Assembly: GCF_988242995.1 (NCBI RefSeq)
Contig: NZ_OZ547043.1
DNA: 64,000 nucleotides
Reading direction: 5' to 3' (one strand)
This document shows, one piece after another, positions 1-64,000 of the stretch (its first letter is position 1; every line of letters begins with the position of its first letter). The notes beneath the pieces are model-generated. The model had not been told where the DNA came from, made no database searches, and worked only from the letters and a program-made list of their open reading frames with translations. Position numbers and translations under genes: made by a program.

Positions 1-452
1 CGTTTAAGGAGGTTTCAGCAGTAAGCCTGAATGGTGTTGCCGGAGGTAACGGTTTTTGTATCGACAGTTTTGATATTCAGTTCGATAACAAACTCCAGAC
101 ACAGCGTTGTATCGGGACTGGCTCGCCTTATGCAGGAGCAAATATTCCGACTACTTTTACACCGTCCGGTACGGTGACGCTTTCATGGTCTAAAGCCGCG
201 TGGGAAATCTGGAGTAAAACACTGACTGGAGAAACAGTTCCGTTCAGCTTCACGCTTTCGAATGGAGAGGGGGCATACACTTTCAGTTTCCCGAAGGTTC
301 AGGTGTCAGGTGAATGGCCTGATGGGGGTAATAGCGACATTATCCAGGTTCAATTGAGCATTACCGCAGCAGATGAAGCACCTACGATAACCAGAAAAAA
401 AAATTCCCCGGCTGCCGTGATCGCAAAAGCCAGTGCTGAGGCGATTAGTTGA
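1..452 (+). CDS. Phage major tail protein (lambda V-like), 3' fragment; the gene starts upstream of the window
   Basis: Reading frame is open from position 3 to the stop at 450-452; it sits immediately upstream of the G/GT-H-M-L-K-I-J block, as V does in lambda. Identity inferred from position only. Confidence 0.45.
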   Translation, partial: FKEVSAVSLNGVAGGNGFCIDSFDIQFDNKLQTQRCIGTGSPYAGANIPTTFTPSGTVTLSWSKAAWEIWSKTLTGETVPFSFTLSNGEGAYTFSFPKVQVSGEWPDGGNSDIIQVQLSITAADEAPTITRKKNSPAAVIAKASAEAIS

Positions 453-500
453 TTTTCCGTTATTCCTCCTGTGGTACTGCCCTACAGGGGGACGCATTGA

Positions 501-962
501 ATGAGGTTATGGATGTTTATTCTTAATCAGAAAATTATCATTGGTGGAGAACGCTGGTTTACGCCAATGAAGGACTTAAAACCTGTAGACGGGTTAAAAC
601 TGTTGGTGGTAAGCAGCGATAACGATCAGTATCGCTCCCGTAATGCATTAATCCGTCGCCACATTGAGAAAATGGATGCCAGTTTGCACGTCGGAACGAA
701 GGAGTTTGATATTTCAAAGGTTTCCGAGGTGGATTCTGTTGATGATTTACTCATTGATAATGCCGCTCGTTATCTGCTGAAAGACTGGAAAGGGGTTGGT
801 GAACTGGTTAATGGTGTTGAGGTTGCACTGGAATATACGGCAGAACGAGGGATCGCGCTGCTTAAGCAGAATCCAGAGTTGTACTGGCAGATCCTTGCAG
901 AAGCAGCCAGCATCGCCCAGGGTAAAGAGCAGCAGAAGCAGGATACGATAAAAAAGCCATAG
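501..962 (+). CDS. Tail assembly chaperone (lambda G-like)
   Basis: 153-aa ORF directly upstream of the tape measure gene; it ends just after an in-frame A_AAA_AAG slippery heptamer, and the -1 frame continues open into the next ORF (G/GT architecture). Confidence 0.6.
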   Translation: MRLWMFILNQKIIIGGERWFTPMKDLKPVDGLKLLVVSSDNDQYRSRNALIRRHIEKMDASLHVGTKEFDISKVSEVDSVDDLLIDNAARYLLKDWKGVGELVNGVEVALEYTAERGIALLKQNPELYWQILAEAASIAQGKEQQKQDTIKKP

Positions 963-1270
963 CTGCCCAGCGGTGGTTATCGGAGTTCGGGGGAGAAAGG
1001 GGGGAAAAGGCAAGATGGAAGCGAGAAAAACTCAGGTTGCCACCGATACCGGAACCAGAAATAGACCCGGTGCTTAAGGAGTTGTTGTACGCCTATTCGG
1101 TAATATCCCGTGCCCGACGTTATGCTGGAATGGCTGGGGTGCCTTTGCCTTTATCTCTGACAGAGATAAATGAATATTTAGCCACTCATCCGGTATTGAT
1201 TGAGCGCGATGAATTTGAAGCAGTGATCTTTGCACTGGATGACCAGTATTTTCAGGAGCAGTGTGTGTAG
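501..1270 (+). CDS. Tail assembly chaperone GT fusion, predicted product of a programmed -1 ribosomal frameshift
   Basis: The -1 frame is open from 956 through the 77-aa ORF 1037-1270 (which the track starts at TTG); I checked codon by codon for stops between 956 and 1037 and found none. Confidence 0.45.
950..956 (+). other. Putative -1 frameshift slippery heptamer A_AAA_AAG
   Basis: Codons ata-aaa-aag sit in the G frame at 948-956, three codons before the G stop; the heptamer is the same type as the dnaX frameshift site. Confidence 0.5.
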
Positions 1271-1390
1271 TTGTTAATTACGTACACTCTGTTACAGAGA
1301 TGTGATTGTGTCTTTAATTAAATCGATGATGCTCCTGGAGAAAAGCATTGCGTGGCCTCGTAATCGCTATATCTACTATTATGTCGCCTG

Positions 1391-1416
1391 AAACCCACTT
1401 CGCGGTGGGTTTTTTG
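1391..1416 (+). terminator. Terminator-like hairpin plus T-tract about 20 nt upstream of the tape measure start
   Basis: aacccac-ttcgcg-gtgggtt stem-loop followed by TTTTTTG; an AGGAG ribosome-binding site follows before the ATG at 1436. Confidence 0.35.
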
Positions 1417-1435
1417 TTGTCAGGAGTTTTAATAA

Positions 1436-4400
1436 ATGGCAGAGCAAACCTCGCGTCTCGCAATAATTATTGATAGCACTGGAGCGAAAAATAATGCTGA
1501 CAATCTGACCTCCTCATTAGTCAAAATGACGCAGGCTGGGGAAACTGCTGCAAATAGCGCAGGGAAAGTGACTAAGGCAACAGAAGATGAGAAGAACGCG
1601 CTCGCAAAATTAAAAGCAGCTATTGATCCAGTTGGTGCCGCAATTGATACTGTCGGTCGACGCTATTCTGAATTAAAGAAATTTTTCGATAAAGGGCTTA
1701 TTGATAAAGAAGAATATGAATTTCTTGTCCGTAAACTTAATGAAACCACAGAGGAATTGAGCGGGGTTGCGCAAGCGCAGAGAGAAGCCGAGAAGGCCGG
1801 AAAACTTGCTGCCGCCCAGCAGGAAGCGCAGGCTCAGGCCTTTCAAAGAATGCTGGACAAGATCGACCCTCTGGCTGCGGCGCTAAGAAATCTTGAACAA
1901 CAGCATGATGAACTTAATGCTGCGTTTGCATCCGGGAAAATAAATGGTTCTCAGTTTGAGAATTATAGCCGAAAAATACAGGAAACACGGCGAGAGCTTA
2001 CCGGAGAGGCTCAGGCAGAGCGAGAAGCAGCAAAAGCGCATGATGAACAGGTTGTTGCTTTGCAACGTCTGATTGCTCAACTTGATCCTGTCGGAACTGC
2101 TTTTAATCGTCTGGTAGAACAACAGAAACAGCTCAATGAAGCAAAAGCTAAGGGGATGCTTTCTCCTGAAATGTATGAGGAGCTTTCTGGAAAACTTCGT
2201 GCTATGCGGAGTGAGCTTGAGGTTACTCAATCACAATTAAGCAAAACCGGAATGTCGGCAAAACAAACGGCTTTTGCTATGCGCATGTTGCCTGCACAAA
2301 TGACGGATATTGTTGTTGGGTTGTCCACTGGTCAGTCGCCATTTATGGTGTTAATGCAGCAGGGCGGCCAGCTAAAAGATATGTTCGGTGGGATTGGCCC
2401 GGCGATCAAAGGTGTAGGTTCTTATGTGCTGGGATTAATTAATCCTTTTACCCTGGCCGCAGCAGCCGTTGGGGTCTTAGGACTGGCTTACTATAAAGGC
2501 TCTCAGGAGCAGGACGAATTTAATAAATCTCTTATTCTTACCGGAAATCAGTTGGGGACAACCAGCGGGCAATTGGGCGATATAGCTCAACGTGCCGGGA
2601 ATGCGGCTGATTCGACAACTGGTGCTGCGGCGGCAGTATTAAATCAGCTTGTGCGTTCGGGAAAGGTAGCGAGCAGTTCGCTGGAGCAAGTGACGACAGC
2701 GATAGTAAAAACGAGCGAAGTAACAGGAATATCAACCGAACAACTGGTTAATGACTTCAATGAAATTGCAAAGGATCCTGTCAGTGCCATATCAAAACTT
2801 AATGATCAGTACCATTTTCTGACACTTGCGACTTATAACCAGATTAAGGCGCTACAGGATGAAGGGAACCAGCAGGAGGCCGCCCGCATTGCGACAGAAG
2901 AATACTCATCCTCAATGATCCAGCGCACCAACCAGATTAAAGAAAATCTTGGTTATCTTGAGACTGCATGGAAAGCTGTCGCAGACTCCGCAAAATGGGC
3001 ATGGGATTCCATGCTGGATATTGGCCGTGAGGCCTCCCTTGATCAAAAAATCTCAGATGTTCTCCGTCAAATTGATGAAATAGAAAAAAATACCCGACCC
3101 GGAGTTTTCGGGTTAGGTGGCATTGGAGATGGCGGAGCTCAAAATAAAAGGCTGGCACGATTAAAGCAGCAATTGGGCGTACTTCAAGCAGAAAAAATTG
3201 CTCAGGACGTACTAAATTCATCAATAAACGATTACAACAAGCGACAACAGGAAGGAATTGAACTCAGACAGAGAGCAGATGCCTTTTCAAAACAATATCA
3301 GACCCGGGAGCAGCAGAGAGCTAGTGAACTTGCAAAACTGGAAAAGCTAAAGAATCAGTATTCAAAGGAAGAATATAATAATCTTATCGCTCAAATAAAT
3401 GAGCGTTATAAAGATCCAAAGCAACCAAAGGCGAAAGGTTATTCTGATGATGCAGCCCAACGAATGATTGATCATCTGAATCAACAGAATGCGTTACTAA
3501 GTTCACAAGCTGAGTTGACCGTTAAATTAAGTTCCTCTGAACAGGAACTGGTTAAGTGGCGTCAGCGGATTGCCGACCTAGAGTCACGACCATCATCGAA
3601 ATTAACCCAGGATCAGAAATCGCTTCTCTTACACCGGGAAGAAATAACCGCGTTGATGGAGAAAAATGTTGCGATTGAAAAGAATAACAGGCTAATCAAG
3701 GAATCCGCCGAAATAACAGCATGGCGTGATTCATTGCAGGCTTCGATTGATAATCGTCAGCAGGGGTATGATATTCAGATTGCTGGTTATGGGGTTGGCG
3801 ATAAAAATCAGCAACGCCAGCAGGAATTACTGCGGATTGAACATGGATATAACAATCAGCGTCTGCAACTTGAACGTGACTATGCAGATAAATCCCGTGG
3901 AATGTCAGATCATGTTTTTCAAGAGAAAATGCAGGCTCTGAATGATGCTCTGGAACGGGAAAAAGAAATTGTCAGACAGAAAAACGAGCAGCTCGATATT
4001 CAGGCAGGAGACTGGGTTAGTGGTGCCTCCCAGGGATTCAATAACTGGCTGGATGACACTAAGGATATCAGTGAGCAGATAAAATCAACCACGACTCAGA
4101 TGTTTGATGGGATGACCGATGCGCTGGGTGATTTTGTCACGACAGGCAAGGCAAATTTTCGTTCTTTCGCTACTTCCGTGATTTCGGATCTTAGTCGAAT
4201 AGCATTAAAGGCTTCAATTACTGGGATTTTCGACAGCATTAGTAACAGTTCTTCTGGGGGGATTTTAGGAACTATCGGGAGTGCTATTAGTAAATTTATT
4301 CCGAATGCAAAGGGCGGTGTTTATGAGTCTCCGTCATTGAGCACGTATTCGAACGGTATTTATGATTCCCCGCAATTTTTTGCTTTTGCAAAAGGGGCTG

Positions 4401-4669
4401 GTGTTTTTGGTGAGGCTGGACCGGAAGCCATTATGCCATTAACACGAACTTCCGATGGTTCTCTTGGTGTCAGAGCTATTAATAGTAAAAGTGGTAATGG
4501 AGGCGGAGATATTACCTATGCCCCTGTATACCAAATCACTATTCAAAATGACGGCCAGAATGGAGAGATTGGCCCTCAGGCAATAAAAGCACTTATGGGG
4601 ATGGTTGATCAGCGGGTGCAGGGCACTCTGTTAAATATGCGACGTGATGGGGGAATGTTAAGTGGCTAA
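1436..4669 (+). CDS. Phage tail tape measure protein (lambda H-like)
   Basis: 1077-aa ORF, coiled-coil-rich N-terminal half and Gly-rich C-terminal part; sits between G/GT and M. Confidence 0.85.
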
Positions 4670-5000
4670 TACGGAAGAATTTCACTGGTTACCAGAGGAT
4701 GGAATGAAAACAGAAAATAAACCATCGATAAAAACTGTAAGATTTGGCGATGGTTATGAGCAACGAAGTCCAAATGGACTTAATCATTCTCTGCGCGTTT
4801 TCACCTGTGATTTCAAAGTTGAGGCGAATGAACGTGATTCATTTGAAAAATTTTTAGCCCGGCATGAAGGCTATAAATCTTTTTTTTGGCGCCCGCCGGG
4901 TATTAACAGAAAAATCAGAGTGGTGTGTCGAACGTGGTCAGCGACAGAACATATCACCTATACCGATTTTTCGTGTCAGTTTGACGAAGTGGTGATCTGA
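4662..5000 (+). CDS. Minor tail protein M
   Basis: 112 aa; [10 protein letters not shown]...KSFFWRPP motifs resemble lambda gpM as I recall it; overlaps the H stop. Confidence 0.85.
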
Positions 5001-5698
5001 TGCAGGACATACAACAGGAAACACTGAATGAATGCATTCGGGCGGAGCAGTCGGCCAGCGTGGTGCTCTGGGAAATCGACCTGACAGAGGTTGGCGGGGA
5101 TCGCTACTTTTTCTGCAATGAGCAGAATGAAAAAGGTGAGTCTGTCACCTGGCAGAGTCGGCAGTATCAGGCCTATCCCATTCAGGGGAGTGGATTTGAG
5201 ATGAACGGCAAAGGTGCCAGTGCAAGGCCAACACTGAAAGTATCTAACCTGCACGGCATGGTCACCGGGATGGTGGAGGATTTACAGAGTCTGGTCGGCG
5301 GAACAGTCGTCCGGCGTAAGGTCTACGCCCGTTTTCTGGATGCGGTGAACTTCGTCAACGGAAACAGAGACGCCGATCCGGAGCAGGAGGTGATCAGCCG
5401 CTGGCGCATTGAGCAGTGCAGCGAACTGAGCGCGGTGAGTGCCTCTTTTGTACTGTCCACGCCGACGGAAACGGACGGCGCTGTTTTTCCGGGACGTATC
5501 ATGCTGGCCAACACCTGCACCTGGACCTATCGCGGCGATGAGTGCGGTTATCACGGTCCGGCGGTCGCGGATGAATATGACCAGCCAACGTCCGATATCA
5601 CGAAGGATAAATGCAGCAAATGCCTGAGCGGTTGTAAGTTCCGCAATAACGTCGGCAACTTTGGCGGCTTCCTTTCCATTAACAAACTTTCGCAGTAA
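5000..5698 (+). CDS. Minor tail protein L
   Basis: 232 aa, lambda gpL-like with a Cys-rich C-terminus (CTWTYRGDECGY...CSKCLSGCKF); start overlaps the M stop. Confidence 0.85.
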   Translation: MQDIQQETLNECIRAEQSASVVLWEIDLTEVGGDRYFFCNEQNEKGESVTWQSRQYQAYPIQGSGFEMNGKGASARPTLKVSNLHGMVTGMVEDLQSLVGGTVVRRKVYARFLDAVNFVNGNRDADPEQEVISRWRIEQCSELSAVSASFVLSTPTETDGAVFPGRIMLANTCTWTYRGDECGYHGPAVADEYDQPTSDITKDKCSKCLSGCKFRNNVGNFGGFLSINKLSQ

Positions 5699-5702
5699 TC
5701 CC

Positions 5703-6446
5703 ATGACAGAGACAGAATCAGCGATTCTGGCGCACGCCCGGCGATGTGCGCCAGCGGAGTCGTGCGGCTTCGTGGTAAGCACGCCGGAGGGGGAAAGATA
5801 TTTCCCCTGCGTGAATATCTCCGGTGAGCCGGAGGCGTATTTCCGTATGTCGCCGGAAGACTGGCTGCAGGCAGAAATGCAGGGTGAGATTGTGGCGCTG
5901 GTCCACAGCCACCCCGGTGGTCTGCCCTGGCTGAGTGAGGCCGACCGGCGGCTGCAGGTGCAGAGTGATTTGCCGTGGTGGCTGGTCTGCCGGGGGGCGA
6001 TTCATAAGTTCCGCTGTGTGCCGCATCTCACCGGGCGGCGCTTTGAGCACGGGGTGACGGACTGTTACACGCTGTTCCGGGATGCTTATCATCTGGCGGG
6101 GATTGAGATGCCGGATTTTCATCGCGAGGATGACTGGTGGCGTCACGGTCAGAATCTCTATCTGGATAATCTGGAGGCCACAGGGCTGTATCAGGTGCCG
6201 TTGTCATCAGCACAACCGGGCGATGTGCTGCTGTGCTGTTTTGGTTCATCGGTGCCGAATCATGCCGCCATTTACTGTGGTGATGGCGAGCTGCTGCACC
6301 ATATTCCTGAACAACTGAGCAAACGAGAGAGGTATACCGACAAATGGCAGCGACGCACACACTCCCTCTGGCGTCACCGGGCATGGCGCGCATCTGCCTT
6401 TACGGGGATTTACAACGATTTGGTCGCCGCATCGACCTTCGTGTGA
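5703..6446 (+). CDS. Tail assembly protein K (NlpC/P60-JAB-like)
   Basis: Start chosen at the internal ATG (MTETESAILAHARRCAPAESCGF...), in frame with the track ORF 5661-6446 (track start is TTG); contains an HSHPGG motif. Confidence 0.8.
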   Translation: MTETESAILAHARRCAPAESCGFVVSTPEGERYFPCVNISGEPEAYFRMSPEDWLQAEMQGEIVALVHSHPGGLPWLSEADRRLQVQSDLPWWLVCRGAIHKFRCVPHLTGRRFEHGVTDCYTLFRDAYHLAGIEMPDFHREDDWWRHGQNLYLDNLEATGLYQVPLSSAQPGDVLLCCFGSSVPNHAAIYCGDGELLHHIPEQLSKRERYTDKWQRRTHSLWRHRAWRASAFTGIYNDLVAASTFV

Positions 6447-6985
6447 AAACGGGGGCTGAAGCCATCCGGGCGCTGGCCACACAGCTCCCGGCGTTTCGTC
6501 AGAAACTGAGCGACGGCTGGTATCAGGTACGGATTGCCGGGCGTGATACAGGTGAAACGGAATTATCAGCCCGTCTTAATGAACCGCTGGCAAATGGTGC
6601 TGTGATCCATATCGTGCCGCGTCTGGCAGGAGCCAAAAGTGGCGGTGTGTTTCAGGCTGTGCTGGGGGCGGCTGTTATGGCGGTTGCTATATGGATGCCG
6701 GGGGTAGGAATTATGGCGAGTAATCTGCTGTTTTCTCTCGGTGCCAGTATGACGCTTGGCGGTGTTGCACAGATGCTGGCCCCTAAACCCAAAACCCCCC
6801 GCACACAGACAACGGATAACGGCAAACAGAACACCTATTTTTCTTCACTGGATAATATGGTTGCCCAGGGCAATGTTCTGCCCGTTCTGTACGGTGAAAT
6901 GCGCGTGGGATCACGTGTGGTATCTCAGGAGATCAGCACAGCAGATGAAGGTGATGGTGGTCAGGTTGTGGTGATTGGTCGCTGA
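6344..6985 (+). CDS. Tail assembly protein I
   Basis: 213 aa starting MAATHTLPLASPGMARICLYGDLQRFGRR, lambda gpI-like; overlaps the end of K as in lambda. Confidence 0.85.
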   Translation: MAATHTLPLASPGMARICLYGDLQRFGRRIDLRVKTGAEAIRALATQLPAFRQKLSDGWYQVRIAGRDTGETELSARLNEPLANGAVIHIVPRLAGAKSGGVFQAVLGAAVMAVAIWMPGVGIMASNLLFSLGASMTLGGVAQMLAPKPKTPRTQTTDNGKQNTYFSSLDNMVAQGNVLPVLYGEMRVGSRVVSQEISTADEGDGGQVVVIGR

Positions 6986-7004
6986 TGAAAAACGTTTTAT
7001 GTGA

Positions 7005-7030
7005 AACCGCCTCCGGGCGGTTTTATCGTT
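7005..7030 (+). terminator. Terminator-like hairpin between I and J
   Basis: aaccgcc-tccg-ggcggtt stem-loop followed by a T-rich run, 16-40 nt upstream of the J start. Confidence 0.3.
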
Positions 7031-7045
7031 TATGGAGCATGACGA

Positions 7046-10000
7046 ATGGGTAAAGGCAGCAGTAAGGGGCATACCCCGCGCGAAGCGAAGGACAACCTGA
7101 AGTCCACGCAGCTGCTGAGTGTGATCGATGCCATCAGCGAAGGGCCGGTTGAAGGTCCGGTGGATGGATTAAAAAGCGTGCTGCTGAACAGTACGCCGGT
7201 GCTGGACAGTGAGGGGAATACCAATATATCCGGCGTCACGGTGGTGTTCCGGGCCGGTGAGCAGGAGCAGACTCCGCCGGAGGGATTTGAATCCTCCGGT
7301 TCCGAGACGGTGCTGGGTACGGAAGTGAAATATGACACGCCGATCACCCGCACCATCACGTCGGCAAACATCGACCGTCTGCGCTTTACCTTCGGTGTGC
7401 AGGCACTGGTGGAAACCACCTCAAAGGGGGACAGGAATCCATCGGAAGTCCGCCTGCTGGTTCAGATACAACGTAACGGTGGCTGGGTGACGGAAAAAGA
7501 CATCACCATTAAGGGTAAAACCACCTCGCAGTATCTGGCCTCAGTGGTGGTGGATAACCTGCCGCCGCGCCCGTTTAATATCCGGATGCGCAGGATGACG
7601 CCGGACAGCACCACAGACCAGCTGCAGAACAAAACGCTCTGGTCGTCATACACCGAAATCATCGATGTGAAACAGTGCTACCCGAACACGGCACTGGTCG
7701 GCGTGCAGGTGGACTCGGAGCAGTTCGGCAGCCAGCAGGTGAGCCGTAATTATCATCTGCGCGGGCGTATTCTGCAGGTGCCGTCGAACTATAACCCGCA
7801 GACGCGGCAATACAGCGGTATCTGGGACGGGACGTTTAAACCGGCATACAGCAACAACATGGCCTGGTGTCTGTGGGATATGCTGACCCATCCGCGCTAC
7901 GGCATGGGGAAGCGTCTCGGTGCGGCGGATGTGGACAAATGGGCGCTGTATGTCATCGGCCAGAATTGCGACCAGTCGGTGCCGGATGGCTTTGGTGGCA
8001 CGGAGCCTCGCATCACCTGTAATGCCTGGCTGACCACGCAGCGCAAGGCGTGGGATGTGCTCAGTGATTTCTGCTCGGCGATGCGCTGTATGCCGGTATG
8101 GAACGGGCAGACGCTGACGTTCGTGCAGGACCGGCCATCGGATAAGGTGTGGACCTATAACCGCAGTAATGTGGTGATGCCGGATGATGGCGCGCCGTTC
8201 CGCTACAGCTTCAGCGCCCTGAAGGACCGTCATAATGCCGTTGAGGTGAACTGGATTGACCCGAATAACGGCTGGGAGACGGCGACAGAGCTTGTGGAGG
8301 ACACGCAGGCCATTGCCCGTTACGGTCGTAACGTCACGAAGATGGATGCCTTTGGCTGTACCAGCCGGGGGCAGGCACACCGCGCCGGGCTGTGGCTGAT
8401 TAAAACAGAACTGCTGGAAACGCAGACCGTGGATTTCAGCGTCGGCGCAGAAGGGCTTCGCCATGTACCGGGTGATGTTATTGAAATCTGCGATGATGAC
8501 TATGCGGGGATCAGCATTGGCGGGCGCGTGCTGGCGGTGAACAGCCAGACCCGGACGCTGACGCTCGACCGTGAAATCACGCTGCCATCCTCCGGTACCA
8601 CGCTGATAAGCCTGGTTGACGGGCAGGGGAGTCCGGTCAGCGTGGAGGTTCAGTCCGTCACCGACGGCGTGAAGGTGAAAGTGAGTCGGGTTCCTGACGG
8701 CGTTGCCGGATACAGCGTGTGGGGGCTGAAGCTGCCGACGCTGCGCCAGCGCCTGTTCCGCTGTGTGAGTATCCGTGAGAACGATGACGGCACGTATGCC
8801 ATCACTGCCGTGCAGCATGTACCGGAAAAAGAAGCCATCGTGGATAACGGGGCGCACTTTGACGGCGACCAGAGCGGCACGGTGAATGGTGTCACGCCGC
8901 CAGCGGTGCAGCACCTGACCGCCGAAGTCACCGCAGACAGCGGGGAATACCAGGTGCTGGCGCGCTGGGATACGCCGAAGGTGGTGAAGGGCGTGAGCTT
9001 TATGCTTCGCCTGACCGTGGCAGCGGATGACGGCAGTGAGCGGCTGGTCAGCACGGCCCGGACGACGGAAACCACATACCGCTTCAGGCAGCTGGCTCTG
9101 GGAAATTACAGTCTGACAGTCCGGGCGGTAAATGCGTGGGGGCAGCAGGGCGATCCGGCGTCGGTATCGTTCCGGATTGCCGCACCGGCAGCGCCATCGC
9201 GGATTGAGCTGACGCCGGGCTATTTTCAGATAACCGCCACGCCGCATCTTGCGGTTTATGATCCGACGGTACAGTTTGAGTTCTGGTTCTCGGAAAATCG
9301 GATTGCGGATATCAGGCAGGTTGAAACCAGCGCGCGTTATCTTGGCACGGCGCTGTACTGGATAGCCGCCAGTATCAATATCAAACCGGGCCATGATTAT
9401 TATTTTTACGTTCGCAGTGTGAACACCGTCGGCAAATCGACATTCGTGGAGGCTGTCGGTCGGGCGAGCGATGATGCGGAAGGTTACCTGGATTTTTTCA
9501 AAGGCAAGATAACCGAATCTCATCTCGGCAAGGAGTTGCTGGAAAAAGTCGACCTGACGGAGGATAACGCCAGCAGACTGGATGAGTTTTCGAAAGAGTG
9601 GAAGGATGCCAACGATAAATGGAATGCCATGTGGGCTGTCAAAATTGAGCAGACCAAAGACGGCAAACATTATGTCGCGGGTATTGGCCTCAGCATGGAG
9701 GATACAGAGGAAGGCAAACTGAGTCAGTTTCTGGTTGCCGCCAATCGTATCGCGTTTATTGACCCGGCAAACGGGAATGAAACGCCGATGTTTGTGGCGC
9801 AGGGCAATCAGATATTCATGAACGAAGTGTTCCTGAAATATCTGACGGCTCCCACCATTACCAGCGGCGGTAATCCTCCGGCATTTTCCCTGACACCGGA
9901 CGGGCGGCTGACGGCGAAAAATGCCGATATCAGCGGTAACGTGAATGCGAACTCCGGGACGCTCAACAACGTCACGATTAACGAGAACTGCCGGGTTCTG

Positions 10001-10441
10001 GGAAAACTGTCCGCGAACCAGATTGAAGGCGATCTCGTTAAAACAGTGGGCAAAGCTTTCCCCCGTGACTCCCGGGCACCGGAGCGGTGGCCATCAGGGA
10101 CCATTACCGTCAGGGTTTATGACGATCAGCCGTTTGACCGGCAAATTGTTATTCCGGCGGTGGCATTCAGTGGCGCTAAGCATGAGAGAGAGCATACTGA
10201 TATTTACTCCTCATGCCGTCTGATAGTGCGGAAAAACGGTGCTGAAATTTATAACCGTACCGCGCTGGATAATACGCTGATTTACAGTGGCGTTATTGAT
10301 ATGCCTGCCGGTCACGGTCACATGACACTGGAGTTTTCGGTGTCAGCATGGCTGGTAAATGGCTGGTATCCCACAGCAAGTATCAGCGATTTGCTGGTTG
10401 TTGTGATGAAGAAAGCCACTGCAGGCATCACGATTAGCTGA
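7046..10441 (+). CDS. Host specificity protein J (central tail fibre / tip attachment protein)
   Basis: 1131-aa ORF; N-terminus [34 protein letters not shown] and most of the length are lambda J-like from memory; the last ~150 aa diverge. Confidence 0.9.
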
Positions 10442-10460
10442 ATTTTATAACCCAGATACG

Positions 10461-10487
10461 GGCACCAGAAATGGTGCCTTTTTTATT
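10461..10487 (+). terminator. Intrinsic terminator downstream of J
   Basis: ggcacc-agaaat-ggtgcc hairpin followed by TTTTTTATT. Confidence 0.6.
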
Positions 10488-10508
10488 GCAGAAAAGCGAG
10501 AGGTAATT

Positions 10509-11108
10509 ATGCGTAAATTATGTGCTGTTATTCTGTCCGCAGTAGTCTGGCTGGTTGCCGCTGGTACGCCAGCGAGCGCAGCAGAGCATCAGTCCACACT
10601 AAGCGCCGGGTATCTTCAGACCCATACTGATATGCCAGGCAGTGATGACCTGAAGGGCATTAACGTGAAATACCGTTATGAATTTACGGACATGCTGGGG
10701 CTGGTGACGTCATTCAGTTATGCCAATGCCAAAGATGAGCAAAGAACGCATTACAGCGATACCCGCTGGCATGAAGATTCAGTGCGTAACCGCTGGTTCA
10801 GCATGATGGCGGGGCCATCTGTACGCGTGAATGAATGGTTCAGTGCTTATGCGATGGCAGGTGTGGCTTACAGCCGTGTTTCGACGTTCTCCGGGGATTA
10901 TCTCCGCGTAACTGACAACAAGGGGAAAACGCACGATGTGCTGACCGGAAGTGATGACGATCGCCACAGCAACACGTCTCTGGCGTGGGGAGCTGGCGTG
11001 CAGTTTAACCCGACCGAATCCGTGGCCATTGATATTGCTTATGAAGGCTCCGGCAGTGGCGACTGGCGCACTGACGGTTTCATCGTGGGTGTCGGTTATA
11101 AGTTCTGA
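10509..11108 (+). CDS. lom: Lom-like outer membrane beta-barrel protein (Ail/Lom/PagC family)
   Basis: 199 aa with a signal peptide and a C-terminal aromatic residue (…VGVGYKF); lambda lom position between J and stf; bracketed by terminator hairpins. Confidence 0.8.
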   Translation: MRKLCAVILSAVVWLVAAGTPASAAEHQSTLSAGYLQTHTDMPGSDDLKGINVKYRYEFTDMLGLVTSFSYANAKDEQRTHYSDTRWHEDSVRNRWFSMMAGPSVRVNEWFSAYAMAGVAYSRVSTFSGDYLRVTDNKGKTHDVLTGSDDDRHSNTSLAWGAGVQFNPTESVAIDIAYEGSGSGDWRTDGFIVGVGYKF

Positions 11109-11134
11109 TTAGCCAGGTAACACAGTGTTATGAC

Positions 11135-11162
11135 AGCCCGCCGGTTCAGGCGGGCTTTTTTG
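11135..11162 (+). terminator. Intrinsic terminator downstream of lom
   Basis: agcccgcc-ggttcag-gcgggct hairpin followed by TTTTTTG. Confidence 0.6.
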
Positions 11163-11166
11163 TGGA

Positions 11167-13530
11167 GTGGATATGGCAGCAGTAAAAATCTCAGGTGTGC
11201 TGAAAGATGGTGCGGGAAAACCAATACAGAACTGCACTATTCAACTGAAGGCAAAGCGTAACAGCACCACGGTACTGGTGAACACGGTGGCCTCTGAAAA
11301 TCCGGATGAAGCCGGGCGTTACAGCATGGATGTTGAGTATGGTCAGTACAGCGTCACCCTGCTGGTTGAAGGTTTTCCGCCTTCACATGCCGGGACCATT
11401 ACCGTCTATGAAGGTTCCAGACCAGGTACGCTGAATGATTTTCTCGGTGCCATGACGGAAGATGATGTCATGCCGGAGGCATTGCGTCGTTTTGAGGCAA
11501 TGGTGGAAGAAGCGGCACGCAACGCCGAAGCCGCCTCTCAGAGCGCAGCAGCGGCAAAGAAATCCGAAACTGCAGCGGCATCATCGAAGAACGCGGCGAA
11601 AACCTCAGAAACAAATGCAGCTAACAGCGCACAGGCGGCAGCGTCCTCGCAGACTGCATCGGCAAACTCCGCGACAGCAGCCAAAAAATCAGAAACCAAC
11701 GCGAAAAATAGCGAGACAGCCGCAAAGACGAGCGAAACCAACGCAAAGTCCAGCCAGACGGCAGCGAAAACAAGCGAAACGAATGCCAAAGCCAGTGAAA
11801 CTGCGGCAAAAAACAGCCAGGTTGCAGCAGCCCAAAGCGAGAGCGCGGCAGCCGGTTCTGCGACTTCAGCAGCTGGATCAGCAACTGCTGCGGCTAACAG
11901 CCAGAAAGCTGCGAAGACGAGTGAAACTAACGCAAAGTCCAGCCAGACGGCAGCGAAGACCAGCGAAACGAATGCCAAAGCCAGCGAAACTGCGGCGAAA
12001 AACAGTCAGGATGCAGCAGCCCAAAGCGAGAGTGCTGCAGCTGGTTCTGCCACTGCATCAGCCAACAGTCAAAAAGCAGCAAAAACCAGTGAAACCAATG
12101 CAAAGACAAGCGAGACTGCAGCGGCGAACTCGGCGAAAGCATCCGCTGCAAGCCAGACCGCTGCAAAAGCAAGTGAAGACGCAGCCAGAGAGTATGCAAG
12201 CCAGGCAGCAGATCCGTATAAATATGTCTTACAGCCGCTGCCTGATGTGTGGATACCGTTTAACGATTCACTGGATATGATTACGGGCTTTTCGCCATCA
12301 TATAAAAAGATTGTTATTGGTGACGACGAAATAACGATGCCTGGCGACAAGATTGTTAAGTTTAAACGTGCATCGAAAGCAACCTATATTAACAAATCTG
12401 GTGTGTTGACAGAGGCTGCCATTGATGAGCCACGATTTGAACGTGATGGCCTGCTTATTGAGGGGCAAAGAACTAATCTTCTGCTTAATTCAACAAATCC
12501 ATCTAAATGGAATAAGTCAGGCAATCTGGAACTCACAGAAATATCCACGGATTCTTTTAATTTTACTTATGGGAGATTTACTGTAAAAGATACTCTTATT
12601 GGTCAGACAAGTGCTATTAATATCGTAACGATTTCTGGCAGTAAAGGGTTTGATGTCACAGGTGATGAAAAATATGTGACCATTTCATGCCGTGTAAGAA
12701 GTGATGTTGAAAATATAAGGTGTCGTTTAAGATTTGAACACCATGATGGTTATACTTACACTTTTTTGGGAGATGCTTACCTCAATTTATCAACACTTGT
12801 AATTGATAAAACTGGTACTGCTGCAGACCGTATTATTGCAAAGGCTGTAAAAGATGAGGTTACTGGTTGGATTTTCTATCAGGCTACAATTAATGCACTA
12901 GATACAGAGAGCATGATTGGTGCGATGGTTCAATACGCTCCTGTAAAAGGTTCAGGTACAGCATCTGGAGACTATCTGGATATCGCAACTCCACAAGTGG
13001 AAGGTGGATCAAGTGCTTCGTCATTTATTGTAACTGATATAACTGCAAGCACTCGCGCAAGCGATATGGTGACAGTCCCAATCAAGAATAACCTTTATAA
13101 TCTTCCTTTTACGGTTCTTTGTGAGGTACATAAGAACTGGTATAAAACGCCAAATGCAGCACCGCGTGTTTTTGATACCGGCGGTCATCAAACCGGAGCG
13201 GCTATTATTCTTGGCTTCGGTCGTTCAACAGATTACGACGGATTTCCTTATTGTGATATAGGTTTGGCTAACAGACGGGTAAACGAAAACGCATCGCTTG
13301 AAAAAATGGTTATGGGGATGCGTGTAAAGTCAGATCAGTCTACGTGCTCAGTAAGTAACGGGCGTATATCCAGCGAAAAGAAAGCCACATGGTCCTATAT
13401 TCAGAACTCCGCAATTATCCGTATTGGAGGCCAGACTACAGCCGGGTTGCGTCATTTATTTGGTCATGTCAGGAATTTCAGAATATGGCACAAGGCATTG
13501 ACTGATGCTCAGATGGGGGAGTCAATCTAA
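11167..13530 (+). CDS. stf: Side tail fibre protein (Stf-like) with a replaced C-terminal receptor-binding region
   Basis: 787 aa; N-terminal region with Ala/Ser/Thr-rich KTSETNAK-type repeats typical of Stf; the C-terminal ~400 aa are markedly AT-richer by eye and end in a motif (GHVRNFRIWHKALTDAQM) reminiscent of ConA/LamG-like lectin folds. Confidence 0.8.
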   Translation: MDMAAVKISGVLKDGAGKPIQNCTIQLKAKRNSTTVLVNTVASENPDEAGRYSMDVEYGQYSVTLLVEGFPPSHAGTITVYEGSRPGTLNDFLGAMTEDDVMPEALRRFEAMVEEAARNAEAASQSAAAAKKSETAAASSKNAAKTSETNAANSAQAAASSQTASANSATAAKKSETNAKNSETAAKTSETNAKSSQTAAKTSETNAKASETAAKNSQVAAAQSESAAAGSATSAAGSATAAANSQKAAKTSETNAKSSQTAAKTSETNAKASETAAKNSQDAAAQSESAAAGSATASANSQKAAKTSETNAKTSETAAANSAKASAASQTAAKASEDAAREYASQAADPYKYVLQPLPDVWIPFNDSLDMITGFSPSYKKIVIGDDEITMPGDKIVKFKRASKATYINKSGVLTEAAIDEPRFERDGLLIEGQRTNLLLNSTNPSKWNKSGNLELTEISTDSFNFTYGRFTVKDTLIGQTSAINIVTISGSKGFDVTGDEKYVTISCRVRSDVENIRCRLRFEHHDGYTYTFLGDAYLNLSTLVIDKTGTAADRIIAKAVKDEVTGWIFYQATINALDTESMIGAMVQYAPVKGSGTASGDYLDIATPQVEGGSSASSFIVTDITASTRASDMVTVPIKNNLYNLPFTVLCEVHKNWYKTPNAAPRVFDTGGHQTGAAIILGFGRSTDYDGFPYCDIGLANRRVNENASLEKMVMGMRVKSDQSTCSVSNGRISSEKKATWSYIQNSAIIRIGGQTTAGLRHLFGHVRNFRIWHKALTDAQMGESI

Positions 13531-13811
13531 TGAAAGATTTAACACTCAAATTTGCAGACAGGGCCGACTTTTCGGCCTTTATGGATAGCATTGGCTATTA
13601 TGATGACGAGTCGATGCAGGATGATATTCTTATTGACGTGATAGGTAACGTGTACAAAGAAACCGGAGAACTGACTGAAGATGGCGAACCGGTATGTGTT
13701 AAGGAAGACGGATATTTTGTAAACGTGCGCATCATTAATGATGCAAAAAAATCGTCAATATTCGATGAATACGCGGTTGTAGTTGAACATCAACTTCGTG
13801 GCTGGATGTGA
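13530..13811 (+). CDS. Hypothetical acidic 93-aa protein; possible tail-fibre chaperone
   Basis: ATG overlaps the stf stop (TAATG), suggesting translational coupling; no family recognised. Confidence 0.4.
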   Translation: MKDLTLKFADRADFSAFMDSIGYYDDESMQDDILIDVIGNVYKETGELTEDGEPVCVKEDGYFVNVRIINDAKKSSIFDEYAVVVEHQLRGWM

Positions 13812-13820
13812 GGGAGACAA

Positions 13821-14525
13821 ATGGCTACATCGACAGTAATTCCAGGAGACATCACCACGTTAAAGGGAGATGTCAGTAAAGCCAAGGAAGATATTTCCTC
13901 AATTAACGGAAAAGTATCAACGCTTCAGGCTGATATGACCAGTGCAAAGCAGGATATCAGCACCAGATACACAAAAACTGAAGTTGATAATAAGCTGAAA
14001 AACAAACTGGAAGTGAACGCTCTGGAAAGCGGTCGTTATGGTGGAGATTTTTACCCGTTGACTGGCCGTGAAGCGTTTTATTTGTGGGGATTGGGCACGA
14101 CTACAGCGGCGGCAAACCTTTATCTTAATCCTGACCCCGCAATTTCGTCTGTGCTGCGGTCAACATCGTCTATCCGCTATAAACATTCAGTAGAGACAAT
14201 AGATTCAGAGCACGCCGAACTCATTTTCAGGATGCGCCCTGTGTGGTACAGGTCACAATGCGAAAATGACAGGCGTGACTGGGGATTCTACGGATTGATT
14301 GCCGAGGAAGTAGGAGAAATTGCCCCTCAGTTTGTACACTGGCGACCAGCTAACGAAGATGATGCACCGGAAGCTATTTCCAGCAATGGCCTTGTTGCCG
14401 AAGGTGTAATGTACGAACGTCTGGTTGTTCCACTGATTCACCATATCCAGAAGCTGACTGAAAGAGTTGATGAACTTGAGTCAGAATTAAAGTTGTTATC
14501 CGTTTCCCGAAGCGATATCGGATAA
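13821..14525 (+). CDS. Short fibre-like protein: N-terminal coiled coil plus C-terminal intramolecular-chaperone (peptidase S74-like) domain
   Basis: 234 aa; heptad-repeat N-terminus; C-terminal region (RPVWYRSQ...WGFYGLIAEEVGEIAPQFV...MYERLVVPLIHHIQKLTERVDELESEL) matches, from memory, the self-cleaving chaperone domain of endosialidase and T5 L-shaped tail fibres. Confidence 0.5.
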   Translation: MATSTVIPGDITTLKGDVSKAKEDISSINGKVSTLQADMTSAKQDISTRYTKTEVDNKLKNKLEVNALESGRYGGDFYPLTGREAFYLWGLGTTTAAANLYLNPDPAISSVLRSTSSIRYKHSVETIDSEHAELIFRMRPVWYRSQCENDRRDWGFYGLIAEEVGEIAPQFVHWRPANEDDAPEAISSNGLVAEGVMYERLVVPLIHHIQKLTERVDELESELKLLSVSRSDIG

Positions 14526-14535
14526 AGGAGGAGTA

Positions 14536-14829
14536 ATGGATATAACACCTTTCCTTCATGCGCTTTGTGCTGTGGCTGCGCAGCTACTGATTGGTCTTTT
14601 TACCGGGAACTGGGCTTACGGGGCGATAGCCGGTTGTACGTTCTTCATTGCGCGTGAACACACCCAGGCAGAATATCGCTGGATCGAAATGTTCGGGCAT
14701 GGCAAGCGAATGAATATGCCGTGGTGGGGCGGTTTTGATCCGCGCGCGTGGGATGTGGCAAGCCTGATGGATTTTGCTGTGCCGGTGGTGGCGTGTCTGC
14801 TGGTCTGGCTGTTGGTTAATCGTGGGTGA
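14536..14829 (+). CDS. Hypothetical small membrane protein
   Basis: 97 aa with two to three hydrophobic segments; GC-rich coding sequence; function unknown. Confidence 0.35.
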   Translation: MDITPFLHALCAVAAQLLIGLFTGNWAYGAIAGCTFFIAREHTQAEYRWIEMFGHGKRMNMPWWGGFDPRAWDVASLMDFAVPVVACLLVWLLVNRG

Positions 14830-14839
14830 AAAAAGGTGA

Positions 14840-14968
14840 GCTGTATATGCAACGGAGGAAGAAACCCCGTTGCTGGAAGCCTGGAAAAAGTATCGGATGC
14901 TGCTGAACCGTGTTGATACATCAACTGCACCTGATATTGAGTGGCCTACGAACCCTGTCAGGGAGTAA
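14840..14968 (+). pseudogene. tfa: 3' remnant of a tail fibre assembly gene (tfa), lacking start and N-terminal part
   Basis: Frame-2 translation gives ...[36 protein letters not shown], which matches the conserved C-terminus of lambda/P2-type Tfa proteins as I recall it; an in-frame stop lies immediately upstream (14837-14839). Confidence 0.55.
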
Positions 14969-15180
14969 TCATTGGGATTATGCCGCAGAAACGTTGTATG
15001 CAATAACGTTCTGCGGTTGGCTGATGCACTTTCGAGAGTGCATGTATTGAATTATTTCCAGCTATTATCGATTTTACGTATTTTTTGCATGAGAGAATTT
15101 GTACCTCCTCCCAACAACGACCTTCCATGACTTTCCGGACTTCTGTGGGCCAGCGGACGATGCTGCCCTCGGATGTTGTG

Positions 15181-16038
15181 CTAATTGGGTGATGACAAAT
15201 CCTGTGTATGGGTGTTTCCCTTTGTGCGTGCGTTGATGCTGGTAACGGTGAACGTCATGATGAACACAACCGCGAATAAGACGACAATCGTCGGAGCTGG
15301 TGCACTGTCGATAAAAAAGGACAACCAGACACCAGTCATTGACACTATTACCGATATGCCAATCGCCAGTAGGAGCGCAATATGAAAGCGTTGTGTCAGG
15401 AGTACCGCAATGGCGCCAGGCGCAATGAGCAGAGAAATGGAGAGAATGATACCTACCGCTTTCAGCGTCGCCACAATGGTCAGAGAGACCATGCACAGCA
15501 GCCCATAATGCAGACATCTCGTATGCAAACCGCTTACCTGCGCCTGTTGATAATCAAAGCTGAACAGCAAAAAATCCCGCCATTTTACGCTAATAACAAG
15601 TGTAACCAGCCCGGCAATAATCACCGTCTGGATTATATCGCCGATGGTTACCCCGAGCATGTCGCCGAAAAGAATATGGTCAAGATGTACGTCTGGTTTG
15701 ACTGCAATATACAAGATCAGACCTGCGGCAAACATGCCAGAAAAAACAATCCCCATCACTGTATCTTGCTTGATTCGGCTGTTGTCTTTCAGGTATCCCG
15801 TCGCCACCGCGCAGAATACTCCGGCGACGAATGCCCCTGTAGCCAGAGGTAACCCCAGAATCCAGGCAAGCACGATGCCAGGAAAAACCGCATGACTCAT
15901 CGCGTCACCCATCAGTGCCCAACCTTTCAGGACCAGAAAGACCGACAGCAGCGCACAGGGTATGGAAACTACCAGTGAAATCAGCAGTGCGTGACTCATA
16001 AAGGTGAACTGCAGTGGCTCCAGTAATAATGCCATCAT
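15181..16038 (-). CDS. sitD: Mn/Fe ABC transporter permease SitD
   Basis: 285-aa polytopic membrane protein of the ABC-3 (ZnuB/MntB) type; last gene of a four-gene operon with overlapping stop/start codons. Confidence 0.8.
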   Translation of the reverse strand: MMALLLEPLQFTFMSHALLISLVVSIPCALLSVFLVLKGWALMGDAMSHAVFPGIVLAWILGLPLATGAFVAGVFCAVATGYLKDNSRIKQDTVMGIVFSGMFAAGLILYIAVKPDVHLDHILFGDMLGVTIGDIIQTVIIAGLVTLVISVKWRDFLLFSFDYQQAQVSGLHTRCLHYGLLCMVSLTIVATLKAVGIILSISLLIAPGAIAVLLTQRFHIALLLAIGISVIVSMTGVWLSFFIDSAPAPTIVVLFAVVFIMTFTVTSINARTKGNTHTQDLSSPN

Positions 16039-16892
16039 GAGCGATCCTCCAGCGCTTTATGCGCACGCCGACGATTTGCCAAAAGCCCATGGGTGGGCGC
16101 AAATACAAATGCTAAAAGAAACAGCAGTGTCTGCGCCACCACGATGATTCCACCTGTCGCGCCGTCCAGAAAGTAACTGACCCACGCGCCGAGGAAACTG
16201 GTTACACTGCCAATAGTTACAGCAATTATGAGCAGGCGGGGAAAACGATCGGTTAACAACCATGCTGTTGCACCGGGAGTCACCACCAGACAGATCACCA
16301 GAAAGGCACCAACCGTTTGCAGCGCCGCAACGGTCGAAACCGACAGCAGGGTGAAGAAGAGGATTTTTAATCTGCCCGGATGCAATCCAATAGCACGAGC
16401 GTGATTCTCGTCGAAAAAGGTCACCATAAGATCTTTCCATTTGAAAAAAAGCACGATGATCGAGAGAATGCCAATGATAGTGAGTTGCAGGATATCCGCC
16501 GGATCGATTGCCAGAATATTGCCCAGGACGATGGTCTGAATGTTCACGGATGTCGGGTTCAATGACACCATAAACAGCCCCAGGCCAAAAAAGGAGGAGA
16601 AGATCAGGCCGATGATGGCATCTTCTTTTAAGCGAGTGCGTTGGTTAAGAAACAGCATGCTGCCCGCTGCCAGTCCGCCGGAAAAGAAGGCTCCCAGAGA
16701 AAACGGAAGCCCCAGCATATATGCCCCCGCAACACCCGGGACAATAGAGTGCGACAGCGCATCGCCAATCAGCGACCAGCCTTTTAGCATCAGATAGCAT
16801 GACAGGAAAGCGCAGAGACCGCCGACCATCGCCGAGACCCACATCGCATTGAGCATATATTCATAGCTGAAGGGTTCCAGTAGCACGTTCAT
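16035..16892 (-). CDS. sitC: Mn/Fe ABC transporter permease SitC
   Basis: 285-aa polytopic membrane protein; overlaps sitB and sitD by 4 nt each. Confidence 0.8.
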
Positions 16893-17716
16893 CTTGCTTC
16901 CCCCTGCACCGCTGACGGTCGATGTGCCACAAAAGGGTGTTCATCGTCAGTAATAATGCTTTCTTCCGAGCCGTTAAGTGTGACATGGCGCAGTACGCCG
17001 CTAAAAGCCAGCTCCAGGTTCTCGGCTGTAAAAGTGGTGTCTGTCGGCCCGCTTGCCAGGACGGTGCCTTTGACCATGACCGTATAATCGCAAAATGTCG
17101 TGACTGAGCCGAGATTGTGCGTTGAGACAAGCATCGTCTTGCCTTCCGCGCGTAACTCCCTCAACAGGCTGATGATTTTCGCTTCGGTTTTCACATCAAC
17201 GCCCGTAAAAGGTTCATCCAGCAGGATCACATCACCCTGCTGTGCAATCGCTCTCGCCAGAAAGACGCGTTTCTTTTGTCCACCGGAAAGCTCGCCGATT
17301 TGTCGATGGCGAAAATCCACCATATCGACACGTTCCAGCGCATCGGTGACAATCTGACGATCCCTCTTTTTGGCTATACGCAACATACCCATGTGCCCAT
17401 AGCGGCCCATCATCACCACATCTTCCACTAGTACAGGAAATGACCAGTCAACCTCTTCTGACTGAGGGACGTAGGCAACCAGGTTTTTCTGTAGCGCCTG
17501 TCGCGTGGGAATACCCAGAACAGATATCTTTCCGCTGGTCAGACGCACAAATCCCATAATCGCTTTAAACAACGTCGATTTTCCGGAACCGTTTACCCCA
17601 ACCAGAGCGGCAATAGATCCACTTGGTACTGTGAAGGATGCATCGCGCAGTGCTGTGTGCCCGTTACGCCAGGTGACAGTAACATCATTAACGACAATGC
17701 CCGCAGATTGCATCAT
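16889..17716 (-). CDS. sitB: Mn/Fe ABC transporter ATP-binding protein SitB
   Basis: Walker [10 protein letters not shown], signature LSGGQKKR, Walker B ILLDEP. Confidence 0.85.
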
Positions 17717-18630
17717 TATTTCTCCCTTTTCCCGGCTTTAATTCCCTGTACCAGCGTACTGGTAGTAACCTTCAGAAGGTCGATATACGTAGGTACCGGG
17801 CCGTTTTCTGTGCTCAGGGAATCGACATAGAGTACACCGCCGTAGTGCGCGCCGGTTTCACGCGCAACCTGACGCGCTGGTTTATCGGAAATCGTACTCT
17901 CGCTAAAGACTGCCGGGATATGATTTTTCTTCACCATATCAACAACCTTACGTACCTGCTGCGGCGTGCCTTGTTGATCGGCATTAATCGGCCACAGATA
18001 AAGCTCTTTTAGCCCCAAATCGCGTGCGAGATAAGAAAAAGCCCCTTCACTGGTGACCATCCATCGCTGATTCTCAGGGAGTTCAGCAATCTGCTTACGC
18101 AGGGGGGCAAGGGTTTGGGTAATCTTGGCTTTATAAGTATCGGCATTACGTTGGTAGGTTTGTGCATTTGCCGGATCGTATTTTATCAACGCATCACGAA
18201 TATTATCGACGTAAATCAGAGCATTATCTGGCGACATCCAGGCATGGGGGTTAGGTTTGCCCTCATAGGGGCCTTCAGTGATCCCTACTGGCGTCACACC
18301 CGAAGAGACAATTACTTCTGGAACCCCATTAAGATGCTGGTAAAAGCGTTGGAACCACAATTCCAGATTCATACCATTGGCGAGAATCAGTTGTGCCCCC
18401 TGCGCACGTTTAATATCGCCAGGGGTAGGCTGATACTCATGAATTTCTGCACCGGGCTTGGTTATGGATGAGACTTCTGCAGCATCTCCAGCCACGTTTT
18501 TGGCCATATCTGCGATGATGGTAAATGTTGTAATGACCTTGAATTTTTCAGTTGCACTCGCCTGAAATGCGATCGAGCAGGTGAGGGCGAGGCACCCCAA
18601 GAGCATGGTTACTTTTTTTATTGAGTACAT
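17716..18630 (-). CDS. sitA: Periplasmic metal-binding protein SitA (cluster A-I substrate-binding protein)
   Basis: 304 aa with a signal peptide; first gene of the operon; MntR and Fur boxes lie upstream. Confidence 0.85.
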
Positions 18631-18662
18631 AATTTAGTACCTATAGTGAGCAAAATTAGAAC

Positions 18663-18684
18663 AAACATAGCAACGGCTATGTTT
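18663..18684 (-). promoter_or_regulatory. MntR-box palindrome upstream of sitA
   Basis: AAACATAGCAACGGCTATGTTT, a perfect 9-bp inverted repeat matching the MntR operator type, ~33 bp upstream of the sitA start. Confidence 0.6.
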
Positions 18685-18703
18685 TATAGCACAACCTATA
18701 CAA

Positions 18704-18722
18704 AATGAAAATGATTATCATT
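18704..18722 (-). promoter_or_regulatory. Fur box upstream of sitA
   Basis: AATGAAAATGATTATCATT; about 16 of 19 positions match GATAATGATAATCATTATC. Confidence 0.55.
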
Positions 18723-18840
18723 AGCAGCTTTGGGGCCCAAAACAGGGATTAGGTTGTTTCCTGCTGGCGACGCGTTATTGAGGAAAAAAGTAAGGCAGCT
18801 AGTAGGCTTTGAAATGACTTGATGAGGAAAATTGTTGATG

Positions 18841-18892
18841 GCAAAAATGGGGCAAAGCGCTGCAAAAGGGGCAAAAAAGGGGCAAAAAAAGA
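18841..18892. repeat. Phased G-GCAAAA A-tract repeats (five copies at ~10-11 bp spacing); predicted intrinsically bent DNA
   Basis: gcaaaaatggggcaaagcgctgcaaaaggggcaaaaaaggggcaaaaaaag, with repeat starts at about 18841, 18852, 18862, 18871 and 18882. Confidence 0.5.
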
Positions 18893-19184
18893 GTGGGTTA
18901 TCGTAGCTTATTGTTGTCGCTGATGATATTTAACACATTGAAAAATAAGTAAAATACTTATGAGTCAGAGAGTTGTGATTTTTGCCCTTACTTGTTCAGG
19001 TTGTATTGTTCTTTCTTACTAAATTCTTGATTTTGCGACATTTAAAAGCGACTCAATTCGTTATATGGCATCAGAAGAGTATGCGTCATGCCGGAACGCC
19101 CAGCATAAGAAATCTGATATAAAAACTGTGGCGTGTATGGTACGGATTAGAGGGGAAAATGTCAGCACATTTGCGAAATGAATC

Positions 19185-19210
19185 AAAAAGCCCGCAGGAA
19201 TGTGCGGGCG
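19185..19210 (-). terminator. Intrinsic terminator downstream of uspF
   Basis: On the minus strand, a gcccgca-cattcc-tgcgggc hairpin followed by TTTTTG. Confidence 0.55.
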
Positions 19211-19216
19211 TTAGTG

Positions 19217-19732
<516 letters not shown>

Positions 19733-19759
19733 TTAGATCAAAGGAGGAAGAATAAGCAG

Positions 19760-19783
19760 AAAAAGCCCGCCATAACAGCGGGC
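19760..19783 (-). terminator. Intrinsic terminator downstream of ompN
   Basis: On the minus strand, a gcccgc-tgttat-ggcgggc hairpin followed by TTTTTC. Confidence 0.55.
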
Positions 19784-19791
19784 AGGAGGAT

Positions 19792-20910
19792 TTAGAACTG
19801 ATAAACCAGACCTAAAGCGACAATATCATCGGTAGAGATGCCGTTGGCAGCGTAGAAGCTGTCATCTTCATCCAACAGGTTGATTTTATAGTCAACATAA
19901 GTGGACATGTTTTTATTGAAATAGTAAGTCGCGCCAACATCGGCGTATTTAACCAGATCTTTATCACCGTCGGTACCGACCAAATCCTTGCCTTTAGACA
20001 TCAGGAAAGAGACTGCCGGACGCAGCCCAAAATCGAACTGATACTGCGCAGTAACTTCAAAGTTCTGGGTTTTGTTGGCAATCGTATTTGTTGAATCACC
20101 GTAAGGTGTCATGTTACGCGTTTCAGAATACATGGTCGCCAGGTAGATATTGTTAGCATCGTATTTTGCCCCGGCAGTCCAGGCATCTGCCTTATCGCCT
20201 TTTGCGGTAGAGAATTCAGCCTGCTGGTTAGTGCGATCGGAACTGGTATAGGCGGCACCAAAACTCATGCCCATACCTAAGTCGTAGGTAGTAGAGATGC
20301 CAAGACCGTCGCCATTGGCGTTCTTAATGTTTCGATCACCACCGTTTGCGGTACCTTCTTGCTCATGGGTGACCTGGTTTTCATTCGCACCCTGGTACTG
20401 TAACGCAAAATTCAGACCATCAACCAGACCGAAGAAATCAGTATTACGATAGGTTGCTACGCCATTGGCTCGACCGGTCATATAGTTATCGGCTTTGGTA
20501 TAAGAGTCACCACCGAATTCCGGTAGCATATCGGTCCAGCCTTCGATGTCGTACATTACGCCATAATTACGACCATAGTCGAATGAACCCAGGTCACCAA
20601 ATTTCAGACCGGCAAAAGCAAGACGAGTCCAGGAATCACCTTTATCACCTTCAGAGCCATTAGCCTGCACGTTATATTCCCACTGGCCATACCCAACCAG
20701 TTGATCCGTGATTTGCGTTTCACCCTTAAAACCAAAACGCACATAAGTTTGATCACCATCACTATTGGTATTATCAGAAAAATAATGCAGGCCATCAACT
20801 TTGCCATACAGATCTAATTTGTTGCCGTCTTTATTATAAACTTCGGCTGCATGTGCAGCACCTGCGGCGAGCAGGGCAGGAATTAAAAGTGCCAGTACTT
20901 TGCTTTTCAT
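19792..20910 (-). CDS. ompN: Outer membrane porin OmpN (OmpC/OmpF family)
   Basis: 372 aa; signal peptide [21 protein letters not shown], porin-like body, C-terminal ...GLVYQF. Confidence 0.8.
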
Positions 20911-21138
20911 TGAATAAATCCTTTAGTTATTTTATTTGCCTTTTCATCCCCATTTTGGGGAGTGAAAGCATCCTAAAGGAGAAGTTCAGTTAGCCGATAA
21001 ATATCATTTGTTACGCCTTAAGTAAAACCTTAATCAAATAATTCTTCTGAAATGATAATAAGTCTGGTGAATGTATTGAAGATAATACATACAAAATAAA
21101 AATTATACTTTTAATTTGCTATACGTTATTCTGCGCGG

Positions 21139-21248
21139 GTTATATGCCTTTATTGTCACAGATTTTATTTTCTGTTGGGCCATTGCGTTGCTACTGATTT
21201 TCCAACAAATAATGAGACAAGCCCGAACAGTCGTTCGGGCTTTTTTTT
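21139..21248 (+). ncRNA. micC: MicC small regulatory RNA
   Basis: Starts GTTATATGCCTTTATTGTCACAGATTTTATTTTCTGTTGGGCCATTGC and ends in a GCCCGAAC-AGTC-GTTCGGGC hairpin plus T8; matches the MicC sequence I recall and its known location between ompN and ydbK. Confidence 0.8.
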
Positions 21249-21276
21249 AGAATTGGATAATCCTTATCCAGTGCAT

Positions 21277-24200
21277 TTAATCGGTGTTGCTTTTTTCCGC
21301 TTTTCCGGCCATTTGTGCCAGGAAGTCATAGCGTTTTTGCAAATCAGCTGCAGCATCTTTCCATAACTGTTCTGCCACTTCTGGCTGCTGCGAATTCAGA
21401 CGACGGAAACGCTGCTCGTGAAGTAACGTTTCTTCCAGTGCTTCTGACGGCGGGCGTGAATCCAGTGCCAGCGGCAGTTTGCCTTCATCGGCTCGACGTG
21501 GATCGAAGCGATATAGCGGCCAGAAGCCGGTGGCAGTGAGTTGGCGCATCTGGTCGTGGCTGAGTGCCAGATCGTAACCATGCTCTTCACACGGGCTATA
21601 AGCAATGATCAGCGATGGCCCCGGATACGCTTCCGCTTCCTGAATCGCTTTCACCGTCTGGTTCAGCTGCGCGCCGAGAGAAATCTGCGCCACATAAACA
21701 TGACCGTACATCATCATACTGACGCCAAGATCTTTACGCGCTTTACGTTTGCCGTGCTCGCCAAACTTAGTCACCGCGCCAAGCGGCGTGGCTTTTGACG
21801 CCTGACCACCGGTATTGGAATAGCATTGCGTATCCAGCACCAGAATGTTGACGTTTTCCGTCAAACTCAATACATGATCCAGACCGCCAAAGCCGATATC
21901 GTAAGCCCAGCCGTCGCCACCAATCAGCCAGATTGATTTTTCCACCAGTGCATCTGCGTCACGTAGCAGTTCATGTGCTTCGGCAACATCGTTGAGTTGC
22001 TGGCGTAAAGCTGCGACCTGTTCTCGACGAACCTCTGGCGTGGCGTCTGATTTCAACGCAGTCAGTAATTCCGCCGGGATTTTATCGGCAAATTGATCCA
22101 GCAGACGCAGCACGCGGACACGGTGTTGATCGACCGTCAGGCGGAAACCAAGGCCAAATTCGGCATTATCTTCAAATAGAGAGTTCGCCCATGCCGGCCC
22201 GCGACCGTTGGTATCGGTGGTATACGGTGTAGAGGGCAGGTTACCGCCATAAATTGAAGAACAGCCGGTGGCGTTAGCGATCAACATCCGGTCGCCATAG
22301 AGCTGAGTCAGCAATTTAATATACGGCGTCTCGCCACAACCGGAGCAAGCACCGGAATATTCAAACAGCGGTGTAATCAGCTGCGATGTACGAATATCAA
22401 TACGCTCCAGTTTGCTACGGTCGATTTCTGGCAGGTTGAGGAAGAAATCGTAATTGATTTTCTCTTCTTCGACATGTTCCAGCCGCGACATCATATTGAT
22501 GGCTTTAATCTCTGGATTCTGACGGTCTTTCGCCGGGCAAACTTCGACGCACAGGTTACAACCGGTGCAATCTTCCGGAGCCACCTGCAAGACATATTTC
22601 TGCCCGCGCATATCACGCGATTTCACATCCAGCGAATGCAGGCTGGCAGGGGCGTTTTCCATCGCTTCAGGCGGCACCACTTTTGCGCGAATAGCTGAGT
22701 GTGGGCAAGCGGCGACGCAGTGGTTACATTGGGTACAGAGTTCCTCTTTCCAGATGGGGATCTCTTCGGCGATATTGCGTTTTTCCCAGCGCGTGGTGCC
22801 CATCGGCCAGGTGCCGTCTGGCGGCAGCGCCGAAACGGGGAGGGCATCACCAAGCCCGGCGAGCATCGCCGCGGTTACGGTTTTCACGAAATCAGGGGCG
22901 GCATCGGAAACCACTGGCGGTCGATTGGCGCTGTGCGGATTAACCGGCTGCAGCGGAACTTCTTCTACGGATTCACGTGCCAGCGCCAGAGCCTGCCAGT
23001 TGCGTTCCACCAGATCCTGACCTTTGCTACTGTAACTTTTGGCAATCGCACCCTGCAATTCTGCGAGGGCGCTATCGCCAGGCAGAATTTGCGTAAGATG
23101 GAAAAAAGCCATCTGCATGACGGTATTAATACGGGCCGCCAGGCCACATTCGCGGGCGATTTTCGCCGCGTTAATCACATAGAAGCGCGCTTTTTTCTGG
23201 TTTAACACGGCCTGAACTTCTTGCGGCAAGCGCGACCACACTTCATCTGCGCTGTACGGCGTGTTGAGCAGGAAAATGCCGCAAGGTTTTAAACGCTCAG
23301 CCATCTGATATTTATCGATAAACTGCAACTGGTGGCAGCCAACAAAATCAGCCTGGGAAATGAGATAAGCGGAACGAATCGGCTGTTCGCTCACGCGAAG
23401 GTGAGAAACCGTCAGGCCGCCCGCCTTTTTGGAGTCGTAAACAAAATAGCCCTGTGCGTACCACGGCGTGGAATTACCGATAATCTTGATATTGTTTTTG
23501 GTCGCGGAAACGCTGCCATCGCTACCAAGGCCATAAAACAAGGCTTCAAGTTTCGCCGAGTTTGGCAGGGTGTTTTCCGGCAACGGCAGTGACAGATTGG
23601 TCACATCATCGTAAATACCAACCGTAAAGCGCGCTTTCGGTTTAGCCGCGTTGAGCTCGGCAAATACCGCCAGTACACAGTCCGGGCCAAATTCTTTGGA
23701 TGAAAGACCATAGCGCCCACCAATGACACGGGGCAGGGTTTCGCGCTCGCCATTATTAAAGGCTTCTGCCAGTGCGGTCATCACATCCAGATAGAGCGGT
23801 TCAGCCTGGGCACCGGGTTCTTTGGTTCTGTCCAGTACCGCCACGCTGCGTACGGATCCCGGCAGAGCTTGTAGCAAGTGTTTGGCGGAGAAGGGACGGT
23901 ACAGGCGAACTTTCAGCACGCCGACTTTTTCGCCACGGGTTAGCAATTCATCAACCACTTCTTCACAGGTGCCAATGGCAGAGCCCATCAGGATAATCAC
24001 CCGTTCCGCTTGCGGATGCCCGTAATACTCAAACGGCTGATACTGACGACCTGTCGCGGCAGAGAAATCATTCATCGCCTGTTCAACATGGTCGTAAACT
24101 GCGTTGTACCACGGGTTGGTGGCTTCACGTGACTGGAAATAGGTGTCCGGGTTAGCCGAGGTACCACGAATCACCGGATGCTCCGGATTCAGCGCGCGGG

Positions 24201-24801
24201 CGCGGTGGGCATCAATTTCGGCCTGCGGTATCAGTTCAAGAATCGTGTCATCGGCCAGCGGGACAATTTTATTGATTTCGTGGGACGTGCGGAAACCATC
24301 AAAGAAATGAATAAATGGCACGCGACTCTTCAGCGTCGCGATGTGCGAAATAAGAGCAAAGTCTTGCGCTTCCTGGACGTTTGCCGCACACAACATCGCG
24401 CAACCCGTCTGGCGCACCGCCATAACGTCGGAATGATCGCCAAAAATAGAGAGTGCATGTGTGGCAACGGTACGTGCCGCTACATGCAGGACAAATGGCG
24501 TCAGTTCGCCTGCCAGTTTGTACAGCGTCGGGATCATCAGCAGCAAACCCTGCGATGACGTAAACGATGTTGAAAGGGCACCCGTCTGCAAAGCGCCATG
24601 CACGGTAGCGATAGCCCCCGCTTCCGACTGCATTTCAACCACGCGTGGTGTGTCTCCCCAAACGTTCTTCAAGCCGTTTCCGGCCCATGCATCAGCCTGT
24701 TCTGCCATCGTGGAACTGGGGGTAATAGGGTAGATGGCGATAACTTCACTGGTGCGAAACGCCACCGAAGCAACCGCGCCATTACCGTCAATAGTAATCA
24801 T
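21277..24801 (-). CDS. ydbK: Pyruvate:flavodoxin/ferredoxin oxidoreductase
   Basis: 1174 aa; 4Fe-4S cysteine motifs (CTQCNHCVAACP, CTGCNLCVEVCP); TPP-binding region. Confidence 0.9.
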   Translation of the reverse strand: MITIDGNGAVASVAFRTSEVIAIYPITPSSTMAEQADAWAGNGLKNVWGDTPRVVEMQSEAGAIATVHGALQTGALSTSFTSSQGLLLMIPTLYKLAGELTPFVLHVAARTVATHALSIFGDHSDVMAVRQTGCAMLCAANVQEAQDFALISHIATLKSRVPFIHFFDGFRTSHEINKIVPLADDTILELIPQAEIDAHRARALNPEHPVIRGTSANPDTYFQSREATNPWYNAVYDHVEQAMNDFSAATGRQYQPFEYYGHPQAERVIILMGSAIGTCEEVVDELLTRGEKVGVLKVRLYRPFSAKHLLQALPGSVRSVAVLDRTKEPGAQAEPLYLDVMTALAEAFNNGERETLPRVIGGRYGLSSKEFGPDCVLAVFAELNAAKPKARFTVGIYDDVTNLSLPLPENTLPNSAKLEALFYGLGSDGSVSATKNNIKIIGNSTPWYAQGYFVYDSKKAGGLTVSHLRVSEQPIRSAYLISQADFVGCHQLQFIDKYQMAERLKPCGIFLLNTPYSADEVWSRLPQEVQAVLNQKKARFYVINAAKIARECGLAARINTVMQMAFFHLTQILPGDSALAELQGAIAKSYSSKGQDLVERNWQALALARESVEEVPLQPVNPHSANRPPVVSDAAPDFVKTVTAAMLAGLGDALPVSALPPDGTWPMGTTRWEKRNIAEEIPIWKEELCTQCNHCVAACPHSAIRAKVVPPEAMENAPASLHSLDVKSRDMRGQKYVLQVAPEDCTGCNLCVEVCPAKDRQNPEIKAINMMSRLEHVEEEKINYDFFLNLPEIDRSKLERIDIRTSQLITPLFEYSGACSGCGETPYIKLLTQLYGDRMLIANATGCSSIYGGNLPSTPYTTDTNGRGPAWANSLFEDNAEFGLGFRLTVDQHRVRVLRLLDQFADKIPAELLTALKSDATPEVRREQVAALRQQLNDVAEAHELLRDADALVEKSIWLIGGDGWAYDIGFGGLDHVLSLTENVNILVLDTQCYSNTGGQASKATPLGAVTKFGEHGKRKARKDLGVSMMMYGHVYVAQISLGAQLNQTVKAIQEAEAYPGPSLIIAYSPCEEHGYDLALSHDQMRQLTATGFWPLYRFDPRRADEGKLPLALDSRPPSEALEETLLHEQRFRRLNSQQPEVAEQLWKDAAADLQKRYDFLAQMAGKAEKSNTD

Positions 24802-25074
24802 ATGACACCCTTACATTGCGCAAATGAGGGGCGCACGAAATTGCTGCGCGCCCAGTAGTAATCCTTCAATTTTAGCAAATGGCTTTCTTCTGCATTTTCG
24901 CTTTTGTGTCCCCCTCATCAGCGTAATGAATGTTTTGATCAAACAGAGGGCAAAAAAATAGCCATAAAAAAGTAAAAATGCGGGGCAACGCGCAGGACAG
25001 CTCTCGACGCCGCCCTCTGTGCTGCCTATTATTTATGGCGGTGTCGTTTGGCTTGAAGATCAGAGGAAGAAAAG

Positions 25075-25341
25075 ATGCGAGCAGCGTTTTGGGTAGGGTG
25101 TGCCGCTTTATTGTTGTCGGCGTGTAGTAGTGAACCTGTTCAGCAGGCGACTGCGGCGCACGTAGCGCCAGGTTTAAAAGCGTCGATGTCCAGTAGTGGA
25201 GAAGCAAATTGTGCAATGATCGGCGGTTCGCTTTCTGTTGCCCGTCAACTGGATGGTACGGCGATTGGGATGTGTGCATTACCCAACGGCAAACGCTGTA
25301 GCGAACAGTCACTTGCCGCCGGGAGCTGTGGCAGCTATTAA
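25075..25341 (+). CDS. ydbJ: Small lipoprotein YdbJ
   Basis: 88 aa with signal peptide and lipobox (LLLSACSS). Confidence 0.7.
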   Translation: MRAAFWVGCAALLLSACSSEPVQQATAAHVAPGLKASMSSSGEANCAMIGGSLSVARQLDGTAIGMCALPNGKRCSEQSLAAGSCGSY

Positions 25342-25760
25342 TTCATTAAATCCGCTAGCTTATAAGTTAATGTCTGTTTCGCGGTCGCCAGCGTTAACTG
25401 GTTCGCGGTCAGATCCACTTGTGCACCTTCTTTCAGCATTTCGCTAATGGTGTTATCGAGTTCATTAAGCTGCGGGTTAGCGCACATCATACGGGTCATT
25501 GCCAGCCCTTTGGCTGTCAGTTTACCATTAGACAGTTTGCCATCACCGCTAAAGCGGTTACACATGCTGCCGGAAATCATCATTTTTTCACCAAAGCTGA
25601 TTTCTGGCGGATTTTTATCGCTGGTCACGGGCTTACCGTTTACGCTTTCCAGCACAAAGCGATGATGCTGTAGCTGTTCTGGGGTTACAGCAATTTTGTC
25701 ATTACTTACACATCCCGCCATCAGCAGGCTTAGCGCAACAAACGCGGCTACTTTCTTCAT
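25338..25760 (-). CDS. hslJ: Heat-inducible lipoprotein HslJ
   Basis: 140 aa from MKKVAAFVALSLLMAGC, in frame with the track ORF 25338-25772. Confidence 0.8.
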   Translation of the reverse strand: MKKVAAFVALSLLMAGCVSNDKIAVTPEQLQHHRFVLESVNGKPVTSDKNPPEISFGEKMMISGSMCNRFSGDGKLSNGKLTAKGLAMTRMMCANPQLNELDNTISEMLKEGAQVDLTANQLTLATAKQTLTYKLADLMN

Positions 25761-25870
25761 TGTGGTTCTCAATTACAGTTTCTGACTCAGGACTATTTTA
25801 AGAATAGAGGATGAAAGGTCATTGGGGATTATCTGAATCAGCTCCCCTGGAATGCAGGGGAGCGGCAAGA

Positions 25871-26860
25871 TTAAACCAGTTCGTTCGGGCAGGTTTCGCC
25901 TTTTTCCAGATTGCTTAAGTTTTGCAGCGTAGTCTGAGAAATACTGGTCAGTGCTTCTGCTGTCAGGAATGCCTGGTGCCCGGTAAACAGCACGTTGTGG
26001 CAGGCAGACAGACGACGGAACACGTCATCCTGGATCACGTCGTTGGATTTGTCTTCAAAGAACAGATCGCGTTCGTTCTCATACACGTCCATACCCAACG
26101 AACCAATTTTCTGATTTTTCAGCGCTTCAATTGCCGCCTGAGAATCAATCAATGCACCGCGACTGGTATTGACGATCATCACGCCATTTTTCATCTGATC
26201 GAAGGCGGCTTCGTTCAACAGATGGTAGTTTTCCGGTGTCAGCGGGCAGTGCAGAGAGATAACGTCTGATTCAGAGAACAGGGTTGGCAGATCGACATAC
26301 TCCACACCGAGTTCCAGTGCCGCCGCACTTGGATACGGATCGAACGCCAGCAGACGCATACCAAAACCTTTCAGAATGCGCAGCATCGCCACACCGATTT
26401 TACCGGTACCGATAACGCCTGCCGTTTTGCCATACATAGTAAAGCCGGTCAGACCTTCCAGAGAGAAGTTGGCGTCACGAGTACGCTGATACGCTCGATG
26501 AATACGGCGGTTCAGCGTCATCATCATACCGATGGCGTGTTCAGCAACGGCTTCTGGATCATAGGCTGGAACACGGACTACTTTCAGCCCCAGTTCTTTT
26601 GCCGCGTCAAGGTCGACGTTATTGAAACCGGCACAGCGCAGGGCGATATATTTAACGCCGTGCTTTTTCAGCTCTTCCAGCACCGGGCGGCTGCCGTCAT
26701 CGTTTACGAAAATACATACCGCTTCGCAGCCATTGGCGGTTTTAGCGGTTTTTTCCGTCAGCAGAAAGTCAAAAAATTCCAGCTCAAAGCCAAAGGACTC
26801 GTTCACCTGTTGCAGGTACTTCTTGTCGTACTGTTTTGTGCTATAAACGGCGAGTTTCAT
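25871..26860 (-). CDS. ldhA: Fermentative D-lactate dehydrogenase (NAD-dependent 2-hydroxyacid dehydrogenase)
   Basis: 329 aa, MKLAVYSTKQYDKKYLQQVNESFGFELEFFDF..., GxGxxG fold motif. Confidence 0.95.
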   Translation of the reverse strand: MKLAVYSTKQYDKKYLQQVNESFGFELEFFDFLLTEKTAKTANGCEAVCIFVNDDGSRPVLEELKKHGVKYIALRCAGFNNVDLDAAKELGLKVVRVPAYDPEAVAEHAIGMMMTLNRRIHRAYQRTRDANFSLEGLTGFTMYGKTAGVIGTGKIGVAMLRILKGFGMRLLAFDPYPSAAALELGVEYVDLPTLFSESDVISLHCPLTPENYHLLNEAAFDQMKNGVMIVNTSRGALIDSQAAIEALKNQKIGSLGMDVYENERDLFFEDKSNDVIQDDVFRRLSACHNVLFTGHQAFLTAEALTSISQTTLQNLSNLEKGETCPNELV

Positions 26861-27067
26861 AAGACTTTCTCCAGTGATGTTGAATCACATTTAAGCTACT
26901 AAAAATATTTTACAAAATTTCAAATATAATTGAAAGCTATGGCGATATTGAAAAATTCATCAACAACTATGCTTAGTGTAGGCGCAACCTTCAACTGAAC
27001 GGTTAAACATGCCACAATACCCGTATTGAATGCTTAATTTTTCGCTAAATCAGGATATTAACTACCC

Positions 27068-29707
27068 ATGCTGGGTAAATATAAAGCCGTTCTCGCGCTG
27101 TTATTACTGATTATTCTTGTGCCGTTGACGCTGCTGATGACGCTCGGCTTGTGGGTTCCCACACTGGCGGGCATCTGGCTACCGCTCGGGACACGTATTG
27201 CATTAGATGAAAGCCCACGCATTACGCGTAAAGGTTTAATCATTCCCGATCTCCGTTATCTGGTGGGAGATTGTCAGCTTGCGCATATCACCAACGCCAG
27301 CCTTTCACATCCGAGCCGCTGGTTATTGAACGTCGGCACGGTAGAACTTGATTCTGCTTGTCTGGCGAAATTGCCGCAGACGGAGCAATCGCCTGCCGCT
27401 CCAAAAACCCTCGCGCAGTGGCAGGCCATGTTGCCTAACACCTGGATCAATATCGATAAACTAATTTTTTCTCCCTGGCAGGAATGGCAGGGAAAACTCT
27501 CTCTCGCATTAAACTCCGATATCCAGCAACTGCGTTATCAGGGCGAAAAAGTTAAATTTCAAGGCCAGCTGAAAGGGCAACAACTTACAGTCAGCGAACT
27601 GGATGTCGTCGCGTTTGAAAATCAGCCGCCGGTAAAACTGGTGGGGGAATTTACTATGCCGCTAGTGCCGGATGGACTTCCTGTAAGTGGTCATGCTACT
27701 GCGACGTTAAACTTGCCGCAGGAACCGTCACTGGTGGATGCCGAGCTGGACTGGTTGGAAAATAGCGGGCAATTGATTGTGCTGGCACGGGATAACGGCG
27801 ATCCGTTGCTCGATTTGCCGTGGCAAATTACTCGTCAACAATTGACCGTAAGCGATGGTCGCTGGAGTTGGCCGTATGCAGGTTTTCCTTTGAGTGGCCG
27901 ACTGGGTGTCAAAGTCGACAACTGGCAGGCAGGGCTCGAGAACGCTCTGGTCAGCGGACGACTGAGTGTGCTGACCCAGGGGCAAGCGGGTAAAGGCAAC
28001 GCGGTGCTTAATTTTGGCCCAGGAAAATTAAGCATGGATAACAACCAGCTGCCTATGCAACTGACCGGTGAAGCGAAACAGGCGGACCTCATTTTATATG
28101 CCCGTTTACCTGCGCAGCTAAGCGGAAGTCTGACTGACCCAACGCTGGCCTTTGAGCCTGGCGCGTTACTTCGTTCAAAGGGAAGAGTCATTGATTCGCT
28201 GGACATCGATGAAATCCGCTGGCCTTTAGCGGGTGTAAAAGTCACCCAACGTGGTATTGACGGACGTTTGCAGGCCATTTTGCAGGCGCATGAAAATGAA
28301 CTGGGCGATTTCGTGCTGCATATGGATGGACTGGCGAATGATTTTCTCCCTGACGCTGGCCGCTGGCAGTGGCGCTACTGGGGAAAAGGCAGTTTTACAC
28401 CGATGAATGCCACCTGGGATGTCGCAGGAAAGGGTGAGTGGCATGACAGCACGATTACGCTGACCGATCTCTCCACCGGTTTCGACCAGTTACAATACGG
28501 TACGATGACGGTAGAAAAGCCGCGATTAATTCTCGACAAGCCCGTCGTCTGGGTACGTGACGCACAGCATCCCTCCTTCAGTGGCGCGCTGTCACTGGAC
28601 GCCGGGCAAACGCTGTTCACTGGCGGCAGTGTGTTACCGCCATCAACCTTAAAATTTAGCGTCGATGGGCGCGATCCGACGTATTTCCTCTTTAAAGGCG
28701 ATTTACATGCTGGTGAGATTGGCCCGGTTCGGGTAAATGGTCGCTGGGACGGTATTCGTCTGCGCGGTAACGCCTGGTGGCCTAAACAATCACTGACTGT
28801 ATTCCAGCCGCTGGTGCCACCCGACTGGAAGATGAACTTACGCGATGGTGAACTGTATGCTCAGGTTGCATTTTCTGCTGCGCCTGAACAAGGATTCCGC
28901 GCGGGAGGGCACGGCGTGTTGAAAGGCGGTAGTGCCTGGATGCCAGATAATCAGGTTAACGGTGTCGATTTTGTCCTGCCTTTCCGTTTTGCCGATGGAG
29001 CCTGGCATCTGGGGACTCGCGGCCCCGTTACGTTGCGAATTGCCGAAGTGATTAATCTGGTGACAGCGAAAAATATTACGGCTGATTTGCAAGGGCGCTA
29101 TCCGTGGACTGAAGAAGAACCATTGCTGTTGACTGATGTTAGCGTCGATGTGTTAGGCGGTAACGTGCTGATGAAACAATTACGTATGCCGCAACATGAC
29201 CCGGCGCTGTTGCGGCTGAATAATCTCTCATCCAGCGAACTGGTTAGCGCCGTCAATCCGAAACAATTCGCCATGTCCGGGGCATTTAGTGGTGCATTGC
29301 CGTTATGGCTAAACAACGAAAAATGGATAGTGAAAGATGGTTGGCTGGCAAATAGCGGGCCAATGACCTTGCGGCTGGATAAAGACACCGCAGATGCGGT
29401 GGTGAAAGACAATATGACTGCGGGTTCAGCAATTAACTGGTTGCGCTATATGGAAATTAGCCGTTCATCGACAAATATTAATTTAGATAATCTCGGTTTA
29501 TTAACCATGCAGGCCAACATTACAGGTACCAGTCGCGTTGATGGTAAAAGCGGTACGGTAAACCTTAATTACCATCATGAAGAGAATATTTTTACGCTGT
29601 GGCGCAGTTTACGCTTTGGCGATAATCTCCAGGCATGGTTGGAGCAGAACGCACGTCTGCCGGGAAATGACTGTCCGCAAGGAAAAGAGTGTGAGGAAAA
29701 ACAATGA
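27068..29707 (+). CDS. ydbH: AsmA/TamB-like envelope protein YdbH
   Basis: 879 aa with an N-terminal membrane anchor; forms an operon with ynbE-ydbL as recalled for K-12. Confidence 0.85.
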   Translation: MLGKYKAVLALLLLIILVPLTLLMTLGLWVPTLAGIWLPLGTRIALDESPRITRKGLIIPDLRYLVGDCQLAHITNASLSHPSRWLLNVGTVELDSACLAKLPQTEQSPAAPKTLAQWQAMLPNTWINIDKLIFSPWQEWQGKLSLALNSDIQQLRYQGEKVKFQGQLKGQQLTVSELDVVAFENQPPVKLVGEFTMPLVPDGLPVSGHATATLNLPQEPSLVDAELDWLENSGQLIVLARDNGDPLLDLPWQITRQQLTVSDGRWSWPYAGFPLSGRLGVKVDNWQAGLENALVSGRLSVLTQGQAGKGNAVLNFGPGKLSMDNNQLPMQLTGEAKQADLILYARLPAQLSGSLTDPTLAFEPGALLRSKGRVIDSLDIDEIRWPLAGVKVTQRGIDGRLQAILQAHENELGDFVLHMDGLANDFLPDAGRWQWRYWGKGSFTPMNATWDVAGKGEWHDSTITLTDLSTGFDQLQYGTMTVEKPRLILDKPVVWVRDAQHPSFSGALSLDAGQTLFTGGSVLPPSTLKFSVDGRDPTYFLFKGDLHAGEIGPVRVNGRWDGIRLRGNAWWPKQSLTVFQPLVPPDWKMNLRDGELYAQVAFSAAPEQGFRAGGHGVLKGGSAWMPDNQVNGVDFVLPFRFADGAWHLGTRGPVTLRIAEVINLVTAKNITADLQGRYPWTEEEPLLLTDVSVDVLGGNVLMKQLRMPQHDPALLRLNNLSSSELVSAVNPKQFAMSGAFSGALPLWLNNEKWIVKDGWLANSGPMTLRLDKDTADAVVKDNMTAGSAINWLRYMEISRSSTNINLDNLGLLTMQANITGTSRVDGKSGTVNLNYHHEENIFTLWRSLRFGDNLQAWLEQNARLPGNDCPQGKECEEKQ

Positions 29708-29889
29708 AAATTTTACTGGCTGCGTTGACGTCATCTTTTATGCTGGTTGGCTGTACGCCTCGCATTGAAGTCGCTGCGCCTAAGGAACCGATCACTATCA
29801 ATATGAACGTTAAAATTGAGCATGAGATCATCATCAAGGCAGACAAAGATGTCGAAGAGCTGCTTGAGACTCGTAGCGATCTTTTCTGA
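29704..29889 (+). CDS. ynbE: Small lipoprotein YnbE
   Basis: 61 aa, MKILLAALTSSFMLVGC; start overlaps the ydbH stop. Confidence 0.8.
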   Translation: MKILLAALTSSFMLVGCTPRIEVAAPKEPITINMNVKIEHEIIIKADKDVEELLETRSDLF

Positions 29890-29896
29890 GGCGATG

Positions 29897-30223
29897 ATGA
29901 AGAAAACATTACTTCTTTGTGCGTTTCTTGTTGGGCTGGTAAGCAGCAATGTAATGGCATTGACTCTGGATGAAGCCAGAACTCAGGGGCGGGTAGGGGA
30001 AACATTTTATGGTTATCTGGTTGCGCTGAAAACAGATGCTGAAACAGAGAAATTAGTAAACGACATTAATGCCGAACGTAAAGCGAGTTACCAACAACTG
30101 GCAAAGCAGAATAATGTCTCGGTAGATGATATCGCGAAACTCGCCGGGCAAAAGCTCGTAGCTCGGGCTAAACCGGGGGAATATGTACAAGGGATAAACG
30201 GTAAATGGGTGCGAAAATTTTAA
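29897..30223 (+). CDS. ydbL: Periplasmic protein YdbL
   Basis: 108 aa from MKKTLLLCAFLVGLVSSNVMA, in frame with the track ORF 29816-30223. Confidence 0.75.
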   Translation: MKKTLLLCAFLVGLVSSNVMALTLDEARTQGRVGETFYGYLVALKTDAETEKLVNDINAERKASYQQLAKQNNVSVDDIAKLAGQKLVARAKPGEYVQGINGKWVRKF

Positions 30224-30357
30224 TAGCAAAACCGCAATATCGGGATAACGCTACAGGAGAAGGCGATTATTCTATTTTCCGGAAACAAGGTGAATATTCA
30301 AAAATTCCTGTCAAATTGCCTTTCGCCCTGAAAAATGCATAGTCAAATATCTGTTTT

Positions 30358-30396
30358 AACTAATTCGCGTTGCTGTACATGCAACGCGAATTAGTT
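30358..30396. terminator. Perfect 16-bp inverted repeat between convergent ydbL and feaR (candidate bidirectional terminator or protein-binding site)
   Basis: aactaattcgcgttgc-TGTACA-gcaacgcgaattagtt; there is no clear T-tract on either side. Confidence 0.4.
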
Positions 30397-31300
30397 AGCG
30401 GAATTTACGTCGATACTCGCCTGGCGTCATCCCAAAGCGTTGCTTAAATACCGTTGAAAAATGACTCTGGTCGGAAAATCCCCAATGAAAGCCAATGCCT
30501 GCCAGTTTTTCATCATCTGCGGCATGGCGAATCGCATCTGCACAAAAATCGAGACGACGGTTACGGATATATTGCGCGACTACCAAACCTTTATCGGCAA
30601 ACATTCGGTACAAACTACGTACTGACATACCTGTCTCTCCGGCTATCCACTCCGGGCGTAATATCTCTTCGCGAATATTATCGTCTATCAACGTAACCAC
30701 TTTTTGAAACTGACGTTCACGGCGAGGTTGGACAGATTCCCGCTGATGAAGTACTGGGCGAAGCAGACACACCATCGCCTGTAGCGCAGCTTCACTTTCT
30801 GTTTCAGAAAGTGCCGGATTATTCATGCTCTCCTGTAACAGGCGATGACTGAGTTGCACCATGGGTAAGTCAGCGTCCAGTCTTTCTGCGCAGACAGGTT
30901 TTTGATGGGGAAAATATTGTTCCAGCAGAGTGCGTGGCAAAAGTAATGAAATCTGTTTAGAAGACTCCTGCCAGTAAAGCGAACAGGGGCGTGAGGCATC
31001 GAGTAACGTAATATCGCCAGCGCCAATCTGCACCTGACGCTCATCCTGCTCCATTATTGCCTGACCACTAAGCTGAAAAACGGTGTAAAACCAGGCATCG
31101 TCGCTGCCTTTTATTTCCTGCCAGGTGCGGGATAAATTCACCCCGTTGGTTGTCACGGTACTCAGCTTTAGTCCTTTGGCAAAATGCGTATCCAGTACAC
31201 CCGTGTAACGCTCAGTCAGCAGGCGTCCGGTAAAATTTCCGCATACCTGATTGATTTGGGAAAGCCATTGCTGAAACTCATTATCCACTGCGGGGTTCAT
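30395..31300 (-). CDS. feaR: AraC-family transcriptional activator FeaR
   Basis: 301 aa with a C-terminal AraC helix-turn-helix; divergent from feaB. Confidence 0.9.
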   Translation of the reverse strand: MNPAVDNEFQQWLSQINQVCGNFTGRLLTERYTGVLDTHFAKGLKLSTVTTNGVNLSRTWQEIKGSDDAWFYTVFQLSGQAIMEQDERQVQIGAGDITLLDASRPCSLYWQESSKQISLLLPRTLLEQYFPHQKPVCAERLDADLPMVQLSHRLLQESMNNPALSETESEAALQAMVCLLRPVLHQRESVQPRRERQFQKVVTLIDDNIREEILRPEWIAGETGMSVRSLYRMFADKGLVVAQYIRNRRLDFCADAIRHAADDEKLAGIGFHWGFSDQSHFSTVFKQRFGMTPGEYRRKFR

Positions 31301-31418
31301 GGCACGTTTTCGCTCTGTGAAATGTATTTTTATTGTTGCATTTGTGTTGCAATAAACGAAGCTAATGAGCCTGACTATAGGAAATAAGTCTTGTCAGGCA
31401 TAGAGACATAAGCGGTTA

Positions 31419-31480
31419 TTGTCACGATTTGCGGAGCTTGTCACAGCTGACAAAGCGAATGTCACAGCGAAAAAAGTGAC
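31419..31480. promoter_or_regulatory. TGTCAC(A)-repeat cluster in the feaR-feaB intergenic region (candidate FeaR operator)
   Basis: Four TGTCAC/GTGACA motifs, including the palindrome TGTCACAGCTGACA; a related palindrome lies upstream of tynA. Confidence 0.4.
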
Positions 31481-31535
31481 TTTTCTTGTCGCTGCGTACA
31501 CTGAAATCACACTGGGTAAATGATAAGGAAAAGTG

Positions 31536-33035
31536 ATGACAGAGCCGCATGTAGCAGTATTAAGCCAGGTCCAACAGTTTCTCGATCGTCAACACGGTCT
31601 TTATATTGATGGTCGTCCTGGCCCCGCACAAAGTGAAAAACGGTTGGCGATCTTTGATCCGGCCACCGGGCAAGAAATTGCGTCAACTGTTGATGCCAAC
31701 GAAGCGGATGTAGATAACGCGGTCATGTCTGCCTGGCGGGCCTTTGTCTCGCGTCGCTGGGCCGGGCGATTACCCGCAGAGCGTGAACGTATCCTGCTAC
31801 GTTTTGCCGATCTGGTGGAACAGCACGGTGAGGAGCTGGCACAGCTGGAAACCCTGGAGCAAGGCAAGTCAATTGCTATTTCCCGTGCTTTTGAAGTGGG
31901 CTGTACGCTGAACTGGATGCGTTATACCGCTGGGTTAACGACCAAAATCGCGGGTAAAACGCTGGACTTGTCGATTCCCTTACCCCAGGGGGCGCGCTAT
32001 CAGGCCTGGACGCGTAAAGAGCCGGTTGGCGTAGTGGCGGGAATTGTGCCATGGAACTTCCCGTTGATGATTGGCATGTGGAAGGTGATGCCAGCACTGG
32101 CAGCAGGCTGTTCAATCGTGATTAAGCCTTCGGAAACCACGCCACTGACGATGTTGCGCGTGGCGGAACTGGCCAGCGAGGCTGGTATCCCTGATGGCGT
32201 TTTTAATGTCGTCACCGGGGCCGGTGCTGTATGCGGCGCGGCCCTGACGTCACATCCTCATGTTGCGAAAATCAGTTTTACCGGTTCAACCGCGACGGGC
32301 AGAGGTATTGCCAGAACTGCTGCTGATCGCTTAACGCGTGTAACGCTGGAACTGGGCGGTAAAAACCCGGCAATTGTATTAAAAGATGCTGATCCGCAAT
32401 GGGTTATTGAAGGCTTGATGACCGGAAGCTTCCTGAATCAGGGGCAAGTATGCGCCGCCAGTTCGCGAATTTATATTGAAGCGCCGTTGTTTGACACGAT
32501 GGTTAGTGGATTTGAGCAGGCGGTAAAATCGTTGCAAGTGGGACCGGGGATGTCACCTGTTGCACAGATTAACCCTTTGGTTTCTCGTGCGCACTGCGAC
32601 AAAGTGTGTTCATTCCTCGACGATGCGCAGGCACAGCAAGCAGAGCTGATTCGCGGGTCGAATGGACCAGCCGGAGAGGGGTATTATGTTGCGCCAACGC
32701 TGGTGGTAAATCCCGATGCTAAATTGCGCTTAACTCGTGAAGAGGTGTTTGGTCCGGTGGTTAACCTGGTGCGAGTAGCAGACGGAGAAGAGGCGTTACA
32801 ACTGGCAAACGACACGGAATATGGCTTAACTGCCAGCGTCTGGACGCAAAATCTCTCCCAGGCTCTGGAATATAGCGATCGCTTACAGGCAGGGACGGTG
32901 TGGGTAAACAGTCATACCTTAATTGACGCTAACTTACCGTTTGGTGGGATGAAGCAGTCAGGAACAGGCCGTGATTTTGGCCCGGACTGGCTGGACGGTT
33001 GGTGTGAAACTAAGTCGGTGTGTGTACGGTATTAA
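31536..33035 (+). CDS. feaB: Phenylacetaldehyde dehydrogenase
   Basis: 499 aa from [26 protein letters not shown]; aldehyde dehydrogenase family. Confidence 0.9.
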
Positions 33036-33049
33036 TCTGGTTCGCTCAT

Positions 33050-33762
33050 AATAAATATCCTCCGGCATAGCCGGAGGTTTTTCAAATGCGCCTATAAGGC
33101 TCTCTTACCAGCCGCGCCCTAACAGGCGCACACGATCTGACATTTGCATCCAACTTCGTTACTTACGGCCCGTAAACGGGCTGCCCGGATAGGGAATCGA
33201 TAACTGCTCTCCCATTTTATCCTCTTCAAGCTGGTGCTTTATGTAATCCTGTATCTTCGCCGTGTTCTTACCCACTGTATCGACGTAGTACCCTCTGCAC
33301 CAGAACTCCCTGTTCCTGTATTTGAATTTCAAATCACCAAACTGCTCGTAAAGCATCAGACTGCTTTTCCCTTTCAGATATCCCATAAACCCGGATACGC
33401 TCATTTTGGGCGGGATCTCCACAAGCATATGGATATGATCTGCACAGCATTCAGCTTCCAGAATCCGTACGCTTTTCCACTCACACAGCTTTCTCAAAAT
33501 ACTGCCTATTGCTCTACGCTTCTCTCTGTAGAACACCTGTCTTCGGTATTTTGGCGCAAAAACTATGTGATATTTACAGTTCCATCGGGTGTGCGCTAAG
33601 CTCTTTTCGTTCCCCATTGGGACCCCCTTTTGATTTCTTGTTTGACACTTGCAGTTGCCAGACCGCAAAGTGTTTTAACAAATCAAAAGGGGTTTTAATA
33701 ACTGGCTCAAAGCTGAAAGCTTTCCGGAACCCCCAGCCTAGCTGGGGGTTTTCTGTGCACAA
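33050..33762 (-). mobile_element. IS200-type insertion sequence (IS200/IS605 family), copy A
   Basis: ~713-bp unit whose reverse complement matches 62558-63270 along its whole length by eye; encodes a 152-aa HuH Y1 transposase; sits between convergent feaB and tynA. Confidence 0.8.
33159..33617 (-). CDS. tnpA: IS200/IS605-family transposase TnpA (Y1 HuH)
   Basis: 152 aa from MGNEKSLAHTRWNCKYHIVFAPKYRRQVFY; the track ORF has an upstream extension. Confidence 0.85.
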   Translation of the reverse strand: MGNEKSLAHTRWNCKYHIVFAPKYRRQVFYREKRRAIGSILRKLCEWKSVRILEAECCADHIHMLVEIPPKMSVSGFMGYLKGKSSLMLYEQFGDLKFKYRNREFWCRGYYVDTVGKNTAKIQDYIKHQLEEDKMGEQLSIPYPGSPFTGRK

Positions 33763-33763
33763 G

Positions 33764-33792
33764 TAAAAAACGGCACCTGGTGCCGTTTTTTT
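33764..33792 (-). terminator. Bidirectional terminator hairpin downstream of tynA
   Basis: A7-cggcacc-ggtgccg-T7. Confidence 0.55.
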
Positions 33793-33804
33793 AGTCTGAA
33801 ACAA

Positions 33805-36078
33805 TCACTTATCTTTCTTTAGCGCCCCTAGCGTTGGCGTTTCGTCAAAGAAGTTCCATGGTTTCAGCAGGGTATGTACCCATTCGGTCGGCATAATCGG
33901 CCACTCTTCGGCGCGGGCCACATGTGTGGTGCCGGTGGTCATCCAGACAACGGCGTCGGTGTTGTCCAGCGACTCGTTATCTTTACTGTATTGTCCAAGA
34001 CCGGTGTCATGAGTAGAACGGTTCGGATATTTGCCTTCCGGGAAACGCTCGCCAGGATGATAACGCGTTACCCAGAGCTGCTTGTCCATAAAGCTTAAAC
34101 GATGATAGATCCACTCGTCCGGCGCGAACTGGGCACCTTTTGCTACCGGGTGAGTACCACCTGCATAAGGAATAATTTGATAGGAAACCGGATTGCCCAT
34201 GCGGTTCTCTTTGTTCAGGTTACTCAACAGACGAATCGTGCCCGGATCAAACTTCTGCGCGGCATCCTGTTCATTGCCGATGTTGTACTGATTAACTTGC
34301 ATGGTACTGGTGCGTGGGCCACCGGCAGTATTCGGTTTTACCACCGGGTCCATCGCCACCAGGCTGTTATTCTCGCCATCTACATCCAGATCGAGGCGGA
34401 AATTATAAATATGTTGGTGTGTAGTACCCACTATATTGTGATCGATAAGCGTGCCGTAGCGCGTGTCATCTTTCGCCGTCTCATCGTGCATGGTTTTCGC
34501 TTTAACACCTTTCACCGCTTCGATGCCCGTAGCACCGGCATCAATGCCAATAGTGCCGTTTTCATGGAAGATCCAGTCAAAAATGTAGTCATAGTTACCC
34601 ACTGTACTGATCCAGCGCACCACCAACTCCCGGCGTTCGGTACTGACGTTGGGCTGGCCCATTTCCTGATGCTTATACTCAGGCCCGGCATAACGTTCAA
34701 ATACCGCGATAGCGCGAGGGATCTCCATCGGCACGCCAGTGTAGTCGGCGATGGTTTCATTAAGGAGCACTGCGTTAGACGGTGCATCTTTACCACGAGC
34801 AATTGGTGAGGTTAGCGTGCCCATACCGTAGTCACCAGAGTCCAGATACGCTTTAAAGTACCAGCCAATATCAGGATCACCGTAAGGCACAATCATGCCG
34901 CCGAGAGAACCTTCGTACATGACTTTGCGTTTGGTGCCATTGTCGTTATAAGTCACGGTGGAGATCATCGGCCCGACGCGAGAGTTCATGCTGAGGTGAA
35001 AATCCCAGTTACGCCAGTGAATCATATCGCCAGTAATGGTGTAATTTTTACCTTCAGGCTCGATGATTTGCATAGGTTTAACTGCCGGAGCAATGCGGTC
35101 ACGGCCATCAAATGGGCGTGCGGTCATTGGCACCGGAACTACCGGACCTTCTTCAATCTTAACGATTTTTTTCTGTTCTAAGTCAACGACCGCCACCAGG
35201 TTTTCGATGGGATGTGCCCAGTAGTTGCCATCACCAACATCAAGATAGCTGATGACTTTGAGCAACCGGGCATCTTGTTTCAGGCCATCTTTACCATCGA
35301 AATAACCTACGGTCAGCGGCGTGGTAATCACTTTCTTCGCATCAGTAATACCGCGCTTCTTCACGGCAGCGGCAAATTCTTCACTGTTGTTAATAATGTT
35401 CTGCACACTGGCGAAATCATCCAGCAACACCATACCGTGGGCGTCTTTAATGGGTTGCCAGGAGAGCAGTTTGTTGTTTTGCAGATCCACCACCGCTTCG
35501 ATGATATGTTTGCCGTCGAGCATAATGACGTCGGCTTTGCGCGGCTGGTCAACTGGTTTGTTTTCGAGCGCAAACGCCCAGACAGCTTCTTTATCTGGCG
35601 GTAGCAGGGAGATCTCAGTAAAACGGGTATTGGGTTTGAAGTCCGCGGAAGCTTTAACAATTTCAACGGCCTGTTTAATTTCGTCCGCAGTTAGCGCATT
35701 AAGTGGGTGAGGGCGCTTTTCTACCTGAAAGGTTTGATCCAGCCCGGACTGGAAAACATCGTTAATAAAGGTGTCAGAAACCCAGGCTTTATTGTCTTTC
35801 ATCACTACCGGGACTTGCAGTGCCAGAGGCTGACCATTAACAATTGCTGTTTGCGCACCAGGCTTCACTTTCACGTACGCGCCATCTTTAATCAGGGTAA
35901 AGATCTGGGCGTAGTCGTCCCACTGCACATCGGCACCAAATTCTTTAAGCGTTTTATCCATTGGCACCATATGCGCTTCACCACCGTGGGCAAATACCGG
36001 CGCTTGCCAGGCGAAACTTAAGGCGACTGCCAACGCCAGGGCTGTTTTACGGGCAGAATACAGAGAGGGGCTTCCCAT
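33805..36078 (-). CDS. tynA: Periplasmic copper/topaquinone amine oxidase (tyramine oxidase)
   Basis: 757 aa from MGSPSLYSARKTALALAVALSFAWQAPVFA, in frame with the track ORF. Confidence 0.9.
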   Translation of the reverse strand: MGSPSLYSARKTALALAVALSFAWQAPVFAHGGEAHMVPMDKTLKEFGADVQWDDYAQIFTLIKDGAYVKVKPGAQTAIVNGQPLALQVPVVMKDNKAWVSDTFINDVFQSGLDQTFQVEKRPHPLNALTADEIKQAVEIVKASADFKPNTRFTEISLLPPDKEAVWAFALENKPVDQPRKADVIMLDGKHIIEAVVDLQNNKLLSWQPIKDAHGMVLLDDFASVQNIINNSEEFAAAVKKRGITDAKKVITTPLTVGYFDGKDGLKQDARLLKVISYLDVGDGNYWAHPIENLVAVVDLEQKKIVKIEEGPVVPVPMTARPFDGRDRIAPAVKPMQIIEPEGKNYTITGDMIHWRNWDFHLSMNSRVGPMISTVTYNDNGTKRKVMYEGSLGGMIVPYGDPDIGWYFKAYLDSGDYGMGTLTSPIARGKDAPSNAVLLNETIADYTGVPMEIPRAIAVFERYAGPEYKHQEMGQPNVSTERRELVVRWISTVGNYDYIFDWIFHENGTIGIDAGATGIEAVKGVKAKTMHDETAKDDTRYGTLIDHNIVGTTHQHIYNFRLDLDVDGENNSLVAMDPVVKPNTAGGPRTSTMQVNQYNIGNEQDAAQKFDPGTIRLLSNLNKENRMGNPVSYQIIPYAGGTHPVAKGAQFAPDEWIYHRLSFMDKQLWVTRYHPGERFPEGKYPNRSTHDTGLGQYSKDNESLDNTDAVVWMTTGTTHVARAEEWPIMPTEWVHTLLKPWNFFDETPTLGALKKDK

Positions 36079-36248
36079 TATTAACCTCGTCAGATGTTGT
36101 GTTCTTGTTAGCAACCGCGCTCTGTGGGCGGTTTAGTCAGGTTCACATTATCAGTACTGATGTAAAGGGGATTGCCTGCACCTGCCAGGTTGTTTGGCAG
36201 GTGTGCCAGCTTTTCATACAGTGAGTGCCCTGAAAATACAGATACACA

Positions 36249-36263
36249 TCATGCATAATGTGA
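36249..36263. promoter_or_regulatory. TGTGACA-ACG-TCACA palindrome upstream of tynA (candidate FeaR site)
   Basis: Same TGTCAC motif family as in the feaB promoter region. Confidence 0.35.
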
Positions 36264-36276
36264 CAACGTCACAAAA

Positions 36277-36306
36277 TTTGGTGAAATAAAAGGGCAACTA
36301 TTCGCC
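36277..36306 (-). terminator. Intrinsic terminator downstream of paaZ
   Basis: Minus strand: aagggcaac-ggcgaata-gttgccctt followed by TTTATTT. Confidence 0.5.
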
Positions 36307-36325
36307 GTTGCCCTTCATTGACCGA

Positions 36326-38371
36326 TTAATCGACAAAATCACCGTGCTGCCTGGCCACCAGCGTCAGAATTGAATACAGCGCCACCGGGGTTTGATGCTG
36401 ATTGAATACCTCTACCGACCATTCCACTACACCTGTTGGTTTTTCTTCTGCGCTACGCTGTTTTTTCAGCGTCTTGCGCTTACAGGTGAGACGCACCTGG
36501 ATGGTATCGCCTGGTTTTACGGGTTCGATAAAACGCAAGTTTTCCAGCCCGTAGTTAGCAATGACCGGACCAACTCCGGCATCGACAAACAGACCCGCAG
36601 CCGCAGAAAGCACAAAATACCCATGCACCACCCGCTCACCGAAAATAGATTCGGCAGCGGCAATTTTATCCATATGTGCATAGAAATGATCGCCGCTGAG
36701 GCAAGCAAAGTTAACAATATCGGCCTCTGTCATTGTGCGGCGGGGGGTCAGCAGGCTGTCGCCTGGTTGCAACTCCTCAAAATATTTGCGGAACGGATGA
36801 ATACGATCTTCTTCGACTTTCGCACCGCGCACCCACTGTTTACTGATAGCGGCAAGCATCGTCGGACTACCCTGAACAGCGGTTCGCTGCATGTAATGTT
36901 TCACCGCTCGTAAACCACCTAATTCTTCACCGCCTCCTGCGCGACCAGGCCCACCATGTAACAGTTGTGGCAGTGGGGAGCCATGCCCGGTGGATTCTTT
37001 TGCCGATTCTTCATTGAGGATCTGAATTCGCCCATGCGTACGCGCCGCGTCGGCAATAAACTGACGCGCAATTTGCGGATCAGCCGTCACCAGCGTTCCC
37101 GCAAGGCTACCACCGCCTGCACAAGCCAGTTGCAGAGCATGTTGCTGGTTTTGTGCTGGCATCAGCGTTGCGACAGGGCCAAAGGCTTCTGTTGCATGTA
37201 CCGCCGGTGTTTCATCCGGCTGCGGACAGTACAATAAGGTTGGCGGGAAGAATGCACCCGCAGCAGATAAATCCGCCTGACCACCGAGGCGAATCTCGCA
37301 TCCTGCAGCCAGCAATGTGTTCACTTTTTCCTGCACATCGGCACGCTGTTCAGCATTTACCAGTGCGCCCATTTTCACGCCTTCCTGCCCAGGATCACCG
37401 ACCACGACTTTCTGTAATCGCGCAACCAGAGCATCACTGACAGCATTAACCAATGCCTGCGGCACAATAATCCGCCGGATTGCCGTACATTTTTGCCCGG
37501 CTTTTGTGGTCATCTCACGCACAACTTCACGAATAAACAGTGCAAACTCCGGTTGATCCGGGGTGACATCTTCGCCCAGTACGCAGCAGTTCAGGGAATC
37601 AGCTTCCATGGTGAAGGGGATAGATTTGGCGACGATATTTGGCTGAACACGTAGCATCTGTCCGGTCGTCGCAGAGCCCGTGAAAGTCACCACATCCTGG
37701 CTGTCCAGATGATCCAACAAGTCGCCCGCACTACCGCAGATCAGACTAATTGCGCCTTCGGGAACAAGACCACTATCGACAATTGATTTTACCATCGCCT
37801 GAGTCAGTTGGGCAGTCGCGGTGGCAGGTTTGATGATGGCTGGCATTCCGCCCAGCCACGTTGGTGCCAGCTTTTCCAGCATTCCCCAGCAGGGGAAGTT
37901 AAAGGCGTTAATATGCACTGCCACGCCTGACTTTGAGGTCAGTACATGGCGCGCGGCAAATCCACCTTCTTTCGATAAGGGGATCAATTCATCTTCCGGC
38001 CACAGCGTATCGTCAGGCAGCTCCCGGCTACCGAGGCTGGCGTATGTAAATAACGTCCCAATGCCACCTTCAATATCAACCCAACTGTCTGCCCGCGTTG
38101 CGCCTGTTTGTGCAGAAAGAGCATAGAAACGCTCTTTTTCACTCAGCAGATGTTTAGCGACCGCTTTAAGCATCGCCGCACGTTCGATAAAGGTCATAGC
38201 GCGGAGGGCGGGGGCACCTTTTTCAATGGCAAACTGGCGGGCAGCCGCCATATCAAGACCTTCACTGGTCACTTCCCATAACGCCTCGCCGCTAATGGCG
38301 TGGTGAATCAAACGGCTACGGCCCCGGCCAGACTGCCAGGTACCGGATAAGAAACTGGCTAACTGCTGCAT
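36326..38371 (-). CDS. paaZ: Bifunctional oxepin-CoA hydrolase / aldehyde dehydrogenase PaaZ
   Basis: 681 aa; aldehyde dehydrogenase domain plus C-terminal MaoC-like hotdog domain. Confidence 0.9.
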
Positions 38372-38603
38372 CGCTACTCTCCAGATGTTTCACATTTCTG
38401 TTGCTAATAGTTAAATCGCGAATCATAAAAAGCAAGTGGTCTTTTAACGAAATGTTAACTATGCGATCTGTATAGCAACTGCGAAAAACATTAATGCACT
38501 GATAAATAATGATTTATAAAAATAGGGTGCGAAATTCGTCACAGTTCAAACATACAAAATTTGTGATTTTAGTTAACCATTGTGTAACTTTCATAAAACA
38601 ACG

Positions 38604-38642
38604 TGATTCGTGTTTTTAATTAAATCACGAAATCTGGAATCG
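38604..38642. promoter_or_regulatory. Candidate PaaX operator in the paaA promoter
   Basis: TGATTC-N27-GAATCG, one mismatch to the TGATTC-N27-GAATCA consensus as I recall it, just upstream of paaA. Confidence 0.45.
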
Positions 38643-38655
38643 TAAAGGTGATGAC

Positions 38656-39585
38656 GTGACCCAAGAAGAACGCTTTGAGCAACGGATAGCCCAGGAAACG
38701 GCTATCGAGCCGCAGGACTGGATGCCCGATGCTTACCGAAAGACATTGATCCGCCAGATTGGGCAGCATGCGCACTCCGAGATTGTGGGTATGTTGCCTG
38801 AAGGTAACTGGATCACTCGCGCACCAACCTTGCGGCGTAAAGCCATTCTGTTAGCCAAAGTGCAGGATGAAGCCGGTCATGGTCTGTATCTCTATAGCGC
38901 CGCCGAAACACTGGGCTGCGCCAGAGAAGACATCTACCAAAAAATGCTCGACGGACGGATGAAATATTCCTCCATCTTTAATTATCCGACATTGAGTTGG
39001 GCTGATATCGGTGTTATCGGCTGGCTGGTGGATGGCGCAGCGATCGTCAATCAGGTGGCGTTATGCCGCACTTCTTATGGCCCGTATGCCAGAGCAATGG
39101 TGAAAATCTGCAAAGAAGAGAGTTTTCACCAGCGTCAGGGGTTTGAAGCCTGCATGGCACTGGCGCAGGGCAGCGAAGCTCAAAAGCAGATGTTGCAAGA
39201 CGCCATTAACCGTTTCTGGTGGCCAGCCTTAATGATGTTCGGGCCAAACGATGATAACTCGCCAAACAGCGCCAGAAGTCTCGCCTGGAAAATCAAACGT
39301 TTCACCAACGACGAACTCCGCCAGCGTTTCGTGGATAACACCGTTCCACAGGTTGAAATGCTCGGTATGACCGTTCCTGACCCGGATCTGCATTTTGATA
39401 CTGAAAGCGGTCACTACCGCTTTGGTGAGATCGACTGGCAGGAGTTTAACGAAGTGATAAACGGTCGCGGAATTTGTAATCAGGAGCGGCTCGACGCCAA
39501 ACGTAAAGCCTGGGAAGAAGGTACCTGGGTACGGGAAGCTGCGCTGGCCCATGCACAAAAACAACATGCCTGTAAGGTCGCATAA
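38656..39585 (+). CDS. paaA: Phenylacetyl-CoA 1,2-epoxidase subunit A
   Basis: 309 aa, [14 protein letters not shown] (GTG start). Confidence 0.9.
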
Positions 39586-39596
39586 GGAGTTTCAAA

Positions 39597-39884
39597 ATGA
39601 GTAATGTTTACTGGCCGTTATACGAAGTTTTCGTGCGTGGCAAACAGGGCTTATCACACCGCCATGTTGGCAGTTTACATGCTGCCGATGAGCGGATGGC
39701 ACTGGAAAATGCCCGTGATGCTTATACCCGTCGTAGCGAAGGATGTTCAATTTGGGTGGTGAAGGCGAGTGAAATTGTTGCCTCGCAACCGGAAGAACGC
39801 GGTGAATTTTTTGATCCGGCTGAAAGCAAGGTCTATCGCCATCCAACGTTTTACACCATCCCTGATGGCATTGAGCACATGTGA
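39597..39884 (+). CDS. paaB: Phenylacetyl-CoA epoxidase subunit B
   Basis: 95 aa. Confidence 0.9.
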   Translation: MSNVYWPLYEVFVRGKQGLSHRHVGSLHAADERMALENARDAYTRRSEGCSIWVVKASEIVASQPEERGEFFDPAESKVYRHPTFYTIPDGIEHM

Positions 39885-39892
39885 GGTCGGAA

Positions 39893-40639
39893 ATGAATCA
39901 GTTAACGGCTTACACCTTGCGCCTGGGCGATAACTGCCTGGTGCTCTCCCAGCGGTTGGGTGAATGGTGCGGTCACGCACCGGAACTGGAAATCGATCTC
40001 GCACTGGCAAACATTGGCCTCGATTTATTAGGTCAGGCACGCAACTTCTTATCGTATGCCGCTGAATTAGCGGGAGAAGGCGATGAAGATACCCTGGCCT
40101 TCACCCGAGACGAGCGCCAGTTCAGCAACTTATTGTTGGTTGAACAACCAAACGGCAATTTTGCCGACACCATTGCACGCCAGTATTTCATCGATGCATG
40201 GCATGTGGCGCTCTTTACCCGTCTGATGGAAAGCCGCGAGCCGCAACTGGCGGCGATTTCTGCCAAAGCAATTAAAGAAGCTCGCTATCACCTGCGTTTT
40301 AGTCGTGGCTGGCTGGAGCGACTGGGCAATGGTACTGACGTATCAGGGCAAAAGATGCAGCAGGCCATCAACAAGTTGTGGCGTTTTACCGCCGAACTGT
40401 TCGATGCCGACGAGATTGATATTGCACTGAGTGAAGAGGGTATTGCGGTTGACCCACGCACTTTACGCGCAGCGTGGGAAGCCGAAGTTTTTGCCGGGAT
40501 CAACGAAGCCACATTGAACGTACCGCAAGAGCAGGCGTATCGCACTGGCGGTAAAAAAGGACTGCATACCGAACACCTTGGACCCATGCTGACAGAAATG
40601 CAGTATCTCCAGCGTGTCTTGCCCGGTCAGCAATGGTAA
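39893..40639 (+). CDS. paaC: Phenylacetyl-CoA epoxidase subunit C
   Basis: 248 aa from MNQLTAYTLRLGDN. Confidence 0.85.
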   Translation: MNQLTAYTLRLGDNCLVLSQRLGEWCGHAPELEIDLALANIGLDLLGQARNFLSYAAELAGEGDEDTLAFTRDERQFSNLLLVEQPNGNFADTIARQYFIDAWHVALFTRLMESREPQLAAISAKAIKEARYHLRFSRGWLERLGNGTDVSGQKMQQAINKLWRFTAELFDADEIDIALSEEGIAVDPRTLRAAWEAEVFAGINEATLNVPQEQAYRTGGKKGLHTEHLGPMLTEMQYLQRVLPGQQW

Positions 40640-40653
40640 CAGAGGAGATGGGT

Positions 40654-41151
40654 ATGCAACGTCTGGCCACCATTGCACCGCCACAGGTTCATGAAATATG
40701 GGCGCTACTCAGCCAGATCCCGGACCCGGAGATTCCGGTGCTGACCATTACCGATTTAGGCATGGTGCGTAATGTGACACAGATGGGAGAAGGATGGGTG
40801 ATCGGCTTTACGCCAACATATTCCGGTTGTCCGGCAACGGAACATTTGATTGGCGCGATACGTGAGGCAATGACAACCCACGGGTTTACTCCCGTTCAGG
40901 TTGTGCTTCAACTCGACCCGGCATGGACCACCGACTGGATGACCCCCGATGCCCGTGAGCGTCTGCGACTGTATGGCATTAGCCCGCCCGCCGGACACAG
41001 TTGCCATGCCCATTTGCCGCCAGAAGTACGTTGCCCGCGCTGCGCCAGCGTCCATACCACACTTATCAGTGAATTTGGTTCCACGGCCTGCAAAGCATTG
41101 TATCGCTGCGATAGTTGCCGCGAACCTTTCGATTATTTCAAATGTATTTGA
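40654..41151 (+). CDS. paaD: Phenylacetate degradation protein PaaD
   Basis: 165 aa from MQRLATIAPPQVHEIW. Confidence 0.85.
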   Translation: MQRLATIAPPQVHEIWALLSQIPDPEIPVLTITDLGMVRNVTQMGEGWVIGFTPTYSGCPATEHLIGAIREAMTTHGFTPVQVVLQLDPAWTTDWMTPDARERLRLYGISPPAGHSCHAHLPPEVRCPRCASVHTTLISEFGSTACKALYRCDSCREPFDYFKCI

Positions 41152-41158
41152 GGATGCC

Positions 41159-42229
41159 ATGACAACGTTTCATTCCTTAACGGTGGCAAAAGTGGAGCCG
41201 GAAACCCGTGATGCGGTGACCATTACCTTTGCGGTGCCCCAGCCTTTGCAGGAGGCGTATCGCTTTCGCCCCGGTCAACATTTGACCTTAAAAGCCAGCT
41301 TTGATGGTGAAGAATTACGCCGTTGTTACTCCATTTGCCGCAGCTACCTGCCTGGCGAAATTAGTGTGGCGGTGAAAGCCATTGAAGGCGGACGTTTCTC
41401 CCGCTATGCCCGCGAACACATACGCCAGGGTATGACGCTGGAGGTCATGGTGCCGCAGGGGCATTTCGGCTATCAGCCGCAGGCCGAACGCCAGGGGCGC
41501 TATCTGGCTATTGCAGCAGGATCAGGTATTACGCCAATGCTGGCGATTATCGCTACCACTTTACAAACCGAGCCTGAAAGTCAGTTCACCCTGATCTACG
41601 GTAACCGTACCAGCCAGAGCATGATGTTTCGCCAGGCACTGGCAGACCTGAAAGACAAATATCCTCAGCGTTTACAGTTGTTGTGCATTTTCAGTCAGGA
41701 AACCCTCGACAGCGATCTGCTTCACGGGCGTATTGACGGTGAAAAATTACAGTCACTTGGGGCCTCGCTCATTAATTTTCGTCTTTATGATGAGGCGTTT
41801 ATTTGTGGTCCGGCGGCGATGATGGATGACGCGGAAGCCGCCTTAAAAGCACTGGGAATGCCAGAAAAAGCTATTCATCTGGAGCGGTTTAATACGCCTG
41901 GCACGCGCGTCAAACGTAGCGTTAACGTGCAAAGTGACGGACAAAAAGTGACTGTACGTCAGGATGGGCGGGATCGGGAAATCGTGCTTAATGCCGACGA
42001 TGAAAGCATTCTCGATGCGGCATTGCGCCAGGGGGCGGATCTGCCCTATGCCTGCAAAGGCGGCGTCTGTGCGACCTGCAAATGCAAAGTGCTGCGTGGC
42101 AAAGTGGCGATGGAAACCAATTACAGTCTGGAACCGGATGAACTGGCCGCAGGCTATGTGTTGAGTTGCCAGGCACTGCCGCTGACCAGCGATGTGGTGG
42201 TTGACTTTGACGCGAAGGGGATGGCATGA
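41159..42229 (+). CDS. paaE: Phenylacetyl-CoA epoxidase reductase subunit (ferredoxin-NADPH reductase)
   Basis: 356 aa from MTTFHSLTVAKVEPETRD; C-terminal 2Fe-2S motif CKGGVCATCKC. Confidence 0.9.
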   Translation: MTTFHSLTVAKVEPETRDAVTITFAVPQPLQEAYRFRPGQHLTLKASFDGEELRRCYSICRSYLPGEISVAVKAIEGGRFSRYAREHIRQGMTLEVMVPQGHFGYQPQAERQGRYLAIAAGSGITPMLAIIATTLQTEPESQFTLIYGNRTSQSMMFRQALADLKDKYPQRLQLLCIFSQETLDSDLLHGRIDGEKLQSLGASLINFRLYDEAFICGPAAMMDDAEAALKALGMPEKAIHLERFNTPGTRVKRSVNVQSDGQKVTVRQDGRDREIVLNADDESILDAALRQGADLPYACKGGVCATCKCKVLRGKVAMETNYSLEPDELAAGYVLSCQALPLTSDVVVDFDAKGMA

Positions 42230-42993
42230 GCGAACTGATCGTCAGCCGTCAGCAACGAGTATTGTTGCTGACCCTTAACCGTCCCGCCGCACGTAATGCG
42301 CTAAATAATGCCCTTCTGACGCAACTGGTAAATGAACTGGAAGCTGCGGCTACCGATAGCAGCATTTCGGTCTGTGTGATTACCGGTAATGCACGCTTTT
42401 TTGCCGCCGGGGCCGATCTCAACGAAATGGCAGAAAAAGATCTCGCGGCCACCTTAAACGATACACGTCCCCAGCTATGGGCGCGATTGCAGGCCTTTAA
42501 CAAACCACTCATCGCAGCCGTCAATGGTTACGCGCTTGGTGCGGGTTGCGAACTGGCATTGTTGTGCGATGTGGTGGTTGCCGGAGAGAACGCGCGTTTT
42601 GGGTTGCCGGAAATCACTCTCGGCATCATGCCTGGCGCAGGCGGAACGCAACGTTTAATCCGTAGTGTCGGTAAATCGTTAGCCAGCAAAATGGTGCTGA
42701 GCGGAGAAAGTATCACCGCCCAGCAAGCACAGCAGGCCGGGCTGGTTAGCGACGTATTCCCCAGAGATTTAACCCTCGAATACGCCTTACAGTTGGCATC
42801 GAAAATGGCACGTCACTCGCCGCTGGCCTTACAAGCGGCAAAGCAAGCGCTGCGCCAGTCGCAGGAAGTGGCTTTGCAAGCCGGACTTGCCCAGGAGCGA
42901 CAGTTATTCACCTTGCTGGCGGCAACAGAAGATCGTCATGAAGGCATCTCCGCTTTCTTACAAAAACGCACGCCCGACTTTAAAGGACGCTAA
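42226..42993 (+). CDS. paaF: 2,3-dehydroadipyl-CoA hydratase (enoyl-CoA hydratase)
   Basis: 255 aa, crotonase fold. Confidence 0.9.
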   Translation: MSELIVSRQQRVLLLTLNRPAARNALNNALLTQLVNELEAAATDSSISVCVITGNARFFAAGADLNEMAEKDLAATLNDTRPQLWARLQAFNKPLIAAVNGYALGAGCELALLCDVVVAGENARFGLPEITLGIMPGAGGTQRLIRSVGKSLASKMVLSGESITAQQAQQAGLVSDVFPRDLTLEYALQLASKMARHSPLALQAAKQALRQSQEVALQAGLAQERQLFTLLAATEDRHEGISAFLQKRTPDFKGR

Positions 42994-43781
42994 TGATGGA
43001 ATTCATCCTCAGTCATGTAGAAAAGGGCGTGATGACACTAACGCTCAACCGCCCGGAACGCCTGAACAGTTTTAATGATGAGATGCACGCACAACTGGCA
43101 GAGTGCCTGAAACAGGTCGAGCGCGACGACACTATCCGTTGCTTGTTAATTACAGGTGCCGGACGTGGATTTTGTGCTGGTCAGGATCTTAACGATCGTA
43201 ACGTTGATCCCACAGGCCCCGCACCGGATTTAGGTATGTCAGTGGAGCGTTTCTATAACCCACTGGTACGTCGCCTGGCAAAACTGCCAAAACCGGTGAT
43301 CTGTGCAGTTAATGGCGTGGCTGCAGGGGCAGGCGCAACACTGGCACTGGGGTGCGATATCGTTATTGCTGCCCGTTCAGCAAAATTCGTCATGGCGTTT
43401 AGTAAGTTAGGTTTGGTACCCGATTGCGGTGGTACCTGGTTACTGCCACGCGTTGCCGGACGAGCGCGCGCCATGGGGCTGGCACTGCTGGGGAATCAAC
43501 TGAGTGCTGAACAGGCGCACGAATGGGGGATGATCTGGCAGGTTGTTGATGATGAAACGCTGGCAGATACCGCGCAACAGCTGGCACGGCATCTGGCGAC
43601 ACAACCGACATTTGGTCTTGGACTTATCAAGCAAGCGATAAATAGCGCTGAAACCAATACGCTTGATACGCAACTGGATCTGGAACGTGACTATCAGCGA
43701 CTTGCCGGACGGAGCGCAGATTATCGTGAAGGTGTCAGTGCGTTCCTGGCTAAACGCTCACCGCAGTTCACGGGGAAATAG
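42993..43781 (+). CDS. paaG: 1,2-epoxyphenylacetyl-CoA isomerase
   Basis: 262 aa, crotonase fold. Confidence 0.9.
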   Translation: MMEFILSHVEKGVMTLTLNRPERLNSFNDEMHAQLAECLKQVERDDTIRCLLITGAGRGFCAGQDLNDRNVDPTGPAPDLGMSVERFYNPLVRRLAKLPKPVICAVNGVAAGAGATLALGCDIVIAARSAKFVMAFSKLGLVPDCGGTWLLPRVAGRARAMGLALLGNQLSAEQAHEWGMIWQVVDDETLADTAQQLARHLATQPTFGLGLIKQAINSAETNTLDTQLDLERDYQRLAGRSADYREGVSAFLAKRSPQFTGK

Positions 43782-43782
43782 C

Positions 43783-45207
43783 ATGATGATAAATGTGCAA
43801 ACTGTGGCAGTGATTGGGAGCGGCACCATGGGGGCTGGCATTGCTGAAGTTGCCGCCAGTCATGGACATCAGGTTTTACTGTATGACATTTCTGCTGAAG
43901 CGCTGACCCGCGCAATCGACGGGATACACGCGCGGCTAAATTCACGAGTGACGCGGGGAAAACTGACTGCTGAAACCTGTGAACGCACATTGAAACGCCT
44001 GATCCCGGTGACCGATATTCACGCGCTGGCAGCTGCGGACCTGGTCATTGAAGCGGCGTCTGAACGTCTGGAAGTCAAAAAAGCGCTCTTTGCACAGCTG
44101 GCGGAAGTTTGCCCGCCACAAACGCTATTGACCACTAACACTTCGTCAATCTCTATAACCGCGATTGCTGCGGAGGTAAAAAATCCTGAACGTGTTGCGG
44201 GGCTGCATTTTTTTAACCCGGCACCGGTGATGAAGTTGGTGGAGGTGGTCAGTGGGCTGGCAACGGCAGCGGAAGTTGTTGAGCAGTTGTGTGAACTAAC
44301 GTTGAGTTGGGGTAAGCAGCCTGTGCGCTGTCATTCGACTCCTGGATTTATCGTTAACCGTGTTGCGCGTCCTTATTATTCCGAGGCCTGGCGGGCACTG
44401 GAAGAGCAGGTTGCTGCACCAGAAGTGATTGACGCTGCACTTCGCGATGGCGCTGGTTTCCCGATGGGGCCGCTGGAATTAACCGATCTGATTGGTCAGG
44501 ACGTCAATTTTGCTGTCACCTGTTCGGTGTTTAACGCTTTCTGGCAGGAGCGTCGTTTTTTACCTTCGCTGGTGCAACAGGAACTGGTGATTGGTGGACG
44601 GTTGGGCAAGAAAAGTGGGCTGGGCGTGTACGACTGGCGCGCGGAACGTGAGGCAGTTGTTGGCCTGGAAGCGGTAAGCGACAGTTTTAGCCCCATGAAA
44701 GTAGAAAAGAAAAGTGACGGTGTCACGGAAATTGACGATGTTTTATTGATTGAGACACAAGGCGAGACGGCACAGGCGCTGGCAATACGACTGGCACGCC
44801 CGGTGGTAGTGGTCGACAAAATGGCGGGCAAGGTGGTGACCATTGCTGCGGCAGCGGTGAACCCGGACTCAGCGACCCGCAAGGCCATTTATTACCTGCA
44901 ACAGCAGGGCAAAACAGTGCTGCAAATTGCAGATTACCCAGGAATGCTGATTTGGCGAACGGTAGCAATGATCATCAATGAAGCCCTTGATGCGCTTCAA
45001 AAAGGCGTGGCCTCTGAACAGGATATCGATACCGCCATGCGTCTTGGGGTGAATTATCCATATGGCCCGCTTGCCTGGGGAGCGCAACTTGGCTGGCAGC
45101 GAATATTAAGGCTCCTGGAAAATCTACAACATCACTATGGCGAAGAACGCTATCGCCCATGTTCATTGCTGCGCCAACGAGCGCTTCTGGAGAGCGGTTA
45201 TGAGTAA
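43783..45207 (+). CDS. paaH: 3-hydroxyadipyl-CoA dehydrogenase
   Basis: 474 aa from MMINVQTVAVIGSGTMGAGIA (Rossmann GxGxxG). Confidence 0.9.
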   Translation: MMINVQTVAVIGSGTMGAGIAEVAASHGHQVLLYDISAEALTRAIDGIHARLNSRVTRGKLTAETCERTLKRLIPVTDIHALAAADLVIEAASERLEVKKALFAQLAEVCPPQTLLTTNTSSISITAIAAEVKNPERVAGLHFFNPAPVMKLVEVVSGLATAAEVVEQLCELTLSWGKQPVRCHSTPGFIVNRVARPYYSEAWRALEEQVAAPEVIDAALRDGAGFPMGPLELTDLIGQDVNFAVTCSVFNAFWQERRFLPSLVQQELVIGGRLGKKSGLGVYDWRAEREAVVGLEAVSDSFSPMKVEKKSDGVTEIDDVLLIETQGETAQALAIRLARPVVVVDKMAGKVVTIAAAAVNPDSATRKAIYYLQQQGKTVLQIADYPGMLIWRTVAMIINEALDALQKGVASEQDIDTAMRLGVNYPYGPLAWGAQLGWQRILRLLENLQHHYGEERYRPCSLLRQRALLESGYE

Positions 45208-45622
45208 TAAGGCCTGGCAAAATGCCCATGCAATGTATGAGAACGATGCCTGCGCCAAAGCGCTTGGCATCGACATTATCTCAATGGATGAAGGCTTTGC
45301 TGTAGTGACCATGACCGTCACTGCACAAATGCTTAATGGTCATCAAAGTTGCCACGGCGGGCAGCTATTTTCACTGGCTGATACTGCCTTTGCCTACGCC
45401 TGCAATAGCCAGGGGCTGGCAGCCGTCGCTTCTGCCTGCACGATTGATTTTTTGCGTCCAGGCTTTGCCGGAGACACCTTAACTGCTACTGCGCAGGTAC
45501 GTCATCAGGGCAAGCAAACCGGTGTTTACGACATCGAAATTGTTAACCAACAACAAAAAACGGTTGCGCTGTTTCGCGGTAAATCTCACCGCATCGGCGG
45601 CACCATTACAGGAGAAGCCTGA
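45200..45622 (+). CDS. paaI: Hydroxyphenylacetyl-CoA thioesterase (hotdog fold)
   Basis: 140 aa from MSNKAWQNAHAMYEND. Confidence 0.9.
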   Translation: MSNKAWQNAHAMYENDACAKALGIDIISMDEGFAVVTMTVTAQMLNGHQSCHGGQLFSLADTAFAYACNSQGLAAVASACTIDFLRPGFAGDTLTATAQVRHQGKQTGVYDIEIVNQQQKTVALFRGKSHRIGGTITGEA

Positions 45623-46827
45623 TGCGTGAAGCCTTTATCTGTGACGGAATTCGTACGCCAATTGGTCGCTACGGCGGGGCATTATCAGGTGTTCGGGCTG
45701 ATGATCTGGCTGCTATCCCTTTGCGGGAACTGCTGGTGCGAAACCCGCGTCTCGATGCGGAATGTATCGATGATGTGATCCTCGGCTGTGCTAATCAGGC
45801 GGGAGAAGATAACCGTAACGTAGCCCGGATGGCGACTTTACTGGCGGGGCTGCCGCAGAGTGTTTCCGGCACAACCATTAACCGCTTGTGTGGTTCCGGA
45901 CTGGACGCACTGGGGTTCGCCGCACGGGCGATTAAAGCGGGCGATGGCGATTTGCTGATCGCTGGTGGCGTGGAGTCAATGTCTCGGGCACCGTTTGTTA
46001 TGGGCAAGGCAACCAGTGCATTTTCTCGTCAGGCTGAGATGTTTGATACCACTATTGGCTGGCGATTTGTGAACCCGCTCATGGCTCAACAATTTGGAAC
46101 TGACAGCATGCCGGAAACGGCAGAGAATGTAGCTGAACTGTTAAAAATCTCGCGAGAAGATCAAGATAGTTTTGCGCTACGCAGTCAGCAACGTACAGCA
46201 AAAGCGCAATCTTCAGGCATTTTAGCTGAAGAGATTGTTCCGGTTGTGTTGAAAAACAAAAAAGGTGTTGTAACAGAAATACAACATGACGAGCATCTGC
46301 GCCCGGAAACGACGCTGGAACAGTTACGTGGACTAAAAGCACCATTTCGTGCCAATGGAGTGATCACCGCAGGCAATGCCTCCGGGGTGAATGATGGAGC
46401 CGCTGCGTTGATTATTGCCAGTGAACAGATGGCAGCAGCGCAAGGACTGACACCGCGAGCGCGTATCGTAGCCATGGCAACCGCCGGGGTGGAACCGCGC
46501 CTGATGGGGCTTGGTCCGGTGCCTGCAACTCGTCGGGTGCTGGAACGCGCGGGGTTGAGTATTCACGATATGGACGTGATTGAACTGAACGAAGCGTTCG
46601 CGGCCCAGGCGTTGGGTGTACTACGCGAATTGGGGCTGCCTGATGATGCCCCACATGTTAACCCCAACGGAGGCGCTATCGCCTTAGGCCATCCATTGGG
46701 AATGAGTGGTGCCCGCCTGGCACTGGCTGCCAGCCATGAGCTGCATCGGCGTAACGGTCGTTATGCATTATGCACCATGTGCATCGGTGTCGGTCAGGGC
46801 ATCGCCATGATTCTGGAGCGTGTTTGA
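45622..46827 (+). CDS. paaJ: 3-oxoadipyl-CoA / 3-oxo-5,6-dehydrosuberyl-CoA thiolase
   Basis: 401 aa, thiolase motifs. Confidence 0.9.
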
Positions 46828-46853
46828 GCATATCAACCTGCGAGTAACCTACA

Positions 46854-48167
46854 ATGATAACCAATACAAAGCTTGACCCGATTGAAACCGCGTCTGTTGA
46901 TGAGTTACAGGCGTTGCAAACACAGCGTCTGAAATGGACGCTCAAACACGCGTATGAAAATGTGCCGATGTATCGGCGCAAATTCGACGCAGCAGGCGTA
47001 CATCCTGATGATTTCAGGGAACTTTCAGACCTGCGTAAATTTCCCTGTACCACCAAACAGGATCTGCGCGACAACTATCCCTTTGACACCTTTGCCGTGC
47101 CAATGGAACAAGTGGTGCGCATTCATGCTTCTTCGGGAACCACAGGTAAACCGACAGTTGTCGGCTATACGCAAAACGATATTGATAACTGGGCCAATAT
47201 TGTAGCGCGTTCTTTGCGTGCGGCAGGGGGCTCGCCCAAAGACAAAATTCATGTCGCCTATGGTTACGGCCTGTTTACTGGCGGGCTGGGTGCGCACTAT
47301 GGTGCCGAACGTCTGGGCGCTACGGTGATCCCGATGTCTGGCGGGCAGACGGAAAAACAAGCGCAACTGATCCGTGATTTTCAACCAGATATGATCATGG
47401 TTACGCCATCTTATTGCCTTAACCTGATTGAAGAGCTGGAGCGGCAGTTGGGCGGTGATGCCAGCGGTTGCTCGCTGCGGGTTGGAGTATTTGGTGCTGA
47501 GCCGTGGACACAGGCCATGCGTAAAGAAATTGAGCGTCGCCTGGGGATCACCGCACTGGATATTTATGGCCTGTCAGAAGTGATGGGGCCGGGGGTGGCG
47601 ATGGAGTGTCTGGAAACTACCGACGGCCCAACCATTTGGGAAGATCATTTCTATCCTGAAATTGTTAATCCTCAGGACGGCACACCGCTTGCCGATGGTG
47701 AACATGGCGAACTGTTATTCACCACGCTGACCAAAGAAGCATTGCCGGTCATTCGTTACCGCACGCGTGATTTAACCCGACTGTTACCAGGAACGGCGCG
47801 GACTATGCGCCGCATGGATCGCATCAGCGGACGCAGCGATGACATGTTGATTATTCGCGGTGTAAATGTCTTTCCGTCACAACTGGAAGAAGAGATTGTC
47901 AAATTCGAACATTTATCGCCGCATTACCAACTGGAGGTGAACCGCCGGGGGCATCTTGATTCACTTTCTGTGAAAGTGGAGTTGAAAGAAAGCAGCCTGA
48001 CATTGACGCATGAGCAGCGTTGCCAGGTGTGCCACCAGCTACGCCATCGGATTAAGTCGATGGTGGGGATCTCTACTGATGTAATGATCGTGAACTGTGG
48101 CAGTATCCCGCGTTCAGAAGGCAAGGCGTGTCGGGTGTTTGATCTGCGCAATATTGTTGGTGCCTGA
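46854..48167 (+). CDS. paaK: Phenylacetate-CoA ligase
   Basis: 437 aa, adenylate-forming enzyme. Confidence 0.9.
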   Translation: MITNTKLDPIETASVDELQALQTQRLKWTLKHAYENVPMYRRKFDAAGVHPDDFRELSDLRKFPCTTKQDLRDNYPFDTFAVPMEQVVRIHASSGTTGKPTVVGYTQNDIDNWANIVARSLRAAGGSPKDKIHVAYGYGLFTGGLGAHYGAERLGATVIPMSGGQTEKQAQLIRDFQPDMIMVTPSYCLNLIEELERQLGGDASGCSLRVGVFGAEPWTQAMRKEIERRLGITALDIYGLSEVMGPGVAMECLETTDGPTIWEDHFYPEIVNPQDGTPLADGEHGELLFTTLTKEALPVIRYRTRDLTRLLPGTARTMRRMDRISGRSDDMLIIRGVNVFPSQLEEEIVKFEHLSPHYQLEVNRRGHLDSLSVKVELKESSLTLTHEQRCQVCHQLRHRIKSMVGISTDVMIVNCGSIPRSEGKACRVFDLRNIVGA

Positions 48168-48267
48168 TGTGTCGTCTGGCCCTGGTGAGGTAAAGCGCCA
48201 GGGCCAGAAGTCGATACGACCTGTGCTATGATTCATAAATCACAACAATAACAACAGACTGAATCGA

Positions 48268-49218
48268 ATGAGTAAACTTGATACTTTTATCCAACATGCT
48301 GTAAACGCTGTTCCGGTCAGTGGCACATCTTTGATCTCCTCTCTGTATGGTGATTCACTTTCCCATCGTGGTGGTGAAATCTGGCTGGGTAGTCTGGCTG
48401 CTTTGCTGGAAGGGCTGGGATTTGGTGAGCGTTTCGTGCGCACCGCTTTGTTTCGTCTTAATAAAGAAGGCTGGCTGGATGTTTCCCGCATCGGGCGACG
48501 CAGTTTCTATAGCCTCAGTGATAAAGGCTTGCGCCTGACGCGACGGGCAGAAAGTAAAATTTATCGCGCTGAGCAACCTGCATGGGATGGTAAATGGCTC
48601 CTGTTGCTCTCGGAAGGTTTAGATAAAACGACGCTGGCTGATGTCAAAAAGCAGTTGATCTGGCAAGGTTTTGGCGCACTGGCACCCAGCCTGATGGCAT
48701 CGCCGTCGCAAAAACTGGCCGATGTACAGACACTTTTGCATGAAGCGGGTGTGGCGGATAACGTGATTTGTTTTGAAGCGCAAATACCACTGGCGCTTTC
48801 TCGCGCAGCACTGCGTGCCAGAGTAGAAGAGTGCTGGCATTTAACTGAACAAAATGCCATGTACGAAACCTTTATTCAGTCATTCCGCCCGCTGGTGCCG
48901 CTGTTAAAAGAGGCGGCAGACGAATTAACCCCGGAGCGTGCATTTCATATTCAGCTTTTACTGATCCATTTTTATCGCCGTGTCGTCCTTAAAGACCCAT
49001 TGTTGCCGGAGGAGTTGCTTCCGGCTCACTGGGCAGGGCATACGGCGCGTCAGCTGTGTATCAACATTTATCAGCGCGTAGCGCCTGCTGCTTTAGCGTT
49101 CGTTAGTGAAAAAGGTGAAACCTCGGTCGGTGAACTGCCTGCGCCGGGAAGCCTGTATTTTCAACGTTTTGGCGGTTTGAACATTGAACAGGAGGCGTTA
49201 TGCCAATTTACCAGATAG
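48268..49218 (+). CDS. paaX: Transcriptional repressor PaaX
   Basis: 316 aa. Confidence 0.9.
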
Positions 49219-49790
49219 ACGGTCTGACTCCGGTTGTACCAGAAGAGAGTTTTGTTCATCCGACAGCGGTATTGATCGGCGATGTTATTCTCGGCAAGGG
49301 CGTGTACGTTGGGCCAAATGCCAGCCTGCGTGGCGATTTCGGTCGTATCGTGGTGAAAGATGGCGCGAACATTCAGGATAATTGCGTTATGCACGGTTTT
49401 CCCGATCAGGATACTGTCGTGGAAGAAGATGGGCATATTGGTCATAGCGCTATCCTTCACGGCTGCATTATCCGCCGCAATGCATTAGTGGGTATGAACG
49501 CGGTAGTGATGGACGGTGCGGTGATTGGCGAGAACAGCATTGTTGGCGCTTCCGCATTTGTGAAAGCCAAAGCAGAAATGCCTGCTAATTACCTGATTGT
49601 CGGCAGCCCGGCAAAAGCGATTCGTGAACTTAGTGAGCAGGAACTGGCATGGAAAAAGCAGGGCACGCATGAGTATCAGGTGCTGGTGACACGCTGTAAG
49701 CAGACGTTACATCAAGTCGAGCCATTGCGGGAAGTTGAACCTGGCAGGAAACGCCTGGTATTTGATGAGAATCTGCGACCGAAACAGTAA
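49200..49790 (+). CDS. paaY: Hexapeptide-repeat thioesterase PaaY
   Basis: 196 aa, left-handed beta-helix repeats. Confidence 0.9.
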
Positions 49791-49822
49791 CAGATGTAAA
49801 ATTATTTTGTCCTTTTAATTAT

Positions 49823-49860
49823 AAAGCAGAGTTATGTTTCAGCTCTGCTTTATTTATTTT
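49823..49860 (+). terminator. Intrinsic terminator downstream of paaY
   Basis: aaagcagag-loop-ctctgcttt hairpin followed by ATTTATTTT. Confidence 0.55.
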
Positions 49861-50120
49861 AGTATTAAATCATACCGTTTTTTTCATTATATGATTATTT
49901 ATAATGGTAATTTGGTTTAATTTATAATATGTATAATATACACAATTCATATATTTCATGGTCTTTTTTTATTCATCTGAATTATAACTGTGAATTATCG
50001 TAAAGTATATTTGATTAGATAATAATCCACTGGCAATATAGGATGTCTTCAATGTTTTAAATAACTAATTGGTCGGGTTAGTGCATCCGGCTTTCTTTAT
50101 ATTCGCCAGAAGGATTTATT

Positions 50121-53100
50121 ATGCAAAGGAAAACTTTATTGTCGGCCTGTATTGCATTAGCTCTGAGTGGTCAGGGTTGGGCGGCAGATATCACAGAGGT
50201 AGAAACCACCACAGGTGAAAAGAAAAATACTAATGTGACTTGTCCGGCAGATCCAGGAAAACTCAGTCCGGAAGAGCTTAAACGCTTACCCTCTGAATGC
50301 ACCCCTTTAGTCGAACAAAACCTGATGCCATGGCTTGCCACAGGCGCTGCTGCGTTAATCACGACCTTAGCCGTAGTGGAACTAAACGACGATGATGATC
50401 ATCATCATCGCAACAATTCTCCACTCCCACCGACGCCCCCTGATGATGATTCAGACGACACTCCAGTGCCCCCAACTCCTGGCGGAGATGAGATAATACC
50501 GGACGTTCCGGATGATACGCCTACACCTCCCAAACCGATTTCGTTTAATAATGACGTTATTCTCGATAAAACAGAAAAAACGTTAACTATTCGCGATTCA
50601 GTTTTTACTTATACCGAGAATGCTGACGGGACTATTTCTCTGCAAGATAACAGTGGTCGTAAGGCAACGATTAATCTTTGGCAGATTGATGAAGCGAATA
50701 ATACTGTTGCCCTTGAAGGTGTGAGCGCAGATGGCACAACAAAGTGGCGATATAATCACAACGGTGAGCTTGTTATAACGGGTGATAATGCCACAGTAAA
50801 CAACAATGGCAAAACCACCGTTGACGGTAAAGACTCCACCGGCACGGAAATCAACGGTAATAACGGAAAAGTTATCCAGGACGGCGATCTGGATGTCAGC
50901 GGCGGCGGTCACGGCATTGATATCACCGGCGACAGCGCGACGGTGGATAACAAGGGCACCATGACCGTCACCGATCCGGAGTCCATCGGTATTCAGATCG
51001 ACGGCGACAAGGCGGTTGTTAACAACGAAGGCGACAGCACCATCAGCAATGGTGGCACCGGCACACAGATTAACGATGATGATGCCACGGCGAATAACAA
51101 CGGCAAAACCACCGTTGACGGCAAGGATTCCACCGGTACAGAAATCAACGGTAATAACGGGAAGGTTATCCAGGATGGCGATCTGGATGTCAGCGGTGGC
51201 GGTCACGGGATTGATATTACCGGCGACAGCGCAACGGTGGACAACAAGGGCACCATGACCGTCACCGATCCGGAGTCCATGGGGATCCAGATCGACGGCG
51301 ACAAGGCCATCGTCAATAACGAAGGCGAGAGCACCATCACCAACGGCGGCACCGGTACGCAGATTAACGGTGATGACGCCACGGCGAACAACAACGGCAA
51401 AACTACCGTTGACGGTAAAGATTCCACCGGTACAGAAATCAACGGTAATAACGGAAAAGTGATTCAGGGCGGCGATCTGGATGTCAGCGGCGGGGGCCAC
51501 GGCATTGATATCACCGGTGACAGCGCGACGGTGGATAACAAGGGCACCATGACCGTTACCGATCCGGAGTCCATCGGTATCCAGATCGACGGCGACAAGG
51601 CGGTTGTCAATAACGAAGGCGACAGTTCCATCAGCAACGGCGGCACCGGTACGCAGATTAACGGAGATGACGCCACGGCGAACAACAGCGGCAAAACCAC
51701 CGTTGACGGTAAAGACTCCACCGGCACGGAAATCAACGGTAATAACGGAAAAGTTATCCAGGACGGCGATCTGGATGTCAGCGGCGGCGGTCACGGCATT
51801 GATATCACCGGTGACAGCGCAACGGTGGACAACAAGGGTACCATGACTGTCACCGATCCGGAGTCCATCGGTATTCAGATCGACGGCGACAAGGCCATCG
51901 TCAATAACGAAGGCGACAGCACCATCAGCAACGGCGGCACCGGCACACAGATTAACGGTGATGACGCCACGGCAAACAACAACGGCAAAACCACCGTTGA
52001 CGGTAAAGATTCCACCGGTACGGAAATCAACGGTAATAACGGAAAAGTGATTCAGGACGGCGATCTGGATGTCAGCGGTGGCGGTCACGGGATTGATATT
52101 ACCGGTGACAGCGCGACGGTGGATAACAAGGGCACCATGACCGTCACCGATCCGGAGTCCATGGGGATCCAGATCGACGGCGACAAGGCCATCGTCAATA
52201 ACGAAGGCGAGAGCACCATCACCAACGGCGGCACCGGCACGCAGATTAACGGTGATGACGCCACGGCGAACAACAACGGCAAAACTACCGTTGACGGCAA
52301 GGATTCCACCGGCACGGAAATCAACGGCAATAACGGAAAAGTTATCCAGGACGGTGATCTGGATGTCAGCGGCGGCGGTCACGGCATTGATATTTCTGGC
52401 GATAATGCCGCCGTCGATAACAAAGGCAATATGACCGTCACGGACGCAGACTCGATCGGTGTACTGATCAATGGCGACAACGCGACACTTGCCAATACTG
52501 GTGATGTGGATGTCAGTAATTCAGCGACGGGATTTGCTATTACCAGCGACGAGGGGAAAATCTCCCTCGCGGGAAGTATGCAGGTCGGTGATTTTTCAAC
52601 AGGGCTGACATTAACTGGCGATAATAATAGCCTGACAATGGCAATGCAGGATCTTAATGTCGTTGGTCAGAAAGCTACAGGTATTAACGTCTCCGGTGAT
52701 GCCAACACAATTGATATAACTGGTAATATTCTGGTTGATAAAGATCAGAGCGCAGACAATGCGGCAGAGTATTTTTATGACGCTTCCGTGGGCGTAAATG
52801 TCAGTGGTCATAATAACAATGTGACACTGGATGGTAAATTAACGCTTGTTGCGGATGGTGAAACTACCACACGTGATGTCTCGAATTTTGATGGTAGCCA
52901 GGAAAATATTTCTGGTCTTATTGTTTCCGGTGATGGTAACAACATCAATCTGAATGGCGGGATTGCATTTGTTGGTGAAATAAATGCGCTGACCGATGGT
53001 TCAGCCATTGCTAACAAACGGACTTTCTTCGGTAATACGCCACTTATTGGTATTGATGGTGAATCGAAGGTATATCTGAATGGTGACTCAACGATCAGTG

Positions 53101-56100
53101 GTGATCTGCAACTAGGATATGCAAGCCTTATCCAGTTAAAAAATAAAGCAGCTATTGAGATTGGCAGTGAAGCTACTTTCAATATGCGGGATATTGAAAA
53201 TTATGATCATTACTATGCACAAACACCACAGATTATAAAGGCAGAAAGTAGCTCTGAGGTCATAAATAACGGTAATGTTGATATCTGGAATATCAGTTTT
53301 GCTGGTATCTTTGGCGAAAATACCACAGGTATCAATAACGGGAATATCACACTTTCTCTGTATGATTATGCCTCAACTAATACGCCAGCACCGGAACCAG
53401 ATAACACGGCCTTCTTGACCTCTAACGGCGGCAGCGCAGTAAACAAAGGGGTAATTACCTCAAAAGTAATGGAGCAACATAGCGTTGTTAATATGGCTGC
53501 ACTCACGGGGTCAACGGATCAGCGCGTGTTTAATAACAGCGTAGCAAGCATGATGGGGATGGAGGCGTATAATAAAGGCTCTGTTCTCAATGCCGAAGAT
53601 GCTGTCATTGATATGTATGGACGCGGTAGCATTGGCATGTTAGCCATCGATAACTCAACGGCGGATAATGCAGGCAATATTACGGTGGATACGTTATGGA
53701 TTGATGACAATGACACCACCAGTTTGCATACCGATCTTCCGGGGGCAACGGCAAAAGATTATGGCGTTGGTATGGCAACCGGGACAGACACCGGGGGTGG
53801 CGCTCGTAACAACGCTATTGCGACCAACCTGGAAGGTGGTGTAATTACTGTATATAACGCAGGTGCCGGTATGGCCGCCTACGGTAACAGTAATATGGTT
53901 ATTAACCAGGGAATCATTAACCTCGAGAAAAATGCAGATTACGATGCAAACCTGGGTAGTAATACGCTGGTAGGGATGGCAGTGTATAAAGGTGCTACGG
54001 CAATAAACGACCAAACTGGTGTAATCAATATTAATGTTGATACGGGCCAGGCGTTTTATAATGATGGTACAGGCATTATCCTCAACTATGGTGAGATTAA
54101 TCTCAACGGAGCGGAAATTGATAGCACCGACTCTCATTATGGTGCTCCTGCAGAGAATCTGGAACTGTTATCTGAATTGAGTGCCAGTGGAGAGAACATT
54201 ACAAAAACAGTTATCCGAGATGGCTTTGTTACCATTAAACCGCTGGCTAATTATGGTACAGAAATACTGAACGGCGATGTCGATGCCAACCTATGGTTAT
54301 ATAACGAGGATAAGGCCAGCCTGACAGTTAATGGTGATTTGAATATTGTCCAGGGGCTGGAAAACAGCGGGAGCATGGATGCCGACAAGCTTACTGCCAA
54401 TGCCAGTGTTTACAATCGCGCCTCGGGCAGTATGACAACCGAACTGTTAATGTTAAAAGGCGGGTCTGCCTTCTTCAATGAGGGAAGCTTTAGCGGAGTA
54501 ATTAGCGGTGATAGTTATAAACAAAACGTTGTAAATACGGGGGAGATGACAACTGTCACAGATGGTAGTGCCTTAATTAACGGCAGTTTCGTACTTTATA
54601 ATGAAGCCGGTTCAACGCTTACAAATAGCGGCAATGCTATTGCGGGAGGGGAAAATGCCATCGTTAATATCACACGCACCAGTGATTCTCTTTCACAGGT
54701 TAACCGCGGAAAAATTACCGCCACAAACGGTTACAGTGCGATTAAAACTGCCAGCACAGCCTCTAACAGCAACGGCAAATGGATTTGGAATACAGAAACC
54801 GGTGTAATTAATGGTATCAATCCAGATGCTCCACTGATTGATTTAGGTCGCGGGTATAATTTTGCTAACGCCGGAACAATTAATGTTCAGGGTGATGGTT
54901 CAGTTGCTATTAGCGGAGGCACCACCAGCTATACTGTTCAGTTAGTGAACAGCGGCACAATTAACGTGGGTACTGAACAGGGCAAAGCAGATGGAAGCAA
55001 CGGTGAAGGTCTGATTGGCATCAAAGGAAATGGTTCTGCAACAACGATTAATAATACTAAAGACGGTGTCATTAACGTTTATGCAGATAATTCATGGGCG
55101 TTTGGTGGTTCCACTAAAGCGATTGTGAATAATGGGATAATCAACCTGTTGTGTAATATTGGTTGCGAGATTTATGCGCCAAATACCACAGGGACGAGAA
55201 ACAGTCAGGATGGAACTGCGGATATAATCGTACCGGTCGCTTCTGCGACGCCTGGGCAAGGTAATGTTCCTGCGGCACCAGTCAATGCTGTAAGTCAGCA
55301 AAAACTTACCAATTACACTATTGGTACTAATAGCGACGGAAGTTCCGGCACCTTGAAAGCCAATAACCTTGTTATCAGTGACAACGTCAAGGTAAATACT
55401 GGCTTTAGTGCAGGAACTGCTGATACTACCGTGGTGATTGATGATGTTTTCAAAGGTGAAAATATCAGCGGCGCGGAGAATATCACTTCCTCTTCAGTTG
55501 TCTGGAACGCTAAAGGCAGTACCGATGCCAGCGGCAACGTTGACGTCACTATGAGCAAAAACGCTTATACCGATGTGGCGACCGATGCTTCGGTGAATGA
55601 CGTCGCGAAAGCACTGGATGCGGGTTACACCAACAACGAGCTGTATACCAGCCTGAACGTCGGCACGACTGCCGAACTGAACAGCGCCCTGAAACAGGTC
55701 AGCGGTAGCCAGGCGACCACGGTATTCCGCGAAGCGCGTGTGCTCAGCAACCGCTTTAGCATGCTGGCAGATGCCGCACCGAAAGTGGGTAACGGTCTGG
55801 CGTTCAACGTGGTGGCGAAAGGCGATCCGCGCGCGGAGCTGGGGAACAATACCGAGTACGACATGCTGGCACTGCGTAAAACCATTGACCTGAGTGAAAG
55901 TCAGACCATGAGTCTGGAGTACGGTATCGCTCGTCTCGATGGCGACGGTGCGCAGAAAGCTGGCGATAATGGTGTTACAGGCGGTTACAGCCAGTTCTTT
56001 GGCCTGAAACATCAGATGTCCTTCGACAATGGCATGAACTGGAACAACGCATTGCGTTATGACGTTCACAACCTTGACAGCAGCCGTTCGATTGCATTTA

Positions 56101-56612
56101 GCAACACGAACAAAACTGCTGATACCGACGTGAAACAGCAGTACCTGGAGTTCCGCAGCGAAGGAGCGAAGACTTTCGAACCGAGCGAAGGGCTGAAGGT
56201 CACACCATATGCGGGTGTGAAACTGCGTCACACACTGGAAGGTGGCTATCAGGAGCGCAATGCCGGAGACTTTAACCTGAATATGAACAGTGGTAGCGAA
56301 ACGGCGGTGGACAGCATCGTCGGGCTGAAACTGGACTATGCAGGTAAAGACGGCTGGAGCGCTAGCGCTACGCTGGAAGGCGGGCCGAACTTGAGCTACG
56401 CGAAGAGCCAGCGCACAGCAAGCCTGGCAGGTGCAGGCAGTCAGCACTTTAACATCGATGACGGTCAGAAGGGCGGCGGCATCAACAGCCTGGCAAGTGT
56501 CGGCGTGAAGTACAGCAGCAAAGAAAGTTCGCTGAATCTGGATGCGTACAACTGGAAAGAGGAAGGCATCAGCGACAAAGGCGTGATGCTGAACTTCAAG
56601 AAAACGTTCTAA
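50121..56612 (+). CDS. ydbA: Large autotransporter adhesin-like protein, uninterrupted
   Basis: 2163 aa: signal peptide, Pro/Asp/His-rich linker, about six and a half tandem 98-aa repeats, long beta-helix-like passenger, and a C-terminal beta-barrel translocator ending in F. Confidence 0.85.
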   Translation: MQRKTLLSACIALALSGQGWAADITEVETTTGEKKNTNVTCPADPGKLSPEELKRLPSECTPLVEQNLMPWLATGAAALITTLAVVELNDDDDHHHRNNSPLPPTPPDDDSDDTPVPPTPGGDEIIPDVPDDTPTPPKPISFNNDVILDKTEKTLTIRDSVFTYTENADGTISLQDNSGRKATINLWQIDEANNTVALEGVSADGTTKWRYNHNGELVITGDNATVNNNGKTTVDGKDSTGTEINGNNGKVIQDGDLDVSGGGHGIDITGDSATVDNKGTMTVTDPESIGIQIDGDKAVVNNEGDSTISNGGTGTQINDDDATANNNGKTTVDGKDSTGTEINGNNGKVIQDGDLDVSGGGHGIDITGDSATVDNKGTMTVTDPESMGIQIDGDKAIVNNEGESTITNGGTGTQINGDDATANNNGKTTVDGKDSTGTEINGNNGKVIQGGDLDVSGGGHGIDITGDSATVDNKGTMTVTDPESIGIQIDGDKAVVNNEGDSSISNGGTGTQINGDDATANNSGKTTVDGKDSTGTEINGNNGKVIQDGDLDVSGGGHGIDITGDSATVDNKGTMTVTDPESIGIQIDGDKAIVNNEGDSTISNGGTGTQINGDDATANNNGKTTVDGKDSTGTEINGNNGKVIQDGDLDVSGGGHGIDITGDSATVDNKGTMTVTDPESMGIQIDGDKAIVNNEGESTITNGGTGTQINGDDATANNNGKTTVDGKDSTGTEINGNNGKVIQDGDLDVSGGGHGIDISGDNAAVDNKGNMTVTDADSIGVLINGDNATLANTGDVDVSNSATGFAITSDEGKISLAGSMQVGDFSTGLTLTGDNNSLTMAMQDLNVVGQKATGINVSGDANTIDITGNILVDKDQSADNAAEYFYDASVGVNVSGHNNNVTLDGKLTLVADGETTTRDVSNFDGSQENISGLIVSGDGNNINLNGGIAFVGEINALTDGSAIANKRTFFGNTPLIGIDGESKVYLNGDSTISGDLQLGYASLIQLKNKAAIEIGSEATFNMRDIENYDHYYAQTPQIIKAESSSEVINNGNVDIWNISFAGIFGENTTGINNGNITLSLYDYASTNTPAPEPDNTAFLTSNGGSAVNKGVITSKVMEQHSVVNMAALTGSTDQRVFNNSVASMMGMEAYNKGSVLNAEDAVIDMYGRGSIGMLAIDNSTADNAGNITVDTLWIDDNDTTSLHTDLPGATAKDYGVGMATGTDTGGGARNNAIATNLEGGVITVYNAGAGMAAYGNSNMVINQGIINLEKNADYDANLGSNTLVGMAVYKGATAINDQTGVININVDTGQAFYNDGTGIILNYGEINLNGAEIDSTDSHYGAPAENLELLSELSASGENITKTVIRDGFVTIKPLANYGTEILNGDVDANLWLYNEDKASLTVNGDLNIVQGLENSGSMDADKLTANASVYNRASGSMTTELLMLKGGSAFFNEGSFSGVISGDSYKQNVVNTGEMTTVTDGSALINGSFVLYNEAGSTLTNSGNAIAGGENAIVNITRTSDSLSQVNRGKITATNGYSAIKTASTASNSNGKWIWNTETGVINGINPDAPLIDLGRGYNFANAGTINVQGDGSVAISGGTTSYTVQLVNSGTINVGTEQGKADGSNGEGLIGIKGNGSATTINNTKDGVINVYADNSWAFGGSTKAIVNNGIINLLCNIGCEIYAPNTTGTRNSQDGTADIIVPVASATPGQGNVPAAPVNAVSQQKLTNYTIGTNSDGSSGTLKANNLVISDNVKVNTGFSAGTADTTVVIDDVFKGENISGAENITSSSVVWNAKGSTDASGNVDVTMSKNAYTDVATDASVNDVAKALDAGYTNNELYTSLNVGTTAELNSALKQVSGSQATTVFREARVLSNRFSMLADAAPKVGNGLAFNVVAKGDPRAELGNNTEYDMLALRKTIDLSESQTMSLEYGIARLDGDGAQKAGDNGVTGGYSQFFGLKHQMSFDNGMNWNNALRYDVHNLDSSRSIAFSNTNKTADTDVKQQYLEFRSEGAKTFEPSEGLKVTPYAGVKLRHTLEGGYQERNAGDFNLNMNSGSETAVDSIVGLKLDYAGKDGWSASATLEGGPNLSYAKSQRTASLAGAGSQHFNIDDGQKGGGINSLASVGVKYSSKESSLNLDAYNWKEEGISDKGVMLNFKKTF
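50798..52560 (+). repeat. In-frame tandem repeats inside ydbA: 294-bp unit (98 aa), ~6.5 copies
   Basis: Recurring unit NNNGKTTVDGKDSTGTEINGNNGKVIQDGDLDVSGGGHGIDITGDSATVDNKGTMTVTDPESIGIQIDGDKAVVNNEGDSTISNGGTGTQINDDDATA with a few substitutions per copy. Confidence 0.85.
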
Positions 56613-56630
56613 TTTTTAGCACGTGATACA

Positions 56631-56666
56631 CAAACCGCAATGCTGATACAGGTTGCGGTTTTTTAT
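56631..56666 (+). terminator. Intrinsic terminator downstream of ydbA
   Basis: aaccgcaa-tgctgatacaggt-tgcggtt hairpin followed by TTTTTATT. Confidence 0.55.
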
Positions 56667-56819
56667 TGCCGGATGCGATGCTTTAGGCGTTTTGTTTTGG
56701 TGTCTTCAAGGACAATAGAGCAACTCATCCAGTAATCTTGTTTACGCCTTCGCATTATTTATCTCTTTTCGTTTCTATACTGATTTTTCTTAATCCGTTT
56801 TATTACAGGGCAGGGTGCG

Positions 56820-57680
56820 ATGAGCAGCAACACATTTACTCTCGGTACAAAATCCGTTAACCGTCTTGGTTATGGCGCGATGCAACTGGCAGGCCCTGGG
56901 GTTTTTGGCCCCCCAAGAGATCGCCACGTTGCTATAACCGTGCTGCGCGAGGCGCTGGCATTGGGCGTCAATCATATTGATACCAGCGACTTTTATGGTC
57001 CGCACGTCACCAATCAGATTATCCGCGAAGCGCTACATCCTTACTCTGACGACCTGACAATTGTCACTAAAATTGGTGCACGACGTGGTGAGGATGCTTC
57101 CTGGTTGCCCGCATTTTCTCCGGCAGAGCTGCAAAAAGCGGTACACGATAATCTACGTAATCTCGGCCTGGACGTACTGGATGTGGTTAACCTGCGCGTC
57201 ATGATGGGGGATGGTCATGGCCCGGCGGAAGGATCGATTGAAGCCAGCCTGACCGTGCTGGCAGAGATGCAACAACAAGGCCTGGTAAAACATATTGGCC
57301 TGAGCAACGTCACACCGACGCAGGTCGCAGAGGCGCGTAAGATTACCGAAATCGTCTGTGTGCAGAACGAATACAACATTGCTCATCGTGCTGATGACGC
57401 AATGATTGATGATTTGGCCCGCGTTGGCATTGCTTACGTGCCGTTCTTCCCGCTTGGGGGCTTTACGCCGCTGCAATCCTCCACACTTTCGGATGTAGCA
57501 GCGAGCCTGGGCGCAACACCAATGCAGGTGGCGCTGGCGTGGCTGTTACAACGTTCACCGAATATTTTGCTGATCCCAGGGACATCTTCTGTTGCGCATT
57601 TACGGGAGAATATGGCTGCTGAAAAATTGCATCTTTCTGAGGAAGTGTTGTCTACGTTGGATGGTATTTCGCGAGAATAA
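56820..57680 (+). CDS. ydbC: Aldo-keto reductase
   Basis: 286 aa; family motifs (GYGAMQLAG, IDTSDFYG). Confidence 0.85.
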   Translation: MSSNTFTLGTKSVNRLGYGAMQLAGPGVFGPPRDRHVAITVLREALALGVNHIDTSDFYGPHVTNQIIREALHPYSDDLTIVTKIGARRGEDASWLPAFSPAELQKAVHDNLRNLGLDVLDVVNLRVMMGDGHGPAEGSIEASLTVLAEMQQQGLVKHIGLSNVTPTQVAEARKITEIVCVQNEYNIAHRADDAMIDDLARVGIAYVPFFPLGGFTPLQSSTLSDVAASLGATPMQVALAWLLQRSPNILLIPGTSSVAHLRENMAAEKLHLSEEVLSTLDGISRE

Positions 57681-57749
57681 CGAGTCAGGCGCTCGCAGAT
57701 TGTGCTTAAGGAAGAGCACAAAGCGATAGAAAACAGGTAAGCGGATTGA

Positions 57750-57779
57750 GATGTGGACTGAATATCTACAGTCCACATC
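57750..57779. terminator. Strong hairpin between convergent ydbC and azoR (candidate bidirectional terminator)
   Basis: gatgtggact-(10 nt)-agtccacatc, a perfect 10-bp stem. Confidence 0.45.
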
Positions 57780-57793
57780 AAGATCGTGTCCGG

Positions 57794-58408
<615 letters not shown>

Positions 58409-58599
58409 TTATGGATGTTTGAATGGGCGATGCCCTGTTGCTTGTTGACACTTTATTCACAATCCTGCCACAGAGATAGCGCAATAAATCGAAGCCTATG
58501 TTCGAATTTATTGAACAACGCATAGAAAGCCGCGATGTGGTACTCTATATCTATCATTTAAAAGAAAATTAATCAGGCAGCCTACTGCCCACTAACGTT

Positions 58600-61500
58600 A
58601 TGACAGAACAACAAAAATTGACCTTTACGGCCTTGCAGCAGCGGCTGGATTCGCTGATGCTGCGCGACAGACAGCGTTTTTTACGCCGTCTTCACGGTGT
58701 GAAGAAGGTTAAAAATCCTGATGCACAACAGGCCATTTTCCAGGAGATGGCGAAAGAGATTGACCAGGCGGCAGGGAAAGTCCTGCTGCGTGAAGCGGCA
58801 CGTCCGGAAATTACTTATCCGGACAATTTGCCGGTTAGTCAGAAAAAGCAGGACATTCTCGAAGCAATTCGTGATCACCAGGTAGTGATCGTCGCCGGGG
58901 AAACGGGTTCCGGTAAAACGACTCAGCTACCGAAAATCTGTATGGAGCTGGGCCGCGGGATTAAAGGGCTGATCGGCCATACCCAGCCGCGTCGTCTGGC
59001 GGCACGAACGGTGGCCAACCGTATTGCGGAAGAGCTGAAAACGGAGCCGGGCGGTTGCATCGGTTACAAAGTGCGTTTCAGCGATCACGTAAGTGATAAC
59101 ACGATGGTCAAGCTGATGACCGACGGTATCCTGCTGGCGGAGATCCAGCAAGACCGCCTGCTGATGCAGTACGACACTATCATTATTGACGAAGCGCACG
59201 AACGCAGCCTGAATATCGATTTTCTGCTCGGCTATTTGAAAGAGTTGCTGCCGCGGCGTCCTGACCTAAAAATCATTATCACTTCCGCGACTATCGACCC
59301 GGAACGCTTTTCGCGCCACTTTAATAATGCGCCGATTATCGAAGTCTCCGGCCGGACCTATCCGGTGGAAGTGCGCTATCGCCCGATTGTTGAAGAAGCC
59401 GATGATACCGAGCGCGATCAGTTGCAGGCGATTTTTGACGCCGTAGACGAACTGAGCCAGGAAAGTCCCGGCGACATTCTGATCTTTATGAGCGGTGAGC
59501 GGGAAATTCGCGATACCGCCGATGCGCTGAACAAGCTGAACTTACGCCATACCGAAATCTTGCCGCTTTATGCGCGGCTTTCGAACAGCGAACAGAACCG
59601 CGTGTTCCAGTCGCACAGCGGACGGCGTATTGTGCTGGCGACCAACGTCGCGGAAACCTCGCTGACCGTACCGGGGATTAAATACGTTATCGACCCCGGT
59701 ACAGCACGTATCAGCCGCTACAGCTATCGCACCAAAGTGCAGCGTTTGCCGATTGAGCCGATTTCGCAGGCGTCTGCCAATCAGCGTAAAGGCCGCTGTG
59801 GTCGTGTGTCTGAAGGGATCTGTATTCGTCTCTATTCCGAAGACGATTTCCTCTCGCGCCCGGAGTTTACCGATCCGGAGATTCTGCGTACCAACCTGGC
59901 CTCGGTTATTTTGCAGATGACCGCGCTGGGGCTGGGTGATATCGCGGCGTTCCCGTTTGTCGAAGCACCGGATAAACGCAATATCCAGGATGGCGTGCGT
60001 CTGCTCGAAGAACTGGGCGCGATCACCACTGATGAACAGGCCAGCGCTTATAAACTGACGCCGCTCGGTCGCCAGCTCTCGCAGTTGCCTGTCGACCCAC
60101 GTCTGGCGCGTATGGTGCTGGAAGCGCAAAAACATGGCTGCGTGCGTGAGGCGATGATTATCACGTCCGCGCTCTCCATTCAGGATCCGCGCGAGCGTCC
60201 GATGGATAAACAGCAGGCATCGGACGAAAAACATCGCCGCTTCCACGACAAAGAATCCGACTTCCTCGCGTTTGTAAATCTGTGGAATTATCTCGGCGAG
60301 CAGCAAAAGGCGCTTTCTTCTAACGCCTTCCGTCGCCTGTGTCGTACCGATTATCTCAACTATCTGCGCGTGCGCGAATGGCAGGATATCTACACCCAGT
60401 TGCGTCAGGTAGTGAAAGAACTTGGCATTCCGGTTAACAGCGAACCGGCGGAGTATCGCGAAATTCACATCGCCTTACTGACCGGTTTGCTTTCCCATAT
60501 CGGCATGAAAGATGCCGATAAACAAGAATATACCGGCGCACGTAACGCGCGTTTCTCCATTTTCCCCGGTTCCGGCTTATTTAAAAAGCCGCCGAAATGG
60601 GTAATGGTGGCGGAACTGGTAGAAACCAGCCGCCTGTGGGGGCGCATTGCGGCACGCATCGACCCTGAATGGGTAGAACCCGTTGCTCAGCATTTGATTA
60701 AACGCACCTACAGCGAACCGCACTGGGAACGGGCGCAGGGCGCGGTGATGGCAACGGAAAAAGTCACTGTTTATGGTTTGCCGATTGTTGCTGCGCGTAA
60801 GGTCAACTACAGCCAGATCGATCCGACGTTATGTCGTGAACTCTTTATTCGCCACGCTCTGGTGGAAGGTGACTGGCAGACACGTCACGCATTCTTCCGT
60901 GAAAACCTGAAACTGCGGGCCGAAGTGGAAGAGCTGGAACACAAATCACGTCGCCGCGATATTCTGGTTGATGACGAAACGCTGTTTGAGTTCTACGACC
61001 AGCGCATCAGCCACGATGTAATCTCCGCTCGTCACTTCGATAGCTGGTGGAAAAAAGTCAGCCGCGAAACGCCTGATTTGCTCAACTTTGAAAAGAGCAT
61101 GTTGATCAAAGAAGGGGCGGAAAAAATCAGCAAGCTGGATTACCCGAACTTCTGGCATCAGGGCAATCTCAAGCTGCGTTTGAGCTATCAGTTTGAGCCC
61201 GGCGCGGACGCGGACGGTGTGACCGTGCATATTCCGCTGCCGCTGCTTAATCAGGTAGAAGATAGCGGGTTTGAATGGCAAATCCCCGGCCTGCGTCGTG
61301 AACTGATCATCGCACTGATTAAATCGTTGCCGAAACCGGTACGCCGTAATTTTGTGCCTGCACCAAACTACGCCGAAGCGTTTTTAGGCCGCGTCACACC
61401 GCTGGAGTTACCGTTGCTCGACAGCCTTGAGCGCGAGTTACGGCGGATGACCGGCGTTACCGTTGACCGCGAAGACTGGCACTGGGATCAGGTGCCTGAT

Positions 61501-62502
61501 CACCTGAAAATCACCTTCCGCGTGGTGGATGACAAAAACAAGAAGCTAAAAGAAGGGCGCTCTCTACAAGGTCTGAAAGATGCGCTGAAAGACAAAGTGC
61601 AGGAAACGCTGTCTGCGGTGGCGGATGACGGTATCGAGCAGAGCGGCTTACATATCTGGAGTTTTGGTCAGCTGCCGGAAAGCTACGAACAGAAGCGTGG
61701 CAACTATAAAGTGAAGGCGTGGCCAGCGCTAGTGGATGAACGCGACAGCGTGGCGATCAAACTGTTTGATAATCCGCTGGAACAAAAGCAGGCAATGTGG
61801 AACGGTCTTCGCCGTCTACTGCTGCTGAATATTCCCTCGCCAATCAAATATTTGCATGAGAAGTTGCCAAACAAAGCCAAGCTGGGGCTGTACTTTAACC
61901 CGTATGGCAAAGTGCTGGAGCTGATCGACGACTGTATCTCCTGCGGTGTGGATCAACTGATCGACGCCAATGGTGGCCCGGTCTGGACGGAAGAAGGCTT
62001 TGCTGCGCTGCATGAAAAAGTCCGCGCTGAACTGAACGACACGGTGGTGGATATTGCGAAGCAGGTCGAGCAAATCCTTACTGCAGTCTTCAATATCAAC
62101 AAACGCCTGAAAGGGCGGGTGGATATGACTATGGCGCTGGGGCTTTCTGACATCAAAGCGCAGATGGGCGGGTTGGTGTATCGCGGTTTTGTCACTGGCA
62201 ACGGTTTTAAACGGCTGGGCGACACGCTGCGTTATTTGCAGGCGATTGAAAAACGACTGGAAAAACTGGCGGTTGATCCGCATCGTGACCGTGCTCAGAT
62301 GCTGAAAGTCGAAAACGTCCAGCAGGCGTGGCAGCAATGGATCAACAAACTGCCGCCCGCACGTCGTGAGGATGAAGACGTGAAAGAGATCCGTTGGATG
62401 ATAGAAGAGTTGCGCGTTAGTTACTTCGCTCAACAACTTGGTACGCCTTATCCGATTTCAGATAAGCGTATTTTGCAGGCGATGGAGCAGATTAGCGGTT
62501 AA
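58600..62502 (+). CDS. hrpA: ATP-dependent RNA helicase HrpA (DEAH-box)
   Basis: 1300 aa; Walker A GETGSGKTTQ, DEAH motif (IIIDEAHERS). Confidence 0.95.
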   Translation: MTEQQKLTFTALQQRLDSLMLRDRQRFLRRLHGVKKVKNPDAQQAIFQEMAKEIDQAAGKVLLREAARPEITYPDNLPVSQKKQDILEAIRDHQVVIVAGETGSGKTTQLPKICMELGRGIKGLIGHTQPRRLAARTVANRIAEELKTEPGGCIGYKVRFSDHVSDNTMVKLMTDGILLAEIQQDRLLMQYDTIIIDEAHERSLNIDFLLGYLKELLPRRPDLKIIITSATIDPERFSRHFNNAPIIEVSGRTYPVEVRYRPIVEEADDTERDQLQAIFDAVDELSQESPGDILIFMSGEREIRDTADALNKLNLRHTEILPLYARLSNSEQNRVFQSHSGRRIVLATNVAETSLTVPGIKYVIDPGTARISRYSYRTKVQRLPIEPISQASANQRKGRCGRVSEGICIRLYSEDDFLSRPEFTDPEILRTNLASVILQMTALGLGDIAAFPFVEAPDKRNIQDGVRLLEELGAITTDEQASAYKLTPLGRQLSQLPVDPRLARMVLEAQKHGCVREAMIITSALSIQDPRERPMDKQQASDEKHRRFHDKESDFLAFVNLWNYLGEQQKALSSNAFRRLCRTDYLNYLRVREWQDIYTQLRQVVKELGIPVNSEPAEYREIHIALLTGLLSHIGMKDADKQEYTGARNARFSIFPGSGLFKKPPKWVMVAELVETSRLWGRIAARIDPEWVEPVAQHLIKRTYSEPHWERAQGAVMATEKVTVYGLPIVAARKVNYSQIDPTLCRELFIRHALVEGDWQTRHAFFRENLKLRAEVEELEHKSRRRDILVDDETLFEFYDQRISHDVISARHFDSWWKKVSRETPDLLNFEKSMLIKEGAEKISKLDYPNFWHQGNLKLRLSYQFEPGADADGVTVHIPLPLLNQVEDSGFEWQIPGLRRELIIALIKSLPKPVRRNFVPAPNYAEAFLGRVTPLELPLLDSLERELRRMTGVTVDREDWHWDQVPDHLKITFRVVDDKNKKLKEGRSLQGLKDALKDKVQETLSAVADDGIEQSGLHIWSFGQLPESYEQKRGNYKVKAWPALVDERDSVAIKLFDNPLEQKQAMWNGLRRLLLLNIPSPIKYLHEKLPNKAKLGLYFNPYGKVLELIDDCISCGVDQLIDANGGPVWTEEGFAALHEKVRAELNDTVVDIAKQVEQILTAVFNINKRLKGRVDMTMALGLSDIKAQMGGLVYRGFVTGNGFKRLGDTLRYLQAIEKRLEKLAVDPHRDRAQMLKVENVQQAWQQWINKLPPARREDEDVKEIRWMIEELRVSYFAQQLGTPYPISDKRILQAMEQISG

Positions 62503-62528
62503 CACTGCTATTTGCCTGATAAATCTAA

Positions 62529-62559
62529 AACCCGGTAAGCATTTAGCGCCGGGTTTTTT
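62529..62559 (+). terminator. Intrinsic terminator downstream of hrpA
   Basis: aacccgg-loop-ccgggtt hairpin followed by T6; IS200 copy B begins in or directly after the T-tract. Confidence 0.5.
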
Positions 62560-63270
62560 GTGCACAGAAAACCCCCAGCTAGGCTGGGGGTTCCGGAAAG
62601 CTTTCAGCTTTGAGCCAGTTATTAAAACCCCTTTTGATTTGTTAAAACACTTTGCGGTCTGGCAACTGCAAGTGTCAAACAAGAAATCAAAAGGGGGTCC
62701 CAATGGGGAACGAAAAGAGCTTAGCGCACACCCGATGGAACTGTAAATATCACATAGTTTTTGCGCCAAAATACCGAAGACAGGTGTTCTACAGAGAGAA
62801 GCGTAGAGCAATAGGCAGTATTTTGAGAAAGCTGTGTGAGTGGAAAAGCGTACGGATTCTGGAAGCTGAATGCTGTGCAGATTATATCCATATGCTTGTG
62901 GAGATCCCGCCCAAAATGAGCGTATCCGGCTTTATGGGATATCTGAAAGGGAAAAGCAGTCTGATGCTTTACGAGCAGTTTGGTGATTTGAAATTCAAAT
63001 ACAGGAACAGGGAGTTCTGGTGCAGAGGGTACTACGTCGATACAGTGGGTAAGAACACGGCGAAGATACAGGATTACATAAAGCACCAGCTTGAAGAGGA
63101 TAAAATGGGAGAGCAGTTATCGATTCCCTATCCGGGCAGCCCGTTTACGGGCCGTAAGTAACGAAGTTGGATGCAAATGTCAGATCGTGTGCGCCTGTTA
63201 GGGCGCGGCTGGTAAGAGAGCCTTATAGGCGCATTTGAAAAACCTCCGGCTATGCCGGAGGATATTTATT
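62558..63270 (+). mobile_element. IS200-type insertion sequence (IS200/IS605 family), copy B
   Basis: ~713 bp, reverse complement of copy A (33050-33762); the transposases differ at one residue (Tyr vs His in CCAD[Y/H]IHML). Confidence 0.8.
62703..63161 (+). CDS. tnpA: IS200/IS605-family transposase TnpA (Y1 HuH)
   Basis: 152 aa from MGNEKSLAHTRWNCKYHIVFAPKYRRQVFY. Confidence 0.85.
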   Translation: MGNEKSLAHTRWNCKYHIVFAPKYRRQVFYREKRRAIGSILRKLCEWKSVRILEAECCADYIHMLVEIPPKMSVSGFMGYLKGKSSLMLYEQFGDLKFKYRNREFWCRGYYVDTVGKNTAKIQDYIKHQLEEDKMGEQLSIPYPGSPFTGRK

Positions 63271-63443
63271 CTTTATGAATTCTGAAAAATAGCAAGGGCG
63301 GTACTATTTTACATAAGTTACATTCATACTCTGCCCATGGTAAACAGGACGTATTGCAATGAGTAAGCATGATATTTTAATGAGATCGTATTATGAGCGA
63401 ATAATAGAGCTTGATTGCGTCGGTCAGGCTTTAATCTCTTTCT

Positions 63444-63836
63444 ATGAAAAACTTCCAGAGGAAATTTTATCAGAAAGTAATGGATTGGATTAATAGTATG
63501 AAAAATTTAGACAATATTATCTGGCATGATGGTGTTTTAGTAGAAACCAGAATGGAATGTCACCACACCGAGTATAATTTTATATTGACGGCAGAACTTT
63601 ATGTTGATGAATTTACAGCCGGAAGGGAACGAAAAAGGTTCGAGTTTACGGGAGTGGAACATTTATCGCAGGTTATGGATATTGCTGAACTTATAGATAA
63701 CCAAAATGCAGGTAATATTAAAGATGCGGTAATTGTTTATAAGGCAAAGAAGTATGAAATTTCACTTCATTTGTTTGGCGGTTTTTTAAATTTTATATTT
63801 AAAACCATGCGAGTTGTTGACAATGAATTTGAGTAA
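63444..63836 (+). CDS. Hypothetical protein in an AT-rich accessory segment; start uncertain (candidate ATG at 63498 gives 112 aa)
   Basis: Track ORF of 130 aa; an overlapping 44-aa ORF (63359-63493) in another frame suggests a possible frameshifted or degenerate gene; no family recognised. Confidence 0.35.
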   Translation: MKNFQRKFYQKVMDWINSMKNLDNIIWHDGVLVETRMECHHTEYNFILTAELYVDEFTAGRERKRFEFTGVEHLSQVMDIAELIDNQNAGNIKDAVIVYKAKKYEISLHLFGGFLNFIFKTMRVVDNEFE

Positions 63837-64000
63837 TACCAAATGCGACAAATTGTCTTTTTATGAAGAAAAAATCCGCTGGCGAATGCGTCGGCAAATC
63901 TCGAATGCAGAGGCAATATTTTACGAGAATCAGGAAGAACACATTCAGCGCTTTTTAGGCAGATATACCTGCCGCAAACCGGTTCTTGTTTATTGGGAAA
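63826..64000 (+). CDS. Hypothetical protein, 5' fragment running off the window end
   Basis: ATG at 63826 overlaps the stop of the previous ORF by 11 nt; open to the window end (MNLSNTKCDKLSFYEEKIRWRMRRQISNAEAIFYENQEEH...). Confidence 0.3.

Follow-up and report, generated by a model that had tools for sequence, protein, structure and literature searches.

The sitABCD operon, reported as a virulence factor that improves the import of manganese and iron (PMC9928086), is already described as a cargo of lambdoid prophages with Fur and MntR sites (PMC6969025, PMC9928086, PMC2808357). Among lambda phages of the infant gut, 70% carry sitABCD, with a Fur box reported upstream of the phage-borne operon (PMC6969025). 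In a lysogen of the LF82 prophage Perceval, sit is transcribed above the prophage background (PMC9928086), and prophage 042p3 of EAEC 042 carries sit as cargo at its tail end (PMC2808357). In Salmonella, sitABCD is repressed by both Fur and MntR, as stated in a study that summarises earlier work on the regulation of the operon and repeats the reporter experiment (PMC8970401). This published work is the source, in what follows, for the expression of sit in a lysogen, for its carriage by phages that form plaques and for the dual repression (in Salmonella).

The locus studied here belongs to a stretch of 64,000 nucleotides (the window; NCBI RefSeq assembly GCF_988242995.1, contig NZ_OZ547043.1), where positions 15181-18725 hold, with very high probability, sitABCD and its promoter, encoding a Mn2+/Fe2+ importer and forming the final transcription unit of a Rac-like prophage inserted in ttcA of an E. 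coli chromosome. The gene content is directly visible: the open reading frame list gives four intact, translationally coupled frames on the minus strand, exactly where the earlier note had reported a complete four-gene ABC-3 transporter opposite to the tail genes. The first one, sitA (17716-18630), codes for a ZnuA-type periplasmic Mn/Fe-binding protein of 304 aa, followed by sitB (16889-17716; ABC ATPase, 275 aa), sitC (16035-16892; ABC-3 permease, 285 aa) and sitD (15181-16038; second ABC-3 permease, 285 aa), the latter a paralogue of SitC, the two proteins aligning over 288 columns with 103 identical positions. These genes overlap one another by 1-4 nt, with 1 nt shared by the sitB start and the sitA stop, and a 4-nt ATGA shared by sitC and sitB. 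The four lengths (304/275/285/285 aa) equal those of RefSeq SitA-D in near-identical genomes, the operon is 98-100% identical to RefSeq-annotated SitABCD, at the DNA level including CFT073 and UTI89, and EFF60 shows 100% identity across 15181-18722.

At the protein level, SitA starts with an N-terminal signal peptide, whose cleavage by inspection is probable after ASA26, and matches the Pfam family ZnuA (PF01297, E 2.7e-86), the Yersinia protein YfeA (5uxs, E 9e-125) and the solved N-domain of Salmonella SitA (5jg7), with 129 of 159 residues identical (81%). Residues H64, H129, E195 and D270 stand opposite identical YfeA residues in the alignment, and we take them, from the YfeA structure, to be the metal ligands. 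SitB carries the Walker A, LSGGQ signature and Walker B motifs, and is the only one of the four to score above a curated NCBIfam cutoff (PRK15056, manganese/iron ABC transporter ATP-binding protein; 589.6 bits versus a cutoff of 393); SitA, SitC and SitD match related Mn/Zn families below the cutoffs, which reflects the lack of a dedicated model for them and not non-membership. SitC matches the Pfam family ABC-3 (PF00950, E 4.3e-83), and PHROG families exist for the Sit proteins, with both SitC and SitD matching phrog_4782. The RefSeq names and identities, the likeness to Salmonella SitA and the ZnuA/ABC-3 matches bear out the previous naming of these genes as the sit module, which is a cluster A-I importer (ZnuA/ABC-3 type) of the SitABCD/YfeABCD group, with a transport activity towards Mn2+/Fe2+ predicted from its sequence.

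As for its genomic context, sitABCD lies within the boundaries of the prophage and is the last cargo (moron) of a Rac-like element in ttcA, a position that is also directly observed. The window covers the right half of this lambdoid prophage (1-18991, plus strand), with ydaY, the tape measure, the tail tip genes, lom, the side tail fibre and sit; the left half, int included, lies outside. A remnant of the tail fibre assembly gene tfa (14849-14968, plus strand) keeps the C-terminal 39 codons; it matches the 3′ end of K-12 tfaR at 90% identity, and the annotations of the relatives L001 and L004 list it as a partial tail fibre assembly protein. Beyond sitA, the P′ arm of attR (about 18826-18991) is homologous to the final ~150 bp of Rac as annotated in K-12 and holds three GGGGCAAA repeats (at 18849, 18868 and 18879), which are possibly arm-type sites for the integrase. 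The prophage/chromosome junction follows at the att core, TTGTTCAGGTTGTATTGTTCTTTCTT (18992-19017), identical to the 26 bp common to attL and attR of K-12 Rac. It is overlapped by ttcC (18991-19041, minus strand), the displaced original 5′ end of ttcA, which encodes MSQNQEFSKKEQYNLNK before a stop and corresponds to the K-12 pseudogene of the same name.

The earlier note had the operon riding on a lambdoid phage, between a tfa remnant and the chromosomal uspF. The Rac-like element at the ttcA site and the tfa remnant agree with this description, and only the direct adjacency to uspF fails, since the sitA start lies about 590 bp away from that gene, an interval occupied by the promoter, the P′ arm, the att core and the remnant of ttcC. 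The attR end, whose location by comparison with a prophage-free strain had been proposed, could be placed at the att core through K-12 Rac and empty-site strains: three of the latter (ttcA adjoining uspF), among the matches listed, match the window from 18992 onward only. A chromosomal paralogue of the transporter in prophage-free strains, named in advance as counter-evidence, did not appear in the one sampled empty-site strain whose annotation was read, which shows no sit between ttcA and uspF. Moreover, the sitA-attR-uspF junction is found in 494 genomes, with the adjacent tail-fibre genes also present in 475 of them, and the best match among complete E. coli genomes to positions 1-19300 of the window reaches 97.4% identity over 94% of its length.

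Whether the element still moves is a separate matter. A real, if smaller, probability attaches to the idea that the prophage is a defective, grounded remnant, and that sit arrived by phage but is now effectively fixed and no longer mobilised. The truncation of tfa to 39 codons right beside sit could mean local decay, the K-12 Rac element at the same site is cryptic, in some relatives the tail region contains inserted IS110, IS200 or IS3 elements, and a match to 80% or more of positions 1-19300 is found in only 157 genomes, as against the 494 with the sit-uspF junction. Against such a loss of mobility, the genes from the tape measure to the side tail fibre are uninterrupted reading frames in the window, and the close relative strain 1428 carries a full-length Rac-like prophage ending in sit with complete head, tail, lysis and replication modules (the stretch compared ends before int). 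In any case, a grounded prophage would affect mobility only and is compatible with the function proposed here for the operon.

The promoter region holds both of the operator-like elements claimed for it by the earlier note. The first one, AAACATAGCAACGGCTATGTTT, occurs a single time in the window (18663-18684), is absent from 100 shuffled sequences and forms a perfect 9-bp inverted repeat (9+4+9) with a non-palindromic 4-bp spacer, that is, AAACATAGC-N4-GCTATGTTT. Both half-sites are identical to those of the palindrome upstream of K-12 mntH, an established MntR operator. In 10 further loci, sit is preceded by an unaltered copy of the window palindrome; these loci comprise Rac-type and icd-type prophages, phage 1H12, the SPF_0923 record and IMG/VR contigs. 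The second element is a Fur box, GCTAATGATAATCATTTTC (18707-18725, minus strand), which agrees with the consensus GATAATGATAATCATTATC at 17 of 19 positions, a match that no shuffle attained at up to 3 mismatches, and which extends 3 bp past the end coordinate 18722 given previously. The 1H12 and CFT073 alleles have this box without any difference, and the plasmid allele shows slight changes in it.

A sigma-70 promoter (18683-18711, minus strand) can be tentatively read by eye between these elements, with a putative -35 hexamer TTTTCA (18706-18711) falling within the Fur box, a spacer of 17 bp and a putative -10 hexamer TATAAA (18683-18688) sharing 2 bp with the MntR box. A consensus promoter scan did not flag this proposed promoter, because its rule demands a T at position 6 of the -10 hexamer. 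A terminator-like hairpin called by the same scan at the MntR palindrome is an artefact of the palindrome itself. Downstream of sitD, neither the terminator scan nor folding revealed an intrinsic terminator; the folded region shows two hairpins without U-tracts (z = -1.9), which are not convincing as a terminator. An Rfam scan of positions 14000-22000 at gathering thresholds detected no riboswitch or small RNA in the sit leader, its sole match being MicC near ompN.

It is very improbable that the palindrome and the Fur-like site are fortuitous or vestigial, with sit being constitutive or under phage control. Nothing specific speaks for such a reading beyond the plasmid allele, with one half-site change in its MntR box and two changes in its Fur box, whereas the shuffles put the chance expectation at zero for both sites, which are exact across Rac-type, icd-type and free-phage alleles while their flanks diverge. 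The arrangement also copies that of K-12 mntH, with a Fur box and then the palindrome in the same order, and the dual repression has been demonstrated for the Salmonella orthologue (PMC8970401).

The unit shared with other phage contexts is a cassette of 3655 bp (about 3.65 kb; 15161-18815), while against a ColV-type plasmid the span is 15152-18845; these limits come from BLAST breakpoints against phage 1H12, the icd-site prophage of CFT073 and plasmid pSF-468-1. A search around the cassette found no direct or inverted repeats and no transposon ends, so that in this context it bears no sign of a mobility of its own. The base composition of the cassette (about 51% GC, E. coli-like) gives no foreign mark. 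Phage records that contain the operon number 27; among them are ev207, the Lambda_ev series and 1H12, in which sit is placed between the tail fibre genes and int. IMG/VR viral contigs carry the operon too, and the phage genome records with the cassette differ in their integrases and att sites. Judging by the record names and the report of sit in that paper, 1H12, ev207 and the Lambda_ev records appear to be the plaque-isolated infant-gut phages of PMC6969025; carriage of sit in infectious phage genomes thus holds for relatives, and not for this very prophage. The least probable of all the readings considered, by which sit would be a chromosomal island abutting the prophage (outside attR or native near uspF) instead of phage cargo, could draw on its outermost position among the prophage genes, some 360 bp from the att core, and on its E. 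coli-like GC content, but is dismissed by the Rac-homologous P′ arm and att core that separate sit from uspF, by the listed empty-site strains matching from 18992 only (the one examined being without sit there) and by the occurrence of the same cassette inside phage records with different integrases and att sites.

Carriage by temperate phages would explain the patchy but wide distribution of sitABCD, which is found in 44% of the complete E. coli genomes and occupies several loci as well as plasmids; 2743 sit places were found in these genomes, 1061 of them plasmid-borne. A further and rather unlikely conjecture, less probable than the grounding of the prophage, is that the plasmid-spread copy descends from a Rac-type prophage copy like the present one. 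Beyond the cassette boundaries of the other phages, the plasmid copy and the window have flanks of 9 bp and about 30 bp in common, and the shared flank on the promoter side enters sequence that is loosely homologous also to the arm of the sit-less K-12 Rac. If true, such a descent would document the passage of a virulence-associated operon from phage to plasmid.

The most likely functional picture for the prophage-borne operon starts with the export of SitA to the periplasm, where it would bind the metal through a His-His-Glu-Asp site and hand it to the SitC/SitD permease pair, with the SitB ATPase supplying the energy. Transcription would start at a promoter belonging to the operon itself and run antisense to the phage tail genes, so that expression of sit in the lysogen could do without phage late transcription. 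In this strain, two repressors, Fe2+-Fur over the -35 region and Mn2+-MntR over the -10/+1 region, would each act on the promoter, and this double control would leave sit on when iron and manganese run short, for example in host tissue or during oxidative stress. The operon can be regarded as a phage-borne gene set that arrives pre-wired into the Fur and MntR circuits of its host.

Compared with known systems, the operon of the window has orthologues in the four-gene Mn/Fe ABC importers SitABCD of Salmonella enterica (SPI-1-linked) and YfeABCD of Yersinia pestis, which are chromosomal or island-borne in those species and are not known to reside on a lambdoid prophage. Its closest likeness is to the moron of the infant-gut lambdoid coliphages, such as Escherichia phage 1H12 (NC_049947.1; Mathieu et al. 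2020, PMC6969025), and of prophage Perceval of the AIEC strain LF82 (PMC9928086), which have the same 3655-bp cassette at 98% identity, placed in antisense orientation after the tail fibre genes and before att/int, with the same Fur and MntR boxes. These phages differ from the window in their backbone and integration site, and 1H12 also in its integrase, the present element being Rac-like and located at ttcA; moreover, a 136-bp segment (14999-15134 of the window) is found on the other side of the cassette. As in the window, the cassette is found at the lambdoid tail end, beside attR, in the icd-site prophage of the UPEC strain CFT073 and in EAEC 042p3 (PMC2808357); the CFT073 prophage shares 98% identity with the window but uses icd, and not ttcA, as its att site. 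Plasmid pSF-468-1 carries the same operon at about 97% identity, flanked however by a Tn3 remnant and IS1 and next to the iuc (aerobactin) genes instead of phage genes. Finally, K-12 Rac shares with the window the integration site, the att core, the homology of the P′ arm and the ttcC remnant, as well as a ydaY/tape-measure segment that is 99.9% identical, but it is cryptic, has lost most of its structural genes and has tfaR-pinR-ynaE-ynaM where the present element has the tfa remnant and sitDCBA. To these described cases, the window adds one more well-delimited example of sit, at the Rac/ttcA site.

The sit genes lie as four successive minus-strand ORFs (window 15181-18630) of 285, 285, 275 and 304 aa, in order of coordinates from sitD to sitA. 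Each stop codon overlaps the next start, by 4, 4 and 1 nt, as is characteristic of an operon with translational coupling. The first gene encodes SitA (17716-18630), a periplasmic binding protein of the ZnuA fold (Pfam PF01297, E 2.7e-86), and the second SitB (16889-17716), which matches the NCBIfam model 'manganese/iron ABC transporter ATP-binding protein' with 589.6 bits against a curated cutoff of 393 and contains the Walker A, LSGGQ and Walker B motifs. The third, SitC (16035-16892), is an ABC-3 permease (PF00950, E 4.3e-83), and the fourth, SitD (15181-16038), is its paralogue, both belonging to one of the PHROG families that exist for Sit proteins. SitA matches Yersinia pestis YfeA with E 9e-125, and its residues H64, H129, E195 and D270, identical to the aligned YfeA residues, are those we take, from the YfeA structure, to be the His-His-Glu-Asp metal ligands. 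These matches bear out the complete four-gene transporter that the earlier note had proposed, as does the comparison with Salmonella, whose SitA, over an N-terminal domain of solved structure (PDB 5jg7), shares 129 of 159 residues (81%) with the window's SitA. By megablast, the 3.5-kb operon is present in 2,383 of 5,426 complete E. coli genomes, at 1,682 chromosomal and 1,061 plasmid places, and RefSeq names the genes sitA, sitB, sitC and sitD in all full-length matches among the matches listed; the operons of CFT073 and UTI89 are 98% identical to the window, and that of EFF60 100%.

The prophage locus is, as the comparison with K-12 shows, that of Rac, which in K-12 sits between ttcA and uspF. 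Only the right half of this lambdoid prophage falls in the window (1-18991), the left half lying beyond it, with the gene order ydaY, tape measure, tail tip genes, lom and side tail fibre; over the ydaY/tape-measure segment, K-12 and the window agree at 99.9% identity. The tfa remnant already recognized from the sequence (14849-14968) carries that annotation in near-identical genomes and is homologous to the 3′ end of K-12 tfaR, and where the window prophage has sit, K-12 Rac has tfaR-pinR-ynaE-ynaM. Homology with K-12 restarts at about 18826-18839, ~150 bp short of the point where Rac ends on the right in the K-12 annotation, and then extends across uspF, ompN and ydbK. Past the sitA promoter come the phage P′ arm, with three GGGGCAAA repeats, then the att core (18992-19017), 26 bp common to K-12 attL and attR, and then the chromosome, with the displaced 5′ end of ttcA, ttcC, at 18991-19041. 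Because the P′ arm and the core separate the sitA promoter from the chromosome, the operon lies inside the prophage, as expected of prophage cargo. A chromosomal transporter would instead be present at this position in prophage-free strains; among the matches listed, at least three strains have ttcA directly adjoining uspF and match the window only from 18992 on, and the annotation read for one of them gives dbpA-ttcA-uspF-ompN there, without sit. A total of 494 genomes have the sitA-attR-uspF junction, 475 of them together with the adjoining tail fibre genes, and strain 1428, a close relative, has a Rac-like prophage of full length that comprises head, tail, lysis, trkG and replication modules and ends in sit.

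The K+ transporter gene trkG of such sit-bearing Rac-like prophages (33844-35301 in the strain 1428 locus), cited for K-12 Rac as well, makes sit and trkG two independent cation-transport morons on a single phage. The GGGGCAAA arm repeats differ in copy number among strains, and JNEC-KY178 has ~40-50 bp extra in this part of the P′ arm (24840-24890 of its locus, L001, versus window 18840-18889), apparently a duplication, with a small hypothetical ORF annotated close by. In the side tail fibre protein (11167-13530, plus strand), a long stretch of tandem repeats rich in alanine and serine (…KTSETNAKSSQTAAKTSETNAKASETAAKNSQ…) is the most variable part among relatives (~83-93% identity, with gaps). 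On the chromosomal side, the porin allele next to uspF is divergent, since the uspF-ompN-ydbK stretch is only ~92% identical to K-12; the counterpart of this 372-aa porin (19792-20910, minus strand) is annotated 'porin OmpC' in JNEC-KY178 and 'OmpN' in other strains. The MicC sRNA (Rfam RF00121, 124 bits; 21136-21256, plus strand) lies, as in K-12, between the porin and pyruvate:flavodoxin oxidoreductase genes. A 169-aa ORF (33159-33668, minus strand), which by its sequence looks like an IS200/IS605-family TnpA, lies between an upstream 500-aa ORF, identified as feaB from its counterpart in L001, and a downstream 769-aa ORF (tynA), within an insertion (~33055-33757) relative to JNEC-KY178, which lacks it and is elsewhere 98% identical.

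In the sit promoter, both operators read in the earlier note hold up: the perfect MntR-type palindrome AAACATAGCAACGGCTATGTTT (18663-18684) occurs once in the window and never in shuffled sequence, and the Fur box GCTAATGATAATCATTTTC (18707-18725, operon strand), extending 3 bp beyond the right end of the stretch given in the earlier note, matches 17 of 19 consensus positions, again with none in shuffles. The sole further Fur-consensus match at 3 mismatches, GATGATGATCATCATCATC (50391-50409), is a simple trinucleotide-repeat palindrome that probably falls in coding sequence. Inspection suggests a plausible sigma-70 promoter, with -35 TTTTCA (18706-18711), a 17-bp spacer and -10 TATAAA (18683-18688), missing from the automatic scan because of its rule on the last -10 base. 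The candidate -35 lies inside the Fur box and the candidate -10 overlaps the palindrome, and Fur and MntR would each occlude RNA polymerase there. Downstream of sitD, the promoter/terminator scan and folding found no intrinsic terminator. Upstream of K-12 mntH, a partial Fur-box core TGATAATCATTCTC (read by eye) is followed by the palindrome AAACATAGCAAAGGCTATGTTT, the established MntR operator of mntH; the sit promoter has its elements in this order too, with both 9-bp half-sites identical, and departs from mntH only in the 4-bp spacer and in how far apart the two elements lie. In Salmonella, experiments have established that Fur and MntR both repress sitABCD (PMC8970401). The two boxes are identical among the Rac-type, phage 1H12 and CFT073 copies, with divergent sequence further upstream, and the exact palindrome precedes sit in 10 other loci compared, including IMG/VR viral contigs; the plasmid allele differs from the window by one change in an MntR half-site and two in the Fur box.

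The common sit cassette measures 3,655 bp (15161-18815) and is found in 27 phage records, several of which are apparently from the infant-gut phages isolated from plaques in PMC6969025. In 1H12 it lies between tail fibre genes and a different integrase, in CFT073 in a prophage whose attR carries a partial icd gene as marker, and on plasmid pSF-468-1 in a somewhat longer version (15152-18845) flanked by a Tn3 remnant and IS1 and adjoining the aerobactin genes. A search for repeats flanking the cassette found none, and the best explanation for its passage from phage to phage is ordinary mosaic recombination in the interval bounded by the tail fibre genes and att; the flanks faintly hint that the plasmid copies may descend from a Rac-type copy. 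In the window, sitD is followed downstream by a 136-bp segment with two hairpins (14999-15134), and the counterparts of this segment (85% identity) lie beyond the sitA promoter in 1H12 (23630-23761 of its locus, L003) and CFT073 (11630-11761 of L007), that is, on the opposite side, and the cassette is therefore joined to it on different sides in different phages. IMG/VR viral contigs encode identical SitA as well as relatives at ~60% identity, the latter in four-gene operons of other lineages: L015 (UViG_2654588048_000013) has a near-perfect Fur box, TGATAATCATTATC, in the region 5890-5935 without the MntR palindrome, and the GC-rich upstream region of L016 shows neither box obviously. The record 'Salmonella phage SPF_0923' (ON032529.1), which matches window 14848 to at least 19300 at 99% identity, contains uspF, ompN and a partial pyruvate-flavodoxin oxidoreductase gene past sit (11883-15120), and, rather than the genome of a virion, looks like a predicted prophage region that runs on into chromosome of E. 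coli type. The sections on sit in the phage papers, which mention a Fur box and no MntR box, report sitABCD on 70% of infant-stool lambda-type coliphages, always with the Fur box upstream (Mathieu et al. 2020, PMC6969025), and list it among the transcribed morons of the LF82 prophage Perceval (Misson et al. 2023, PMC9928086). The phage-borne arrangement is already published; the earlier observation is confirmed and its interpretation supported, and what is added here is the precise delimitation of this known arrangement at the Rac/ttcA site.

What the first reader, a model, noticed from the sequence alone, without database searches (positions are those of the whole stretch)
18631..19216. Prophage-chromosome junction at the position K-12 uses for Rac
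Downstream of this ~585-bp gap the genes (uspF, ompN, micC, ydbK...) follow the order I recall to the right of the Rac prophage in K-12, so this lambda-like, sit-carrying prophage appears to occupy the Rac (ttcA) attachment locus. I could not identify the att core or a ttcA-derived fragment by eye.
Basis: inference. Interest (0 to 1): 0.3.

Follow-up and report, generated by a model that had tools for sequence, protein, structure and literature searches.

The report
Rac-type prophage right end (attR)
The 586-bp gap is the right-hand attachment site of a lambda-like prophage carrying the sitABCD metal-uptake operon, integrated at the nucleotide in ttcA where K-12 carries Rac; this arrangement is common and already described.

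Summary

The gap 18631-19216 has these parts:
- **sitA control region (18631-~18818):** a perfect MntR-type palindrome and a Fur box. Other sit cassettes, in icd-site prophages and ColV plasmids, share this region.
- **Linker:** about 20 bp.
- **Phage arm (18839-18991):** 153 bp, 98.9% identical to the K-12 Rac right end over arm plus core. It begins with five GCAAAA-core repeats about one helical turn apart.
- **Att core (18992-19017):** 26 bp, identical to the Rac and Rac-SA53 core.
- **ttcC remnant (18991-19041, minus strand):** the original first 17 codons of ttcA.
- **Native chromosome:** the ttcA upstream region and the uspF terminator.

uspF, ompN, micC and ydbK follow in K-12 order.

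Among 5,426 complete E. coli genomes:
- 2,486 have an empty site.
- 1,837 carry a Rac-type attR.
- About 500 have sit next to it.

The source genome's left end lies outside the window. In three close relatives it is ttcA-intR-xisR with the same core.

Integration at ttcA and sitABCD as cargo of lambda-like phages are both published. Interest is low.

The parts
15181..18630 (-). sitDCBA operon, the prophage cargo: sitD 15181-16038, sitC 16035-16892, sitB 16889-17716, sitA 17716-18630
   Evidence: ORFs. sitB matches the NCBIfam equivalog at 590 bits, and sitA matches Mn/Fe substrate-binding-protein models. RefSeq names the 99.8%-identical stretch of genome NZ_CP026723 sitA-D.
18631..18818 (-). 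sitA 5' regulatory region, which travels with the sit cassette
   Evidence: It is shared at about 96.5% with sit in icd-site prophages (CFT073), where homology ends near 18818. ColV-plasmid sit also shares it more loosely.
18663..18684 (.). MntR-type operator: perfect palindrome AAACATAGC-N4-GCTATGTTT
   Evidence: It is the only match in the 64 kb, with 0 expected by chance, and inverted repeat I8. The consensus comes from my recollection of the E. coli mntH MntR box. Repression of Salmonella sitABCD by MntR is in PMC8970401. The terminator-like call at this spot is rejected.
18707..18725 (-). Fur box GCTAATGATAATCATTTTC, matching 17 of 19 consensus positions
   Evidence: expects 0 such matches by chance in shuffles. 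PMC6969025 reports a Fur box upstream of sit on lambda-like coliphages.
18819..18838 (.). Linker of about 20 bp between the sit cassette and the phage arm, specific to this context
   Evidence: Homology to icd-type sit ends near 18818, and homology to Rac begins at 18839.
18839..18991 (+). Phage-side arm of attR, 153 bp, equivalent to the lambda P arm
   Evidence: Arm plus core is 98.9% identical to K-12 Rac (179 bp). The outer boundary falls at -153 to -161 from the core against K-12, SA53, O157 and 2009C-3133 prophages, which have three different upstream sequence classes. Liu et al. 2015 showed XisR binds a 294-bp K-12 attR fragment.
18840..18886 (+). Five direct repeats with a GCAAA core starting at 18841, 18852, 18862, 18871 and 18882; three are exact GGGGCAAA. 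Proposed arm-type integrase sites.
   Evidence: Three of the five exact GGGGCAAA copies in the window lie within 38 bp. They are the best-conserved block in the diverged O157 arm. In phage PHB10's contiguous attP the same repeats sit at the same distances on both arms.
18978..18987 (-). Inverted copy of the repeat (GGGCAAAAAT), 4 bp from the core
   Evidence: PHB10 does not keep this orientation, so its significance is uncertain.
18992..19017 (.). 26-bp att core TTGTTCAGGTTGTATTGTTCTTTCTT, the region of strand exchange
   Evidence: It is identical at K-12 attL and attR, at attL of three relatives, and at the Rac-SA53 uspF-side att. It occurs once in the window. Empty-site genomes align from 18992 onward.
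18991..19041 (-). ttcC remnant: the original first 17 codons of ttcA (MSQNQEFSKKEQYNLNK), cut off by integration
   Evidence: It maps onto K-12 pseudogene ttcC. It differs from the phage-supplied N-terminus at the four positions reported by Liu et al. 2015, plus a private I7F change.
19042..19184 (-). Native ttcA upstream region, now orphaned, with a promoter-like site at 19165..19137
   Evidence: It is contiguous with ttcA in empty-site genomes. The promoter call is only a consensus match.
19185..19210 (-). uspF intrinsic terminator (stem 19190-19209 followed by a T run)
   Evidence: The position is conserved in K-12, SA53 and SPF_0923.
19217..24801 (-). Chromosomal flank: uspF 19217-19651, ompN 19792-20910, micC 21136-21256 (plus strand), ydbK/nifJ 21277-24801

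Best explanation
The gap is the attR junction of a Rac-type lambda-like prophage that integrated by tyrosine-integrase (IntR) site-specific recombination into the 5' end of ttcA.

Strand exchange took place within the 26-bp core at 18992-19017. Integration separated the original ttcA start (ttcC, 18991-19041), its upstream region and the uspF terminator from the rest of ttcA. That rest lies some tens of kb to the left, about 33-53 kb in the relatives examined, beyond the window, where the phage supplies a replacement N-terminus.

On the phage side of the core is a 153-bp arm. I infer that its outer GCAAAA-core repeats are arm-type binding sites for the IntR N-terminal domain, and that the stretch between them and the core binds XisR and bending proteins, as in the lambda P arm.

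Just outside that arm sits the phage's cargo, sitABCD, with its own Fur- and MntR-controlled promoter region (18631-~18818). It occupies the slot that holds pinR-ynaE-ynaM in K-12 Rac.

Shown here: the boundaries, the core, the remnant, the arm homology, the operator motifs and the population frequencies.

Inferred: the protein-binding roles of the repeats, and that this copy can still excise.
For: - **Collinearity with K-12.** It starts 153 bp inside Rac and runs through ttcC into uspF.
- **Core identity.** The 26-bp core is identical at K-12 attL and attR, at the attL of three relatives and at the Rac-SA53 uspF-side att.
- **Empty sites.** A synthetic empty site (ttcA body plus the window from the core onward) is found intact in 2,486 of 5,426 genomes. 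Those genomes align to the window from base 18992.
- **Occupied sites.** 1,837 genomes carry the arm, core and flank. Between 494 and 510 of them have sitA next to it.
- **Left end.** Relatives with this junction have ttcA-intR-xisR there.
- **Arm boundary.** It is conserved against three different upstream sequence classes.
- **Repeats.** GGGGCAAA repeats are clustered. Phage PHB10, whose att region and adjoining integrase 3' end are only 76% identical, has a contiguous attP with the same repeats on both arms at the same distances.
- **Operators.** The Fur and MntR motifs have 0 chance expectation.
- **Literature.** Rac integrates in ttcA, excision changes four TtcA residues, and XisR binds attR (PMC4632033). 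sitABCD with a Fur box was on 70% of the temperate lambda-like coliphages sequenced from infant stool isolates (PMC6969025).
Against: - The source genome's attL, intR and xisR are outside the window, and no complete genome in the collection matches the source. Integrity and excision competence of this copy are therefore unproven.
- No binding data exist for the proposed arm-type sites. The inverted copy next to the core is not conserved in PHB10.
- The review PMC7545054, citing Fisher 2009, describes sit islands as moving by homologous recombination rather than site-specifically. The sit cassette may therefore have entered a resident Rac-type prophage rather than arriving with it.
Confidence: 0.93

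Rival explanations
1. The anatomy is the same, but the junction is a fossil. The prophage in the source strain is grounded, with a lost or broken attL, intR or xisR, so the attR no longer recombines and sitABCD is fixed chromosomal cargo.
For: - Rac-like elements are often cryptic; K-12 Rac lacks head genes.
- One relative has a tape-measure gene with an internal stop. Another is a 33-kb deleted form.
- ST131 keeps only a 2.3-kb remnant, with attR deleted.
- The source left end is unseen.
Against: - Arm plus core is 98.9% identical to K-12 Rac, which still excises (PMC4632033).
- The core is intact.
- The tail genes in window 1-14000 are open.
- Relatives have full-length intR and xisR.
Confidence: 0.3
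2. sitABCD did not arrive with the integrating phage. It was swapped into a resident Rac-type prophage later, by recombination with another sit-carrying lambda-like prophage or a plasmid, which created the 18819-18845 junction.
For: - The same cassette, about 97% identical, sits at the equivalent position of icd-site prophages, with shared left-flank tail-fibre-region ORFs. It is also on ColV plasmids.
- Only about 27% of Rac-type attRs have sit.
- The literature favours homologous recombination for sit islands.
Against: This does not conflict with the attR identification; it only changes the order of events. Nothing at the right junction marks a transposition or recombination scar.
Confidence: 0.4
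3. The gap is ordinary intergenic DNA or the end of a different kind of island, such as a tRNA-type or transposon-borne one, and only sits next to uspF by chance.
For: None was found. The idea was considered because sit islands are reported at several chromosomal sites.
Against: - The core, the ttcC remnant and the Rac arm are all present at K-12's coordinates.
- There are no IS ends or tRNA fragments, and no Rfam match reaching a family's gathering score (one weak STnc310 hit at E=0.5).
Confidence: 0.01

Closest known systems
Rac cryptic prophage attR (ttcC junction) of E. coli K-12, and the Rac-like prophages CP-933R/Sp10 and Rac-SA53
   Same: The insertion nucleotide, the 26-bp core, the 51-bp ttcC remnant and the chromosomal flank all match. 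Arm plus core is 98.9% identical. Relatives carry intR and xisR at the other end.
   Different: The cargo just outside the arm is sitABCD instead of pinR-ynaE-ynaM. The tail module is full length where K-12's is deleted. The ttcC remnant has one private codon change, I7F.
Bacteriophage lambda attP/attR architecture (P arm with Int arm-type, Xis and IHF sites; core; P' arm with tandem arm-type sites)
   Same: - The tail and cargo side has an arm of about 150 bp.
- Repeats sit at the far end of that arm.
- Two or three tandem copies lie 47-75 bp beyond the core on the integrase side.
- Integrase and excisionase genes adjoin attL.
   Different: The core and the repeat motif are unrelated in sequence (GGGGCAAA here; the lambda consensus is from my memory). 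The target is inside a coding sequence, whose start the phage replaces. The binding sites here are inferred, not mapped.
sitABCD cargo ('moron') of temperate lambda-like coliphages, such as LF82 prophage Perceval and the CFT073 icd-site prophage
   Same: The same four-gene operon, with a Fur box, lies between the tail-fibre genes and attR.
   Different: Here the carrier uses the ttcA site and the Rac-type integrase arm rather than icd. The upstream region also carries a perfect MntR palindrome, which is imperfect in the ColV plasmid copy.

Membership tests
Rac-type (ttcA-integrating) prophage attR | The 26-bp att core is identical to the Rac core | tested here: met
   Window 18992-19017 equals K-12 attL and attR and the Rac-SA53 uspF-side att.
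Rac-type (ttcA-integrating) prophage attR | A displaced ttcA 5' fragment (ttcC) abuts the core on the chromosomal side | tested here: met
   Window 18991-19041 maps onto K-12 ttcC and translates to MSQNQEFSKKEQYNLNK.
Rac-type (ttcA-integrating) prophage attR | The phage-side arm is homologous to the Rac right end | tested here: met
   Arm plus core (window 18839-19017, 179 bp) is 98.9% identical to K-12, and 79-92% to SA53, 2009C-3133 and O157.
Rac-type (ttcA-integrating) prophage attR | The chromosomal flank is uspF-ompN-micC-ydbK, and an empty site exists in other strains | tested here: met
   The empty attB is present in 2,486 of 5,426 genomes, with homology starting at 18992.
Rac-type (ttcA-integrating) prophage attR | A partner attL lies inside ttcA, with adjacent intR and xisR, in the same genome | not testable with these tools
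   It is outside the window (one core copy), and the source genome is not in the collection. The feature is met in three close relatives.
Rac-type (ttcA-integrating) prophage attR | Competence for Int/Xis-dependent excision | not testable with these tools
   This needs an experiment. K-12 Rac, with a near-identical arm, does excise (PMC4632033).
Lambda-type att site with arm-type integrase sites | A short motif is repeated on both arms, away from the core, and is conserved when the rest of the arm diverges | tested here: met
   GGGGCAAA copies lie at -152 to -104 and at +47 to +75 from the core. They are conserved in O157 and in phage PHB10's attP.
Lambda-type att site with arm-type integrase sites | The integrase N-terminal domain binds those repeats; excisionase and IHF bind in between | not testable with these tools
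   Only XisR binding to a 294-bp K-12 attR fragment is published. The one IHF-like match in the arm (18931-18943, 1 mismatch) is weak.
sitABCD Fur/MntR-regulated metal-uptake cargo | A four-gene sitABCD operon | tested here: met
sitABCD Fur/MntR-regulated metal-uptake cargo | Fur and MntR operators lie upstream of sitA | tested here: met
   The Fur box matches 17 of 19 positions at 18707-18725. The MntR palindrome at 18663-18684 is perfect. Chance expectation is 0 for both. Actual repression in this strain was not tested.

The most novel reading that the evidence does not exclude
Integration leaves the native ttcA promoter region (19042-19184) orphaned. It points, on the same strand, through ttcC and the phage arm towards the sitA control region about 350 bp away.

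Host-promoter read-through could give sitABCD a basal expression that escapes Fur and MntR. Transcription across the arm could also modulate excision.

Separately, three unrelated upstream sequence classes converge at -153 to -161 from the core. This suggests a fixed cargo slot defined by the outermost integrase arm site.
Probability: 0.1. Interest if true: 0.3.

Novelty: already known. Interest (0 to 1): 0.1.

Why it matters
The result settles the map of this part of the window:
- Everything left of 18991 is prophage, including the virulence-associated sitABCD operon.
- Everything right of it is core chromosome.
- The prophage uses the Rac integration site.

It shows sitABCD sitting inside the att boundaries of a potentially excisable phage. 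That is relevant to how this metal-uptake system spreads, although its place on lambda-like coliphages is already published.

The one modest addition is a comparative delimitation of the Rac-type arm and its candidate integrase arm sites (GGGGCAAA). I did not find these described in the papers I could read.

Tried and rejected
- **Source genome.** I looked for it among 5,426 complete E. coli genomes. The best hit covers 94% at 97.4%, so the left end could only be checked in relatives.
- **Free-phage attP.** Rac-SA53, vB_EcoS-683R6 and 'Salmonella phage SPF_0923' are prophage records that include host flanks. The vB_EcoS-666R9-type records are truncated before the tail-fibre end. Only PHB10, about 76% identical, gave a contiguous attP.
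- **Fisher et al. 2009.** The paper on sit island insertion sites could not be read. Its content is cited only through the review.
- **RNA families.** Rfam found nothing in the gap at gathering threshold, and only a chance-level STnc310 hit at E=0.5.
- **Terminator call at 18663-18684.** The terminator-like call is rejected in favour of the MntR operator.
- **Small ORFs in the gap.** The 41-51-aa ORFs have no support, and RefSeq does not annotate them.
- **ColV plasmid homology.** It runs to 18845, 7 bp into the arm. Alignment shows only a short GGCAAA-like similarity, too little to say the plasmid copy came from a Rac-type phage.
- **IHF consensus scan.** It gave one weak site in the arm, which is not used as evidence.

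Full report
**Observation**

The 586 bases at 18631-19216 lie between the start of a 304-aa minus-strand ORF and the stop of a 144-aa minus-strand ORF.
- The first ORF is sitA. It matches Mn/Fe substrate-binding-protein models, and the three ORFs behind it are sitB (equivalog, 590 bits), sitC and sitD. RefSeq annotation of 99.7-99.8%-identical genomes gives the same names.
- The second ORF is uspF (equivalog NF011581, 303 bits).
- Next come ompN, MicC (Rfam RF00121, 124 bits, 21136-21256) and ydbK/nifJ.
- Window 18839-26017 is collinear with K-12 1434807-1442000 at 95%. Collinearity continues to hrpA.
- Upstream of sit, window 1-15000 is a lambda-like tail module: tail tube 3' end, tape measure, M, L, K, I, J, Lom and tail fibres. 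All ORFs are open.

**Locating the junction**

A blastn of the gap against K-12 shows homology starting at window 18839. That is 153 bp inside the annotated right end of Rac, and it runs through the ttcC pseudogene into uspF.

Window 18992-19034 also matches the 5' end of ttcA at the left end of Rac. Aligning K-12 attL and attR, the window and the attL of two relatives gives a 26-bp block identical in all of them: TTGTTCAGGTTGTATTGTTCTTTCTT, at window 18992-19017. Imperfect similarity continues on both sides.

GenBank annotates 26-bp att features at both ends of Escherichia phage Rac-SA53. The uspF-side copy is identical to this 26-mer, and the ttcA-side copy differs at 3 positions.

The minus strand of 18991-19041 encodes MSQNQEFSKKEQYNLNK, the original TtcA N-terminus. 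The phage-supplied one in K-12 is MQENQQITKKEQYNLNK. The two differ at the four positions that Liu et al. 2015 reported to change on Rac excision (PMC4632033). The window also has a private I7F substitution.

**Independent check with empty sites**

I built a synthetic attB from the K-12 ttcA body plus the window from the core onward.
- It is found intact in 2,486 of 5,426 complete E. coli genomes.
- When the arm, core and flank (18839-19216) are used as the query, those genomes align from query base 154, which is window 18992, the first base of the core.
- 1,837 genomes carry the whole Rac-type attR.
- Between 494 and 510 have sitA next to it.
- Part of the remainder has a deleted state, described below.

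**Anatomy of the gap**

1. *18631-~18818, the sitA control region.* It contains a perfect palindrome, AAACATAGC-N4-GCTATGTTT, at 18663-18684. This is the only match in the window, with 0 expected by chance. I recognise it as the MntR box from memory. It also contains a Fur box at 18707-18725 matching 17 of 19 positions, with 0 expected by chance.
   - This stretch travels with the cassette. In the CFT073-type prophage, which ends at the icd remnant (the e14 site), homology stops near 18818. In ColV plasmids it fades by 18845.
2. *18819-18838.* A context-specific linker.
3. *18839-18991, the phage arm.* Details follow in the next section.
4. *18992-19017.* The core.
5. *19018-19041.* The rest of ttcC.
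6. *19042-19184, the native ttcA upstream region.* It has one promoter-like consensus match on the minus strand.
7. *19185-19210.* The uspF terminator.

**The arm**

Pairwise comparison of 900 bp upstream of the core was done in five Rac-type prophages: the window, K-12, SA53, an O157:H7 strain and strain 2009C-3133.
- All share the arm out to -153 to -161 from the core.
- Beyond that point there are three unrelated sequence classes: sit, the K-12 ynaM side, and a third class shared by the other three out to about -307.
- The cargo beyond the arm differs in each: sitABCD, pinR-ynaE-ynaM, none (tail fibre only), three DUF1076 genes, or ompT.

The outermost 50 bp of the arm hold five direct repeats with GCAAA cores at 18841, 18852, 18862, 18871 and 18882. 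The spacing of 9-11 bp is about one helical turn.
- Three are exact GGGGCAAA. The whole window has only five such octamers, so three within 38 bp is far from chance.
- They are the best-conserved part of the O157 arm, which is 79% identical overall.
- Two or three more copies lie 47-75 bp beyond the core on the intR side of attL.

Phage PHB10 gives independent support. Its att region and adjoining integrase 3' end are only about 76% identical, and its record contains a contiguous attP. It has the same repeats at the same distances on both arms, while the intervening DNA has diverged.

By analogy with lambda, where the P arm lies on the tail side and the P' arm next to int (my knowledge), these repeats are most likely arm-type integrase sites. 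The published XisR binding to a K-12 attR fragment fits the stretch between them and the core. This is inference; no footprint exists that I could find.

**Left end**

The window holds one core copy and starts inside the tail tube gene, so attL is not visible. No complete genome in the collection matches the source.

Three relatives carry this junction: strains 1428, 266917_2 and AMSCJX02. AMSCJX02 is 100% identical over 18300-18991. In all three, the prophage's other end is ttcA-intR-xisR with the same core inside the ttcA 5' end.

**Mechanism and rivals**

The best reading is a lambda-type, IntR-mediated integration into ttcA, with sitABCD as cargo in the slot just outside the arm (confidence 0.93 for the identity of the junction).

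Whether this copy is still excisable is open.
- For: arm plus core is 98.9% identical to excision-proficient K-12 Rac, and the relatives have intact intR and xisR.
- Against: Rac-type elements decay often.

Whether sit arrived with the phage or was swapped in later is also open.
- The same cassette occurs in icd-site prophages and on plasmids.
- Only about 27% of Rac-type attRs have it.
- The literature favours homologous exchange.

Neither question affects the identification.

**Comparison with what is known**

- Rac integration in ttcA, the imperfect attL/attR and XisR are published (PMC4632033).
- Rac-locus prophages were reported in 69% of 638 Escherichia and Shigella strains (PMC6379469).
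- sitABCD with a Fur box was the most abundant virulence-associated cargo found on lambda-like coliphages from infants, present on 70% of them (PMC6969025). It is also cargo of LF82 prophage Perceval (PMC9928086).
- About 500 RefSeq complete genomes contain this same junction.

The finding is a correct reading of a known arrangement. Its novelty is 'already known' and its interest is low. The only increment is the comparative definition of the arm and its candidate integrase sites.

Noticed in passing
L012 (NZ_CP157672.1, strain ST-131) 3812-7507; corresponds to window ~19145 onward: This genome, the one genome of this match class that I opened (others, including another strain, show the same 19145-19216-only match), keeps only a 2.3-kb remnant at this locus: ttcA, an integrase fragment, a DUF1627 fragment, a frameshifted sit permease, then uspF. 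The attL core survives. A deletion has removed attR, ttcC and the ttcA upstream region up to about window 19145.
   Followed up: partly
window 33056-33757: A ~700-bp insertion relative to K-12 lies between feaB and tynA. It encodes a 169-aa ORF that looks like an IS200/IS605-family transposase, identified by eye from the motif MGNEKSLAHTRWNCKYHIVFAPKYRRQ.
   Followed up: partly
window 57683-57729: The K-12 segment 1475085-1482191 (ydbD, ynbA-D) is absent from the window at this point.
   Followed up: no
window 50776-55482: The ydbA region aligns to K-12 as many overlapping 82-92% repeat hits. It lacks K-12's IS2 and IS30 insertions, so it may be an intact repeat-rich ydbA. The Fur-consensus hits at 50391-50409 are GAT/CAT simple repeats, not operators.
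   Followed up: no
L007 (ON032529.1, 'Salmonella phage SPF_0923') 349-7468: This record is deposited as a complete Salmonella phage genome. It contains the same sit-attR junction followed by uspF, ompN and ydbK, so it appears to be a prophage prediction that runs into host chromosome of E. coli type.
   Followed up: partly
L010 (ColV-type plasmid NZ_CP069998.1) 6680-6720 vs window 18835-18850: Plasmid sit homology runs about 7 bp into the Rac-type arm. The plasmid then reads GGCAAAGCAAAAAT, which resembles the first arm repeats. This could be a vestige of a phage origin for the plasmid cassette, or chance.
   Followed up: partly
window 19024 (within ttcC remnant): A private substitution (taaattc here, taatttc in K-12, SA53, SPF_0923, O157 and 2009C-3133) changes codon 7 of the displaced ttcA start from Ile to Phe.
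   Followed up: yes
L014 297-2297, L015 912-1865, L018 600-1274: The region beyond the Rac-type arm holds different cargo in different phages: three DUF1076 genes in O157:H7, ompT in strain 2009C-3133, and an SOS-response-associated peptidase in phage PHB10.
   Followed up: no

What the first reader, a model, noticed from the sequence alone, without database searches (positions are those of the whole stretch)
18841..18892. Helically phased G-GCAAAA repeat array upstream of sitA
Five GCAAAA(A) A-tracts recur at 9-11 bp spacing, the classic signature of intrinsically curved DNA. It lies ~210-260 bp upstream of sitA and near the presumed prophage/chromosome junction, so it could be an upstream activating bend, a nucleoid-protein nucleation site, or part of the attachment region.
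Basis: seen in the sequence. Interest (0 to 1): 0.35.

Follow-up and report, generated by a model that had tools for sequence, protein, structure and literature searches.

The report
Integrase docking sites at prophage end
The phased G-GCAAAA repeats are real, but they belong to the right attachment site of a Rac-type prophage, where they most likely dock the phage integrase during insertion and excision; they are not a control element of the neighbouring sitA metal-uptake gene.

Summary
Five GCAAA(A/G) units start at 18841, 18852, 18862, 18871 and 18882, 9-11 bp apart. This is the densest such cluster in the window (0 of 300 shuffles reach it) and one of its two strongest predicted bends.

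The sitA interpretation is largely wrong. The array is the outermost conserved part of the phage arm of attR of a Rac-type prophage inserted in ttcA. Its edge lies 102-152 bp from the 26-bp core (18992-19017). It is identical in E. coli K-12 Rac, which has no sit genes. About 950 plasmid copies of sit lose homology at about 18845.

The conserved element is GGGGCA, not the A-tract. The same motif, in the same orientation and at 11-bp spacing, sits on the other arm next to intR. It also sits on both arms of attP in PHB10, 933W-type and VT1-Sakai Stx phages, a Yersinia phage and Gifsy-2. All of these encode integrases with the Arm-DNA-bind_2 domain.

Best explanation (about 0.7): a cluster of arm-type integrase-binding sites, like lambda P1/P2 and P'1-P'3. 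Published XisR gel shifts, mapped here, argue against excisionase sites.

This is a new member of a known kind, of modest interest.

The parts
18840..18847 (+). Arm site slot 1 (most distal from the core): tGGCAAAAA, a partial G run. It marks the outer boundary of the conserved P arm.
   Evidence: Homology with K-12 Rac starts at 18839. Four unrelated left flanks converge here.
18849..18857 (+). Arm site slot 2: GGGGCAAAG (GGGGCAAAA in K-12).
   Evidence: GGGGCAAA is invariant in 8 aligned att arms, including PHB10.
18862..18867 (+). Arm site slot 3, the weak central slot: ctGCAAAA, no G run.
   Evidence: The central slot is degenerate in PHB10 (tttcgc) and absent in the 933W-type array, where spacings are 11, 20 and 11. 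Most variable columns lie just 5' of it.
18868..18878 (+). Arm site slot 4: GGGGCAAAAAA.
18879..18890 (+). Arm site slot 5 (closest to the core): GGGGCAAAAAAA.
18931..18943 (-). IHF-like site between the array and the core. TAACACATTGAAA is TTTCAATGTGTTA on the minus strand, one mismatch to WATCAANNNNTTR.
   Evidence: The aligned position in PHB10 is AATCAATTAGTTA, a full consensus match, and in the 933W-type attP it is TTTCAATCTGTTA. TAAC..ATTGA is invariant in the alignment. Binding is not shown.
18979..18987 (-). Inverted copy of the motif (GGGCAAAAA on the minus strand), 5 bp from the core. Possibly an extra site.
   Evidence: It is conserved in the E. coli variants but not in PHB10, so its status is uncertain.
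18992..19017 (.). att core: the 26-bp identity TTGTTCAGGTTGTATTGTTCTTTCTT shared by attL and attR.
   Evidence: window 18992-19017; K-12 attR and attL. The K-12 annotation ends Rac at this point.
18990..19040 (-). ttcC' remnant, the original 5' end of ttcA displaced by the prophage. It contains the IHF-consensus-like TAAATTCTTGATT at 19020-19032.
   Evidence: K-12 annotation of ttcC, alignment. PMC8407004 reports no IHF peak at this attR-side site.
18839..18845 (.). Junction between the sit cargo module and the Rac P arm. The 7 bp TGGCAAA are shared by both homologies.
   Evidence: Plasmid sit homology ends at about 18845. K-12 Rac homology starts at 18839.

Best explanation
The array is the P-arm cluster of arm-type binding sites for the prophage's tyrosine integrase (IntR type). 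It sits in attR of a Rac-type lambdoid prophage inserted in the 5' end of ttcA. Each GGGGCA(A)n unit would be bound by the small N-terminal arm-binding domain of one integrase protomer. The roughly 10.5-bp spacing puts the bound domains on one face of the helix. A conserved IHF-like site between the array and the core would fold the arm back. Integrase molecules anchored on the arm could then deliver their catalytic domains to the core, as in the lambda intasome. A matching pair of sites lies on the other arm next to intR. The A-runs that follow each GGGGC in the Rac lineage also make the segment intrinsically bent, which may help wrapping but is not the conserved feature. The proximity to sitA is a consequence of sitABCD being cargo inserted just inside the outer limit of attP. 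Shown here: location, conservation, both-arm distribution, presence of the integrase arm-binding domain, and predicted curvature. Inferred: which protein binds, and the folding geometry.
For: (1) Location. K-12 annotation places the Rac right end and ttcC' at the aligned position. The core is at 18992-19017 and the array edge is 102-152 bp from it.
(2) The array is identical in K-12 and SE11. Homology begins exactly at its first repeat, although the DNA to the left differs (sit; ynaM side; tail-fibre side; PHB10).
(3) Within the array the GGGGCAAA cores are invariant in 8 att arms, while spacer positions vary.
(4) The same motif occurs on the other arm: K-12 attL has GGGGCAAAttGGGGGCAAActttGCAA between the core and the intR stop. 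It is identical in FDAARGOS_497, a strain 96-97% identical to the window here.
(5) In free-phage or rejoined attP of relatives, TGCCCC/GGGGCA units lie on both arms, all in one orientation, mostly 11 bp apart. PHB10 (Int 69% identical) has 2 plus a 5-slot array with spacings 11, 10, 9, 12. A 933W-type phage (43.5%, attB wrbA) has 2 plus 4 in slots 1, 2, 4 and 5. The Yersinia phage and VT1-Sakai (yehV) show it, as does Gifsy-2. ttcA prophages from IMG/VR keep the P' pair with different spacers.
(6) GGGGCA occurs only 29 times on both strands of the 64-kb window, so about 0.1 is expected per attP and orientation.
(7) All these integrases carry Pfam PF12167 Arm-DNA-bind_2 at their N-terminus. PMC8138268 classes this domain as the arm-binding domain of the IntBPP-1 subgroup.
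(8) A more distant member, Pseudomonas phage BR319a (31%), has a different repeat, GTTCCCA. It keeps the design of 11-bp pairs on both sides of a tRNA-like core.
(9) The IHF-like site between array and core is conserved. IHF binding at the attL-side site is reported in PMC8407004.
(10) XisR did not shift the AttM probe of PMC4632033, which I mapped to K-12 1434668-1434958. That probe contains the whole array and P arm.
Against: No binding experiment exists for IntR on these sites. Every phage that carries the GGGGCA motif also encodes a DUF1233 excisionase, so co-occurrence cannot separate Int from Xis. RDF sites are typically direct repeats one helical turn apart (PMC7498355). Five contiguous slots is more than the P-arm sites of lambda. 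IHF was not detected at attR in the K-12 GeF-seq study. The window does not contain attL or intR, so the cognate integrase of this particular strain was seen only in a related genome.
Confidence: 0.7

Rival explanations
1. The repeats are binding sites of the excisionase XisR (DUF1233 recombination directionality factor). XisR would polymerise on helically phased direct repeats in the P arm and bend it to favour excision, as lambda Xis does at X1-X1.5-X2.
For: The array is made of direct repeats one helical turn apart, the usual layout of RDF sites (PMC7498355). It is on the arm far from int, which carries the Xis sites in lambda (textbook knowledge). All GGGGCA-bearing phages examined encode a DUF1233 Xis. 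XisR does bind a 294-bp attR fragment that includes the array.
Against: XisR did not shift the AttM probe, which contains the entire array and P arm up to the core edge. The motif is also present on the int-proximal arm in all six lineages, unlike known RDF sites, which sit on one arm. The Xis proteins are more diverged (27-33% identity to XisR) than the integrases (about 43%), yet the motif is unchanged.
Confidence: 0.15
2. The array acts through its shape. It would be an intrinsically curved A-tract segment that works as an upstream activating bend for sitA, or as a nucleation site for H-NS or another nucleoid protein, independent of site-specific recombination.
For: Predicted curvature is among the top two peaks in 64 kb under two wedge models. 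H-NS is reported to control excision of rac alone among the nine K-12 prophages (PMC4632033). The array is 211-262 bp upstream of sitA.
Against: The array is not linked to sit. It is present unchanged where sit is absent, and about 950 plasmid sit operons lack it. The Fur box (18707-18725) and the MntR palindrome (18663-18684) are much closer to sitA. Across relatives GGGGCA is conserved and A-tracts are not: the Gifsy-2 sites have low predicted curvature.
Confidence: 0.1
3. The repeat encodes a small lysine- and glycine-rich peptide on the + strand. PGAP annotates a 57-aa hypothetical protein across the array in SE11 and other strains.
For: There is an annotated CDS in SE11. An open frame ...WQKWGKTLQKGQKRGKKR... 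is present in K-12 and SE11.
Against: In the window the upstream part of that frame, including its start, is replaced by sit-linked DNA. The frames are broken and the peptides unrelated in the PHB10 and 933W-type arrays, although the DNA motif is kept. The motif also occurs inside the int 3' coding region and on the other arm.
Confidence: 0.02

Closest known systems
Arm-type Int sites of bacteriophage lambda attP (P1, P2; P'1-P'3)
   Same: A short motif distinct from the core is repeated on both arms. The int-proximal sites are tandem at about 11-bp spacing and abut the int stop codon. The distal arm reaches about 150-165 bp from the core. IHF-type sites lie between the arm sites and the core. 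The integrase has a separate N-terminal arm-binding domain (the lambda layout is from textbook knowledge).
   Different: The motif is different (GGGGCA versus lambda's C/AAGTCACTAT). The P arm here has five contiguous phased slots rather than two separated sites. The arm-binding domain family is PF12167 (IntBPP-1 subgroup), not the lambda Int N-domain family. All sites are in one orientation on both arms. Binding has not been demonstrated.
attP of other IntBPP-1-subgroup phages (933W-type and VT1-Sakai Stx phages, Gifsy-2, PHB10)
   Same: They share the GGGGCA/TGCCCC motif, its orientation, the 11-bp pairing, the two-arm layout, and an Arm-DNA-bind_2 Int plus a DUF1233 Xis.
   Different: They differ in core and attB (wrbA, yehV and others), in number of P-arm sites (2-5), and in A-tract content and predicted curvature, which are highest in Rac and lowest in Gifsy-2. 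I found no description of arm sites for any of them in the searchable literature.
Excisionase (RDF) site arrays such as lambda X1-X1.5-X2 or 186 Apl sites
   Same: Direct repeats one helical turn apart in an att arm, associated with DNA bending.
   Different: Those sites occupy one arm only. Here the motif is on both arms, and the array-containing probe was not bound by XisR in the published gel shift.

Membership tests
Arm-type integrase-binding sites of a heterobivalent tyrosine-recombinase att site | Lies in the element-derived arm of an att site, outside the core crossover region | tested here: met
   The core is at 18992-19017 and the array at 18840-18890. The K-12 Rac end and ttcC' annotation align here.
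Arm-type integrase-binding sites of a heterobivalent tyrosine-recombinase att site | The cognate integrase has a dedicated N-terminal arm-binding domain | tested here: met
   IntR residues 5-69 match PF12167 Arm-DNA-bind_2 (E = 3.9e-26). intR and xisR are intact in the related sit-carrying prophage of FDAARGOS_497. The window itself does not reach intR.
Arm-type integrase-binding sites of a heterobivalent tyrosine-recombinase att site | The same motif is present on both P and P' arms and is unrelated to the core sequence | tested here: met
   attL has GGGGCAAAttGGGGGCAAA next to the intR stop. The P arm has five slots.
Arm-type integrase-binding sites of a heterobivalent tyrosine-recombinase att site | The motif tracks the integrase arm-binding domain rather than the core or attB across related elements | tested here: met
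   GGGGCA is kept in phages using ttcA, wrbA, yehV and other sites. The more distant Pseudomonas member has GTTCCCA pairs in the same layout.
Arm-type integrase-binding sites of a heterobivalent tyrosine-recombinase att site | Direct, sequence-specific binding by the integrase N-terminal domain, and a requirement for recombination | not testable with these tools
   This needs EMSA or footprinting and att-site mutagenesis. No such data were found.
Arm-type integrase-binding sites of a heterobivalent tyrosine-recombinase att site | An accessory bending-protein site lies between the arm sites and the core | tested here: inconclusive
   A conserved IHF-like sequence lies at 18931-18943 and at aligned positions in PHB10 and the 933W type. 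GeF-seq found IHF at attL but not attR in K-12.
Excisionase (RDF, DUF1233 XisR) binding-site array | Bound by the RDF | tested here: not met
   I mapped the published probes. AttM (K-12 1434668-1434958) contains the whole array, and PMC4632033 reports that XisR did not shift it. This rests on one published gel shift.
Excisionase (RDF, DUF1233 XisR) binding-site array | Sites confined to one arm of attP | tested here: not met
   The motif is on both arms in six lineages.
Promoter-upstream curved DNA (A-tract UAS) for sitA | Phased A-tracts with predicted intrinsic curvature | tested here: met
   A-tract spacing is 9-11 bp. Predicted curvature is rank 2 of 64 kb with the Bolshoy-Trifonov model and rank 1 with the AA-wedge model.
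Promoter-upstream curved DNA (A-tract UAS) for sitA | Co-inheritance with the promoter it serves | tested here: not met
   The array is present without sit in K-12, SE11 and others. About 950 plasmid sit operons lose homology at about 18845.
Promoter-upstream curved DNA (A-tract UAS) for sitA | Anomalous gel mobility and an effect on sitA transcription | not testable with these tools
   This needs an experiment.

The most novel reading that the evidence does not exclude
The whole IntBPP-1 integrase subgroup (Rac, 933W-type and VT1-type Shiga-toxin phages, Gifsy-2) may use one shared arm-site code, GGGGCA at 11-bp spacing. Integrases of co-resident prophages could then occupy each other's arms and cross-regulate excision. 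In the Rac lineage the sites have additionally been extended with A-runs into a five-slot, strongly curved segment. That segment might replace an accessory bend, or serve as the H-NS target behind the reported rac-specific control of excision by H-NS.
Probability: 0.2. Interest if true: 0.5.

Novelty: new member of a known kind. Interest (0 to 1): 0.3.

Why it matters
The result reassigns a conspicuous repeat next to a virulence-associated metal transporter from gene regulation to prophage mobility. If it holds, it defines the outer limit of the functional attP of Rac-type phages, about 165 bp on one side and 85-90 bp on the other. It gives a testable arm-site consensus, GGGGCA, for an integrase subgroup that includes Shiga-toxin phages and Gifsy-2. 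I found no arm sites described for that subgroup. It also explains why cargo such as sitABCD, pinR-ynaE-ynaM or a diguanylate cyclase gene is always inserted just outside the first repeat. On excision, sitABCD would leave the chromosome directly beside attP.

Tried and rejected
- Small-ORF reading: PGAP annotates a hypothetical protein over the array in SE11. The frame is not conserved, so I rejected it.
- Known RNA family: the only Rfam hit in 18500-19300 is a sub-threshold STnc310 match at the uspF terminator, outside the array.
- Promoter and terminator scan: nothing meaningful at the array. The palindrome reported at 18663-18684 is the MntR-type box.
- IMG/VR scan for integrase relatives: 80 loci came back, but nearly all contigs end at the int stop codon. 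Only five showed the P' arm and none the P arm.
- pAPEC-O2-ColV as a natural array deletion next to sitA: the record has 100 N followed by the string GAATTCACTAGTGATT, which I recognise from memory as cloning-vector polylinker, directly after the attP junction. I do not rely on it.
- Separating Int from Xis by co-occurrence: not possible, because every GGGGCA-bearing phage has both protein families.
- Gifsy-1 Xis sites as a comparator: that Xis aligns with AlpA and P4 Vis type proteins; I did not scan it against Pfam, and the paper gave no site sequences to compare.
- An 11-bp match GGTTATCGTAG between the P arm and the intR stop region: chance probability is about 0.04 and it is not conserved in PHB10, so I left it as a passing note.

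Full report
**1. Observation**

The window is E. coli chromosome. sitABCD lies on the minus strand (sitA 17716-18630), followed by uspF, ompN and ydbK/nifJ.

Between sitA and uspF the sequence reads tGGCAAAAAtGGGGCAAAGcgctGCAAAAGGGGCAAAAAAGGGGCAAAAAAAgag. The GCA starts are at 18841, 18852, 18862, 18871 and 18882, with spacings of 11, 10, 9 and 11 bp.

- Tandem Repeats Finder reports a period-11 array at 18840-18888.
- Five GCAAA within 52 bp is the single densest cluster in the window. None of 300 shuffles reaches five, and a Poisson estimate expects 0.006 such clusters.

The second unit is GCAAAG and the third lacks the G run.

**2. Curvature**

I implemented a dinucleotide wedge model, using Bolshoy-Trifonov parameters recalled from memory. 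I measured the angle between consecutive 15-bp axis segments.

- The array gives 35.4 degrees at 18875. This is the second highest peak in 64 kb (99.99th percentile) and close to a synthetic phased-A6 control at 38.7.
- With an AA-wedge-only model it is the highest peak.

The physical prediction of a strong intrinsic bend therefore stands.

**3. What the array belongs to**

A search of 5,426 complete E. coli genomes with 18790-18960 found matches in 1,509 genomes. Only about 500 of them cover the sit-proximal part.

K-12 strains match from 18839 onward at 98.4% identity. In MG1655 the matching DNA is the last ~150 bp of the cryptic prophage Rac, just inside its annotated right end (1434958) and the ttcC' pseudogene. 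The array is identical in K-12 except that GCAAAG is GCAAAA.

The 26-bp sequence shared by Rac attL and attR, TTGTTCAGGTTGTATTGTTCTTTCTT, is at window 18992-19017. The displaced 5' end of ttcA is at 18990-19040 on the minus strand.

FDAARGOS_497 is 96-97% identical to the window across this region. There the same arrangement closes a roughly 50-kb Rac-type prophage: ttcA-intR-xisR-...-tail genes-sitDCBA-attR-uspF.

The array is therefore in the phage-derived arm of attR, with its edge 102-152 bp from the core.

**4. It is not a sit element**

The DNA to the left of the array differs between strains, and all versions converge at the first repeat:

| Strain or phage | Left flank |
|---|---|
| This window | sit module |
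| K-12, SE11, LR-62-2 | ynaM side |
| CH4811, ETEC1748, Rac-SA53 | tail-fibre side |
| PHB10 | another sequence |

Conversely, about 950 plasmids carry sitABCD with an upstream region about 85% identical to the window. That homology ends at about 18845 and is followed by unrelated DNA and IS1.

The 7 bp TGGCAAA (18839-18845) are shared by both homologies and mark the junction. The Fur-type box (18707-18725) and the MntR-type palindrome (18663-18684) lie much closer to sitA.

**5. The same motif is on the other arm**

In K-12 attL, the 75 bp between the core and the intR stop codon contain GGGGCAAAttGGGGGCAAActttGCAA. The orientation is the same and the spacing is 11 bp. The sequence is identical in FDAARGOS_497.

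ttcA prophages from IMG/VR whose integrases are 69-71% identical keep the pair but change the spacer: TGCCCCcaattTGCCCC, TGCCCCttataTGCCCC, TTGCCCActgcaTGCCCC, TTGTCCCgtctaTGCCCC.

**6. Relatives with a contiguous or rejoined attP**

| Phage | Int identity to IntR | attB | P' arm (next to int) | P arm |
|---|---|---|---|---|
| PHB10 | 69% | ttcA-like core | pair | five slots, spacings 11, 10, 9, 12; central slot degenerate |
| 933W-type Stx1 phage | 43.5% | wrbA | GTGCCCCagacGTGCCCC inside the int 3' end | TGCCCC at slots 1, 2, 4, 5 (spacings 11, 20, 11), 126-173 bp from the annotated crossover |
| VT1-Sakai | 43.1% | yehV | TGTCCCatgtaTGCCCC | TGTCCCatacaTGCCCCattgaTGCCCC |
| Yersinia phage vB_YenM_06.16-1 | 42.5% | not determined | GGGGCA | GGGGCAagaatGGGGCA |
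| Gifsy-2 | not measured against IntR | not determined | GGGGCAgtgatGGGGCA | GGGGCAtggatGGGGCA |

In every case all units point the same way relative to int. GGGGCA occurs 29 times on both strands of the whole 64-kb window, so about 0.1 is expected per attP and orientation.

In an alignment of eight Rac-type arms the GGGGCAAA cores are invariant and the variable columns fall in the spacers.

Predicted curvature is high in PHB10 (30.5), the 933W type (29.3) and the Yersinia phage (26.4). It is low at the Gifsy-2 sites. The element under selection is therefore GGGGCA at one-turn spacing. The A-runs, and the strong bend, are a lineage-specific elaboration.

**7. The proteins**

IntR and all the integrases above carry Pfam PF12167 Arm-DNA-bind_2 at the N-terminus, followed by the catalytic domain. 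Smyshlyaev et al. (PMC8138268) place this domain in the IntBPP-1 subgroup, which includes BPP-1, Stx2a phage and Gifsy-2. They describe it as a canonical three-strand, one-helix arm-binding fold and call the members putative integrases.

A more distant member, Pseudomonas phage BR319a (31% identical), has a different repeat, GTTCCCA. It still occurs as 11-bp pairs on both sides of a tRNA-like core.

**8. Int or Xis?**

All GGGGCA-bearing phages also encode a DUF1233 excisionase. RDF sites are typically direct repeats one turn apart (PMC7498355). Xis is therefore the serious rival. Three points favour Int:

- The motif is on both arms, including the int-proximal arm.
- The Xis proteins are more diverged (27-33% identity) than the integrases, yet the motif is unchanged.
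- In Liu et al. 2015 (PMC4632033), XisR shifted a 294-bp AttR probe but not a 291-bp AttM probe.

I mapped the primers of that study. AttR is K-12 1434789-1435082: array, arm, core and flank. AttM is 1434668-1434958: upstream DNA, the whole array and the whole arm up to the core edge. The array is therefore not sufficient for XisR binding in that assay. This rests on one published gel shift.

**9. Accessory site**

Between the array and the core, TAACACATTGAAA (18931-18943) is one mismatch from the IHF consensus on the minus strand. Its counterpart in PHB10 is a perfect match (AATCAATTAGTTA), and the 933W-type attP has TTTCAATCTGTTA at the equivalent distance.

A GeF-seq study found an IHF peak at the consensus site next to Rac attL and none at attR (PMC8407004). 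IHF use is plausible but unproven for this site.

**10. Model**

The array is the P-arm cluster of arm-type sites.

- Integrase N-domains dock on GGGGCA units on one helical face.
- A bend at the IHF-like site, helped by the intrinsic A-tract curvature, folds the arm so that the catalytic domains reach the core.
- The pair next to int plays the role of lambda P'1-P'3.
- Measured from the core centre, the arms are about 165 bp (P arm) and 85-90 bp (P' arm).
- Cargo such as sitABCD sits immediately outside the first repeat because anything further in would destroy attP.

**11. Other readings**

- The + strand ORF annotated in SE11 is not conserved.
- No Rfam family matches the array.
- An H-NS role is not excluded. 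H-NS is reported to control excision of rac alone among the K-12 prophages, and the array is the kind of curved AT-rich DNA H-NS prefers. That link is speculative.

**12. Novelty**

Arm-type sites are a textbook category. I found no description of them for Rac, the 933W-type or VT1-type Stx phages, or Gifsy-2 in the searchable literature. This is best filed as a new member of a known kind. It corrects the sitA interpretation and is of modest general interest.

Noticed in passing
window 18663-18725: The sitA promoter region carries a perfect MntR-type palindrome, AAACATAGCAACGGCTATGTTT (18663-18684), and a Fur-box-like GAAAATGATTATCATTAGC (18707-18725). The terminator scan reports the palindrome as a hairpin.
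   Followed up: partly
L094 (pAPEC-O2-ColV NC_007675.1) 1780-2160: This plasmid record has a chromosomal-type sitA upstream region joined to a collapsed array (31 bp missing). An intact P-core-P' attP junction follows, then about 45 bp of the intR 3' end, 100 N, and the string GAATTCACTAGTGATT, which I recognise from memory as cloning-vector polylinker. It is either a capture of sit from an excised phage circle or an assembly or gap-closing artefact.
   Followed up: partly
window 18896-18906 and K-12 attL (L004 1991-2001): The 11-mer GGTTATCGTAG directly follows the array in the P arm. It is also the last codons and stop of intR (R-L-S-stop), next to the P' sites and in the opposite orientation. 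Chance probability is about 0.04. K-12 has GGATTATCGTAG in the P arm and PHB10 lacks it.
   Followed up: partly
L100 (E. coli CH4811) 340-900: Here the array and P arm are followed by core plus P' arm (attP-like) and a truncated integrase pseudogene, rather than ttcC'-uspF. This suggests tandem or rearranged Rac-type elements.
   Followed up: no
window 18992-19040 / PMC4632033: By subtracting the probes, the published XisR gel shift places the XisR binding determinant in or to the right of the core (K-12 1434959-1435082; window about 18992-19115). That is on the bacterial side of attR, which is unusual for an excisionase.
   Followed up: no
window 12078 and 11492: Two other very high predicted-curvature peaks (37.3 and 32.8 degrees) fall in the prophage tail-fibre region. 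The one at 12078 is the strongest in the window under the Bolshoy-Trifonov model.
   Followed up: no
phages collection, ON032529.1 31799-31977: A record named Salmonella phage SPF_0923 carries a 179-bp stretch 100% identical to the window's array, P arm and core.
   Followed up: no

What the first reader, a model, noticed from the sequence alone, without database searches (positions are those of the whole stretch)
21139..21248. MicC sRNA present with sequence variation in its 3' half
The 5' seed region matches the MicC sequence I recall exactly, while the region before the terminator (…CCAACAAATAATGAGACAAGCCCGAAC…) differs at several positions from K-12. The ompC-targeting function is probably conserved, with strain-level variation in the Hfq-binding/terminator region.
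Basis: partly seen in the sequence, partly recalled or inferred. Interest (0 to 1): 0.25.

Follow-up and report, generated by a model that had tools for sequence, protein, structure and literature searches.

The report
Ordinary MicC small RNA gene, minor allele
This is the well-known E. coli small RNA gene micC, which shuts down the outer-membrane porin OmpC; it is intact, sits in its usual place, and differs from the laboratory K-12 copy only by ordinary strain-level changes outside its target-binding end.

Summary
Window 21139-21248 (+) is a full-length MicC sRNA gene. It scores 124.3 bits against Rfam RF00121 (gathering score 90), level with K-12 at 125. It lies in the canonical position, divergent from ompN and just downstream of ydbK/nifJ. 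RNA nt 1-48 and the 61 nt upstream are identical to K-12.

All differences are in the 3' half:
- Two substitutions in the loop of the central hairpin.
- Three substitutions in the linker before the terminator.
- One substitution in the terminator stem.
- A T-run of 8 instead of 9.

These sites also vary among other E. coli strains. The linker variant is exact in 593 of 5,411 complete genomes.

From about 20,880 onward the locus matches E. coli strain 7/2 at all but 2 of 4,159 nt. One of the two is the terminator change (C to T at 21235). It replaces the E. coli-typical A.C mismatch with the A-U pair seen in 26 of 30 aligned sequences. It is rare in E. coli, at most 9 of 5,412 genomes.

nt 1-16 are a perfect complement of the ompC leader, which is at least 99% conserved in 5,339 of 5,370 genomes. 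Nothing here is novel beyond a private allele.

The parts
21139..21248 (+). MicC sRNA gene (110 nt), from the transcription start as annotated in K-12 to the end of the T-run
   Evidence: Rfam RF00121 scores 124.3 bits against a gathering score of 90. The alignment to the annotated K-12 micC agrees.
21139..21160 (+). 5' target-pairing end (nt 1-22). nt 1-16 are a perfect complement of ompC leader positions -29 to -14
   Evidence: Duplex with the K-12 ompC leader is -26.5 kcal/mol for nt 1-22. The 5' 40 nt score -32.0 against -18.4 +/- 2.9 for 500 shuffles, and none reaches it. The segment is unpaired in the MFE fold and identical to K-12.
21173..21207 (+). Central hairpin: stem UGUUGGG (21173-21179) with UCCAACA (21201-21207), and a 21-nt loop carrying the two loop substitutions (21187, 21192)
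   Evidence: Rfam structure line. The stem is 88% paired across 30 sequences, with U-A/C-G covariation at its closing pair.
21208..21218 (+). A/U-rich single-stranded linker (AAUAAUGAGAC) carrying three substitutions relative to K-12 (21208, 21213, 21214)
   Evidence: Unpaired in the Rfam consensus. The window's version, within the 33-nt query 21202-21234, is exact in 593 of 5,411 complete E. coli genomes.
21219..21248 (+). Rho-independent terminator: perfect 10-bp stem, 4-nt loop (21219-21242) and an 8-T run (21241-21248). T at 21235 gives an A-U pair where most E. coli have an A.C mismatch
   Evidence: Terminator scan. Hairpin energy is -16.3 against -11.8 kcal/mol for K-12 and 7/2. The pair is A-U in 26 of 30 sequences.
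21078..21138 (+). Promoter-proximal region of micC, 61 nt identical to K-12. It is part of the 228-nt ompN-micC intergenic region (20911-21138), which differs from K-12 by 4 substitutions and 1 indel
   Evidence: Pairwise alignment. In K-12 derivatives a 184-nt fragment of this intergenic region drives micC-lacZ (PMC5745476). The consensus scan found no sigma-70 match on the + strand.
19792..20910 (-). Context: ompN, the divergently transcribed porin gene co-regulated with micC; here it is a rare 372-aa allele
   Evidence: 82% identity to K-12 OmpN. Synteny with K-12 and strain 7/2. Co-regulation is reported in PMC5745476.
21277..24801 (-). Context: ydbK/nifJ (pyruvate:flavodoxin oxidoreductase), convergent with micC; its stop codon lies 28 nt beyond the micC T-run
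   Evidence: ORF list. Annotations of the homologous loci.

Best explanation
This is a functional micC gene of an E. coli strain. By analogy with K-12 it is transcribed from the ompN-micC intergenic promoter. That gives a roughly 110-nt Hfq-dependent sRNA whose unstructured 5' end pairs with the ompC mRNA leader just upstream of the ribosome-binding site and blocks OmpC synthesis.

The differences from K-12 are neutral or nearly neutral population polymorphisms in the loop, the linker and the terminator. The allele is the 'strain 7/2' type plus one private C-to-T change. That change restores the A-U pair in the terminator stem that other Enterobacteriaceae have.

Shown here: identity, position, intact sequence elements, complementarity to the K-12 ompC leader, and the population distribution of the variants. 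Inferred: expression, Hfq dependence and OmpC repression in this particular strain.
For: Family and position:
- The Rfam MicC match is full length at 124.3 bits. K-12 scores 125, strain 7/2 scores 122.1 and Salmonella diarizonae scores 122.8.
- Synteny is canonical: ompN(-) / micC(+) / ydbK-nifJ(-), with 228 nt and 28 nt spacers, as in K-12 (PMC1489923).

Intact elements:
- nt 1-48 and the 61 nt upstream are identical to K-12.
- nt 1-16 are perfectly complementary to the ompC leader, and the pairing is far better than shuffles.
- That leader is at least 99% identical in 5,339 of 5,370 E. coli genomes.
- The terminator has a 10-bp stem and 8 T.
- The variant sites map to unpaired Rfam columns, except nt 97, which improves pairing.

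Population context:
- The same sites vary among other E. coli alleles.
- The linker variant is exact in 593 of 5,411 genomes.
- The window differs from strain 7/2 at only 2 of 4,159 nt across micC-nifJ.

Published function:
- MicC represses ompC in K-12 by more than 20-fold in a GFP fusion (PMC1807950).
- It also does so in the ExPEC strain UTI89 (bioRxiv 10.64898/2026.07.27.741068).
Against: - Expression, Hfq binding and OmpC repression were not and cannot be tested here.
- The strain's own ompC leader is not in the window.
- The simple consensus scan found no sigma-70 promoter on the + strand. The same holds for K-12, whose sequence there is identical.
- The exact 110-nt allele was not found in 5,426 complete E. 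coli genomes (best match 99.4%). Its 47-nt 3' half was not found in GTDB species representatives. The single private base could therefore be a sequencing error.
Confidence: 0.95

Rival explanations
1. The allele is MicC, but its 3'-half changes alter function quantitatively. In particular, the stronger terminator hairpin (C to U at nt 97) with the shorter T-run could shift the termination position, the poly(U) tail length, Hfq binding or stability. This strain would then make more or less active MicC than typical E. coli.
For: - The predicted terminator hairpin is about 4.5 kcal/mol more stable than in K-12 or 7/2.
- For SgrS and RyhB, artificially stabilised terminator hairpins gave shortened poly(U) tails, loss of Hfq binding and loss of function. 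Moderate hairpin strength was proposed as a general feature of sRNA terminators (PMC5558911).
- The A.C mismatch is the overwhelming majority state in E. coli. At most 9 of 5,412 genomes have T in this context.
- Clinical isolates differ in micC expression although their promoters are identical (PMC7177473).
Against: - The perfectly paired stem is the normal state in every non-E. coli relative sampled: 26 of 30 aligned sequences have A-U.
- Salmonella MicC is a functional Hfq-dependent sRNA (PMC3333887). The two Salmonella sequences sampled here (subsp. arizonae and diarizonae) carry that perfect stem and 7 T.
- The published destabilising effects came from inserting several G-C pairs, not from repairing one mismatch.
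- 8 T still meets the published requirement of at least 7 T.
- The change occurs on at least two allelic backgrounds, which shows it is tolerated.
- One SNP in 110 nt, against a background of 2 in 4,159 nt, is not statistically remarkable.
Confidence: 0.1
2. The T at 21235 is a sequencing or assembly error, and the true allele is identical to that of strain 7/2 and about 90 other genomes.
For: - It is one of only two differences from strain 7/2 in 4,159 nt.
- No complete E. coli genome has the exact 171-nt sequence.
- The 47-nt 3' half has no exact match among species representatives.
Against: - The site is not inside a homopolymer.
- The same base is found in five independent complete genomes on another micC background and in all outgroups, so it is biologically plausible.
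- Read data are not available to me.
Confidence: 0.1
3. The locus is a decayed or non-functional micC remnant, or the match is a chance resemblance.
For: None beyond the lack of a consensus sigma-70 match. MicC can be lost: in E. coli EM18-18-42 the gene is cut by IS1.
Against: - The covariance-model match is full length at K-12 level.
- The promoter-proximal 61 nt and nt 1-48 are identical to the experimentally studied K-12 gene.
- Both stems and the T-run are intact.
Confidence: 0.01

Closest known systems
E. coli K-12 MicC (micC, b4427; Rfam RF00121)
   Same: Same genomic position, orientation and neighbours. nt 1-48 and the 61 nt upstream are identical. The central stem and the terminator loop are the same, and the Rfam score is the same (124.3 against 125).
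   Different: Six substitutions in the 3' half (nt 49, 54, 70, 75, 76, 97) and a T-run of 8 instead of 9. The terminator stem is perfectly paired instead of carrying an A.C mismatch.
micC allele of E. coli strain 7/2 (NZ_CP023820.1) and about 90 other complete genomes
   Same: Identical over the 171 nt compared except for one base. The whole micC-nifJ haplotype matches at 4,157 of 4,159 nt.
   Different: T instead of C at window 21235 (nt 97). The neighbouring ompN is a different, rare allele, joined at a recombination breakpoint at 20769-20788.
Salmonella MicC
   Same: Same family and same 5' end (first 21 nt, although those loci were retrieved by that pattern). The two Salmonella sequences sampled (subsp. 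arizonae and diarizonae) have the perfectly paired terminator stem GCCCGAAC/GUUCGGGC, as the window does.
   Different: The central hairpin loop and the terminator loop differ, and the T-run is 7. In Salmonella the 5' end also targets the ompD coding sequence at codons 23-26 with RNase E (PMC3333887), a target not known in E. coli.
MicF (regulator of ompF, divergent from ompC)
   Same: Same logic: an Hfq-dependent sRNA encoded divergently from one porin gene that represses another porin mRNA by pairing of its 5' end with the leader (PMC1807950, PMC5745476).
   Different: Unrelated sequence, a different Rfam family, a different target and a different locus.

Membership tests
MicC sRNA (Rfam RF00121) | Scores at or above the curated gathering threshold of the RF00121 covariance model over the full model | tested here: met
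   124.3 bits against a gathering score of 90, E = 3e-19, model positions 1-123 of 123. K-12 scores 125 in the same test.
MicC sRNA (Rfam RF00121) | Genomic position between ompN (divergent) and ydbK/nifJ (convergent) | tested here: met
   ompN at 19792-20910 (-) and nifJ at 21277-24801 (-). K-12, strain 7/2 and JNEC-KY178 have the same arrangement. Spacers are 228 and 28 nt, against 227 and 28 nt in K-12.
MicC sRNA (Rfam RF00121) | 5' end complementary to the ompC mRNA leader upstream of the ribosome-binding site | tested here: met
   nt 1-16 pair perfectly with K-12 ompC -29 to -14, and nt 1-22 give -26.5 kcal/mol. None of 500 shuffles reaches the observed energy. The test used the K-12 leader, which is at least 99% conserved in 5,339 of 5,370 genomes. 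The strain's own ompC is not in the window.
MicC sRNA (Rfam RF00121) | Central hairpin and Rho-independent terminator with a run of at least 7 U | tested here: met
   The terminator has a 10-bp stem and 8 T. The helices are 88% and 98% paired across 30 sequences, and the window is paired at every position of both.
MicC sRNA (Rfam RF00121) | Hfq-dependent accumulation and Hfq-dependent repression of OmpC | not testable with these tools
   This needs Northern blots, co-immunoprecipitation and reporter assays. It is reported for K-12 and UTI89 alleles (PMC1807950; bioRxiv 10.64898/2026.07.27.741068).
MicC sRNA (Rfam RF00121) | Transcription from the ompN-micC intergenic promoter | tested here: inconclusive
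   The 61 nt before the start are identical to K-12, and the whole intergenic region differs by 4 substitutions and 1 indel. The consensus scan finds no sigma-70 match on the + strand. Expression itself was not tested.

The most novel reading that the evidence does not exclude
E. coli proper carries a lineage-specific A.C mismatch in the MicC terminator that its relatives lack. The window is one of the rare genomes (at most about 0.2%) in which the pair is restored. If terminator strength tunes the poly(U) tail and Hfq loading, as shown for SgrS and RyhB, this strain could make measurably different amounts of active MicC. That would change OmpC levels and outer-membrane permeability.
Probability: 0.08. 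Interest if true: 0.3.

Novelty: already known. Interest (0 to 1): 0.07.

Why it matters
It matters little. MicC is a textbook porin-regulating sRNA, and this copy is intact and in its normal place.

The modest value is descriptive:
- Within E. coli, micC variation is confined to the 3' half, while the target-binding end is invariant.
- The typical E. coli terminator carries a mismatch that other enterobacteria lack.
- This strain repairs that mismatch with a single base change.

That could make a small natural test of the 'moderate terminator strength' idea for Hfq-binding sRNAs, but nothing here suggests a new mechanism.

Tried and rejected
- Full-length RNA-RNA duplex prediction produced an unrealistic end-to-end duplex, because it ignores intramolecular folding. 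I discarded it and used only the 5' 22-40 nt.
- MFE folds of the whole RNA differ between the window and K-12. Each MFE structure holds only 1-2% of the ensemble, so I drew no conclusion from the difference.
- The exact-match scan of species-representative genomes with the 47-nt 3' half found nothing.
- Looking for published micC sequence polymorphism gave nothing on the 3' half. I checked PMC7177473, PMC3318445 and the UTI89 preprint.
- The original MicC paper (Chen et al. 2004, PMC522180) is not held, so its facts are cited through PMC1489923 and PMC1807950.
- The promoter consensus scan found no + strand site, so I name no -10 or -35 element.
- I considered a pseudogene, a chance match, and the overlapping 63-aa ORF at 21175-21366 (+). 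I rejected all three. The ORF is a mechanical ORF overlapping a known sRNA and the antisense of nifJ.
- I did not run the metagenome scan for the exact allele. The answer would not change the verdict and did not justify the shared compute.
- Searches were input or script errors and gave no result.

Full report
**1. Observation**

The sequence at 21139-21248 (+) reads GTTATATGCCTTTATTGTCACAG...GCCCGAACAGTCGTTCGGGCTTTTTTTT. A scan of the whole window against Rfam gave a full-length MicC (RF00121) match at 21136-21256 (+). It scored 124.3 bits against a gathering score of 90, with E = 3e-19.

The annotated K-12 micC (NC_000913.3 1437121-1437231) starts at the same G. Alignment with it shows RNA nt 1-48 identical, with these differences (window base / K-12 base):
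- 21187 G/A (nt 49)
- 21192 T/C (nt 54)
- 21208 A/T (nt 70)
- 21213-21214 TG/AA (nt 75-76)
- 21235 T/C (nt 97)
- 8 T instead of 9

Both the 'exact 5' end' and the 'several differences in the 3' half' are correct.

**2. Anatomy and surroundings**

The upstream neighbour on the minus strand is ompN (19792-20910). The downstream neighbour, also on the minus strand, is ydbK/nifJ (21277-24801). K-12, strain 7/2 and JNEC-KY178 have the same arrangement. The spacers are 228 nt and 28 nt, against 227 nt and 28 nt in K-12. PMC1489923 quotes these K-12 distances from the original description as 227 bp and 30 bp.

The ompN-micC intergenic region differs from K-12 by 4 substitutions and 1 indel. The 61 nt before the start are identical. 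A simple consensus scan finds no sigma-70 site on the + strand. It does find the terminator: a 10-bp stem with a 4-nt loop at 21219-21242, followed by the T-run.

On the Rfam structure line the differences map as follows:
- nt 49 and 54 lie in the loop of the central hairpin.
- nt 70, 75 and 76 lie in the unpaired linker.
- nt 97 lies in the 3' arm of the terminator stem.

In the MFE fold the first 24 nt are unpaired.

**3. Comparative evidence**

micC is present in 5,412 of 5,426 complete E. coli genomes. For the 171-nt query, 93 genomes are at least 99% identical and none is exact. Another 4,451 are at 95-99%. A divergent allele class, the eco-241 type with a 5-nt deletion in the hairpin loop, accounts for 498 at 80-90%.

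The best match, strain 7/2, differs only at 21235. The linker variant (...CCAACAAATAATGAG...) is exact in 593 of 5,411 genomes.

I sampled eleven E. coli alleles from different identity tiers. Apart from the eco-241 type, all variation lies at RNA position 41 or later. The variable sites are 49, 54, 67, 70, 72, 75, 76, 97 and 101, plus a T-run of 8-10. The window's variant sites are the usual polymorphic ones.

Rfam scores of the alleles are close:

| Allele | Bits |
|---|---|
| K-12 | 125 |
| Window | 124.3 |
| 7/2 | 122.1 |
| eco-241 | 105.7 |
| Salmonella diarizonae | 122.8 |
| E. whittamii | 119.4 |

**4. The terminator base**

A scan of species-representative genomes with the 5' 21 nt returned 30 loci. 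They come from Citrobacter, Salmonella arizonae and diarizonae, E. whittamii, cryptic Escherichia clades and others.

I aligned 30 distinct sequences: the window, five E. coli genome-collection alleles and 24 of the scan loci. The terminator pair at nt 87/97 is A-U in 26 of them. It is A.C only in four E. coli proper alleles: K-12, 7/2, eco-241 and MOD1-EC7003. The window therefore carries the family-consensus pair.

Within E. coli this is rare. At most 9 of 5,412 genomes match the 56-nt terminator and flank with T. The five I inspected carry it on a K-12-like micC body, so the change sits on at least two backgrounds. It makes the predicted hairpin 4.5 kcal/mol more stable, -16.3 against -11.8.

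Sliding-window comparison shows the window to be 99.7-100% identical to strain 7/2 from about 20,880 onward. The direct count is 2 differences in 4,159 nt, at 21235 and 22405. The T is thus a private point change on the 7/2-type haplotype, or a sequencing error. It is not an old retained state.

**5. Mechanism**

*Shown here.* MicC nt 1-16 are a perfect complement of AAUAAAGGCAUAUAAC in the K-12 ompC leader (-29 to -14 from AUG). With further pairs, nt 1-22 give -26.5 kcal/mol. The 5' 40 nt give -32.0 kcal/mol against -18.4 +/- 2.9 for 500 shuffles, and none reaches it. That leader is at least 99% identical in 5,339 of 5,370 E. coli genomes.

*Established by others.*
- MicC forms an extended imperfect duplex with the ompC 5' UTR and represses an ompC::gfp fusion more than 20-fold (PMC1807950).
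- It represses OmpC in the ExPEC strain UTI89 (bioRxiv 10.64898/2026.07.27.741068).
- micC and ompN are co-induced by beta-lactams and repressed by H-NS (PMC5745476).
- Salmonella MicC is an Hfq-dependent sRNA that also targets the ompD coding sequence (PMC3333887).

*Inferred.* This allele is expressed and acts in the same way in its strain.

**6. Rival readings**

The only rival worth a test is a quantitative effect of the stronger terminator. Morita et al. (PMC5558911) showed that stabilising the SgrS and RyhB terminator hairpins shortens the poly(U) tail and abolishes Hfq binding. Against this:
- The perfect stem is the normal state in all other genera sampled.
- 8 T remain.
- The published effect needed several added G-C pairs.

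I put this at about 0.1. A sequencing error at 21235 is also about 0.1. Neither changes the identification. A pseudogene or a chance match is excluded.

**7. Comparison with the known, and verdict**

Every sequence-testable defining feature of MicC is met. Hfq dependence and expression cannot be tested here. The feature is already known. The exact 110-nt allele was not found in the collections searched, but it differs by one base from an allele present in about 90 genomes. Interest is low.

**8. Provenance of the window**

The window is E. coli:
- 34-58 kb (tynA, the paa operon, ydbA) is 99.3% identical to several strains.
- 1-17 kb holds lambdoid prophage tail genes followed by sitABCD.
- The 10 kb around micC reaches only 97.5-98.4% identity, because of the rare ompN allele described under noticed in passing.

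Noticed in passing
window 19792-20910 (-): The ompN next to micC is a rare, strongly divergent allele of 372 aa, against 377 aa in K-12. Protein identities are 82% to K-12 OmpN, 99.5% to E. coli JNEC-KY178, 95-96% to OmpN of E. whittamii and cryptic Escherichia clades, and 65.5% to K-12 OmpC. Only 36 of 5,409 complete E. coli genomes are at least 95% identical in DNA, and 5,358 are at 60-80%. NCBI's pipeline names it 'porin OmpC' in those genomes.
   Followed up: partly
window 20769-20788: There is a recombination breakpoint inside the 5' coding part of ompN. To its left the window matches the JNEC-KY178 haplotype at 98-100%. To its right it matches the strain 7/2 haplotype, with 2 differences in 4,159 nt. 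JNEC-KY178 itself carries the divergent eco-241-type micC, so this window combines a rare ompN with a different micC-nifJ haplotype.
   Followed up: yes
window 33050-33762 and 62558-63270: Two identical 713-nt IS200/IS605-family elements lie in inverted orientation, 28,795 nt apart. Each gave an Rfam STnc490 hit of 144.6 bits and carries a transposase ORF. The first sits between feaB and tynA, and the gene order there is collinear with other E. coli. Only one listed genome (NZ_LR778147.1) has the same insertion.
   Followed up: partly
window 1-17000: Lambdoid prophage tail genes (tape measure, gpJ, tail fibres) are followed by the sitABCD iron/manganese transporter and uspF. This occupies the position where K-12 has the Rac prophage remnant.
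   Followed up: no
L047 (E. coli EM18-18-42, NZ_CP063473.1 2113240-2114117): In this strain micC is truncated by an IS1 insertion at about nt 58. Only the 3' part (TGATTTTCCAAC... to the terminator) remains, so the target-binding end is lost. This is a natural micC knockout.
   Followed up: partly
L003/L034 (E. coli eco-241, JNEC-KY178) micC: A second, deeply divergent micC allele class occurs in about 498 of 5,412 genomes. It has a 5-nt deletion and several changes in the central hairpin loop, changes at nt 23-26, and 8 differences in the 40 nt upstream of the start. Its Rfam score drops to 105.7 bits, but nt 1-22 are intact.
   Followed up: partly
window 21219-21248, minus strand: Read on the minus strand, the micC terminator hairpin lies 28 nt downstream of the nifJ stop and could serve as a bidirectional terminator. 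There the K-12 base gives a G.U wobble and the window gives an A-U pair. The scan did not call a minus-strand terminator, because no T-run follows. This is inference only.
   Followed up: no
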